Source: an uncultured Candidatus Poseidoniales archaeon
Lineage (GTDB): Archaea; Thermoplasmatota; Poseidoniia; Poseidoniales; Thalassarchaeaceae
Length of the DNA stretch: 41,119 nt
Assembly (NCBI GenBank): GCA_964342715.1
Contig: CAYFGD010000001.1
Span: 1 to 41,119, forward strand
Reading direction: 5' to 3'
A program made the position numbers and the translations under genes. Positions 1 through 41,119 of the stretch are shown here, one piece after another (the first letter of the stretch is position 1; every line of letters starts with the position of its first letter). The notes under the pieces were generated by a model. It had not been told where the DNA came from. It worked only from the letters and a program-made list of their open reading frames with translations, and did not search any database.

Positions 1-78
1 TCCCTCCTCAGGTGTAAATACTGAAGACTCTGATGGCATCAGTTCCCCTCTCTCCCTCACCATGCCTATCGACAAGGT

Positions 79-1443
79 ATGGGCCGTACTCTCCACGCCC
101 AGAATGACGCCTTCCATGACTCTGCATGGAGGGAGGGCTTTCAAGTGTCGCGGCTATCGGAGCACGTGCGAACCATCATTGTGAATGCCGGAGAGATTGC
201 ACATATGTCTCAAGGCAATACGAAAATGCCACTTTTTGGACAAGAAATGAGCGATAAGCATGCGAATGTACACGAGCCGGGGATGGGGATACTGGTAGAG
301 TCAGGCGTTATATCAAGAATCGATGATTCGAAGGAAATTACTGATGAGTTCGTGCCATCATGGAAGGAAGGTAGTGGATTTTCTGATGGGATCAACATTA
401 TCGATGCTACGGGCAGGGCCATTATTCCCGGTTTTGTCGATTCACATACGCACTTGCTATGGGGTGGCGATAGAAGCGACGAGATTTCATTACGACAGAG
501 TGGCATGTCGTACACGGATATTGCAGAATCTGGAGGGGGTATAGGAAAAACCGTGAGCGAAACCAGGAAGCTGTCATTCAACGAGCTCGTCCAAATCGGT
601 AAGGATAGGGTTTCCAGAGCAATTTACCACGGTACAACCACAATGGAGGTTAAGAGTGGATACGGATTGAGTGTAGATTCCGAACTAAAGCTACTTGAGG
701 CTGCGGGAAAAATTGCCGAGATATCTCCCATAGATATTCATTCGACATGGCTAGGGGCGCATGATGTTCCCAAGGGAATGAGCAAAGGTGAATATGTGAA
801 CGAGTTGATTTCTGAGCAATTACCTCTAGTGGCTAGCCAGGGAATCTCCAAATGGACCGATGTTTTTTGTGAGCCTGGATGGTTCAATTTGGAGGAAACA
901 GAAGACATAGTTAACGCGTCAAAGGAGTATGGACTACAATCCAGGGTACATGTGGATGAGTTTGTAGACTCGGGAGGCCTATCTCTAGCTGCAGAGTTAG
1001 GTTCAGTCAGTGCCGATCATGTAGCTCATTCGAGCGATGAGTCAAGAAGTGCGGCCAGTAGACGAGGAACTATGCAAACATTCCTTCCAGGGACGCCATA
1101 CGTAATTGGGGCGGTTGATTTTCCCCCAATCTCGGATTGCATAGAAAATCAATGGGCATTTTCACTAGCGAGCGACTTCAATCCCAATTGCAACTCACTA
1201 TCGATTCCATTTGTAGGGTCATTGGCTGTACACAGATGCAATATTGATCCCATTAGTGCACTAGCAGCTGTCACTAGAAACCCATCAACTACTCTAGGGT
1301 ATGGAGACTCGATTCCAGTTGGCACCCTAGCAATTGGCTCACAAGCAAACATGAACATACTGATTTCAGAGACTGTGGATATGTGGTGTCAGACACCGGG
1401 GATGAACCCGATCTCTGATACAATCGTTCGAGGTGAATTGTAA
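79..1443 (+). CDS. hutI: imidazolonepropionase (HutI; amidohydrolase superfamily)
   Basis: 454-aa ORF with the metal-binding motif DSHTHLLWGG and HutI-like length. It lies next to hutH/hutU/formiminotransferase. The start is ATG 79; in-frame GTG 166 (VRTIIVNAGE) is an alternative. Confidence 0.85.
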   Translation: MGRTLHAQNDAFHDSAWREGFQVSRLSEHVRTIIVNAGEIAHMSQGNTKMPLFGQEMSDKHANVHEPGMGILVESGVISRIDDSKEITDEFVPSWKEGSGFSDGINIIDATGRAIIPGFVDSHTHLLWGGDRSDEISLRQSGMSYTDIAESGGGIGKTVSETRKLSFNELVQIGKDRVSRAIYHGTTTMEVKSGYGLSVDSELKLLEAAGKIAEISPIDIHSTWLGAHDVPKGMSKGEYVNELISEQLPLVASQGISKWTDVFCEPGWFNLEETEDIVNASKEYGLQSRVHVDEFVDSGGLSLAAELGSVSADHVAHSSDESRSAASRRGTMQTFLPGTPYVIGAVDFPPISDCIENQWAFSLASDFNPNCNSLSIPFVGSLAVHRCNIDPISALAAVTRNPSTTLGYGDSIPVGTLAIGSQANMNILISETVDMWCQTPGMNPISDTIVRGEL

Positions 1444-1560
1444 TACTTTGAAAATAACTACTATTCTATTAATAATGAATATTAGATAATAAAGTATGAT
1501 TATAATTATTCATAATTATATTCTGGTCCATTCAGAGGATGATCGCTAATGTTGCTAAAT
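1444..1560. other. extremely AT-rich intergenic island
   Basis: By hand count there are about 11 G/C in the ~80 nt after the hutI stop. The self-complementary octamer ATAATTAT occurs twice (1502-1509 and 1512-1519), 10 bp apart. Flanking genes have roughly balanced composition. Confidence 0.8.
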
Positions 1561-1579
1561 TTCCAATTTACGTGTTTCC

Positions 1580-1595
1580 GATAACAGTAGTTATC
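1580..1595. promoter_or_regulatory. inverted repeat GATAAC-N4-GTTATC (possible protein-binding site)
   Basis: The arms 1580-1585 and 1590-1595 are perfectly complementary and lie in non-coding DNA upstream of the small ORF and tRNA. Confidence 0.3.
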
Positions 1596-1643
1596 AGAAT
1601 AATATTTTGACTTGATATTGGAAACAGCCCCTCAGTGTAACGA

Positions 1644-1689
1644 ATATCGATATCATCAATGATTTTACGTAAAATACCCCACATGTGGG
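1644..1689 (+). promoter_or_regulatory. three stacked perfect palindromes; putative TATA/operator region of the 58-aa ORF
   Basis: The palindromes are ATATCGATAT (1644-1653), ATTTTACGTAAAAT (1662-1675) and CCCACATGTGGG (1678-1689), each checked base by base. The A/T-rich middle one sits about 25-30 nt upstream of ATG 1696, as expected for a TATA box on a leaderless mRNA. The GC-rich third one lies between it and the start codon. Confidence 0.4.
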
Positions 1690-1695
1690 ATTCAA

Positions 1696-1872
1696 ATGCT
1701 GATACCTGCTGAATGGAGCGTGACAGCCATCAGTGGGTACTGCATGAGTTGCAAAACATATGGTTTGATCCAGAACCTCGAGATGGTCAATATGGCAAAT
1801 GGTAGAACCAGGGCAAAGGGCACATGTTCAGTTGATGGCTGTGGTGGAAGAATTTCAAAAATCGTTTCGTAG
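1696..1872 (+). CDS. small C4 zinc-ribbon protein (DUF5679-like), 58 aa
   Basis: Hand translation: MLIPAEWSVTAISGYCMSCKTYGLIQNLEMVNMANGRTRAKGTCSVDGCGGRISKIVS*, with stop TAG at 1870-1872. The pattern YC-x-x-C ... NGR..AKGTC....CG..I.KI matches, from memory, the ~50-aa DUF5679 zinc-ribbon family. It is absent from the supplied track because it is under 60 aa. GTG 1720 is an alternative start. Confidence 0.55.
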   Translation: MLIPAEWSVTAISGYCMSCKTYGLIQNLEMVNMANGRTRAKGTCSVDGCGGRISKIVS

Positions 1873-1926
1873 CCATGGCAAAGATGGAGAATCATTCATT
1901 TGTGAGGTATGTATCGCGAAGTTACT

Positions 1927-2002
1927 GGGCTCGTGGTCTAGGGGTTATGACGTCGCCTTGACATGGCGAAGATCGCAGGTTCAATTCCTGCCGAGCCCAC
2001 CA
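1927..2002 (+). tRNA. tRNA-Val (anticodon GAC), CCA encoded
   Basis: Cloverleaf folded by hand. Acceptor stem GGGCTCG/CGAGCCC; anticodon stem TCGCC/GGCGA with loop TTGACAT (anticodon GAC); T arm GCAGG-TTCAATT-CCTGC; discriminator A1999; CCA at 2000-2002. No intron. Confidence 0.9.
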
Positions 2003-2030
2003 GTAATTTGTTACCTACTACAATGAAAAC

Positions 2031-2744
2031 TCATTCATATGTAATACGAAGCTTTCCGGCTCCCTTGGATCTAGAATTTGTAATCGTGATGTTTTGTACG
2101 TCTGAAGTATTAGAAACATGAGTTCCTCCGCATGGACATAAGTCGATACCATCAATTTCTACAACCCTTAGCATCTCTATGGCGCTGGGAATCCTATCCA
2201 TGAATTTTGTATGCCTCATTTGTTCGTGTGATAGGATTCTTGCCCTATCCCATTCGTGAATTGAAACCTCAGAATCTGACCTAAGTGCGTCGTTGACAGC
2301 TGTGGTCATGTCATCGGCATTGAATTGATCCCTATCCGGGAAAAATAGGTCGATTCTTGTATAACCCTCACTAATTTGGTTGCCTACGGTCTCAGCACCA
2401 TACAATTCGTTAGCCATTGCTGAAAATACATGCTGAGCTGTATGCATTCTTGTGTTTCTATTTCTCCAATCTGCGTTAATTTCGCATTCAACTTCTTCTC
2501 CAACACTGAATACTGAAGGATCATTCATTGGGTGGAGTATATTATCGCCGCCTAAAACCTCAGAGAATGCTGATTTATTGTCTATTGAAGTCAGGGTGCC
2601 AATGTCCCCAGGCTGTCCCCCTCCTCTAGGATAGCAATATGACTCGGAAAGGTGTAGGCCATCATCAGTGACTCCGGAGACTGTTGTTTTAAATTTCGGG
2701 GGGTCGGTGCCTGGATGATGCATCATATGCAATTTCTCTTGCAT
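2031..2744 (-). CDS. alaX: alanyl-tRNA editing protein AlaX (free-standing Ala/Thr-RS editing domain)
   Basis: 237 aa with the zinc motifs HxxxH (MHTAQHVF) and CxxxH (CPCGGTHV) of the SAD editing domain. ATG 2744 directly abuts the hutH stop codon (2745-2747). Confidence 0.85.
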   Translation of the reverse strand: MQEKLHMMHHPGTDPPKFKTTVSGVTDDGLHLSESYCYPRGGGQPGDIGTLTSIDNKSAFSEVLGGDNILHPMNDPSVFSVGEEVECEINADWRNRNTRMHTAQHVFSAMANELYGAETVGNQISEGYTRIDLFFPDRDQFNADDMTTAVNDALRSDSEVSIHEWDRARILSHEQMRHTKFMDRIPSAIEMLRVVEIDGIDLCPCGGTHVSNTSDVQNITITNSRSKGAGKLRITYE

Positions 2745-4265
2745 TTAATCACCGAATGCCTCAGTAATTCCTCCGGATAGAAGGGCATTAGAAAGAGCGA
2801 GGCTGTCTTTTGACATTGCTCTGTCGGCTGTCAATCCAGGAACAGTGCGCCTTACCCATGAGTGAACCTTCTTCACACCAGCACCAGGAGCTTCAGGGAT
2901 CCTGTCTAGTGCCTCGGTTGAACATATCAGCTCATTTGCGATTACCTGTGCTAGGTACCTAGAGCTCTTCATTGATCTATGGGAACCAGTAGCCCCCATG
3001 GATACATGGTCTTCTTTGCCCATACTCACTGGAACATTGCTTGTCGTTGCTGGAGAAGCCATCATATGTAGCTCAGCGACAATCGCTGCAGATGTGTATT
3101 GAACAATCATGAGGCCACTTTCCAATCCCTCGTTTATTGCTAGGAAGGGCTTCTGCCCACTCCATTGTGGATCTAGAATTTGGGCCGTCCTTCGTTCTGA
3201 AATGCTCGCAATCTCATGACATGCAAGAGCTAGACCATCACTACTCATTGCTAAATATTGACCATGGAAGTTACCGCCAGATAGAATGCTTCCATCTCCA
3301 TTGAATACCAGGGGGTTGTCAGTAGCGCTATTTATCTCGATTGTAGTAATCCTCCTCGCTTCTCTTAGCATGTCAATTACTGGCCCGTGTACTTGCGGAA
3401 CGCATCTAAACGAGTATGCATCCTGAACTCTTCCACAATCGATGTGAGATGCGTTGATATCTGAATTAGAAAGAGCTTCCCTAATTCTAGCTGCTGAAAT
3501 CCCCTGCCCCCAATGGGGTCTGGAGTCATGAATCCTGTTGTCGAATGGAATATGAGAGCCCATAATGGCCTCAACAGAGCATGCTGCTGAGAGGTCGGCA
3601 GTGAACATTAGCATGTCCATGTTACTGATCGTTTCGCACATATATGCACACATTTGGCTAGTTCCGTTGATTAGTGACAGCCCCTCCTTTGCCTCTAAGA
3701 CGATAGGTGTAATTCCAAACATGTTTAGTGCAGTTTCTGAACTTGTGACAACAGCCTCCCCATTTTCAATAATCTCACATTCTCCTTCACCGATCAGAGC
3801 AAGGGCTAGGTGTGATAGTGGGGCTAAGTCACCCGATGCCCCGAGTGAGCCGATTCTCGGAATCACAGGACAGATGCCCGCATTAATCATTGAAATTAGC
3901 GTCTCAACTACGACGGGACGAGCACCTGATTGTCCACGGCATAGCGTATTTGCCCTGATTAGCATCATCATCCTTACATGCTCATACTCCATATTCTCGC
4001 CGACTCCACAGGCGTGACTTCTGATGAGATTCTCCTGCAATGACCTGAGGTCCTCAGAATTTATCGTTACAGATGAAAGAGCGCCGAAGCCAGTATTGAT
4101 TCCATATACTACCTCATCACCTTCCACAATGTCTTCGACTACCGCCCTGGATTTTACCATCCGTCCCATCGCAACTTCTGAGAGAGTCACTGTGACATCG
4201 CTCCTGCTAGCGTCTATGACGTCCTCTATAGTGAGATTGAATCCGTCAATAGACAACTCGCGCAT
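2745..4265 (-). CDS. hutH: histidine ammonia-lyase (HutH)
   Basis: Carries the MIO-forming motif GSLGASGDLAPLSH and has aromatic amino-acid lyase length. The longest ORF opens at TTG 4289; ATG 4265 (MRELSIDGFNLTIEDV) was chosen. Confidence 0.9.
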   Translation of the reverse strand: MRELSIDGFNLTIEDVIDASRSDVTVTLSEVAMGRMVKSRAVVEDIVEGDEVVYGINTGFGALSSVTINSEDLRSLQENLIRSHACGVGENMEYEHVRMMMLIRANTLCRGQSGARPVVVETLISMINAGICPVIPRIGSLGASGDLAPLSHLALALIGEGECEIIENGEAVVTSSETALNMFGITPIVLEAKEGLSLINGTSQMCAYMCETISNMDMLMFTADLSAACSVEAIMGSHIPFDNRIHDSRPHWGQGISAARIREALSNSDINASHIDCGRVQDAYSFRCVPQVHGPVIDMLREARRITTIEINSATDNPLVFNGDGSILSGGNFHGQYLAMSSDGLALACHEIASISERRTAQILDPQWSGQKPFLAINEGLESGLMIVQYTSAAIVAELHMMASPATTSNVPVSMGKEDHVSMGATGSHRSMKSSRYLAQVIANELICSTEALDRIPEAPGAGVKKVHSWVRRTVPGLTADRAMSKDSLALSNALLSGGITEAFGD

Positions 4266-4295
4266 GATACACGCCGGGGGGTATCGCAAATAGAC

Positions 4296-6308
4296 TCATC
4301 GAGAATCAAATATCTCCTTGATCAATGAATCTTCTACATCACTCGGTATCGTCACCTCAAGATCATCAATGGCTTCCATCGCCCTGAATATTGACCATCT
4401 TGCTGCTTCATTTCGTGCCCACGATCTTCGAGCGATTCCATTATTTACATCCCAGGAAATCATCGACTCAATATTCATCTTGCACCTTTCTGAGCCATCA
4501 ATGACCATCCCAAATCCACCATTTGTAACTTCACCCCAACCAACGCCTCCACCGTTATGAATGCTAATCCACGTCGCACCCCTGAAAGAGTCGCCAACGA
4601 AATTTTGTATGGCCATGTCAGATGTGAACATTGACCCATCATATATATCCGAAGTTTCTCTGAATGGACTGTCAGTACCACTAACGTCATGATGATCCCT
4701 ACCAATGACTATGGGAGCGGAGATTAGTCCATTCGATACAGCTTCATTGAATGCCTTAGCAATGGAAATTCTTCCGGCCTCATCTGAATATAGTATCCTA
4801 GCCTTGCTCCCAACAACAAGATCGTGTTTACCGGCTTCTTGTATCCATCTCAAATTATCCCTGTACTGCTGAACTATCTCTTCGGGGCAGTCCTCGATAA
4901 GAGCCTCTAGAGCCTTGATCGCGATACTATCGGTCATTTCTAAGTCGGACTGCTTTCCTGAGGTACATACCCATCTAAAAGGGCCAAAACCATAATCAAA
5001 ACACATGGGCCCCATAATATCCTCTACATATGAAGGGTAAGAATACGTACCGTCTTCGGAAAATACATCAGCTCCAGACCTGCCTGCCTCCAACAGGAAT
5101 GCATTCCCATAGTCCCAAAATCTCATGCCCCTAGAACAGAGCATGTTGATGGCATCGGAGTGCCTTCGGAGAGAATTACGAACGTGCTCCTTGAATCCTA
5201 CGGGATCGCTAGATAACAGCTCTTTGGCCCGATCATACGTGAATCCTACAGGCGTGTATCCCCCCAACCATGGGTTGTGTAAGCTTGTTTGGTCACTACC
5301 CAAATCGGGCGTCAAATCTTCATCAATAAGAGCTTCGAGAAGATCAACAATGTTACCAACATAACCAATTGAGACAGCTTCCCTATTCCGAACAGCCTCC
5401 CTAGCCCTGGATATTACTGTGCCAATCTCCTCATAGAGTTCCGAGAGCCAGCCCTGCTCGTACCTCTTTGATGCTGCAAATTTATCTACCTCTGCAATAA
5501 TACATACAGCACCTGCGATTACTGAAGCTTTAGCCTGGGCACCAGACATCCCACCCAATCCCGATGTGACGTACAAAACTCCTCCTAGGCCTTCTGTTGG
5601 TGATATTCCGAGATATTTTCTCGATGCATTAAGAATGGTGATCGTGGTACCGTGTACAATTCCCTGGGGGCCAATGTACATGTATGATCCAGCCGTCATT
5701 TGGCCGTATTGTGTAACCCCTAATGCACTCATTCTTTCATAATCGATCTGGGAAGAATAATTCGGTATTACCATGCCATTGGAGATTACTACCCTTGGGG
5801 CTGATATCGATGAAGGGAACAACCCCAATGGATGTCCGGAGTTCATAACCAATGTCTGCTCATCGGACATTTCAGAGAGGTATTTCATAGTTAATCGGTA
5901 TTGAGCCCAGTTCTGGAAAACAGTACCGTTTCCCCCATAGGTTACAAGTTCATGCGGGAACTGAGCTACTTCAGGGTCTAGATTATTTTGGATCATCATC
6001 ATTATTGCAGCTGCGCTCTTGGATCTTGCATTGTATTCGTTGATTGGCCTGGCGAACATCTTGTATTCAGGCCTAAATCTATGCATGTAGATATGGCCAA
6101 GATTGTCTAGTTCAGATAGAAATTCCTTTCCTAGTTCATAATGCCAATGTTTGGGGAAATACCTCAATGAATTTCTGACTGCGAGCTCTCTTTCTGCGTC
6201 ATTCAGTACTTGGGGCCTTGGAGGGGCATGCGGTATGTCGTCGTCAATAATTGGAGCACTTGGCAATTCATCGGGTATCCCGTAAAAATTAATGTCAGCC
6301 ATTACCAT
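4296..6308 (-). CDS. hutU: urocanate hydratase (HutU), long ~670-aa form
   Basis: Strongly urocanase-like throughout (GHPLGLFPSS, NGMVIPNYSS, MTAGSYMYIGPQGIVHGT, RDHHDVSGTDSPFRETS). It also has an N-terminal extension (HAPPRPQVL..LAVRNSLRYFP..GHIYMHRFRP). ATG is at 6308 or 6302. Confidence 0.9.
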   Translation of the reverse strand: MVMADINFYGIPDELPSAPIIDDDIPHAPPRPQVLNDAERELAVRNSLRYFPKHWHYELGKEFLSELDNLGHIYMHRFRPEYKMFARPINEYNARSKSAAAIMMMIQNNLDPEVAQFPHELVTYGGNGTVFQNWAQYRLTMKYLSEMSDEQTLVMNSGHPLGLFPSSISAPRVVISNGMVIPNYSSQIDYERMSALGVTQYGQMTAGSYMYIGPQGIVHGTTITILNASRKYLGISPTEGLGGVLYVTSGLGGMSGAQAKASVIAGAVCIIAEVDKFAASKRYEQGWLSELYEEIGTVISRAREAVRNREAVSIGYVGNIVDLLEALIDEDLTPDLGSDQTSLHNPWLGGYTPVGFTYDRAKELLSSDPVGFKEHVRNSLRRHSDAINMLCSRGMRFWDYGNAFLLEAGRSGADVFSEDGTYSYPSYVEDIMGPMCFDYGFGPFRWVCTSGKQSDLEMTDSIAIKALEALIEDCPEEIVQQYRDNLRWIQEAGKHDLVVGSKARILYSDEAGRISIAKAFNEAVSNGLISAPIVIGRDHHDVSGTDSPFRETSDIYDGSMFTSDMAIQNFVGDSFRGATWISIHNGGGVGWGEVTNGGFGMVIDGSERCKMNIESMISWDVNNGIARRSWARNEAARWSIFRAMEAIDDLEVTIPSDVEDSLIKEIFDSR

Positions 6309-6931
6309 CCCAGCCTCTCATCAATGATGCCTATGATTTTGGCATGATGTTTGTTGACGTTGTTTTCTATAGCGAATAGCTCTGATGAGATCAAATCACA
6401 CTCCTCTCCATCGATAGAGTCAAGATTTATCTTCACATTCATTGAAGCAATGACGAAAGAGCTCCTGGCCAGCTCGGCAGAGGCAGCCAAATCAGTCAGA
6501 GCATTTGAGTTACCGAATTTCGCTAGCTCGACAATAGAGATTAGAAGATGAAGAGAGCCCTCGGCGATTTTGAGTGGGGATCTTGCAGCGCCTATTGTCG
6601 CCGCCCTAATGGATTTCTTTCTGGACTCTATCTCGTCGTCATTATTTCGAGGTAGCCTAAACGACTCCATCACCCTGTCAAAAGATTCAGCATCAGCTCT
6701 TGCCATATCTATTGACGCTGCAATTCCTTCCTCGGACCGTACAATAACATCTTCCGCGGAAGCGTGTCCATCTGCCCATTTTTCCCTATCTAATGTCAAC
6801 CTCGATACCATCAGCGCGAGAGCGTGTGCATGAGCAAGGGTCAATGCAGCAACAGAGCCGCCGCCCGGAGTGGGGTCCGAAGAAGCAATTTTGTTGAGTA
6901 TGTCTGTATAGCCGTCGTTAATCTCACTCAC
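6302..6931 (-). CDS. formiminotetrahydrofolate cyclodeaminase (FTCD C-terminal-domain family)
   Basis: 209-aa helical ORF with the PTPGGGSVAAL motif. The GTG start overlaps the upstream formiminotransferase by 8 nt. Confidence 0.8.
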   Translation of the reverse strand: MSEINDGYTDILNKIASSDPTPGGGSVAALTLAHAHALALMVSRLTLDREKWADGHASAEDVIVRSEEGIAASIDMARADAESFDRVMESFRLPRNNDDEIESRKKSIRAATIGAARSPLKIAEGSLHLLISIVELAKFGNSNALTDLAASAELARSSFVIASMNVKINLDSIDGEECDLISSELFAIENNVNKHHAKIIGIIDERLGW

Positions 6932-7961
6932 CTCTGTTTATTGCCCATTCGATTATACATGTTCGGGGATCAAACTCACCAAATTTATCGAGTGAAAGTC
7001 CGGAAATAGCGGCATTTACTAGCTCATTATCGGCAGCACCGTCTGAATCGGCCAGATATTTCTTTCCTGCGGACAACATGGCATTTAGTGGCACAAGACC
7101 AACTAGCTCCGAAGATGTTACCGAATAGCCCAGTTTATTGGCTTCGGATCTGATTGTCTCGGTGACATCGTGAAGACCAGTTACATTGTGGTCCAGTAAG
7201 TTCATGGAAACTTGGGCTGTGTCCTCATCGAACATCCATCCAGCTGCTTGCAGAGATTTGAACATTCCAGGGGTCCTGAGTGGCTTCCCATCATCTCCTA
7301 TGACCTTGGCGCCACTTTCATCCTTGACTAGTGCTCCGCTAGTTCTGATTCTGGATGCTATAGAGTTAGCAATTTTCTTATCGTCAGTATTCAAATTCAC
7401 GTTGTAGGCAATAAGAACCTGTCTAGCACCTGTTGCAGTAACGCCCATTGATGGATTGAATGTACTAGGTCCGAAATCGGGCTTCCATCCCTCTGATTTA
7501 ATCTTCTCCCCCATGCCTTCATACTCCCCTTTTCTAATATCGGGAAGCCTGACTCTAGCCTCTTCTCTTGCTGCCTCTGCATACAGATAAACGGGAAGCT
7601 CGAATTTCTCGGAAACTGCCTGGGCGTATCTTTCGGATAAAGCGATGCAATCATCCATTGAGGTACCACTAAGCGGTATGAATGGGACCACATCCACTGC
7701 CCCCATACGCGCATGCTCCCCTGTGTGGTGCCTCATATCAATCAAATTTACAGCTATCTCGGTGCAGTCAATGACGGCCTTCAGGACAGCCTCGGGTTCA
7801 CCAACCATCGTTACTACGGTTCTATTGAAATCATAACCCATATCAACGTCGAGAAGCTCAACATCATCTCCCTCTATAATGGGCCTAGTGATCCTTTCGA
7901 TTACGGACGGGTCCCTACCCTCACTAAAATTCGGCACACACTCGATAAGGGCGCGACTCAC
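6924..7961 (-). CDS. glutamate formiminotransferase (FTCD N-terminal-domain family)
   Basis: N-terminal signature ECVPNFSEGRD. At 345 aa it fits the two formiminotransferase subdomains. GTG start. Confidence 0.85.
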   Translation of the reverse strand: MSRALIECVPNFSEGRDPSVIERITRPIIEGDDVELLDVDMGYDFNRTVVTMVGEPEAVLKAVIDCTEIAVNLIDMRHHTGEHARMGAVDVVPFIPLSGTSMDDCIALSERYAQAVSEKFELPVYLYAEAAREEARVRLPDIRKGEYEGMGEKIKSEGWKPDFGPSTFNPSMGVTATGARQVLIAYNVNLNTDDKKIANSIASRIRTSGALVKDESGAKVIGDDGKPLRTPGMFKSLQAAGWMFDEDTAQVSMNLLDHNVTGLHDVTETIRSEANKLGYSVTSSELVGLVPLNAMLSAGKKYLADSDGAADNELVNAAISGLSLDKFGEFDPRTCIIEWAINRGE

Positions 7962-7996
7962 GACCCGCGATTGAGGGGTGGGAAATAGGGTTACTG

Positions 7997-9232
7997 TTAG
8001 TCGTACAGTCTCTGGTTCGAAATATTGGAATTTTTATCCAGGTTTCTTTCGACAGCAATTAGGGCCTTGGAGAAATCAGATTTTGAAATCTTCTTCCTCC
8101 CCTCACTAATTGCGGTAACTCCGGCTTCAGTAACCAGAGACATGATTTCAGCACCGCTGAAACCCTCGGTTTTCCTTGCCAGGGATTCCAATGACACGCC
8201 CTTAGTTAGTGGCGTATTGGATGTATGTACCTCTAGTATAGCCAGACGGGCCTCTTCGTCCGGCATTGGTACCTCGACTATCCTGTCAAATCGCCCTGGA
8301 CGGAGTAACGCCTCGTCAAGTAGTTCAGGCCTGTTTGTAGCAGCGATGACCTTGACATTCTCAAGAGATTCGAATCCATCCAATTCAGCGAGTAATTGCA
8401 TCAGCGTTCTCTGGACCTCTCTATCACCAGATGTTGCTGTATCTAGCCTCTTGGACCCTATTGCATCCAATTCGTCAATAAAAACGATAGCAGGAGCCCT
8501 ATTTCTTGCAAGATCAAATAGCTCCCTGACAAGCCTTCCCCCCTCACCGATATACTTCTGTGCTAGCTCAGATGCTACAATACCGAGGAACACAGCATCT
8601 GTTGAGTTAGCAACAGCCTTTGCCAGTAGAGTTTTGCCGGTACCAGGGCTTCCCGTCAGAAGTATTCCCTTTGGCGGTTCAATACCGAATCTTCTGAATG
8701 CATCCGGATTTCTAAATGATAGCTCTACTGTCTCTTTGAGCCTAGAGATCTGATCATCTAGGCCTCCAATGTCATCAAATGTCACATCTGGCCTATCAAT
8801 AATCTCAGCTGTAACAACTAGAGGGTCCCATGAATCGTCTAGGATCTCAATCACAGAAAGCGTGTCTTGGTTCAATGCAACCCTCGCTCCAGAAACCAGC
8901 CTAGATGAGTCTATCATGCTATTCACGGAAACAAGAAAGACAGTCCCATTAGAACTTCTGACAATTGCTCCTTCGTCGGTGATATCCTGAACGTAACCTA
9001 TGATCATAGGAGGGGATCTGAGATTTCTTATCTCCTCCTCAAGCCTGTTTGCCCTTTTCTTAACTTGTGCAACCTCGTTCTCAAGGACCATTTTCTCGGT
9101 AAGCAGTTGGTGGGCTGATTCCGACAGCTCCCTAATCTCTGACTGGAGTCTCCTGACGGAGTATTTCAATGACTCCTGACCTTCAGTGGGTTGACTATCG
9201 GACTCTGATGCCATGACACCGTGACAGGGCAT
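7997..9232 (-). CDS. pan: proteasome-activating nucleotidase (PAN, AAA+ ATPase)
   Basis: N-terminal coiled coil, Walker A GSPGTGKTLLAKAVA, Walker B FIDELD, and a C-terminal HbYX-type tail (..RLYD). ATG is at 9232 or 9214. Confidence 0.9.
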   Translation of the reverse strand: MPCHGVMASESDSQPTEGQESLKYSVRRLQSEIRELSESAHQLLTEKMVLENEVAQVKKRANRLEEEIRNLRSPPMIIGYVQDITDEGAIVRSSNGTVFLVSVNSMIDSSRLVSGARVALNQDTLSVIEILDDSWDPLVVTAEIIDRPDVTFDDIGGLDDQISRLKETVELSFRNPDAFRRFGIEPPKGILLTGSPGTGKTLLAKAVANSTDAVFLGIVASELAQKYIGEGGRLVRELFDLARNRAPAIVFIDELDAIGSKRLDTATSGDREVQRTLMQLLAELDGFESLENVKVIAATNRPELLDEALLRPGRFDRIVEVPMPDEEARLAILEVHTSNTPLTKGVSLESLARKTEGFSGAEIMSLVTEAGVTAISEGRKKISKSDFSKALIAVERNLDKNSNISNQRLYD

Positions 9233-9287
9233 TCAGATTTCATATTTTCACCCCAATCCATATGACGTATGTGCCCTAGTGGGTGCC

Positions 9288-9776
9288 ATGGGAACGTGCG
9301 AGATGTGCGGGGCCGACCGTGTCACGACCCTTCTGGCCGAGGTCTCCGGTGCCAGACTGAAATGCTGCTCACGCTGTATTGACTCCAATGATATGCTAGT
9401 TTTAGAGAGGTATGTTCAGAAACAGCCTAAAGCTACTCAAACTGTCCAAAATAATACTATTGAGAGGAATGTATCGATGAAGTCTGAGAAGGAAATTGCA
9501 CCTGATTTCCATCTCAGAGTCAGGAAGGCTAGGGTTTCCAGGGGCTGGGAGCAAAGGGAGTTGGCAAAGAGAATTAACGTCAGATTAAATGATATCCAGA
9601 AGGTTGAGGGAGGTATTGTACCGTCTGATTCTATTGCTATGAAAATTGAGAAGGCTCTAGGAATTACGATACTTGTGGATGCGGAAGAAGAAATGGAACG
9701 AGCGGTGAACGTACCAAGCGGTCGTGGAATGACTATAGGAGATGCATTGGATGAGTTCCTCAGCAAGCGTGAATGA
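9288..9776 (+). CDS. mbf1: archaeal multiprotein bridging factor 1 (aMBF1; zinc ribbon + HTH)
   Basis: N-terminal zinc ribbon CEMCG...CCSRC plus a C-terminal Cro/C1-type HTH (RKARVSRGWEQRELAKRINVRLNDIQKVE). The ORF opens at GTG 9279; ATG 9288 was chosen. Confidence 0.8.
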   Translation: MGTCEMCGADRVTTLLAEVSGARLKCCSRCIDSNDMLVLERYVQKQPKATQTVQNNTIERNVSMKSEKEIAPDFHLRVRKARVSRGWEQRELAKRINVRLNDIQKVEGGIVPSDSIAMKIEKALGITILVDAEEEMERAVNVPSGRGMTIGDALDEFLSKRE

Positions 9777-10317
9777 CGAACCCGTGCCATTGCATGTGGT
9801 CCACCTAGATCAGGATGACCCACGCAAATGCAGTGCTAGGAGAATGGCCAAAGCCGGTAGCGCAATACTACATTTTGACGCTAGAAGAGCGCCAAAAAGA
9901 GGATTTCTATTGGATCCCAGCAGTGGTAAATTGATGGGTCCAGATGATAAAATATCAATAGATAGAGGGGGATCGATTGTCGCATTAGACTGCTCTTGGA
10001 AGAGGATTGAGGAGTCTGTAGAAGCCATTAGTAGACACACTAGATTGGAAGGTAGGACGTTGCCTGTACTTCTAGCTGCAAATCCAGTTTCGTGGGGTAA
10101 ACCTGGAAGGCTTTCTACATCCGAGGCGTTTGCTGCCTCATTGTTCATACTTGGAAGGGAGAGGCAAGCAAGGGAGATACTTTCATCATTCCCCTATGGG
10201 GACAATTTCTTCAATCTGAATATTGAGCCCTTGAATGCATACAAGGACGCCAAGAGCAACGAAGAACTATCTGAATTGCAGTGGGAGTTCTTCGATAGGC
10301 CGGCTAACGAACTGTAG
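9742..10317 (+). CDS. tsr3: 16S rRNA aminocarboxypropyltransferase Tsr3 (DUF367)
   Basis: LHVVHLDQDDPRKCSARRM...LDCSW...LPVLLAANPVSWGKPGRLSTSEAFAASLFILG matches the Tsr3 pattern as recalled from archaeal orthologues. ATG is at 9742 or 9751, overlapping the mbf1 3' end. Confidence 0.8.
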   Translation: MHWMSSSASVNDEPVPLHVVHLDQDDPRKCSARRMAKAGSAILHFDARRAPKRGFLLDPSSGKLMGPDDKISIDRGGSIVALDCSWKRIEESVEAISRHTRLEGRTLPVLLAANPVSWGKPGRLSTSEAFAASLFILGRERQAREILSSFPYGDNFFNLNIEPLNAYKDAKSNEELSELQWEFFDRPANEL

Positions 10318-12508
10318 ATCCGGGTGTGATCTCTCCATCGGGTGTAAGGAGCCTCACATTGCCCTCCCCGTCATCGGCTGCTAGTATCATACCCTCCGAT
10401 AGAACGCCTCTGAGCTTCATTGGCTTGAGGTTGGCGACGTACACTACGTTTAGTCCGAGTAAATCGGACTCTTGGTATATTCCCTTCAGTCCCGCGCAAA
10501 CGGTCCTTGATGTTCCTGGTCCGTCTTCAATTTTGATTACTAGAAGCTTGTCGGCATTTGGATGGTCCTCGACAGAGGTAATTTTACCCGTTCTCATCTT
10601 GACCTTGAGAAAATCTTCGAACTCTATGTAATCATCCCCACTCTTCGGGGCGAGTTCTTGGTCATTGACGTTACTGTCCTCAACTATCGACTTCTCGTCC
10701 GCAATAATCTCGTCTAAATCAAGCCTTGAGAACAATGGATTGGGTTTTTCCGGATTCCACATAAGATTCCCCTCGACATCAAGGGAGTCGTCCCATAACA
10801 TGGAGTCGATTTCTTCAGTCTCCCCCAGCATTGACCATAATTTATCTGACTGAAATGGCATGAAGGGCCTAGTGAGAATTGAAAGAGTTCTGCATAGCCT
10901 CCAAGCCATCGCTAGAGAAGAAAGGGATCTTGTTCGATCTTCCGAATCATCTGAGCCAATGTACTTCCACGGGGCTGAATTCTGAAGAAGCGCATTTCCA
11001 ATCTGTGCAATTCCCATTATAGACCTCAGTGCTTCCTTGAATCTCTGCCTCTCCATTGAGGAAATAGCAGAGTCGATGATTTTTCTCGTTTCTTCGATAA
11101 TTTTGGTATGCGCCTCCGGGTCGTCGAAGGTGGAAAGCGGGTTCGATCCATCTTCTGATAGTCTATGGGTTAGTGTCATGACTCTGTGAACGAAGTTCCC
11201 GTATGTTCCAATCAGCTCATTATTTACCCTATCAACAAAGTCTTCCCACCTAAAATCCGTATCGTGTGTCTCTGGCATGTTTATTGATAGGTAATACCTC
11301 AAGGAGTCTGCATCGTATTTTTCGAGGAATGAAGGCAACCAAACCGCATGCTTCCTACTTTTACTGAATTGGCCCCCCTGCAACATCAGGTACTCATTTG
11401 ATGAGACGTTTGATTCCAATGCCATGTCGCCAGGTGACTCAATATGGGCTATTGGACGTCCTGAACGAGTAGCGTTGATTCCCATAATTATTGCAGGCCA
11501 GATAACGGTATGAAATGGAATGTTGTCCTTGCCCATGAAGTAGATGTGTTTCGGAGTTTGGCCGTCCTCTGAAACCTTCCACCACCTCTCCCACGCATTG
11601 TCCCCGTCTGGGTGACCATTGGAGCTAGCGTATCTTTCGGACCATATCCTTGCACACGTGTAGTATCCTTGGACAGCCTCGAACCATACATATACTCTCT
11701 TCGATGTCCACTCCTCACCTTCTATTGGAAGCTCTATTCCCCAGTCTATGTCCCTAGTGACGGCTCTAGGCCTAAGGCCCATGTTTAGCCAATTCTTTGT
11801 CATAGAACGAACGTTGGGCTTCCAGACGTCGTTCCTGAGGGAAGCATGCGACTCTAGACTATCTTGGAACAAATCTAGTCTGAAAAATAGGTGCTCGGTA
11901 TCCCTAACCTCAATAGAGGCGTCTGGATCTAATTTGGATACGGGTCTAATCAGTTCACGGGCCTCATATGTCGAGCCACATTCGTCGCATTGATCTCCCC
12001 TTGCCCCCGAGGCCTCGCAAATAGGGCACGTGCCCTCAACGTATCTATCTGGAAGGAACCTTACAACACCGTCGGAGATCGAGCAATACTGTTCCATGGT
12101 TTGTCTTGAGAGCATGTTGGAATCGAGCAAGTCAGAGAAGACTTCCCTCACAAGTTCTTTGTGTCTATTATCGGATGTCCTATTGTACAGAGTACCGCCA
12201 TACTCGATTCCTCTGCTGTCCACATTGTTAGACCACGAACAACCGAGGTCATTGAGTGACTTTAGGGCCATCTCATGATACTCGTCCACTACTTCTTGGG
12301 GGGAAACGCCTAGTTGCTCGGCAGTAAGGGTGATCGGGGTACCGTGCTCATCTGAGCCGCTACACATCAGAACCCTTCTACCTCTAGCCCTCTCGTATCT
12401 ATATTGTATATCGGCTGGAAGGCAATTTCCCGCGACGTGTCCCAAGTGTAACGGGGCATTGACATATGGCCACGCCATGAAAATGGTGACATATCCTCCA
12501 TCCGACAC
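10304..12508 (-). CDS. metG: methionyl-tRNA synthetase with C-terminal tRNA-binding (EMAP/Trbp111-like) domain
   Basis: HIGH motif HLGHVAG, KMSKS motif KFSKSR, zinc knuckles CPICE...CDECG, and a C-terminal VEDHPNADKLLVIKIEDG OB fold. The longest ORF opens at GTG 12610, leaving only 15 nt to the divergent gene. GTG 12508 (MSDGGYVTIFMAWPYVNAPLHLGH) fits the normal MetRS N-terminus. Confidence 0.9.
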   Translation of the reverse strand: MSDGGYVTIFMAWPYVNAPLHLGHVAGNCLPADIQYRYERARGRRVLMCSGSDEHGTPITLTAEQLGVSPQEVVDEYHEMALKSLNDLGCSWSNNVDSRGIEYGGTLYNRTSDNRHKELVREVFSDLLDSNMLSRQTMEQYCSISDGVVRFLPDRYVEGTCPICEASGARGDQCDECGSTYEARELIRPVSKLDPDASIEVRDTEHLFFRLDLFQDSLESHASLRNDVWKPNVRSMTKNWLNMGLRPRAVTRDIDWGIELPIEGEEWTSKRVYVWFEAVQGYYTCARIWSERYASSNGHPDGDNAWERWWKVSEDGQTPKHIYFMGKDNIPFHTVIWPAIIMGINATRSGRPIAHIESPGDMALESNVSSNEYLMLQGGQFSKSRKHAVWLPSFLEKYDADSLRYYLSINMPETHDTDFRWEDFVDRVNNELIGTYGNFVHRVMTLTHRLSEDGSNPLSTFDDPEAHTKIIEETRKIIDSAISSMERQRFKEALRSIMGIAQIGNALLQNSAPWKYIGSDDSEDRTRSLSSLAMAWRLCRTLSILTRPFMPFQSDKLWSMLGETEEIDSMLWDDSLDVEGNLMWNPEKPNPLFSRLDLDEIIADEKSIVEDSNVNDQELAPKSGDDYIEFEDFLKVKMRTGKITSVEDHPNADKLLVIKIEDGPGTSRTVCAGLKGIYQESDLLGLNVVYVANLKPMKLRGVLSEGMILAADDGEGNVRLLTPDGEITPGSTVR

Positions 12509-12625
12509 GACTCTAGGGGTTAGACACCTATTTATGTCGCAATCGGTCGTAAGCGGTCCGGGAGCAGCCAATCGTGACTGATAGTGACGTGTTATTCGCG
12601 CCCAAATCACCGTGAGGAAATCTAG

Positions 12626-13681
12626 TTGGTAGACTATACATTGATCATTGCGTATGCGTCCCTTGCACTAGGGGCATCGTTCCTATGCAGCATTCTTGAG
12701 GCCGTTCTCCTTTCAACTACGCATGGCCATATTGTAGCACTCAAGGACACACATCCCTCCATTAGTGAAAGATGGAGCGAATGGAAGGAAGACCCAGAGA
12801 GGCCGCTTACAGCAATCCTCACACTGAATACGATCGCGCACACGGTTGGTGCATTGGGCGTAGGTGCAGAGGTTCAGACTCAATTCGGAGGAGGGACAAT
12901 AGTTCACGTCGCTGCAGCCATCCTGACACTGGCTATACTGCTACTTAGCGAAATCCTACCAAAGACCATAGGTGCACTGTACTGGAGGAAGCTAACGATA
13001 CCATCAGCAAGAGCGTTGAATGCCATGATGGTGCTGCTGTGGGTGATAGTGAAGCCGATTCAATTGACGAGGTCTCTTTTACCAGATGTTGAGACTGAAA
13101 CAGTAACCAGGAATGAGTTGTCAGTATTGGCGGATATTGCCGAAGAAACCGATGTAATTGAACAGGACGAGGAGACAGTTATTCATAACCTACTGAGATT
13201 AAGGGAGATTCTAGTTAGTGAGGTCATGACGCCGCGTGTAGTTGTAACATCTGTGAACGCGGACGATACTGTTTCCGATGTTATGGAGAATTTACCCATA
13301 ATGATTCACGGTAGAATGCCGGTAACCGGGGATACAATTGACGATGTAAGAGGGGTTGTTCTAAGGAGTGAGATACTGCGCAGAGCGGCCGTAGACGAGT
13401 ACGATAGGAAAATGTCGGAGATATCTAGAGAGGTAATCACCTGCAGGGACAATGATTCTGTAGATCGTGCATTGGATGTACTCCTAGAGAACAAAACTCA
13501 GATTCTAATTGTGAAGGATGAGTTTGGAGGAACTGAAGGCCTGGTTACTATGGAGGATGTTATCGAGACCCTATTGGGTGTTGAGATCATCGACGAGTCT
13601 GATCAGGCGGGAATTGACGTCGGGATGCACCATGAAGATATGCGTGAGTTAGCTAAGCAAAGAATAGAGGAGAGCGAGTGA
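12626..13681 (+). CDS. CNNM/DUF21 transmembrane domain + CBS-pair protein (CorC/TlyC-like Mg/Co efflux family)
   Basis: N-terminal multi-TM DUF21-like region (SILEAVLLS..., LSEILPKTIG) followed by two CBS-like modules. A TTG start is the only option upstream of the first TM helix. Confidence 0.8.
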   Translation: MVDYTLIIAYASLALGASFLCSILEAVLLSTTHGHIVALKDTHPSISERWSEWKEDPERPLTAILTLNTIAHTVGALGVGAEVQTQFGGGTIVHVAAAILTLAILLLSEILPKTIGALYWRKLTIPSARALNAMMVLLWVIVKPIQLTRSLLPDVETETVTRNELSVLADIAEETDVIEQDEETVIHNLLRLREILVSEVMTPRVVVTSVNADDTVSDVMENLPIMIHGRMPVTGDTIDDVRGVVLRSEILRRAAVDEYDRKMSEISREVITCRDNDSVDRALDVLLENKTQILIVKDEFGGTEGLVTMEDVIETLLGVEIIDESDQAGIDVGMHHEDMRELAKQRIEESE

Positions 13682-13682
13682 A

Positions 13683-14486
13683 CTAGGACTCATCTTCTTC
13701 GTCATCAACGAAACCCTTTGTCTCAGCATACTGCGCCATCGATTCTAGCCTCTTCATGAACTTCGATCCATCGGTGGTAGTCTCAGTGGACCTAACTAGC
13801 CACACTCCGCCAAAGACTACCTCCCATAATCCCAGATTGTCCTTCCTCTGCCTTCGGAAAATCCAGTCCAAAAACGGAATTAGAATAATTGCAATAGATA
13901 GTCCGACTGTGATTTTAGTAGCTGTAGTCCATACTGTACCAGCGGATATCGCTATTAGAAGGCCTCCAAAGAATATCAGGTAGGCTGGGATGTTGATGTT
14001 CTTCAACATGTGATAAAGGAAAATCGCAGAATCTCCGCGAGAATTGATGAACGTGGTTCGCGAAATTACATTGCCCATAGAACTCTTGTACTGAATCGGC
14101 ATAACTACCATGTTGAATATCGACAATAGTAAAACCAAGACTAGTGGCCATGTGATATCGGTATATGTCAATACCAGTCCGAAAATTACCAATCCTATGA
14201 TTAGGCCGAAGTTGACTGTGAAGTCTACGAAAAATCTCAGTGATCTCCTCCCACGACCTGCTAGTTCGAAACCGTCAGGCAGTTCCTTAACTGAGGATCG
14301 TGGCTTTTTCTGCTTCTTCGCTCTCGGTTTCTTTGCCTTCTTCTGTTTCTTTGCCTTCTTCTCTTTCTTCGGCTTAACTGCGACTGGTTCGGGCTCTAGA
14401 ACTACAGCTGCGGGCACTGCAGCAGGTGCTTCCTCATCGCTCGTCTTATCGTCCGTAATCTTTCCTGCCTTCTCCAATAGACCCAT
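13683..14486 (-). CDS. membrane protein with lysine-rich cytoplasmic tail, weakly RDD-family-like
   Basis: N-terminal KPKKEKKAKKQKKAKKPRAKKQKKPR tract, then GRGRRSLRFFVDFTVNF and 4-5 hydrophobic helices, ending in an acidic C-terminus. ATG 14486 lies 4 nt after the upstream stop. GTG 14510 would give a 20-nt overlap. Confidence 0.6.
   Translation of the reverse strand: MGLLEKAGKITDDKTSDEEAPAAVPAAVVLEPEPVAVKPKKEKKAKKQKKAKKPRAKKQKKPRSSVKELPDGFELAGRGRRSLRFFVDFTVNFGLIIGLVIFGLVLTYTDITWPLVLVLLLSIFNMVVMPIQYKSSMGNVISRTTFINSRGDSAIFLYHMLKNINIPAYLIFFGGLLIAISAGTVWTTATKITVGLSIAIILIPFLDWIFRRQRKDNLGLWEVVFGGVWLVRSTETTTDGSKFMKRLESMAQYAETKGFVDDEEDES
14327..14362 (-). repeat. perfect 18-bp in-frame tandem duplication (2 copies)
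   Basis: GTTTCTTTGCCTTCTTCT occurs at 14327-14344 and again at 14345-14362. On the coding strand it encodes KKAKKQ/KKAKK(P) within the lysine tract. Confidence 0.9.
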
Positions 14487-14490
14487 GTAA

Positions 14491-15219
14491 TCACTCTCCG
14501 TACAGCTCACTCATCCGTTGAAATACCTGGAAACCCGATGAAGCAACGAAATCATTGATATCACTCTCAGGGAGGTCCCCGAGAACTGAGTTGATCATAG
14601 TGAAAAACTCACCCCTAGTATCCTGATCACAGCCTGATGGGTCTTCGCCCACATTCTGAAATAGTTCGAACGAATCTGACTCAATGAAGTCCTGTACGAA
14701 TTCCTCAGGCATGTTCCCTAATAGCTCATTGACGATAGAGAAAAACTCCGGAAACTCGTCGTCCACATCCTCTTCGATCTCCTCATCATCGGATTCGGGG
14801 GCGGAGATCAGCTCAACTATTGGCTTGATTGCCAACATATCCTGCTGCTGCTTCTTCCTGAGCACGATAATTTCTCTATCTAGTTCGGAGCCGAATCTAT
14901 CAGAAAAACGATCCAATAGAGTGCCAACTTGACCCGATGAAATTCTGTCTATATGGCCATACATACTATCCCTATTTTCAGATGATTGGACTGAATCATC
15001 AAGCTTCCTTTTTTCCCAGTGAGCTTGGAAGTCGTTCGACTCGGACTCTTCTTCATCATTCGAAGATGATTGGAGAGGAGGCGTCTCGTCAATAGCGCTC
15101 TCAATCGCTTCATCTTGGAGAGGTGGCGGTGGTGGCGGAGGGGGCATTGCGATGCCAGGAGGGGGGGGTGGAAGGGGCATCCCTGAAGGCCCACCTTCGG
15201 TTTCTTCGTCGTCTGGCAT
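14491..15219 (-). CDS. acidic protein with polyproline N-terminus and two C-terminal ~33-aa repeats (unknown function)
   Basis: Features are MPLPPPPPGIAMPPPPPPPPLQ, long D/E/S-rich segments, and the repeats EFFSIVNELLGNMPEEFVQDFIESDSFELFQNV / EFFTMINSVLGDLPESDINDFVASSGFQVFQRM. ATG 15219 was chosen; the ORF opens at GTG 15228. I recognise no family. Confidence 0.6.
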   Translation of the reverse strand: MPDDEETEGGPSGMPLPPPPPGIAMPPPPPPPPLQDEAIESAIDETPPLQSSSNDEEESESNDFQAHWEKRKLDDSVQSSENRDSMYGHIDRISSGQVGTLLDRFSDRFGSELDREIIVLRKKQQQDMLAIKPIVELISAPESDDEEIEEDVDDEFPEFFSIVNELLGNMPEEFVQDFIESDSFELFQNVGEDPSGCDQDTRGEFFTMINSVLGDLPESDINDFVASSGFQVFQRMSELYGE

Positions 15220-15251
15220 ATGCCCCACCGTAACGAATCCGGAACTCTACA

Positions 15252-15273
15252 CTATTCAATATTCTGTGAATAG
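15252..15273 (-). promoter_or_regulatory. 7-bp-stem hairpin between priS stop and the next gene; overlaps a TATA-like AATATT
   Basis: CTATTCA (15252-15258) pairs with TGAATAG (15267-15273) across an 8-nt loop. It lies about 30-45 nt upstream of ATG 15219 and 16 nt downstream of the priS stop. Its function (terminator or operator) is undetermined. Confidence 0.3.
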
Positions 15274-15288
15274 GTTAGTGTGTTATGC

Positions 15289-16467
15289 TCATTCTACAGT
15301 CCTTGCCCACCCCTTGAGGGACAAAAATGTGGCCATGGCCTCATGTACATGAAATACTTCTCCGGTGGAGCCGGAAACTTCCTGATCAGCAATTCTGGCG
15401 GTCACATCATCTGAAACAAGCTCGACCTTGACAGACGATTGTGTGCTGAAAACGTGCGTGCTGGATAGTGCATCAAATGATACTGAGGTACCGGGCTCCA
15501 ATCGCTCAAGCGGAAACTCAGTAACCCTCAATCCGGATTTCCCATGGAGGCTCCCAACCCACCTAATTACCCTCTTCACATCAACAGTAACGTTCTCATC
15601 CGTCTCACCGACGGCCAGTGGGGCACCCTTAACCAGCTCCCAGAACGTCTCATTTAGCTTAGTTGTCGTGAAAACTGACCTGCTCCTATCTTGGCGAAGC
15701 CGATCGATTCTGCCTCCCTTTGATGACTCATCGGCCAACCTCTTGATTAATTCCTCAGAACAACTAAAATTTCTTGATTTGAGGCTTGAGTGTAGATCGC
15801 GTACTAGTTCCTTTGTGTTTTCATTGGAGGATGAGATTGATGATAGTGATTCTATGACTCCGTCGAATCCTAGATCGATTCTGTCTGACCAACCTATGTC
15901 AGGCCCTGCCATAATGGACTTTACGTCAATTCCAACACCAGTGATGTAATTCACTAGCTCCCTTCTCGCATTTGAATCTAAATGCAGATATGCTGGATCG
16001 CGTATGTGTATGTGAAAACCTCTGTGTCCAGAGAAGGTTGTCTGAACATGCTCCTCCTTGAATCCGAATTCGGGTTGCAGGAAGTCATTCCAAAGACTCC
16101 ATGCCTGTTCCTGAATCTTCTCCATCATCCCTGGAAAGTCATTATCAGAAACACCGGGAAGATGGTCTCCATCAAGGTCGAATATCAAATCAGCACCCAG
16201 CCAACCCTTCTCTGACATCTTCCTTTGACTGGGGTCCTCGTAATACGCAGTGCTGTGGAAACATGAGTGGGGCCCTCTTGTTTGAAGGTAAGATAACAGA
16301 TCGTTCTTTGTTGGCAATGCTCTATGCCTATCAGGAGGTTTGCTACCCCAAGGGATGAACATCCATTCTCTCGACCTAAGCCTTGGGGGCGCCCATATGT
16401 CTGAAACTGATAGTGACTGGTAGTATTCGCTAAATCTCAGAGCGAACCTACTCCATCCGGATGCCAT
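15289..16467 (-). CDS. priS: DNA primase small (catalytic) subunit PriS
   Basis: Catalytic motifs ADLIFDLDGDH and FSGHRGFHIHI. The ORF opens at GTG 16491; ATG 16467 (MASGWSRF) was chosen. Confidence 0.85.
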   Translation of the reverse strand: MASGWSRFALRFSEYYQSLSVSDIWAPPRLRSREWMFIPWGSKPPDRHRALPTKNDLLSYLQTRGPHSCFHSTAYYEDPSQRKMSEKGWLGADLIFDLDGDHLPGVSDNDFPGMMEKIQEQAWSLWNDFLQPEFGFKEEHVQTTFSGHRGFHIHIRDPAYLHLDSNARRELVNYITGVGIDVKSIMAGPDIGWSDRIDLGFDGVIESLSSISSSNENTKELVRDLHSSLKSRNFSCSEELIKRLADESSKGGRIDRLRQDRSRSVFTTTKLNETFWELVKGAPLAVGETDENVTVDVKRVIRWVGSLHGKSGLRVTEFPLERLEPGTSVSFDALSSTHVFSTQSSVKVELVSDDVTARIADQEVSGSTGEVFHVHEAMATFLSLKGWARTVE

Positions 16468-16505
16468 GGAACATTGGATGTAGACTAGCACATGAACATG
16501 TGCAT

Positions 16506-16703
16506 CTAATCTAGGACTAAGCTATTAGGGACTTCCTTGGAATCTGTGGCTGACTCATTGCCTGTCAATTCGAGGTACGCTTCATAGGAAACAAATTGGT
16601 CATCTACTACGATAGCTTCTGAAAAGGTCAGTGCTATACCTGTAACTGCGCAAATAGGGCCAAGTTGGCCAGTAGCGGTGGATAGTTTGGTCGGGTCAGG
16701 CAC
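16506..16703 (-). CDS. hypothetical 65-aa protein (doubtful)
   Basis: This is the only ORF in the otherwise unusually long 324-nt gap between priS and mqnD. It has a GTG start only, no internal Met and no recognisable motif. Confidence 0.25.
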   Translation of the reverse strand: MPDPTKLSTATGQLGPICAVTGIALTFSEAIVVDDQFVSYEAYLELTGNESATDSKEVPNSLVLD

Positions 16704-16791
16704 AAATCCGGGACAGAGTGTTGTCTATTCACTGTTGCCATGCACAATTCGAGAGGCAAGGAATTTTCTATTCGGCCTATGCCGAAGGCAC

Positions 16792-17652
16792 ATGGATGAT
16801 GGGATGGGAGTGTACCGAGTTGGCCATTCTCCAGATCCCGATGACGCCTTCATGTTTCACGCAATGACTACGGGAGCGATAGACACGGGAGGCAGGAAGT
16901 ATGATCACGTCCTACTTGACATCGAGACTCTAAACAAACATGCACTCTTGGGAGAGTACGAAGTTTCCGCCGTAAGCATCCATTCATACCCGGAAATTTC
17001 TGATAAGTACCACCTCATGAACTGTGGTGCGTCCATGGGAGAGGGGTATGGCCCAATGCTAATTTCAAACAGAGAAATTTCGATTGAAGAGGCAAAAAAT
17101 TCTAAGATTGCGATACCAGGACTAGGGACCAGCGCATATCTAGCATTGAGATTAGCATGGGGGGATGTTGACGTAGAGGTGATCCCATTCGACGAGATCC
17201 TTCCTGCTGTTTCGAAAGGAAGATATGATGTGGGATTGATAATTCATGAAGGTCAACTTACATGGAAGTCCGAGGGAGTGAAGCTTGTTATGGATCTTGG
17301 AGTTTGGTGGAACGAGAGGACTGGATTACCACTTCCACTGGGTGGAAATGTGGTGAGGAAGGACCTTGGAATGGGGTTGTGCGAACTTCTAACGAAAGAC
17401 GTCCGAAATAGTATCGAGCACTCTCTAGCCAATCCGTCTGCGGCCCTTGAATTCGCTAAAGCTTGGGGCAGGGGCATAGACGATGATACGAATAGGGAAT
17501 TCGTAGGCATGTATGTTAACGAAAGGACTCTAGACTATGGGGAAGACGGGAGGGAAGCGATACGACTATTTCTGAAGGAGGGGCAAAGAATCGGTATGGT
17601 CAGAGAGACACTGGATGTTGACTCAATAAAATTCGTTGGTTCAGGTGAGTAA
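16792..17652 (+). CDS. mqnD: 1,4-dihydroxy-6-naphthoate synthase (MqnD), futalosine pathway
   Basis: GHSPDPDDAFMFHAM, LLDIETLN, IAIPGLGTSAYL, GLIIHEGQLTW, DLGVWWNERTGLPLPLGG and MYVNERTLDYG follow the MqnD consensus as I recall it. The ORF opens at GTG 16678; ATG 16792 was chosen. Confidence 0.85.
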   Translation: MDDGMGVYRVGHSPDPDDAFMFHAMTTGAIDTGGRKYDHVLLDIETLNKHALLGEYEVSAVSIHSYPEISDKYHLMNCGASMGEGYGPMLISNREISIEEAKNSKIAIPGLGTSAYLALRLAWGDVDVEVIPFDEILPAVSKGRYDVGLIIHEGQLTWKSEGVKLVMDLGVWWNERTGLPLPLGGNVVRKDLGMGLCELLTKDVRNSIEHSLANPSAALEFAKAWGRGIDDDTNREFVGMYVNERTLDYGEDGREAIRLFLKEGQRIGMVRETLDVDSIKFVGSGE

Positions 17653-18132
17653 ATGACGGGAGACAAGCCAGAAATGAGTGAGTTCGATTCAGTTGATCCC
17701 GCTCCTCCAAGTGGTGATTCCAATGTCCCTAGACTGAGGGAGACTATATGTGATGAGGAAGAGCGTATGTTTCAGAGGATGAGGGCACTATTTGCATTGA
17801 GGAACATAGGCGGAAATGACTCCATCGAGGCATTGGCTGCAGCATTTTCTTCCGAATCCGCGTTATTGAAACACGAGATCGCATATGTAATGGGGCAGAT
17901 GCAGGATTCACACGCAGTGCCATTCCTAATTGAAAGATTGAGGGACATGGAAGAGGACGTCATGGTTAGACATGAAGCGGCCGAGGCATTGGGTGCAATA
18001 GGGGATAGGAAGGCTCTAGGAGTCCTTGAAGAATTCAAAGACGATAGGGACGTTGTTGTAGCTGAATCTTGTGAGGTCGCATTGGATCTGCTAGAATGGG
18101 TAGCTAGTAAGAGGCTCAACTATTCTGAATGA
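17653..18132 (+). CDS. half-size deoxyhypusine-hydroxylase-like HEAT-repeat protein (two His-Glu motifs)
   Basis: 159 aa. SVDPAPP...RLRE...RMRALFALRNIGG...SALLKHEIAYVMGQMQD..AVPFL...VMVRHEAAEALGAIG...VVAESCEVALDLLEW aligns by eye with the C-terminal half of eukaryotic DOHH. H74-E75 and H107-E108 are 33 residues apart. The ATG follows the mqnD TAA with zero spacing. Confidence 0.75.
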   Translation: MTGDKPEMSEFDSVDPAPPSGDSNVPRLRETICDEEERMFQRMRALFALRNIGGNDSIEALAAAFSSESALLKHEIAYVMGQMQDSHAVPFLIERLRDMEEDVMVRHEAAEALGAIGDRKALGVLEEFKDDRDVVVAESCEVALDLLEWVASKRLNYSE

Positions 18133-18920
18133 AATGCCCAAACTGGGCTATCTTCCATCCCACAAGCTATTTTCAGGAATGTCGTCAATCCTTCTACATC
18201 CCTGTCATTCATTCTATTCCTAACCTCTCGCTGGAAATAGTCATCCATTCTATCGTAGGGGAATCCCAATTTCTCAGATGATCTAGAAATAACACTCCTT
18301 CTCCAGGAGTCATCTGATTCAAATTTCTCCAATTGAGAGATCATGTCTCCGTATGCCCTGAGGAGGTGAGTCTGGGGTGAGTCCCGCCTAGCTGCAAACA
18401 CTCCGAAGACCATGGGTAATCCCGTAGATTCAGTCCATTCTCGACCTAGGTCTAGTTTTACCAAATCTGGATATTTTCTTGACGCCATAAGAGAGCGGTC
18501 ACCAATTAGCAATGCTCCATCACATTTCTCCAGCATTGTATCTATATCCGGCCCAGAATCGACGAATTTTGGATCGAGTCCCCTGTTATTGAGCGCCCAC
18601 CTAAGCAGTACCTTTGATGTCGAGGAATCTGACGGAAGTGCGATATCTCTCATATTTTCAAGGGGCCTTGATCCGAAAAGAAGTACTGACCCTACATCTC
18701 CACTACTCACTATTCCCAGATCTGGAAGGAGGAATAGTTCTTCATGGTGCAAGGCGTAGTCGGCTGCGGGTATAGGCGCAGTAAGGCAATCCTTCCTGAG
18801 TACGTGGCCAGTTAGCCATGCAGGCGGTGCCGGGAGTACTGACCACTTCTCATCAATTCCATCAAAAATCGGATCGCAATTGGAGAATGAAACCCTTCCA
18901 ATCACATCTACCCAACTCAT
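18120..18920 (-). CDS. mqnA: chorismate dehydratase (MqnA), futalosine pathway
   Basis: IVSSGDVGSVLLFGSRPL, IALPSDSSTSKVLLRWAL, DGALLIGDRSL and DLGREWTESTGLPMVFGVFAAR match the MqnA consensus. ATG 18920 was chosen; the ORF opens at GTG 18929. Confidence 0.85.
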   Translation of the reverse strand: MSWVDVIGRVSFSNCDPIFDGIDEKWSVLPAPPAWLTGHVLRKDCLTAPIPAADYALHHEELFLLPDLGIVSSGDVGSVLLFGSRPLENMRDIALPSDSSTSKVLLRWALNNRGLDPKFVDSGPDIDTMLEKCDGALLIGDRSLMASRKYPDLVKLDLGREWTESTGLPMVFGVFAARRDSPQTHLLRAYGDMISQLEKFESDDSWRRSVISRSSEKLGFPYDRMDDYFQREVRNRMNDRDVEGLTTFLKIACGMEDSPVWAFHSE

Positions 18921-18934
18921 TAATTGCACCTGAC

Positions 18935-20146
18935 CTAATTTGGGGCTATCTGGGGCAGAACTCTGGAAAACGATGGATTGCTGGAGGCATATATCTCGAA
19001 TATGGAGTAATTTGAGTTTCTTTTTACTGGCGTAGAGCCAGTAGATGAAACCAATGCTGCTAGTTGGTCAGAACTCGTGTCGAGCCTTGTAGAACTACCA
19101 GCAACGTGCATTATTTCTTCGTGGCCGACGGTTCCATCGATATCATCCGCACCACATGTAAGAGCCAGTGATGAGAGCTTGTCCCCGATATTCATCCTGT
19201 ATGCCTTGATGTGAGGAATATTATCCAACATAATCCTAGAGACTGAAATTACCCTAATTATCTCGCTCCCCGTTGCTAGTTGCGCGTCTGGCAGTCTTGT
19301 TTTGTCGGGAAGGAAGGGGTATGGTACGAAGCACTGGAATCCATTGCTAAAATCCTGTTGTTCCCTAAGTCGGATGAGGTGTTCAACCCTATCCTCTATT
19401 GTTTCGACTGTCCCAAATAACATTGTGCAGTTAGTCGGCATGCCAATATTATGCGCGATAGCATGGATATCCAGGTATTCCTGGGAGGACTCCTTGCCCA
19501 TACAGATCCTATCTCTGACATGATCCACAAGTATCTCGGCCCCACCGCCGGGAAGGGAGTCGAGGCCGGCATCTGAAAGCATTGACAGGGTATTTTCTAC
19601 CGACAAAGAGGATCTTTTCGAGAGGTGTTTGATCTCAACAGCCGTGAGGGCTTTGATATGGATATCGGGGAATTCTGATTTGGTAGCAGAAAACAGCCTG
19701 CAATAATCCTCGACATCCCAATTGGGGTGGAGGCCACCCACTGTATGAACTTCGTCAATGGAGGATGATAAGGGCCTGATTCTACCCAGATATTCGTCTA
19801 TATCTAGAGCGTAGGCATCGGGATGCCTTGGGCCCTTCCTGAAGGCACAAAAGCGACAAGCCAAGACGCAGATATTGGTTGTATTTACATGGAGATTCTC
19901 ATTGAAAAATATATTGTTTCCATATCTAGACTTCTTCACCATGTTTGCCAGAGAAGTGACTGATGATAGGGATGGATTTTCGAATAATCTGATTCCTTGT
20001 TCGCGGGAAACCCTCCCATTCTCGATTAGAGATTTGAGGCATGACATGGCCAACGGGTCGGATGATACTGGCAGTGGTACGGTCATCTTGGATAGCTTTT
20101 CACGCCAATCTAGATTTCCTGAGAGCGGCATTATATCCGCTGCCAT
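18935..20146 (-). CDS. radical SAM menaquinone enzyme, MqnE (aminofutalosine synthase) or MqnC
   Basis: CVLACRFCAF radical-SAM CxxxCxxC cluster in a CofH/MqnE/MqnC-like ~400-aa protein adjacent to mqnA. The track ORF extends to 20380, but that extension is low-complexity and overlaps the transketolase gene. ATG 20146 (or 20131) was chosen. Confidence 0.8.
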   Translation of the reverse strand: MAADIMPLSGNLDWREKLSKMTVPLPVSSDPLAMSCLKSLIENGRVSREQGIRLFENPSLSSVTSLANMVKKSRYGNNIFFNENLHVNTTNICVLACRFCAFRKGPRHPDAYALDIDEYLGRIRPLSSSIDEVHTVGGLHPNWDVEDYCRLFSATKSEFPDIHIKALTAVEIKHLSKRSSLSVENTLSMLSDAGLDSLPGGGAEILVDHVRDRICMGKESSQEYLDIHAIAHNIGMPTNCTMLFGTVETIEDRVEHLIRLREQQDFSNGFQCFVPYPFLPDKTRLPDAQLATGSEIIRVISVSRIMLDNIPHIKAYRMNIGDKLSSLALTCGADDIDGTVGHEEIMHVAGSSTRLDTSSDQLAALVSSTGSTPVKRNSNYSIFEIYASSNPSFSRVLPQIAPN

Positions 20147-20240
20147 GTGTATTGACACTGAGAGGCATGTGATAAGAATTGTCTGATAGGGTGTGTTTCG
20201 TGTCCGGAAATTATCATTAGTTAGATTCAGTAGGAACAAC

Positions 20241-21077
20241 ATGAGTGGGAATGCGGGACGCCGGAACCTGTCAATCCCAGAGCTAGAAGTACTGTCGAAT
20301 AACTGTAGGAAGCATATAGTGAAAATGATCCACAGTGCTGGCGCGGGACACCCTGGTGGTTCACTATCAGCTATTGACATAATCGCGGCTCTTTATGGGA
20401 CTCGACTAAGATTCAAGACAAGTGAGCCGGAATGGGACGATAGGGATCGATTCGTGATGAGTAAAGGTCACGCCAGTCCGGCGGTTTACTCCATTCTTCA
20501 CGAAATGGGCTTTCTGAATGAGGATGACCTGTCGACCTTCAGGACGCTAGGTTCAGTATGCCAAGGACATGTTGACATGAAGTGGACCGATGGCGTAGAT
20601 TTCTCCGCCGGAAGCCTTGGCATGGGCCTATCATTCGGACTTGGATGTGCATTGGCAGCCAGGATGGACTCCAGCAATAGAGAAACTTGGGTCATGGTGG
20701 GAGATGGTGAGATTCAGGAAGGGCAGATATGGGAAGCATTGATGGCGGCAGACTTCCATAGTGTGTCAGGGTTGAAACTCATAGTGGATAGGAATAGGAT
20801 CCAAAATGATGACTTCGTAAATGTACAGATGGAAGTGGGCGACGTAGCGTCTAAAATCGAGGCCTTCGGTTGGAATGTAAGGGAGATCGATGGCCATAAT
20901 ATGGATGAAATTGTCGAGGCATTGGATTGGGCATCTAACATGGGTTCGGGCCCATCAGCAATTGTAGCTCATACGGTAAAGGGCAAGGGAGTTTCATTCA
21001 TGGAGAATAACCCGTCATTCCATGGCAAGGCTCCTGACGATGAGGAACTGAAAATGGCATTGGAGGAATTATCATGA
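20241..21077 (+). CDS. transketolase, N-terminal (TPP-binding) subunit
   Basis: GAGHPGGSLS and GDGEIQEGQIWEA motifs. Split-gene arrangement with the next ORF. ATG 20241 was chosen over the upstream alternative start. Confidence 0.9.
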   Translation: MSGNAGRRNLSIPELEVLSNNCRKHIVKMIHSAGAGHPGGSLSAIDIIAALYGTRLRFKTSEPEWDDRDRFVMSKGHASPAVYSILHEMGFLNEDDLSTFRTLGSVCQGHVDMKWTDGVDFSAGSLGMGLSFGLGCALAARMDSSNRETWVMVGDGEIQEGQIWEALMAADFHSVSGLKLIVDRNRIQNDDFVNVQMEVGDVASKIEAFGWNVREIDGHNMDEIVEALDWASNMGSGPSAIVAHTVKGKGVSFMENNPSFHGKAPDDEELKMALEELS

Positions 21078-22021
21078 GTGCTCCATCTGCCGGTGGGGCT
21101 TCTAGGGATGGCTACGGGTCCGCCCTGCTCAGATTGTCTGCAGATCCCAGAGTAGTCGTACTCGAAGCTGACCTTGGGAAATCGACAAAATCCTGTTTGT
21201 TTAGAGCCGAGTATCCCGAAAGAACAGTCTCTCTGGGAATTGCGGAGCAGAACATGATGCTGGTTGCCGCAGGGATGGCTTCCTCGGGGAAGGTTCCCTT
21301 CGCAAGCACTTTCGCTATTTTCACCGAACGTGCCTTCGAACAAGTCAGGAACGGGATTTCTAGACCGGGACTAGCAGTACACATTTGTGGTAGCCATGGG
21401 GGGATACATACCGGAACCGATGGAAGCAGCGCTCAGTCAATAGAGGACCTGGCGATATACAGGACGATACCGGGACTTACGGTAATTACTCCCTGTGATG
21501 ATCTCTCGGCCGAGGAGCTAACCATGCAACTTCTGGATCATGGTAACGCTTCATACACAAGAACCGCAAGGAATAAGACTCCGAGAATGTATGATGCTGA
21601 GACAGTCAAGGAACTAGTGATTGGCAAGGGATTCTTACTAAGGGAAGGGAATGATGTTGCCATACTGGCATGTGGGGTGATGGTTTCAGAGGCAATGGAG
21701 GCAGCTAAATTGCTTGAAGAGGAGGGGATTAGCGCTCGGGTAATTGATTTGCACACAATTAAGCCCCTAGACACGGAGATTCTAGATCGCGTCAAAGAGG
21801 ATTGCCTAGGAATCGTCACAGCAGAAGACCACTCTATTATCGGTGGTCTGGGTAGTGCCGTGGCAGAGTATCTTTCTACCACAGGTGGGATACCACATAG
21901 AATGGTTGGGGTAAAAGACAGGTTTGGAGAAAGTGGCGGAAGCTCCGAACTGATGCGATTCATGGGCCTAACTAGGAACGAGATTGCCGCAAATGCTCGT
22001 GACATAGTGAACAGTGTCTGA
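21074..22021 (+). CDS. transketolase, C-terminal (pyrimidine-binding) subunit
   Basis: LGIAEQNMMLVAAGMA motif and a transketolase C-terminal domain. ATGA overlap with the N-terminal subunit at 21074-21077. Confidence 0.9.
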   Translation: MSAPSAGGASRDGYGSALLRLSADPRVVVLEADLGKSTKSCLFRAEYPERTVSLGIAEQNMMLVAAGMASSGKVPFASTFAIFTERAFEQVRNGISRPGLAVHICGSHGGIHTGTDGSSAQSIEDLAIYRTIPGLTVITPCDDLSAEELTMQLLDHGNASYTRTARNKTPRMYDAETVKELVIGKGFLLREGNDVAILACGVMVSEAMEAAKLLEEEGISARVIDLHTIKPLDTEILDRVKEDCLGIVTAEDHSIIGGLGSAVAEYLSTTGGIPHRMVGVKDRFGESGGSSELMRFMGLTRNEIAANARDIVNSV

Positions 22022-22063
22022 ATAGACTCGATTTAGGTCATGCTAGCGTTTGATTGATGAAGT

Positions 22064-22927
22064 ATGCATAGGGGGGCGCATAATATGAGCGACTCGGAGA
22101 GGCTCAAAGGCCTTCTTGACGGATCAATTGATCCATCAGAGATTGAGGGCGATCCGGGCCTCTATTCCATGGCCGAGAGGATATACGGTAGAGATGCCCT
22201 AGAGGAGATGGGTGTCAAAAAGCCGGTTAAACCGAAGGCGTATGGGATATCTGTATCGAACGGTAATGGAGGTGTAGAAATTCCCGAGGGCGAAGATTTG
22301 GCCGAGGACGATGGGGGAGTGGAGTTGGAAAGGCCTAGGAGGCCGTTATTCTCAATTGTAATTTGTCTTCTGTGTCTATCCATTGTTGCATCAAACGTCG
22401 CCATAGGTATCGGTAGCTATGTTCCGTTATGCCAGGACGAGGTCGGGCCAAAGGAGCTGACATACTCATCATCAGCCACAGTCAATGATGGGAACCTGTT
22501 GATTTCGTGGACTGTGACTGGAATGAATTTGACATCAAACTACAGCATTTCATGGGTCATATCCGAAAATGGCTCAAATGATGTTGTGGATGAAGGTGGG
22601 TCTAGCTGGACGGCCGGCGAGACCGTTAGGATCCAGACTGAAAATTGGATGGTTTCAACTCCTCCATACACATATCTATCAATTCTGAGTCTAGAGGGAG
22701 TTGCTGTTGCATATAGCAATGGCACCGTGGGCGATGTCATTGTTATGGCAGTAAACGATGATTCATTACCCAATTGCGATGACAACACTAGGCTGTTGTG
22801 GTCGGAGTTACCAGAGTATAGCGATATCGAATCATGGGGTGAATCGGGCACTGGTGGTGTTATTGATGGGGCGCTGTTGATGCTATTCAGTCTGGCGACT
22901 TTGCGCCTAATGCTAAGGAAGAAGTGA
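22064..22927 (+). CDS. hypothetical bitopic/2-TM surface protein
   Basis: Acidic N-terminal segment, TM helix LFSIVICLLCLSIVASNVAIGIG, a ~140-aa exposed domain with four N-x-S/T sequons (NLT, NYS, NGS, NGT), and a C-terminal hydrophobic helix plus basic tail (LMLFSLATLRLMLRKK). ATG is at 22064 or 22085. Confidence 0.55.
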   Translation: MHRGAHNMSDSERLKGLLDGSIDPSEIEGDPGLYSMAERIYGRDALEEMGVKKPVKPKAYGISVSNGNGGVEIPEGEDLAEDDGGVELERPRRPLFSIVICLLCLSIVASNVAIGIGSYVPLCQDEVGPKELTYSSSATVNDGNLLISWTVTGMNLTSNYSISWVISENGSNDVVDEGGSSWTAGETVRIQTENWMVSTPPYTYLSILSLEGVAVAYSNGTVGDVIVMAVNDDSLPNCDDNTRLLWSELPEYSDIESWGESGTGGVIDGALLMLFSLATLRLMLRKK

Positions 22928-22928
22928 G

Positions 22929-24449
22929 TCAGTACATCCTAGCAAGATGCTGCCTCCTGGTAGTCGGCCTTCCCGTTACTACGCAAGGGGTAGGTTCGGA
23001 GTATGGTTCGTCGCAATCTCCCAATATTGCAAGACCCGTTAGCTTTTCCAGTACCTCGGCATCAGAGTCATTTCCGTCAAAGGCCATCTCGTAGATTATC
23101 CCGTCCTCAATTTCGCCGACGAGTTCCCATGTATCCCCCTTTGAAATGACTCCCGGGAATGGACGAATCAGGGATTCGATATGTACTGAGGATCTATTCC
23201 TCAGCTCATCCGAGATTGATTCTAACCTGCTACTGATAGTTTGAGAGATGCCTTCGATTGGGACCTCCTCTTTACCCCCGGTGCGCAATGAAAGAACACA
23301 ATTTCCTGACTCAAGGTCTCTAGGGCCGAGCTCTAGTCTGATAGGGGCACCCTTAATTTCCCAATCATAATGCTTGACTCCAGGCCTTACATCACGTTCA
23401 TCCAATTTGACCCTAAATCCAGCAGAAACAAGAGTGTCCGCCAAGCCCCTTATCGCAGGTAAGACATTCTCATCGACATGCACAGCAACGGGGAACAAAA
23501 CTACCTGGAATGGGGCGATTGAAGGGGGCATGATTAGACCTTGGTCATCTCCATGCATTCCTACAACTGAGCCAAGTAGTCTCTCAGACATTCCAAATGT
23601 TGTCTGGTGACATAGTTTGGAGTTTCCTTCCGAGTCTTCGTAAGAAAGATCGAATGCTCCTGCCCACTGATCCCTGTAGTGGTGATAAGTTGCTACTTGC
23701 AGAGTCCTTCCATTGGGCATGACAACATCTGCCGCCATAGTATACCAAGCACCTGGGAACGTGTCCCAAACTGGCCTCTTAGAGACAATACTTGGTAAAC
23801 ATAGATCATGAAGAATACTCTGGACCATGTCTGCATCTTCATTGATTTGTTCTGTTGCATCCTCCTCGGTGGCGTGGACCGTGTGTGCTTCGAAGAAATG
23901 GATTTCCCGGACCCGGATGAACGAGCGAGTCTGCTTCGTCTCATACCTGAATGTGTTTACAATTTGGAATGTCTTCAAAGGCAGATCCGCGTGACTTCTG
24001 ACCCATAGGGAGAACATGGAATACATTGGAGTCTCGGACGTTGGCCTGAGAAACATCGGTATTTCGAGTTCATTTTCACCGCCGTGCGTAACCCAATATA
24101 CCTCCTTCTTGAATCCGGAATCTTCCTCATCAACCCTCAGTTCTGAGGGGTCGATACCGGCAGCTCTGGCTGCCTTTAGACGGGAGACCAGTTTATTCTC
24201 CCTCTCCAGTAGGTCCTCTGGTACGAGTAATGGGAACCTGTATTCGGAGTGTCCCGTCTTGGACATCTGCTCTCTTGCAAGGCCGTCTATCAAAGTCATA
24301 GCGGATAATCCGTAAGGCTTCCATACATCCATTCCCTTGATTGGATATCTCTTGTCGACCAGGTCAGCTATCTCAACAATTGAGGGATACCATGAATTGA
24401 AGTCCGACTTGGCGGGGATGCCCCTCTTGGCCTTGCCACGCCCTACCAT
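22929..24449 (-). CDS. proS: prolyl-tRNA synthetase (archaeal/eukaryotic type)
   Basis: Class II core FRYETKQTRSFIRVREIHFFEAHT, an anticodon-binding domain, and a C-terminal domain ending in the conserved terminal Tyr (..LARMY). Confidence 0.9.
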   Translation of the reverse strand: MVGRGKAKRGIPAKSDFNSWYPSIVEIADLVDKRYPIKGMDVWKPYGLSAMTLIDGLAREQMSKTGHSEYRFPLLVPEDLLERENKLVSRLKAARAAGIDPSELRVDEEDSGFKKEVYWVTHGGENELEIPMFLRPTSETPMYSMFSLWVRSHADLPLKTFQIVNTFRYETKQTRSFIRVREIHFFEAHTVHATEEDATEQINEDADMVQSILHDLCLPSIVSKRPVWDTFPGAWYTMAADVVMPNGRTLQVATYHHYRDQWAGAFDLSYEDSEGNSKLCHQTTFGMSERLLGSVVGMHGDDQGLIMPPSIAPFQVVLFPVAVHVDENVLPAIRGLADTLVSAGFRVKLDERDVRPGVKHYDWEIKGAPIRLELGPRDLESGNCVLSLRTGGKEEVPIEGISQTISSRLESISDELRNRSSVHIESLIRPFPGVISKGDTWELVGEIEDGIIYEMAFDGNDSDAEVLEKLTGLAILGDCDEPYSEPTPCVVTGRPTTRRQHLARMY

Positions 24450-24492
24450 GGTACCGACCCAGAATAACCGTGGCTTGAATTATTCGCATCTA

Positions 24493-25731
24493 TCACAGCT
24501 TATGTAGCGAAACTAAGGACTCAATTGAGTCACACATCGACATCTCATCATCAATAACGGAAAACGTGCCATCGGGCATAACAATTCGACAACGGGGTGA
24601 ATTATCACCACTTAGATCGTGCAAGTCATTTGCCACCACCGCATCAACACCATATCTGGAAATCTGCTCCATCGATCTATTGATTAGGTCTTCTTCAGAG
24701 GAGTTAACCTCGAGCTTGAAGCCGATCCTGAAGGATCCCTTCGTCAATTCTGAAAGTTCGGAAATGTGTTTTGGCCCCTCAATTAGTTCGAGAGTCCAAT
24801 TACCTTTACCACTAGGCCTCTTGCCTTTGATTGGCTCCTGGAAGTAGTCGAGGACTGCAGCGGCATGAATCCATACATCTGGCCTAGGGCCAGTGGAAGC
24901 AACCTCCTTGGCGATTCTGAGCATCCCTCCGGGGGTCCCGTCGACACGGACATCCGGCATGTTGAAGCTTGGGCGTACCGATGTCTTTCCTGCGATGCAT
25001 ATTACATTGTGGCCCATTCTGTGCAAATGCTCTGCTATGGCCCAACCGGTTCTTCCGGAAGAGGCGTTTTGAATTGCCCTGACCGAGTCTATTGGTGCCC
25101 TATTGGCTCCCAACGTGATAGCCACATTACGCCTTCCTGGTAAGGATGAATTACACATGTGGCACAATTCTGCAACAATCGATACTTGATCCGGTTGTTT
25201 CCTTCTCCCCTCTGACTTATCGTCGACCATGACCCTAGCCCCAGTCTTTGTTATCTCTGAGAGGAGGTCTTCAGTGACCGGGTCGTCGAATAAATCATTG
25301 TGCATGGAAGGTACGAACAATATTGGAGTATTATTGCCGCGTGATGCTGACAATGCCATCATAATTGGAGAGTCTAGAATTCCATGAATGTGCTTGGCGA
25401 TAGTGTTCCTTGTAGCAGGAGCTACTAGTATGGCGTCAAAGCTACCCAACTGGGACATGGATGGCTCCCAATTTGTAATTACGTCCACTCCCGATCCCCA
25501 TGACAAGGCCAGAGGGGAAATTACCCTGGTTGCGTCAGTTGACATCATTGGCGAGATTTCCGCTCCATGCCTTCTAATCTCCCTAGCCAGCTTTACGGAT
25601 TCTACTGCTGCTATGCCTCCAGTAACGGCTAGAAGTATTCTTCGCCCCTCTAGGCACCGACTGGCGATTGTAACTCCCGTGTCTCTGCTCACATGCACCG
25701 CATGGCCGTGTGATTCATGAGTGCGTCGCAT
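24493..25731 (-). CDS. coaBC: bifunctional phosphopantothenoylcysteine decarboxylase / phosphopantothenate-cysteine ligase (CoaBC)
   Basis: Flavoprotein domain RILLAVTGGIAAVESVKLAREIRRHG, then the CoaB motif ITLGANRAPIDSVRAIQNASSGRTG. The track ORF extends to 26022, but that part overlaps a convincing membrane ORF on the other strand. ATG 25731 gives a normal ~413-aa protein. Confidence 0.85.
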   Translation of the reverse strand: MRRTHESHGHAVHVSRDTGVTIASRCLEGRRILLAVTGGIAAVESVKLAREIRRHGAEISPMMSTDATRVISPLALSWGSGVDVITNWEPSMSQLGSFDAILVAPATRNTIAKHIHGILDSPIMMALSASRGNNTPILFVPSMHNDLFDDPVTEDLLSEITKTGARVMVDDKSEGRRKQPDQVSIVAELCHMCNSSLPGRRNVAITLGANRAPIDSVRAIQNASSGRTGWAIAEHLHRMGHNVICIAGKTSVRPSFNMPDVRVDGTPGGMLRIAKEVASTGPRPDVWIHAAAVLDYFQEPIKGKRPSGKGNWTLELIEGPKHISELSELTKGSFRIGFKLEVNSSEEDLINRSMEQISRYGVDAVVANDLHDLSGDNSPRCRIVMPDGTFSVIDDEMSMCDSIESLVSLHKL

Positions 25732-25747
25732 GCATGGAGGGGCGGAG

Positions 25748-26290
25748 ATGGCATTGAGTATGGAAAGACTGCTCAGAAATATCGTAGTTTTCATCTCAGT
25801 TATGACGATGCTAATTCTATTGCTAGCTGTTTCATTACTCCAGTACGGAGTAACGATTTCTGTGATTTCTTCAATCGTTTTATCTCTATTGACTATTCCA
25901 GTGGGAATTGCTGCAGCATTCTCCCTGAAATCAAGGGGCTCTCCAGGGCCTTGGTTAGGGTCATCATTCCTTCTGATGTGTGGATTTACATTGGGAATTT
26001 CCGGGGTTGCGATGTTCTCCATGGGTCAATTATTCCATGGAGCATTGTATATCCTACTGGGGATGAGTTCCGTCCGTAGAATTCGGACACTCAGGAGCGA
26101 GGCTTTCATGCAATGGTATTCTGGACAGGGGGGCACTATCGGCACAGGAGGGATTCTGAACGAAGGGGAGGTTCTAGCATCCTGTCCCAGCTGTCACAGT
26201 ATCCTGGCTGTGATTCCAAGTGAGTTGAGTATCGGTGACACGTGCCCCAATTGTAGTGGGTTTCTTGTCAGGGGGACTCTAACGCAATAG
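25748..26290 (+). CDS. 4-TM membrane protein with C-terminal zinc ribbon (unknown function)
   Basis: Four hydrophobic helices followed by CPSCHSILAVIPSELSIGDTCPNCSG. Possible starts are GTG 25721, ATG 25730, ATG 25748 and ATG 25760. Confidence 0.55.
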   Translation: MALSMERLLRNIVVFISVMTMLILLLAVSLLQYGVTISVISSIVLSLLTIPVGIAAAFSLKSRGSPGPWLGSSFLLMCGFTLGISGVAMFSMGQLFHGALYILLGMSSVRRIRTLRSEAFMQWYSGQGGTIGTGGILNEGEVLASCPSCHSILAVIPSELSIGDTCPNCSGFLVRGTLTQ

Positions 26291-27452
26291 CGATTCCCAT
26301 GCCCCCGCCTATGCACATTGTGGCAACTGCGCGATTGGAATTAGTTCTTTGAAGAAGAGAGGCAGCCTTTCCAGTAATCCGGGCCCCCGAGGCCCCAAGT
26401 GGGTGTCCTAAAGCCAGTGCTCCTCCGTCTATGTTGACTCTGTCCTCATCTATTCCCAACTCCCTAATTACCGCTATGCATTGTGATGCGAATGCCTCAT
26501 TGATCTCGAAGATGTCTACTGAATCTATGTCCCAATTTGCCCTTGAGAGCGCGAGTCTAGTGGCTTCGACAGGGCCAATGCCCATCAAGGCGGGGTCACA
26601 CCCGGTTACAGCACCGGAAACAATGCGGGCGAGCGGTTGGAGATTGTTGGATTTTGCAAAATCCTCGCTGCATACAAGCAATGAAACTGCTCCGTCTGTG
26701 AGCGGCGATGAAGTAGCTGCCGTTACAGTGCCGTCGTCACTGAAGGCAGGTTTTAATTTAGACATAGATTCCTTGTTCGCATCGGGCCTAATACAACCAT
26801 CAGTTTGAATCTGGACATAGGAGGAGTCGTATTCATGGGGATCCCAGGCAGATCCCAATTCATCGTCAAAAAAGCCCGATTGGGCTGCTTCACTGGCCTT
26901 AATATGCGAATTCAAGGCGAATAGTTCCTGCTCATCTCTTGATATCTGCCACTTCTCAGCGACGTTCTCAGCAGTAGTTCCCATATTCACATATGCATCA
27001 GAATACTTCTCCAATTCAGGATCAGGGCTCCAATTGAAGCCTCTTCTTTGGACCCTGCTCATTGACTCCACGCCTGAGCAAAGGATGCAATCTCCCCATC
27101 CGACCTCTATGTGTGCTGCTGCAGTAAGAATAGCTTGCATTGAAGAGCCGCACAGCCTATTGAAAGTCGCACCTGGGATGGTTTCAGCATTATCAAAACC
27201 TGTGATTTGAGACAATATCCTTCCTATGTTGTAGCCCTGCTCTCCTTCTGGGTATGCACATCCAACTAGAACATCGTCAATGAATGGGCTTCCATCCGAT
27301 TTGTATATCGGTATCCCACCCGGTTTACTGGCCCTGGAAAGTAATTGCCGGGTGATTTGCCCTAGCATCCTATCAGGTCTGACGTTGGCTAGCTTTCCTT
27401 TGTGGGCACGGTGGAACGGAGTCCTCATCCAGTCAACGATTACGGCCTTCAC
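26268..27452 (-). CDS. acetyl-CoA C-acyltransferase (thiolase, FadA/AtoB-like)
   Basis: NRLCGSSMQAI (active-site Cys), NEAFASQ, GGALALGHPLGASGAR and CIGGGMGIA. The ORF opens at TTG 27512; GTG 27452 (VKAVIVDWMRTPF) gives a canonical ~394-aa thiolase. Confidence 0.85.
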   Translation of the reverse strand: MKAVIVDWMRTPFHRAHKGKLANVRPDRMLGQITRQLLSRASKPGGIPIYKSDGSPFIDDVLVGCAYPEGEQGYNIGRILSQITGFDNAETIPGATFNRLCGSSMQAILTAAAHIEVGWGDCILCSGVESMSRVQRRGFNWSPDPELEKYSDAYVNMGTTAENVAEKWQISRDEQELFALNSHIKASEAAQSGFFDDELGSAWDPHEYDSSYVQIQTDGCIRPDANKESMSKLKPAFSDDGTVTAATSSPLTDGAVSLLVCSEDFAKSNNLQPLARIVSGAVTGCDPALMGIGPVEATRLALSRANWDIDSVDIFEINEAFASQCIAVIRELGIDEDRVNIDGGALALGHPLGASGARITGKAASLLQRTNSNRAVATMCIGGGMGIAIALESP

Positions 27453-27555
27453 AGTATCGCGGGGAATATCAGGGACATAACCGTTGAGTAAGTGGATAAT
27501 TGGTAATTTCAACCGAGGGGTTCATCAAATAATTGCATCTCGAACGGCTGATACA

Positions 27556-28242
27556 ATGATTAGAGAGTGCAGTACACATGGATATTTCTCCGATGACGAC
27601 CTTTGTCCGGCTTGCAACTCGGAAGGTAAATTCATAATGAGGGGAAACGAAAGAGACACGATAGCTAGGAGGCTCGCTCTGGTTCTCAGGCACGCACCGG
27701 AGAAGTTTGATCTGGAAATGGACATCAATGGCTGGATTGATGTTAAGGACATAATCTACCAGTTCAAGAAGTCCAATGAGAGAAGGTTTCACTGGCTAAG
27801 GCCTCACCACTTCAGAGCCATCTCGGAAACTGATCCTAAGGGGCGCTACGAAGTTAGAGGGAATATGATGAGAGCAACTTATGGGCATAGCTTGGAGATA
27901 GAGTTGGACCTTCCCACTGAGAATATTCCCCCTCTCCTATACTACCCGTGCTCGCCCGACGAGGCAGAAAATCTGATTGAAGTTGGGATTTCTCCTAGTG
28001 GAAGGTCCCATGTTCACCTATCGGCTACCATTAGGGCAGCGGCCGAAGCCGGACATGTGCACCATTCTAGCCCCTCCCTATTGGAAGTCGACACTGCAAG
28101 AATGGTGGCCTCCGGCGACACGATATGGCATGCTGGAGTGACTGTGTATCTTGCCGACTCAGTCTCGGGGGAATACCTGAGTGTTTTGCCTGATGATGAC
28201 CCAGAATTCGAAGCCGCGAGAGCAAGGTGGGAAGAAGAGTAA
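27556..28242 (+). CDS. kptA: RNA 2'-phosphotransferase (Tpt1/KptA) with N-terminal zinc-knuckle extension
   Basis: RRLALVLRHAPEKFDLEMDINGWIDV, RYEV..MMRATYGHS and SHVHLS are Tpt1 motifs. The N-terminus MIRECSTHGYFSDDDLCPACNS has C-x2-H-x8-C-x2-C spacing. ATG 27556 was chosen. Confidence 0.85.
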   Translation: MIRECSTHGYFSDDDLCPACNSEGKFIMRGNERDTIARRLALVLRHAPEKFDLEMDINGWIDVKDIIYQFKKSNERRFHWLRPHHFRAISETDPKGRYEVRGNMMRATYGHSLEIELDLPTENIPPLLYYPCSPDEAENLIEVGISPSGRSHVHLSATIRAAAEAGHVHHSSPSLLEVDTARMVASGDTIWHAGVTVYLADSVSGEYLSVLPDDDPEFEAARARWEEE

Positions 28243-28590
28243 CTAACTCATTTCGCCACAAACAGTGCAAAAGCCGAGATCTTGTTCAATTTCGGAGTCG
28301 CATATTGGACACCTTGTGATATCGGACCTCGAATTAGTTGACTGGGGCTCAGAGATGCTCCTAACAGATTTCTCTGAATTTACAAAAGGAGGGGAGACTT
28401 GAAGCTCTTCGAGGATTTTCAGGGATTCTCTGAAAGAAATAGCCTCTCTTATTGCAGACTCGATCTGTAATCGTCTACGTTCCCTGTCCACTGGGTCATC
28501 AATGGATGAAGTCATGGAAAGTTGTGTTTGTAGCCATCTCTGGAAATTTTCCATATCATTGGGCTCGGCCATATGGGTGCGAGAGGACAT
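28243..28590 (-). CDS. hypothetical protein with C-terminal zinc ribbon
   Basis: 115 aa with a helical N-terminal part and C-terminal CPICDSEIEQDLGFCTVCGE. ATG start. Its stop abuts the kptA stop with zero spacing. Confidence 0.5.
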   Translation of the reverse strand: MSSRTHMAEPNDMENFQRWLQTQLSMTSSIDDPVDRERRRLQIESAIREAISFRESLKILEELQVSPPFVNSEKSVRSISEPQSTNSRSDITRCPICDSEIEQDLGFCTVCGEMS

Positions 28591-28664
28591 ACTGAAATGA
28601 ACCCTGTGTGTATTGGTTGAGTAGGAGAACCCAAATCATTTGGCCTTCTCGGATAAGTGAGCAA

Positions 28665-29462
28665 ATGGGCAGTACAGTGGTTATCAAGATGGGCGGTGGC
28701 CTAATTACTGACAAATCCAAACATAAGTCGGTGAAGATGGGAGTAATTGATTCCCTCTCAAACATGGTATCAATTCTAATAGAAGAGGGGAATTCTGTGA
28801 TTATAGTTCATGGTGCAGGATCATTTGGACATCTCACAGCAAAGGAGTGGGGCCTTTCCGAGGGGGTTAAGGAAGAGATTTCCGAGGAGCAGAGGGGAGC
28901 AGTAGTCCAAGTACGTGCGGACATGATTGAGTTGTGTGGTTTCGTCATGAGAAGTTTGGAAGGCAGGGGCCTGGAGTGTAAATCACTCCCTCCCTCCAAT
29001 TGGGCGACAGGCACCGGTTCTGATTTTTCTGGTAGTTTGCAGGGATTTATCGAGTCGTCGCAAAGCGAGGTTATGGTCACATTCGGGGACGTTGTCGAGA
29101 AGGATGATCATTCTGAGTTTGGAATACTCTCAGGTGATGACCTTATGGCGAGACTATCAATTGAGATTCCAGGAGTGGAATACTCCATTTTTCTTCTAGG
29201 GGACTCGCCTGGAATGATGGATATGCCACCAAATATGGATGGTGCGGAGTTGCTAGATGTGTGGTCACCCGGGATAGATGCGGAAACATTCCATAACACG
29301 GAAGAGGACGTAACTGGGGGAATTGAGCTCAAGGCCCGGAGGGCCGCCGAAATCGCTAGGCACGTGCCCAATGTTTGGTTTATCGACGGGAGAGAGCCAA
29401 GCAGAGTTGTTGACCTTGTCGTTGATGGATTATTGCCCATAGGAACGAAGATATTGCCCTAA
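28665..29462 (+). CDS. ipk: isopentenyl phosphate kinase (IPK; amino-acid-kinase fold)
   Basis: VVIKMGGGLITDK and IVHGAGSFGH motifs, ~265 aa. ATG 28665 was chosen. The stop TAA overlaps the next ATG (TAATG). Confidence 0.85.
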   Translation: MGSTVVIKMGGGLITDKSKHKSVKMGVIDSLSNMVSILIEEGNSVIIVHGAGSFGHLTAKEWGLSEGVKEEISEEQRGAVVQVRADMIELCGFVMRSLEGRGLECKSLPPSNWATGTGSDFSGSLQGFIESSQSEVMVTFGDVVEKDDHSEFGILSGDDLMARLSIEIPGVEYSIFLLGDSPGMMDMPPNMDGAELLDVWSPGIDAETFHNTEEDVTGGIELKARRAAEIARHVPNVWFIDGREPSRVVDLVVDGLLPIGTKILP

Positions 29463-31192
29463 TGGTGGATTTCGATTATATGTTGCCGATTCCTCCGGGA
29501 ATTATGGCGAGTCATGATGGGGCACTTAGCGGACAAGACAGCTCTCAGGCTGAGATGATGTCTGAAATGTGCATCTTGGTCGATAGTTCGGACAGAAAGG
29601 TTGGTTCCGATTCGAAATTAAATTGTCACTATGGGGAGGGGATTCTGCACAGAGCATTCAGTGTGATAATGTTTGATGGGGAAGGAAAAATGCTAGTGCA
29701 GCAGAGGTCTCACGACAAAATCACTTTCCCATCTATTTGGGCAAACTCATGTTGTAGTCACCCTCTGGATATACCTGGTGAGAATGGTGATCCTGCCGAG
29801 GGAGCTATCAATGCAGCGAAAAGGAAGCTTTCTCAGGAGCTAGGAGTTTCCGAGAGTGATATTTCGAAGATTGAGTTCCGACACGTAGGATCATTCCTTT
29901 ACGAGTGTAGATGGGATGAAGACTGGATTGAGAGAGAGGTAGATCACGTATTGATAGCTACTACGGACTCAATTGATGTGAATCCTAATCCAAACGAAAT
30001 ATCGGATCACAGGTGGTTGGAGGGAGATGAAATTGAGGGCATGTTTTCTGGCTCAGGAATTTGGGAAGGAGAGGTTGTTGCACCGTGGTTCAGGCTTCTA
30101 TGGAATAGGTTCCTAGCAGAGCATTATCCAAATTTCAATGATGTTCCCGCCGTTGACGGAGTTGTTAACTTCGGTGAGGTCACAATGGATGGTCGGCCGG
30201 TAGACCCCGGACAGAACCTAATGATGGCGATAGGCAGCCACCGTGAGAATGTCGAGAAAGTGATTATGCAAAGTCTCAGTAAAATGAAACAAGAGAGGCT
30301 GCACGGGGCCATGAAGCACCTGTTCACCGGGGGTGGCAAGAGGCTGAGGGCCACATTGCCTAGATTGGTAGGCGAAGCTGTAGGTGAGGCGCATGAGGGG
30401 CACTACACTCTCGGTGCATCGATCGAGATCATTCATAATTTCACCCTTGTGCATGATGATTTGATGGACGAAGATCCAATCAGACGGGGACTGGAAGCAG
30501 TGCATGTAGCTTATGACGATTCTACGGCGATTAATGCGGGGGACGCGATGCTCGCAGTCGCATTTGAGATTCTCGCAGAGTCCCCCCATATAGGACAGGA
30601 CAAGCTTGGTTTCCTAGTGAGATCCATTGGAGAGATGGTGAGAAATGTTGCTAGCGGTCAGCAGGAGGATATATCGTTCGAAACTAGGGATTCTGTTTCG
30701 GAAGATGAATACATCGAGATGATCAAAGGCAAGACGAGCGTGATGTTTGAAACGTGTGCTGGAACGGGAGCTATACTTGCAAGTGCATCGGATGAAGCGG
30801 TTGATAACATGAAGAAGTGGGGGCTGAATCTAGGGCTTTGTTTTCAGCTGATGGATGATTTGATTGACATAACTGGAGATACAGAGACTCTTGGAAAGCC
30901 AGCCGGTTCGGATATCGTCCAGGGTAAAAAGACCCTGATTGCGATCCATGCCCTAAATTGTGGGCATGAAATGCCAGCATTTTCACAGGCTTATGGATCG
31001 GGCGATTGCTCTGACGATTTGCTATCGAAAGCTGTGGCTGAATTGCATGAAAGTGGATCTATAGAGTACGCGAAGAATAGAGCGATGCATCACCACGCCA
31101 TTGCACATGGATGTCTGGACGAGGTTCCTGACGGATCAGCTCTGAGCGTCCTCAGGGAACTTACTGATTTCCAGCTAGTCAGGATAAACTAA
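29462..31192 (+). CDS. fusion: type-1 isopentenyl-diphosphate isomerase (Nudix-fold IDI) + geranylgeranyl diphosphate synthase
   Basis: The N-terminal ~215 aa carry HRAFSV..., WANSCCSHPL and EREVDHV (IDI-1). The C-terminal ~330 aa carry the FARM motif LVHDDLMDED (Phe at position -5, a short-chain determinant) and the SARM motif FQLMDDLID. Confidence 0.85.
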   Translation: MVDFDYMLPIPPGIMASHDGALSGQDSSQAEMMSEMCILVDSSDRKVGSDSKLNCHYGEGILHRAFSVIMFDGEGKMLVQQRSHDKITFPSIWANSCCSHPLDIPGENGDPAEGAINAAKRKLSQELGVSESDISKIEFRHVGSFLYECRWDEDWIEREVDHVLIATTDSIDVNPNPNEISDHRWLEGDEIEGMFSGSGIWEGEVVAPWFRLLWNRFLAEHYPNFNDVPAVDGVVNFGEVTMDGRPVDPGQNLMMAIGSHRENVEKVIMQSLSKMKQERLHGAMKHLFTGGGKRLRATLPRLVGEAVGEAHEGHYTLGASIEIIHNFTLVHDDLMDEDPIRRGLEAVHVAYDDSTAINAGDAMLAVAFEILAESPHIGQDKLGFLVRSIGEMVRNVASGQQEDISFETRDSVSEDEYIEMIKGKTSVMFETCAGTGAILASASDEAVDNMKKWGLNLGLCFQLMDDLIDITGDTETLGKPAGSDIVQGKKTLIAIHALNCGHEMPAFSQAYGSGDCSDDLLSKAVAELHESGSIEYAKNRAMHHHAIAHGCLDEVPDGSALSVLRELTDFQLVRIN

Positions 31193-33400
31193 TCAATCCT
31201 GGTAATGGGATTCTCCTGGAATATCTGGGTTGAGTCCCTTCCTCTCTCTGATCTCAGCCGTGACCTTCTCGAAGAGATTTGGCGGTAGGTGCACGAATCC
31301 GGCGTTCTCGGTGTTCCAAATTGCCCTTCCCTGGCTGGCAGCACGGATGTCGTTTGAGAAGCCGAAAGTCTCGGCAACGGGTATTGTTCCTATGACCTTA
31401 GTAACTCCATCCTCAACTGGCATGTCCTCGATAATACCCCTCCTCGTTGAAACCTCTCTTGTGACTCCGCCGATTACATCGTTGGGTGAGTCGATCTGGA
31501 TCTTTTGAATAGGCTCAAAGATTACCGGCCTAGATCTCATGAATGCCCCCTTTACTGCGTTTCTAACTGCGGGTATGGTTTGAGCGGGACCTCTGTGTAT
31601 GGCGTCTTCGTGAAGCTTGGCGTCAACTAGCCTAACCATCACGCCCATCAAGGGCTCGTCGGCAACGGGGCCTTTCTTGCATACATCATTGAAACCCTCA
31701 ATAATTAGCTCCCTTGTCTCGTGAAGGTTCTGAATACCCTTTGTGTCATTGACTAGAACGTTTGTCCCGTTGATAGCGTAAATTTTCCTCATCAGATCCT
31801 TATCCATGCCAAGCTCGGCAAACTTGTCCCCGACTTCTTTGGCATCCTTAGTTCTGACTGCTCCATCCCTGAATTCACCGGCCCTGAGTTGTTCGACGAC
31901 GACATCGGGAAGAGGTTCAATCTCAATGTAGAATCGGTTGTGCCGGTTAGGGGACTTGCCTTCAAATGGACTTCCAGTGTTTGTGCTCTGAACGGACTCC
32001 CTGTAGACGACAATGGGCTCGCTGACCTTGACCTTGATGCCTTGCTCTTCTTCGAGCCTATATACCGTGATTTCTAGATGTAGTTCACCCATTCCTGCCA
32101 ACAAAGCCTCACCAGTTTCCTGGTTGGTTGAGACGTCCAATGAGGCGTCTGCCTTTGCTAGGCCCCTGAGGGCATCAATGAACTTGGGGAGGTCCTTCAT
32201 CGACTTCGGCTCAACTGCAACAGTGACGACTGGTTCTGAAATATGCCTAATTGCCTCGAATGGAGCTGCGTCCTCCTCCCTGGCTATGGTCACTCCTGCA
32301 GCTGCACTACGAATTCCTGTGATTGCAGCAATATTACCCGAAGTGACCTCTGATGTAGCGATTCTATCTCCCCCGACCATCATTCCAACCTGCTGAACCC
32401 TCTCTGCCTTAGCGGCCCCAATAGCCCAAACTGATTCTCCATGCTTAATCCTGCCAGAGTAAACCCTACCTACGGCAACCTCACCCGCATGAGGGTCCAT
32501 CCAGATTTTGGTAATCATGAGGGAAAGTGGACCGTCTGGATCGCACTCAATCATTGCCTTACCGACACCTGACTCAAGGTCTCCCTGCCAAATGTTGGGT
32601 ATTCTGTACTTCTGAGCCACTACGGGAGAGGGGTGCTTCTCTACAGTCATGTCAAGAAGAACTGTGTGAACCGGTGCGAGTTTTGCTAACTCCTTCTGAT
32701 TGTCATTATGGCAGTATTCGAAAATCTGCGTGAAATTAAGACCGCTCTTTTGCATGTAGGGGATTGACATTCCCCAGTTGTAATACGCGGAGCCGAATGC
32801 TACGGTCCCCTTCTGAACGGATACCTGCCACTCTCTACTGAGATCCGAAGGTGCATATGTGGAAATGAGCTTGTTGACCTTGGTAATGATTTTCTCAAAT
32901 CTAGTCATCATCTCCGGACCATCAATCTGGAGCTCGTTAATCAATCTGTCCACTTTGTTGATGAAAAGAACGGGACGGACCTTCTCCTTCAGAGCCTGTC
33001 GAACGACTGTCTCAGTCTGGGGCATTGTGCCCTCTACAGCGCATGCAAGGATTATGCAACCATCAACGGCCCTCATGGCCCTAGTCACGTCCCCACCAAA
33101 ATCGACGTGTCCTGGAGTATCAATTAGATTGATCAGGTAATCCTGCCCATCTACGCTGTGTACCATTGAGGCACTGGCGGCATTGATTGTGATTCCACGT
33201 GCACTTTCCTGCTCGTCGAAGTCCAGTACTCTTGACTTGCCCGCGAGGTCCTCTGACATCATCCCGGCGCCCGCAATTAGGTTGTCAGAAAGCGTCGTCT
33301 TACCGTGATCAATGTGAGCAGCGATGGCGATGTTTCTGATGTGCTCTCTATCATGCATTATCTCTGTTGCACGCTTGATGTTGTCTTCCTTACGACCCAT
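31193..33400 (-). CDS. fusA: translation elongation factor 2 (aEF-2)
   Basis: G1 AHIDHGKTTLSD, G3 DTPGHVDF, and diphthamide-site HEDAIHRGPAQ. 735 aa. Confidence 0.95.
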   Translation of the reverse strand: MGRKEDNIKRATEIMHDREHIRNIAIAAHIDHGKTTLSDNLIAGAGMMSEDLAGKSRVLDFDEQESARGITINAASASMVHSVDGQDYLINLIDTPGHVDFGGDVTRAMRAVDGCIILACAVEGTMPQTETVVRQALKEKVRPVLFINKVDRLINELQIDGPEMMTRFEKIITKVNKLISTYAPSDLSREWQVSVQKGTVAFGSAYYNWGMSIPYMQKSGLNFTQIFEYCHNDNQKELAKLAPVHTVLLDMTVEKHPSPVVAQKYRIPNIWQGDLESGVGKAMIECDPDGPLSLMITKIWMDPHAGEVAVGRVYSGRIKHGESVWAIGAAKAERVQQVGMMVGGDRIATSEVTSGNIAAITGIRSAAAGVTIAREEDAAPFEAIRHISEPVVTVAVEPKSMKDLPKFIDALRGLAKADASLDVSTNQETGEALLAGMGELHLEITVYRLEEEQGIKVKVSEPIVVYRESVQSTNTGSPFEGKSPNRHNRFYIEIEPLPDVVVEQLRAGEFRDGAVRTKDAKEVGDKFAELGMDKDLMRKIYAINGTNVLVNDTKGIQNLHETRELIIEGFNDVCKKGPVADEPLMGVMVRLVDAKLHEDAIHRGPAQTIPAVRNAVKGAFMRSRPVIFEPIQKIQIDSPNDVIGGVTREVSTRRGIIEDMPVEDGVTKVIGTIPVAETFGFSNDIRAASQGRAIWNTENAGFVHLPPNLFEKVTAEIRERKGLNPDIPGESHYQD

Positions 33401-33501
33401 CTCTATTCCTCAATAGGTGCGACGACCTGACTTTGGTTCATAAATACAATTGTGAAGGTGGCATAATATGCCTCAGTGGTCTGATTTAGAGCTAACACGG
33501 A

Positions 33502-34098
33502 TCATCTGGCGGATGCAGCTACTCTCTCTATTTCCTCTCTCTTACCTATAGAGAATGCGCCAACGTCCCCCTCGGCTGCTTTTGTGATTTCGTTCACGAT
33601 GCCCTGAGTGAGTGTTCTTTTGCTCCCCGCTGTAGCTGTAGCACAACCTATGGACAGGTTCCTTAGAGCAATGTCTAGTCGTCTGCTGGGCGAAGAGTCG
33701 ACTGCCTTGGGGGTACTTACCGCTCCCAGCTTTATCCTGGTTATTTCCTCGCATGGTGCAGCCTCTACGATAGCATCTATGAATGATTGAAGAGGATTCT
33801 CCCCCGTTCTCTCGTTCATTGAGTCTAGAGCGGCTTCGAACGCCTTGACGCAGTGTTGCTTCTTTCCGGAGAACTTTCCTGTTCTCATCAGGTTGTTGAT
33901 GAACCTCTCCACTACGGAAAGCTTGGCCTTACCAAACCATGCGTTTGCGTGCCTACCTCCGCTGTGAGGAGTCCCTATGGTTGTCAGGTTGATGTAGGGA
34001 GCCAGACCAGGGTCAGAGCACGTTACCTCAGTTGCGTCCCACTTTCCGAAAACCATGGTTCCTATTCCGGCTATGGGAGAGTCCGCATTCTCGGTCAT
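33502..34098 (-). CDS. rps7: 30S ribosomal protein uS7
   Basis: 198 aa, lying between uS12 and aEF-2 (conserved str-operon order). uS7-like sequence (FINNLMRTGKFSGKK..., C-terminal REEIERVAASAR). Confidence 0.9.
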   Translation of the reverse strand: MTENADSPIAGIGTMVFGKWDATEVTCSDPGLAPYINLTTIGTPHSGGRHANAWFGKAKLSVVERFINNLMRTGKFSGKKQHCVKAFEAALDSMNERTGENPLQSFIDAIVEAAPCEEITRIKLGAVSTPKAVDSSPSRRLDIALRNLSIGCATATAGSKRTLTQGIVNEITKAAEGDVGAFSIGKREEIERVAASAR

Positions 34099-34106
34099 CT
34101 TGATAC

Positions 34107-34547
34107 CTACCTAATTGGCTTCTCCTTGCGACCCCTTACCATTTCGTCTAGAGATACGCCATTGACCTTGATTACCTTGAACCTGACACCGGGAAGGTCG
34201 CCATATGAACGGCCCTTGCTGCCTCCAATACCTTCTACGAGAACCTCGTCGTGCTCATCTATGAATGAGATGGCGCCATCGCCGGGTGCGAATGCGGTTA
34301 GTTGGTTTCCAGTCTTGATGAGGCTGATCTTGACTGCCTTTCTGATTCCAGAATTGGGCTGTTTTGCCTCGAAACCTACCTTCTCGACTACTATTCCCTT
34401 AGCCTGAGTGCTCCCTCGGAGCGGGTCATGCTTCAGCACGCCCCCCCTCTGTTGCTTGAATTGTCGGTCTCGGAACTTGCGCTCCTTCCACCTGTACCTC
34501 TTCCTATCGGTCTTCATCTTCTGGCCGGAGAACAGTCCTCTACCCAA
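34107..34547 (-). CDS. rps12: 30S ribosomal protein uS12
   Basis: [31 protein letters not shown] and [21 protein letters not shown] start at 34547, supported by alignment of [17 protein letters not shown] to the usual archaeal N-terminus. Confidence 0.9.
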
Positions 34548-34665
34548 AGTGACACCTCAGAATGACGCCTCGCCGACCCTCATGGGGTATAAGAGCGTGA
34601 CGGGGTCACCGTAGGTGAGTAGCGCTCTAGGTGCAATACTCTCACTAACATTGAAGCACGACCTG

Positions 34666-35952
34666 ATGTCGCCCCGGTACATGGCATTCCGCGATATGCT
34701 TGAGGGAGTCCATCGCATAGACGATGATGTAAGTGTAAACTACGATATGATGGACACATCCGTTTCAATGGGGAATATCCCCTTGGTATTCAACAACATT
34801 TCTGAGTCACCCGGGCATCGTGCTGCGCTAAACGTCCTAGAACGCTCCAGATTATGTGAGATGTTTGATGTGAGCCCGGGGGAGCTTATTGATATCCTAG
34901 CTTGGGCTATGGAGAATCCCTCGGAGCCACAAATTGTTGGGTCATCCGAAGCTAAGGTTATGGAATCTGGACAGGATTCAGTTGACTTGGAGAGGATTCC
35001 AATACCTTGGCACTTCAGAGAGGATGGGGGGAGATATCAATCGGCCTCCATAATTATCGCCGAATATGGAGGAGTTAGGAATGTGTCCTTCCACAGGCAA
35101 CTATTACGGGACCCAAGCCATACAGTGGCTAGGCTAGTCCCAAGGCACCTCAGAACCCTCAGCACGATGGCAGCGGAAAAGGAAGAAGATGTCCAAATTG
35201 CAGTCGTCAACGGGGCTGATCCAACCGTCCTACTTGCAGCAGCTATGTCCTTCACTGATTACGTTGATGAAATGACCGTTGCTGCTGCATTGCACGAGAA
35301 ATTACATGGTAGCCCTCTCAGGGTAGTTCAGTTATCCAATGGGGTTATCGTTCCTGCGGATGCTGAATACGCTATGCAAGCAAGGATAACTCCTGAAAGA
35401 GACAATGAGGGGCCCTATGTTGACATCACTGGAACTGTCGATGATGTCCGGCAGGAGCATGTTATCGAATACGACGCAGTGCATCACAGGATCGATCCCA
35501 TCTTCCATGCCATAATCCCAACTGGTGTTGAACACAGAACACTAATGGGAATGCCTAGGGCTCCAACAATAAAAACTGCAGTTTCAGAAGTAGTGAAGTG
35601 CACCGATGTCCACATGACAGATGGGGGTTGCGGGTGGTTAGCTTCTGTGATTCAGATCATTCCCGAGAGCGATGAGGACGGCAAGAAGGCCATTCAAGCG
35701 GCCTTCGAGGGGCATCCCTCCATGAAACAGGTGATTGTAGTGGACGAGGATATCGACATTGCTGATCCGATGAGGGTGGAGTGGGCCTTAATGACGCGTT
35801 GGCAGCCAGATTCTGACACCATTATTCTATCTGACCAGAAAGGTTCTAGTTTGGATCCTAGTAGATCAGAAAATGGAATGACTAGTAAGATAGGAATGGA
35901 TGCTACACTTGATCCGGATGAGGACAGGAGTCCATACGAGTCGGTTCTGTGA
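34666..35952 (+). CDS. UbiD-family (prenyl-FMN-dependent) decarboxylase; substrate unresolved
   Basis: ~430-aa protein with UbiD-like organisation (FRDMLE N-terminus, YQSASIIIAEYGG.RNVSFHR, PYVDITG, GMPRAPT, VVDEDIDI.DP..VEWA..TR). ATG is at 34666 or 34681. Confidence 0.8.
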   Translation: MSPRYMAFRDMLEGVHRIDDDVSVNYDMMDTSVSMGNIPLVFNNISESPGHRAALNVLERSRLCEMFDVSPGELIDILAWAMENPSEPQIVGSSEAKVMESGQDSVDLERIPIPWHFREDGGRYQSASIIIAEYGGVRNVSFHRQLLRDPSHTVARLVPRHLRTLSTMAAEKEEDVQIAVVNGADPTVLLAAAMSFTDYVDEMTVAAALHEKLHGSPLRVVQLSNGVIVPADAEYAMQARITPERDNEGPYVDITGTVDDVRQEHVIEYDAVHHRIDPIFHAIIPTGVEHRTLMGMPRAPTIKTAVSEVVKCTDVHMTDGGCGWLASVIQIIPESDEDGKKAIQAAFEGHPSMKQVIVVDEDIDIADPMRVEWALMTRWQPDSDTIILSDQKGSSLDPSRSENGMTSKIGMDATLDPDEDRSPYESVL

Positions 35953-36950
35953 GGTATCCAATGTCTACAGACACAATTGGCGATAAGCTACAGCATCCAA
36001 GAAGGAGTCTTGGGAACCGTCACAGAAGTCAGGCGGTAAAGTACCTGAAAATAATTAATGGGACCGAATCAGATTCAACAAATCTCGGCTGGGCTGAGCA
36101 GAATGCTCGACAGGCGGTACTGCACGATTTCACCCACCCAGAAAACTGGAGGGTCCTTCTAGAGGTCAAGTCCGTCTCTGGAGACCGGGGAGGCATTAGG
36201 GCGGTACTCGATGATATTTTTACGGTACTGGGAAGGGACCCTGAACTTCTCAACCAGCTTGACGATGTAGATATGCTTGAGTCTGGGAGTACTATACTAG
36301 AAGGGACATTAGCGGCCGACCCCCTTGACCCGGATGAGTGGTGGCAGACAGTGTCCGGTTCAAATGAGGAGGTCTCTGCCTTCATTAGCAGGGTCAAAAC
36401 ACTAGACCTGAGGGACAGGAGGGCAAATGTTCTATTCTCCAGGAGGATCGAAAGAGTTCGGGATAGCGGTGATGAGGATGGGTACTTATCACTAGCTAGG
36501 TTGATTCTAGCCCAGAGGCCCACGAATTTTGAGGCGTGGGCGGAATTGGGCAGGATGCATGAACGTAGAGGGGAATATAGAGATGCTTGGCTTTGCTACG
36601 ACCAGGCACAAACACAATTCCCTAAGATGGACGTACGTGATCAGTTCAAGGATAGAATGGAGGCCCTCCTTGATGGGGGAGAAAGCGAGCCTTGGATAAT
36701 TCCCGCGGTAAATGAGAGAATAGATTTCTTGAGGAAGATGGAATCCATGGCCACACCAGTACCCATGGGATCCGAGGAAGACAATCTGGAAGAAGAGGTT
36801 GAGAAGGAGCCACTGGAAGAGGTCAGGGATTTAATGGAGGATGGGAAGCTATCAGAAGCATTCTTTGTGGCGAGGCGTCTAGCGGCCGAAGGCCTTCCAG
36901 AGGCAATCGAGATAGCTGAAGAAATTAGGAGGGAAATTGGTAATGAGTGA
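35949..36950 (+). CDS. hypothetical helical/TPR-like protein
   Basis: 333 aa with a TPR-like segment NFEAWAELGRMHERRGEYRDAWLCYDQAQ and an acidic C-terminal region. GTG 35949 overlaps the UbiD stop (GTGA); ATG 35961 is an alternative. Confidence 0.55.
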   Translation: MRYPMSTDTIGDKLQHPRRSLGNRHRSQAVKYLKIINGTESDSTNLGWAEQNARQAVLHDFTHPENWRVLLEVKSVSGDRGGIRAVLDDIFTVLGRDPELLNQLDDVDMLESGSTILEGTLAADPLDPDEWWQTVSGSNEEVSAFISRVKTLDLRDRRANVLFSRRIERVRDSGDEDGYLSLARLILAQRPTNFEAWAELGRMHERRGEYRDAWLCYDQAQTQFPKMDVRDQFKDRMEALLDGGESEPWIIPAVNERIDFLRKMESMATPVPMGSEEDNLEEEVEKEPLEEVRDLMEDGKLSEAFFVARRLAAEGLPEAIEIAEEIRREIGNE

Positions 36951-37341
36951 GAAATTTGTAATTTCATGGGTTACATCGAAACATGGCGGAGAATTGAGTC
37001 CCTGGTTGATGGTCCTCCATGAAGAAAGGGGCTGGGAGTTTCCGGGTGGCTCTAAAGATGAAGAGGAGGGCTGGGATGTGGCTGCTCTGAGGGAACTCTA
37101 CGAAGAAACTGGGTTGCTTGGAACCGCCAAGGCCTATGATGAAAACCTAGTGGATGGAGGAGTAGTTGTTTGGATCGAGGTGGAAGACGAACCGGGGCCA
37201 GAGCCATGGCTATCTAGCGACCCAAGGATTGCAGAAGTAGGATGGTGTATTGAGGCCCCCAATTCGCTTGCATGGGACGCGTCAGAAGTAGAGGCGATTA
37301 GGAATCACGATTGGAGTGCTTCTGTGACGCTTTCATCCTGA
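36943..37341 (+). CDS. Nudix hydrolase
   Basis: Nudix box GGSKDEEEGWDVAALRELYEETGL. ATG 36943 overlaps the upstream stop by 8 nt (ATGAGTGA). Confidence 0.75.
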   Translation: MSEKFVISWVTSKHGGELSPWLMVLHEERGWEFPGGSKDEEEGWDVAALRELYEETGLLGTAKAYDENLVDGGVVVWIEVEDEPGPEPWLSSDPRIAEVGWCIEAPNSLAWDASEVEAIRNHDWSASVTLSS

Positions 37342-38057
37342 ATTTCCGAAATCCTTGATTTCATCTCGGATTTCCATTCAGGTTTCCCAACTATCTCCGA
37401 AGCATCAACAATTAGTCCCAAGTCCCCCCTGCTTAATCCGGAAAGGTCTGCCATAAGTACAGGCAAGAGATACTCGACGACATCAATAACGTCAGAGGTA
37501 TTGGCAGGAACCCATGTGTTTCCGGGACCTTCTCGGGGGGCTGCTGATTCGATCCTCTTCTCCATGTTTGGTGAATCTTCTGAGACCTCGTCCAGGGCAA
37601 TGTCCAGCCATTCTAGCGAGGATACCAATGCTTCAGTTGCCATTCCAGACTCTATGAATCCGCGTCGGGCAGACCAAAGATGCCTCATAGCTGGATCTAG
37701 ATCGGACATTCCAACCAGGATTCTCCCAATTTCGAGTCTGGATAGGGACCTGATATCTGTCGGATGTCCTGATCTGACGGATATATCTGAATGAACTGCC
37801 ATGGCCATCATCTGTTCGCCGTTATTTGAATGCCAAATCGCGAGATTTAGCAGAGCAAGTCCATGCAATGCGGATCCCGGGCATATGGCATTGAGTCTGT
37901 CAACGCACCATCTTAATTCTCCGCCAACCTCTTCCATTCCTATCGCGCCAATCAGGGCTCTCTCCATCCTAACTCTGGCCTCGATCAGGTGGCTCCTTTC
38001 TTCAGGGCTCCTCGATCTAGAGAGAATCTCTTCGGAAAGAAGTGTCGCCTGTTCCAT
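37305..38057 (-). CDS. hypothetical helical protein
   Basis: ~250 aa with no motif recognised. ATG 38057 was chosen; the ORF opens at TTG 38084. Its 3' end overlaps the Nudix gene by 37 nt (convergent). Confidence 0.5.
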   Translation of the reverse strand: MEQATLLSEEILSRSRSPEERSHLIEARVRMERALIGAIGMEEVGGELRWCVDRLNAICPGSALHGLALLNLAIWHSNNGEQMMAMAVHSDISVRSGHPTDIRSLSRLEIGRILVGMSDLDPAMRHLWSARRGFIESGMATEALVSSLEWLDIALDEVSEDSPNMEKRIESAAPREGPGNTWVPANTSDVIDVVEYLLPVLMADLSGLSRGDLGLIVDASEIVGKPEWKSEMKSRISEIQDESVTEALQS

Positions 38058-38141
38058 TTCGGATGATGAAATCAAGTTCAGCAATGTTGCGAGGCTCTCA
38101 TCCAGTGTTTCATTTTCGCTCTCGGAAGGAATGGGACCACC

Positions 38142-38465
38142 TCACTGTGACTCAAATGATTTGACCAATTCATCGTAATTTTCCCTAAGTTCGGACTCCC
38201 TCTCCGAGAGCCTATCCAAATGGGCCTGGAAAGAGTTCATGGAAGTCTCGATATCCGACTTCAGCGAATCCCTGTCACTGACTTCCAGAAGAAGGCTTCC
38301 TACGGCCCTATATACCAGCTTTTCTGGATCCTGTGATTCCAGTGACTCCAAGGTCATAGAAAGCTCGCTTATTTGGGAGTTCACAGTTTGGATCTGAGAC
38401 ATCACTGCCTGAAGCTCCTGAGCCACTAATTTCAGTGCCTCACCTGCGTCCTGCCCACCCTGCAT
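38142..38465 (-). CDS. pfdB: prefoldin beta subunit
   Basis: 107 aa with coiled coil, beta hairpin (LVYRAVGSLLLEV) and coiled coil. It occupies the canonical position downstream of the exosome/L37Ae superoperon. Confidence 0.8.
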   Translation of the reverse strand: MQGGQDAGEALKLVAQELQAVMSQIQTVNSQISELSMTLESLESQDPEKLVYRAVGSLLLEVSDRDSLKSDIETSMNSFQAHLDRLSERESELRENYDELVKSFESQ

Positions 38466-38469
38466 GTAC

Positions 38470-38706
38470 TCACCTTGAGTCCCTAATCGCCTTCAATGCT
38501 TGCTCGGAGGCGAGTATGCTCCTGAGTAGCGAATTCCACCTCGCTCGGAGATCTGAGATACTCTTGGAGGAGAGTGTGAATTCCATAATATCTCCAGATA
38601 GGCTGAACTCAGACTCTGTGACCATTCCAGCGCAAATCGACTCTGCGTCTTGATGAGTGGCACGTAGGGTGATTGACGTCGTGTCACTCTTCCTCTGAGT
38701 CGTCAT
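38470..38706 (-). CDS. pcc1: KEOPS subunit Pcc1-like protein
   Basis: SITLRATHQDAESI...FTLSSKSISDLRARWNSLLRSILASEQALKAI matches the Pcc1 pattern (xLRAxxNSxLRxI). ATG is at 38706 or 38736; both overlap the L37Ae 3' end. Confidence 0.65.
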   Translation of the reverse strand: MTTQRKSDTTSITLRATHQDAESICAGMVTESEFSLSGDIMEFTLSSKSISDLRARWNSLLRSILASEQALKAIRDSR

Positions 38707-39052
38707 TGCTCTCGGCCTCCGCCATCTTGCGCTCATAATCCAGAGCTGCCTGCTGGGCGATAACCGTCATATCTGTGGCAGTGGCCCCTTCCATAGACCT
38801 TCGAATAACCCTGCTGTTAGCTTCGGACGCCCTGGTGAATGGCTCCCAAACACCTCCCGTGAATGTATGGCCACACTTCCTACACTCCCAGATACCTGCA
38901 GCCTTCCTCCTAACTTTTGGATACTGGCATGATGGACATGTATACTCCCTGGACTTCTTCCTAAGTGCGGAACCAGCCCTCCTCCTTACGCTAACTCCAT
39001 ACCTTGATCCGAAGCGTGCAGTAAGGCCTGCCTTCTGCGTTCTCTTTGCCAT
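38684..39052 (-). CDS. rpl37ae: 50S ribosomal protein L37Ae (eL43) with acidic C-terminal extension
   Basis: MAKRTQKAGLTARFGSRYG N-terminus and C4 zinc ribbon CPSC...CRKC. About 30 extra C-terminal residues end in SNDDSEEE. ATG 39052 was chosen. Confidence 0.85.
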   Translation of the reverse strand: MAKRTQKAGLTARFGSRYGVSVRRRAGSALRKKSREYTCPSCQYPKVRRKAAGIWECRKCGHTFTGGVWEPFTRASEANSRVIRRSMEGATATDMTVIAQQAALDYERKMAEAESNDDSEEE

Positions 39053-39060
39053 AATCGCAC

Positions 39061-39837
39061 CTAACCATTTACTATTTCTCGGAGTTCTGCGCACCTTGCC
39101 TTAGCGTGCTCCATTATCTCTTCGAATTCCTCTGCCGTGAAGATTCCCTTTAGACCCTTCTGGAGGGAATGGACGTGATCATCGTCCCCCAGAGTAATGT
39201 GGATTCTCTCATCTCCACCCAGTTCCTCTCGATAAGAGGCGTCGTAAACGAACCTTCCTCCAACCTTGTGATATGAACACATTATCGGCGTCTTGGAAAC
39301 CTTGAGTGGAGCGTCTTCTCCAATCTCGAATCTCTCAGCAGGGATGGTTGCACTCCTGAGAGCAGCGATACCTGCCAATGCGAATGCATCGAATAGGTTA
39401 CCGTCATCAGAGATCGCATGTAGATCTAGAATGACCTGCCATGCCTTCTCACCGGGAATGATGCAAAGTTCGTCGACGTCTATGCAACCAGATTCCCTAA
39501 TTCCTCTGTCAACTACCCTTCCGAGTTCGATTGATTGTGGGCTAGGAGGTCCAGCTTCCCAGTGGCGTCCTGCTATTGGCCTAACTTCGCACGAGCACAT
39601 AAGGCCTCCTTGGTTGGGCCTATCGGGGTATGGTGTCATGATCTGGAACTTTACTCCAGCCAAGACAATGGTATCGCCCATTGTAACCCTAGCAGAACCC
39701 TCTGCACGTGCTAGTACTCCAGTTTCAAGCTTGACCTCTCTGCCGTCCCACTGGCCTCTACCGTCCAATCTCGCGTCATTCAAAGCTAGATCTGCTAGAT
39801 GGGCCCTTAGGAGCTTTGGAACTAGTGGCACAGACAT
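39061..39837 (-). CDS. rrp42: exosome complex subunit Rrp42 (RNase PH-like, non-catalytic)
   Basis: RLDGRGQWDGREVKLETG and RNase PH domain architecture. ATG 39837 shares one base with the Rrp41 stop (TGATG). Confidence 0.85.
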   Translation of the reverse strand: MSVPLVPKLLRAHLADLALNDARLDGRGQWDGREVKLETGVLARAEGSARVTMGDTIVLAGVKFQIMTPYPDRPNQGGLMCSCEVRPIAGRHWEAGPPSPQSIELGRVVDRGIRESGCIDVDELCIIPGEKAWQVILDLHAISDDGNLFDAFALAGIAALRSATIPAERFEIGEDAPLKVSKTPIMCSYHKVGGRFVYDASYREELGGDERIHITLGDDDHVHSLQKGLKGIFTAEEFEEIMEHAKARCAELREIVNG

Positions 39838-40553
39838 CAGTTTCCACCTCCCTTCAAGGCCTCGACCATCAACTTGTGAACTTCCATAGCTGCATCCATG
39901 TTGTAGTCCCATGCCTGCTTGAACTCATCTGGGGACAGGTCCCCGTCCATCTGCAGGAATACCAGTTCGCCCGTGTTTGGAAGAATTCCCATTGGAAGAT
40001 CCGCCTCGCCGTAGTTATCCTCCTCCTTGTTCAGGTCACAGACCACGACATCGTTGATCTTGCCACTTGCAACGCTGACCACAAGATCGGTCATAGGTAT
40101 GCCAGCATCCGCCAGAGCGACTGAGGCAGCGGTCAATCCCACGCATCTGGTTCCAGCCTCGGCAGAAACTATCTCAATTCCGACTCTAATCTTTGAGCGC
40201 GGATAAAGCTCCAGGAGGACGACGCTCTCAAGGGCATCTGCGGTTACCTTGCTTATCTCCCTGCTGCGTCGGTTGAATCCTGGCCTTATCCTGTCCGTTG
40301 TAGAAAATGGTGCCATATTGTATGCGACATCAAGTACTGCTCTATCCTGCCTCTGGATCTTCCTTGGGTGAGCCTCCATTGGCCCATATACAGCGGCAAT
40401 GACCTCATTGGTGCCCCATGTCATCCTGCAGGAACCATCGGCTACTGGCACAACGCCCGTTTCGATAGTAATAGGCCGTACGTCGCCGGGCTTCCTACCG
40501 TCCATTCTAAGGCCATTCTCATCAATCATCTGTACGTCTCCGTATCCACCCAT
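39837..40553 (-). CDS. rrp41: exosome complex exonuclease Rrp41 (RNase PH)
   Basis: LRMDGRKPGDVRPITIETG and an RNase PH core. ATG 40553 shares one base with the Rrp4 stop (TGATG). Confidence 0.9.
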   Translation of the reverse strand: MGGYGDVQMIDENGLRMDGRKPGDVRPITIETGVVPVADGSCRMTWGTNEVIAAVYGPMEAHPRKIQRQDRAVLDVAYNMAPFSTTDRIRPGFNRRSREISKVTADALESVVLLELYPRSKIRVGIEIVSAEAGTRCVGLTAASVALADAGIPMTDLVVSVASGKINDVVVCDLNKEEDNYGEADLPMGILPNTGELVFLQMDGDLSPDEFKQAWDYNMDAAMEVHKLMVEALKGGGN

Positions 40554-41119
40554 CAATTAACACCTCCAACTTGTCTCGCCTCATGAGATAATTCCTTCAG
40601 TGAATTTCTCACTTTGAAAATTCCATCTAGGTCGCCGTCTATCCACAATCGGCCGTTCTCGGCTACTACTATCCGGCACTCAGACTCGAGTTTCAAGTCT
40701 CTGAGGAAATTTCCCCCCTTACCAATTAGTCTCCCTAGGAGGTGTGGGTCGACATCGTCGAGAGCGCCGGACTTAATTTTCCTGAGTCCGAGTCCTTTCA
40801 TTGTAACAACACTCTGATGGGTCTCTTCAACTTCTTGAACCCTGCAGAGAATAGAGTCTCCTATATCCAGTACCTTCCTGGTGCCTCCAAACTCAACCTT
40901 AGCTGGTCCTAGGCTCATTGGAAGTATGGAATTGAAGGGCGCCCCTATGTCAACGAACCAGATATTGTTCGTGCAACCTTCTATATGTCCAATAACCAAA
41001 TCTCCCGGTCTGGGCATGTATGTAGTGTGAAGTGGCTCCACTGAAACAGTGCTGCCCTTCGTATTCATTCGTCCTTGTTTCGTCGATTTGAGGCGGCCGT
41101 CGACAACTAGTACTCCGTG
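40553..41119 (-). CDS. rrp4: exosome complex RNA-binding subunit Rrp4 (S1 + KH), 5' end outside window
   Basis: S1 region YMPRPGDLVIGHIEG and KH GxxG (LIGKGGNFLRDL). I translated upstream of Met 41068 by hand (HGVLVVDGRLKSTKQGR-M...) and the frame stays open to the window edge, so the gene is truncated by the window. Confidence 0.85.
   Translation of the reverse strand, partial: HGVLVVDGRLKSTKQGRMNTKGSTVSVEPLHTTYMPRPGDLVIGHIEGCTNNIWFVDIGAPFNSILPMSLGPAKVEFGGTRKVLDIGDSILCRVQEVEETHQSVVTMKGLGLRKIKSGALDDVDPHLLGRLIGKGGNFLRDLKLESECRIVVAENGRLWIDGDLDGIFKVRNSLKELSHEARQVGGVN

What the first reader, a model, noticed from the sequence alone, without database searches (positions are those of the whole stretch)
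17653..18132. Half-size deoxyhypusine hydroxylase (DOHH)-like protein in an archaeon
The 159-aa ORF aligns by eye with one half, seemingly the C-terminal half, of eukaryotic DOHH/Lia1. It shares the inter-domain string SVDPAPP, then RLRE, R(A/M)(M/L)FALRN.GG, SAL(L/F)(K/R)HE(I/V).YV.GQ(M/L)Q, VRHE.AEALGAI and V(V/R)ESCEVALD. These are my recollections of the human sequence. It carries exactly two His-Glu motifs (H74-E75 and H107-E108) spaced 33 residues apart. That is the spacing I recall for each pair of metal-binding HE motifs in the pseudo-symmetric eukaryotic enzyme (four HE motifs, two per half). A homodimer could therefore rebuild the di-iron site. To my knowledge a DOHH orthologue has been considered missing from archaea, even though some archaea contain fully hydroxylated hypusine. 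A single-half version would be either the missing enzyme, an ancestral form predating the internal duplication, or a fragment acquired from a eukaryote. Its ATG directly follows the mqnD stop (TAAATG), so it is expressed in an operon.
Basis: partly seen in the sequence, partly recalled or inferred. Interest (0 to 1): 0.8.

Follow-up and report, generated by a model that had tools for sequence, protein, structure and literature searches.

The report
Half-size deoxyhypusine hydroxylase in marine archaea
Marine Group II archaea carry a conserved gene for exactly one half of the two-lobed iron enzyme that eukaryotes use to finish the hypusine modification of translation factor 5A, although the hypusine literature repeatedly says archaea have no such enzyme.

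Summary
ORF 17653-18132 (+) encodes 159 aa that match human DOHH at E=1e-74. Both human halves align (121 and 131 bits); generic HEAT proteins reach at most 45 bits per stretch. Both His-Glu motifs (H74-E75, H107-E108, 33 apart) and Gly81 are essentially invariant in 132 homologues, and dN/dS is 0.06. The gene is single-copy, always about 159 aa, and every named copy is from Marine Group II archaea (300 GTDB species genomes hold a relative). It directly follows mqnD. Only the N-terminal SVDPAPP arm is C-type. A tandem of two copies models confidently onto whole human DOHH (TM 0.94, 1.4 A), but this is a compatibility check only. Published MGII pangenome tables list DHS in 97-99% of genomes and label this gene DOHH, yet no paper found discusses it. 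The best reading is a homodimeric di-iron deoxyhypusine hydroxylase acting on aIF5A. Activity, dimerisation and substrate are inferred, not shown. It does not explain hypusine in Crenarchaeota.

The parts
17653..18132 (+). Gene for the half-size DOHH homologue: 159 aa, one four-HEAT-repeat lobe plus an N-terminal arm.
   Evidence: ORF. phmmer against PDB gives human DOHH 4d4z at E=1.1e-74, with both halves matched. More than 3000 clusters (at 90% identity) match it, and the 120 best are nearly all 157-161 aa from MGII. Median dN/dS is 0.063.
17689..17709 (+). N-terminal arm motif S13-V-D-P-A-P-P19, the counterpart of the inter-domain linker of eukaryotic DOHH.
   Evidence: It aligns to human SVDPAPP just before the C half. 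FDSVDPAP is nearly invariant in 132 MGII homologues. D and P of the motif are invariant in 70 eukaryotic DOHHs. No eukaryotic protein has a second copy at its N terminus (0 of 93).
17872..17877 (+). First His-Glu motif, H74-E75 (CAC GAG), equivalent to human H56-E57 and H207-E208.
   Evidence: Alignment. H is present in 131/132 and E in 132/132 homologues. H56/H207 anchor iron and E57/E208 bind the deoxyhypusine side chain (PMC9117371).
17893..17895 (+). Gly81 in the GQMQ motif, equivalent to the human glycines G63(65)/G214 implicated in substrate binding.
   Evidence: Present in 132/132 homologues. Invariant in the alignment with 70 eukaryotic DOHHs. Role taken from PMC9117371.
17971..17976 (+). 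Second His-Glu motif, H107-E108 (CAT GAA), equivalent to human H89-E90 and H240-E241.
   Evidence: Alignment. Present in 132/132 homologues for both residues. All four human residues anchor the di-iron centre (PMC9117371).
17644..17648 (+). Shine-Dalgarno-like GGTGA, 5-9 nt upstream of the ATG and inside the 3' end of mqnD.
   Evidence: Sequence. An SD-like motif starts at -16..-6 in 39 of 55 orthologous loci, and the mqnD stop abuts the ATG in 27 of 55.
16678..17652 (+). Upstream gene in the same transcription unit: MqnD-like (futalosine-pathway menaquinone synthesis).
   Evidence: Pfam PF02621 VitK2_biosynth at 6.4e-68. It is adjacent in all 80 GTDB loci that reach far enough and in the divergent P0211 lineage.
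18120..18929 (-). Convergent downstream gene, MqnA-like. Its 3' end overlaps the DOHH-half 3' end by 13 bp.
   Evidence: Pfam PF02621 at 1.4e-46. Coordinates.
18935..20380 (-). Radical-SAM MqnC/MqnE-like gene, the next member of the mqn cluster (context only).
   Evidence: Pfam Radical_SAM plus CofH_C.

Best explanation
The gene encodes a single-lobe member of the deoxyhypusine hydroxylase family: four HEAT repeats carrying two His-Glu motifs, plus an N-terminal arm. Two identical subunits most likely pair concave face to concave face, as the N and C lobes of eukaryotic DOHH do. Each subunit would then supply His74, His107 and Glu108 to one iron of a shared di-iron centre lying on the dimer axis. 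Glu75, Glu108 and Gly81 would line the pocket for the deoxyhypusine side chain. Using O2 (MGII are obligate aerobes), the enzyme would convert deoxyhypusine, made on aIF5A by the universal archaeal DHS, into hypusine. It is co-transcribed with mqnD. Shown here: family homology, conservation of the catalytic and substrate-binding residues, purifying selection, single copy, restriction of the named copies to MGII, and presence of DHS in MGII. Inferred: homodimer, iron binding, hydroxylase activity, aIF5A as substrate. In origin, the protein looks like an undifferentiated half, probably descended from the form that existed before the internal duplication that produced eukaryotic DOHH.
For: Homology: human DOHH at E=1.1e-74, 121 and 131 bits to its two halves. 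It is 43-51% identical to about 300-aa two-lobed DOHHs, of which the named ones are eukaryotic. Catalytic residues: H74 is in 131/132 homologues and E75, H107, E108 and G81 in 132/132, down to 59% identity. These are the positions that anchor iron and bind deoxyhypusine in the human enzyme (PMC9117371). In an alignment of a tandem of the window protein with 70 eukaryotic DOHHs, all 21 invariant columns of either half are satisfied by the one archaeal sequence. Generic HEAT proteins lack His-Glu at these positions. Selection: median dN/dS 0.063. Single copy: no locus has two copies, and the one MAG with two loci carries the same neighbourhood twice. One pangenome gene cluster covers both clades. 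Geometry: a head-to-tail tandem models at pLDDT 91.3 and pTM 0.89, and superposes on whole human DOHH at TM 0.94, RMSD 1.4 A over 287 of 290 columns. Every other HEAT structure has RMSD above 7 A. Pathway context: DHS is in 153/158 and 91/92 MGII genomes and this gene in 119/158 and 72/92 (Tully 2019 Suppl. Data 10). MGII are obligate aerobes. Native gene: found in 300 GTDB species genomes, including a 1.6-Mb single contig, with GC and codon usage like its neighbours.
Against: No biochemical evidence of any kind exists. The tandem surrogate used only eukaryotic full-length rows, and AlphaFold was trained on 4d4z, so one search shows compatibility, not independent prediction. Without an alignment the tandem failed (pLDDT 55). 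aIF5A was not found in the window. It is not listed in the MGII core table, and I could not retrieve an MGII aIF5A to inspect its lysine loop. The only conserved genomic association is with menaquinone genes, not translation genes. Whether any MGII aIF5A carries hypusine is unknown.
Confidence: 0.6

Rival explanations
1. It is a DOHH-family di-iron oxygenase, but it acts on a substrate other than aIF5A. One possibility is a quinone or a futalosine-pathway intermediate or product, as suggested by its fixed position inside the mqn cluster.
For: It abuts mqnD in every locus that reaches far enough. The pair stays together in the divergent P0211 lineage even though a WD40 gene is inserted downstream. 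An SD-like site within mqnD implies co-translation. Its occupancy in MGII genomes (75-78%) parallels that of mqnA/C/D/E (75-91%).
Against: The residues shown by mutagenesis to bind the deoxyhypusine side chain (E57/E90/G63 equivalents) are invariant. Identity of 43-51% to an enzyme with a single known protein substrate argues that the binding surface is retained. The known futalosine pathway has no O2-dependent hydroxylation step (my own knowledge). Unrelated genes (PriS, transketolase) are just as collinear across the 80 loci, so the synteny is not independent evidence of a functional link. No HEAT-repeat protein is a known Mqn component.
Confidence: 0.2
2. It is a recent or derived fragment: the C-terminal half of a eukaryotic DOHH acquired by horizontal transfer and truncated. 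Any function is secondary.
For: The N-terminal arm carries the SVDPAPP motif that in eukaryotes precedes the C half only. C halves score higher than N halves against the MGII profile when the arm is included (136 vs 110 bits). The phyletic range is narrow, and the nearest relatives are eukaryotic.
Against: On the shared core, MGII scores equally on N- and C-half profiles (C minus N = -2.9 bits, range -4.6 to -0.4). Held-out C halves give +33.9 and N halves -31.6. The column log-likelihood ratio is +7, against +68 for N and -76 for C. MGII is closer to both halves (43% and 45%) than they are to each other (38%). The (MGII,C) grouping wins only 41 of 300 outgroup quartet bootstraps. MGII is not nested in any eukaryotic subgroup in the NJ tree. 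Composition is native, and the gene is core to both MGIIa and MGIIb, so any transfer would be ancient.
Confidence: 0.12
3. It is a non-catalytic HEAT/PBS-lyase-type scaffold or adaptor, and the DOHH resemblance reflects only shared repeat architecture.
For: Pfam reports only HEAT_PBS (59.8 bits) and HEAT_2 (59.1 bits). NCBI labels homologues 'HEAT repeat domain-containing protein' or 'PBS lyase'.
Against: Pfam reported no DOHH-specific family, so those hits are not competitors. NCBIfam lyase and NblB models score 17-40 bits against cut-offs of 300-600. DOHH scores 121-131 bits per half against at most 45 for consensus HEAT designs. The His-Glu pairs are invariant here and absent at the same columns in generic HEAT proteins. 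The two-lobe model matches only DOHH.
Confidence: 0.05

Closest known systems
Eukaryotic deoxyhypusine hydroxylase (human DOHH, yeast Lia1; PDB 4D4Z/4D50)
   Same: Same repeat type. It is 43-51% identical. The His-Glu motifs match with 33-residue spacing, as do the GQMQ glycine, the MVRHEAAEALGAIG and ESCEVALD blocks and the SVDPAPP arm/linker. Two copies model onto the whole human enzyme at 1.4 A.
   Different: It has one lobe (159 aa, four HEAT repeats, two HE motifs) instead of two fused, diverged lobes (about 300 aa, eight repeats, four HE motifs), so it must oligomerise to build a di-iron site. Its core is not differentiated into N-type or C-type. It is found in an archaeal order, co-transcribed with a menaquinone gene.
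HEAT_PBS repeat proteins (phycobilin lyases CpcE/CpeY, NblB, MTH187, alphaRep designs)
   Same: Same Pfam repeat families (PF03130, PF13646) and the same helical-hairpin repeat.
   Different: Scores are far below the family cut-offs. These proteins lack His-Glu at the metal positions. They form a continuous solenoid rather than a two-lobe dyad (RMSD 7 A or more).
Other proposed routes to hypusine without a DOHH (bifunctional DHS of Trichomonas vaginalis; unknown hydroxylase of Sulfolobus)
   Same: They address the same step, hydroxylation of deoxyhypusine on IF5A, in organisms thought to lack DOHH (PMC6105217; PMC8153317).
   Different: Here a true DOHH homologue is present. I found it only in Marine Group II, so the Crenarchaeota question stays open.

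Membership tests
Deoxyhypusine hydroxylase (DOHH/Lia1) family | Sequence homology to DOHH across a whole lobe, clearly above generic HEAT repeats | tested here: met
   4d4z at E=1.1e-74, with 121.5 and 131.3 bits to its two halves, against at most 45 bits per stretch for alphaRep. It scores 164-169 bits on profiles of eukaryotic N and C halves.
Deoxyhypusine hydroxylase (DOHH/Lia1) family | Two His-Glu motifs per lobe, 33 residues apart, strictly conserved | tested here: met
   H74-E75 and H107-E108. They are present in 131-132 of 132 homologues. The human positions come from PMC9117371.
Deoxyhypusine hydroxylase (DOHH/Lia1) family | Residues implicated in binding the deoxyhypusine side chain (E57/E90/E208/E241 and G63(65)/G214 equivalents) | tested here: met
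   E75, E108 and G81 are invariant. Their roles come from PMC9117371.
Deoxyhypusine hydroxylase (DOHH/Lia1) family | Eight HEAT repeats in one chain forming a pseudo-symmetric dyad with four His-Glu motifs | tested here: not met
   It has only one lobe (159 aa). This length is constant across more than 100 listed homologues and 80 genomic loci, with no second copy. That is why I file it as a variant and not a canonical member.
Deoxyhypusine hydroxylase (DOHH/Lia1) family | Two lobes can adopt the DOHH face-to-face arrangement that brings the His-Glu motifs together | tested here: inconclusive
   A tandem surrogate gives pLDDT 91, and TM 0.94 / RMSD 1.4 A to 4d4z. But its alignment held only eukaryotic DOHH rows, no true multimer run was possible, and no coordinates were available to measure distances.
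Deoxyhypusine hydroxylase (DOHH/Lia1) family | Binds a di-iron centre and forms a peroxo-diiron(III) intermediate | not testable with these tools
   This needs metal analysis and spectroscopy of the purified protein.
Deoxyhypusine hydroxylase (DOHH/Lia1) family | Hydroxylates deoxyhypusine on (a/e)IF5A | not testable with these tools
   This needs an enzyme assay, or mass spectrometry of MGII aIF5A.
Deoxyhypusine hydroxylase (DOHH/Lia1) family | Pathway partners present in the same organisms (DHS and IF5A) | tested here: inconclusive
   DHS is in 153/158 and 91/92 MGII genomes (Tully 2019 Suppl. Data 10). aIF5A is absent from the window and not listed in that core table. Its presence is inferred from its status as a universal archaeal marker (TIGR00037 in Rinke 2019; PMC6105217).
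Phycobilin lyase / NblB (HEAT_PBS enzymes) | Reaches the curated NCBIfam cut-off for CpcE, CpeY or NblB | tested here: not met
   NblB scores 40.3 against a cut-off of 300, CpcE 23.4 against 330, and CpeY 17.3 against 600.
Futalosine-pathway (Mqn) enzymes | Homology to a known Mqn protein family | tested here: not met
   The only hits are HEAT families. The association with mqnD, mqnA and the radical-SAM gene is positional.

The most novel reading that the evidence does not exclude
The MGII protein is a living descendant of the single-lobe, homodimeric ancestor of DOHH, from before the tandem duplication and fusion that produced the eukaryotic enzyme. On this reading the SVDPAPP 'linker' of eukaryotic DOHH is simply the ancestral N-terminal arm of the second copy. 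The hydroxylation step of hypusination is then not a purely eukaryotic invention. Either it existed in aerobic archaea, or it passed between an MGII ancestor and stem eukaryotes before the last eukaryotic common ancestor. The evidence does not exclude this and mildly favours it. The core is equidistant from N and C halves. It is closer to each half than they are to each other. It has the shortest distance to the outgroup, and the (N,C)|(MGII,outgroup) topology wins 168 of 300 bootstraps.
Probability: 0.4. Interest if true: 0.85.

Novelty: new variant of a known kind. Interest (0 to 1): 0.72.

Why it matters
Hypusine papers and reviews from 2016 to 2021 state that archaea have DHS but no DOHH homologue, and how some archaea make fully hydroxylated hypusine is treated as an open question. 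Here, an abundant and globally distributed archaeal order carries an unmistakable DOHH homologue as a core gene. That turns one part of the question into a direct experiment: express a 159-aa protein, test it for dimer formation, iron binding and activity, and look for hypusine on MGII aIF5A in existing ocean metaproteomes. The half-size, undifferentiated form is also a natural minimal version of an unusual enzyme, the only known HEAT-repeat di-iron oxygenase. It offers a rare look at how a pseudo-symmetric two-lobe active site arose from a homodimer, and at when the last step of hypusination evolved relative to eukaryote origins. It does not solve the Crenarchaeota puzzle, because I did not see the family outside MGII.

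Tried and rejected
2. Tandem fusion without an alignment: pLDDT 55, unusable.
The accepted job therefore had only eukaryotic rows, which weakens its independence.
4. Model coordinates are not exposed, so I could not measure His/Glu distances.
5. Neighbour-joining tree of N halves, C halves and MGII: the best tree shows three clean clades, but bootstraps are too weak to use (N 42/200, C 18/200). An earlier version timed out. I relied on the profile classifier and quartet test instead.
6. Strict 'diagnostic column' counts give too few columns to be informative (1 vs 1, 1 vs 3).
7. aIF5A and DHS are not in the 41-kb window. I validated an M. jannaschii aIF5A query but did not spend a large database search on it, because the 120 listed hits would be methanogens, not MGII.
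8. The exhaustive representative search lists only the best 150 (177 bits or more). A half-size relative at about 45% identity would score about 130 bits and would not be listed. 'Confined to MGII' is therefore a statement about what was visible, not a proof.
9. Viral contigs: no relative was found with either the protein or the alignment.
10. Park 2006 (PNAS) and Kim 2006 (JBC) are not held. The residue roles come from the review PMC9117371.
11. Recent horizontal transfer was rejected on composition. Pseudogene status was rejected on dN/dS. A heterodimer of paralogues was rejected because the gene is single-copy.

Full report
OBSERVATION. The ORF at 17653-18132 (+) is real: ATG start, 159 aa. 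The upstream ORF ends with TAA at 17650-17652, so stop and start abut. The protein has exactly two His-Glu dipeptides, H74-E75 and H107-E108, 33 residues apart. A phmmer search of PDB sequences gives human deoxyhypusine hydroxylase (4d4z) at E=1.1e-74. There are two aligned stretches: residues 24-151 against the N-terminal lobe (121.5 bits) and residues 3-149 against the linker plus C-terminal lobe (131.3 bits). Consensus-designed HEAT proteins (alphaRep) reach at most 45 bits per stretch. Pfam reports only HEAT_PBS and HEAT_2 and returned no DOHH-specific model. NCBIfam phycobilin-lyase and NblB models score 17-40 bits against cut-offs of 300-600.

WHOSE GENE IT IS. The window is an archaeal chromosome. 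It carries a PAN ATPase, aEF-2, ribosomal proteins S7, S12 and L37ae, exosome subunits, the primase small subunit and several tRNA synthetases. The protein has 3271 relatives at E<=1e-5 among 90%-identity clusters. The best 120 are nearly all 157-161 aa, and those with names come from Marine Group II archaea (Poseidoniales, Thalassarchaeaceae). NCBI calls them 'HEAT repeat' or 'PBS lyase' proteins, and JGI calls them 'deoxyhypusine monooxygenase'. A scan of one genome per GTDB species found 300 stretches encoding a relative. The best 80 are all MGII-type MAGs, one of them a 1.6-Mb single contig. GC content and codon usage match the neighbouring genes. This is a native, long-resident gene and not contamination.

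CONSERVATION. Across 132 half-size homologues, down to 59% identity, H74 is present in 131 and E75, H107, E108 and G81 in all 132. The N-terminal F-D-S-V-D-P-A-P string is nearly invariant. Median dN/dS among unsaturated pairs is 0.063. According to the review PMC9117371, human H56, H89, E90, H207, H240 and E241 anchor the di-iron centre, and E57, E90, E208, E241 and two glycines bind the deoxyhypusine side chain. The archaeal residues are the exact counterparts. I aligned a tandem of the window protein with 70 full-length relatives. All 21 invariant columns, some in the first lobe and some in the second, are satisfied by the single archaeal sequence. Generic HEAT proteins have no His-Glu at these columns. 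The second refutation criterion, that the HE positions are not conserved, is not met.

WHICH HALF. An exhaustive HMMER pass over 1.84 billion representatives found only two half-size clusters among the best 150, both MGII, plus one fragment. Nearly all the other hits with high identity (38-52%) are proteins of roughly 240-460 aa matched in two stretches; the rest are giant multi-HEAT proteins at 30-41% identity. The named examples of the two-stretch proteins are eukaryotic: a fungus, a crustacean and a EukProt entry. I split 111 such proteins into N and C halves. With the N-terminal arm included, C halves score higher against the MGII profile (136 vs 110 bits). On the shared core (residues 25-150) the picture changes. 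MGII is 43.1% identical to N halves and 45.3% to C halves, while N and C halves are only 37.6% identical to each other. I trained profiles on half of the eukaryotic set. Held-out N halves preferred the N profile by 31.6 bits (range 14 to 50), and held-out C halves preferred the C profile by 33.9 bits (15 to 48). All six MGII representatives scored the same on both, with a difference of -0.4 to -4.6 bits, and they scored higher on the N profile (167 bits) than real N halves do (151). A per-column log-likelihood ratio gives +68 for N, -76 for C and +7 for MGII. A neighbour-joining tree shows three clades meeting near one point, but bootstraps are weak. With four-repeat segments of unrelated HEAT proteins as outgroup, the four-point test favours (N,C)|(MGII,outgroup) in 168 of 300 bootstraps, (MGII,N) in 91 and (MGII,C) in 41. 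MGII also has the shortest distance to the outgroup. The core is therefore an undifferentiated lobe. 'Truncated eukaryotic C half' is the least supported origin and 'pre-duplication form' the most, but only weakly. The arm fits either story. In eukaryotes the motif occurs once, before the second lobe, and never at the N terminus (0 of 93). That is what one expects if the ancestral lobe carried an N-terminal arm that became the linker after tandem fusion.

CAN TWO COPIES REBUILD THE SITE. As a surrogate I fused two copies head to tail, since the protein's own N-terminal 20 residues correspond to the human linker. Without an alignment the model was poor (pLDDT 55). With 70 full-length relatives as alignment rows it was confident (pLDDT 91.3, pTM 0.89). 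It superposed on whole human DOHH at TM 0.94 and RMSD 1.4 A over 287 of 290 columns. Every other HEAT structure gave RMSD above 7 A. This shows that the archaeal sequence is compatible with playing both lobes. It is not an independent prediction of a dimer, because the alignment rows were the fused enzyme and 4d4z predates AlphaFold training. No locus has a second copy, and the one MAG with two loci holds the same neighbourhood twice, so a homo-oligomer is the only available partner arrangement. The third refutation criterion, that the motifs cannot be brought together, is not met, but the test was soft.

GENOMIC CONTEXT. The upstream gene is MqnD-like. Downstream on the other strand lie an MqnA-like gene, whose 3' end overlaps by 13 bp, and an MqnC/E-like radical-SAM gene. 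The order PriS(-), MqnD(+), DOHH-half(+), MqnA(-), rSAM(-), transketolase(+) holds in all 80 loci as far as the contigs reach. Unrelated genes are just as collinear, so this alone does not argue for a functional link. In the most divergent lineage (62% identity), mqnD and the DOHH-half still abut although a 786-aa WD40 gene has been inserted just downstream. A GGTGA Shine-Dalgarno-like site lies within the end of mqnD in 39 of 55 loci. Co-transcription with mqnD is therefore likely. A role in menaquinone chemistry is a live but weaker rival, because the substrate-binding residues for deoxyhypusine are intact and the known futalosine pathway has no oxygenase step (my own knowledge).

PATHWAY CONTEXT AND LITERATURE. 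Neither aIF5A nor DHS is in the window. Supplementary Data 10 of Tully 2019 (PMC6336850), the 'MGII Core' sheet, lists deoxyhypusine synthase in 153/158 and 91/92 genomes of the two clades. It lists 'DOHH; deoxyhypusine monooxygenase', as one gene cluster, in 119/158 and 72/92. 'Core' there means present in at least 70% of both MGIIa and MGIIb genomes, and the paper describes all MGII as obligate aerobes. aIF5A is not in that sheet. It is one of the 122 universal archaeal markers used for the MGII phylogeny by Rinke 2019, and archaeal genomes are said always to contain it (PMC6105217), but I could not inspect an MGII copy. Papers and reviews from 2016 to 2021 state that no DOHH homologue or orthologue has been identified in archaea (PMC5178350, PMC6105217, PMC7773846, PMC8153317). 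Full-text searches found no paper combining hypusine or DOHH with Marine Group II, Poseidoniales or Asgard archaea. The label therefore exists in pipelines and in one supplementary table, but nobody appears to have noticed what it means.

VERDICT. This is a real, conserved, single-lobe member of the DOHH family in an abundant archaeal order. Most likely (about 0.6) it is a homodimeric di-iron deoxyhypusine hydroxylase acting on aIF5A. Family homology, residue conservation, selection, copy number, distribution and DHS co-occurrence are shown. Dimerisation, iron binding, activity and substrate are inferred. It is a new variant of a known kind. It contradicts a repeated statement in the field, but it does not explain hypusine in Crenarchaeota, where I did not see the family. 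One limit on 'restricted to MGII': only the best 150 representatives were visible, so more distant half-size relatives, which would score near 130 bits, would not have been listed.

Noticed in passing
window 79-7961: A histidine-utilisation cluster: amidohydrolase (79-1443, +), aromatic amino-acid lyase/HutH (2745-4289, -) and urocanase (4296-6308, -). The formiminotransferase-cyclodeaminase route is split into two genes, FTCD_C (6302-6931, -) and FTCD_N (6924-7961, -).
   Followed up: no
window 29462-31192 (+): A 576-aa fusion of a NUDIX domain with a polyprenyl synthetase. It is possibly an isoprenoid-pathway fusion.
   Followed up: no
window 13683-15228 (-): Two ORFs (275 and 245 aa) with no Pfam match and acidic, Pro-rich or Lys-rich low-complexity stretches. 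The 245-aa one is conserved next to PriS in most of the 80 MGII loci.
   Followed up: partly
window 18120-18132: The 3' ends of the DOHH-half gene (+) and the convergent MqnA-like gene (-) overlap by 13 bp.
   Followed up: no
window 34615-37341: A UbiD-like decarboxylase (a possible late menaquinone step), followed by a TPR protein and a small NUDIX protein, about 15 kb from the mqn cluster.
   Followed up: no
L081 10542-12902: In the most divergent half-size lineage (P0211, Thalassarchaeaceae), a 786-aa WD40 beta-propeller gene is inserted between the DOHH-half and the MqnA-like gene. A P-type ATPase and an OPT transporter lie between the radical-SAM gene and transketolase.
   Followed up: no
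Tully 2019 (PMC6336850) Supplementary Data 10, 'MGII Core' sheet: The MGII core table lists DHS and agmatinase (speB) but has no EIF5A entry and no spermidine synthase entry. If spermidine synthase really is absent, deoxyhypusine in MGII might be made by the agmatine route described for Haloferax (PMC6105217).
   Followed up: partly
window 16678-17652 (+): The MqnD-like ORF as listed starts at GTG 16678 (324 aa). The Pfam match begins at residue 46 and orthologues are 285-303 aa, so the true start is probably an internal ATG about 40 codons downstream.
   Followed up: no
L007 and L026 (both from MAG UBA105): One MAG contains the whole PriS-to-transketolase neighbourhood twice, with the DOHH-half copies 84% and 79% identical to the window protein. 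This indicates two MGII populations binned together, not paralogues.
   Followed up: yes
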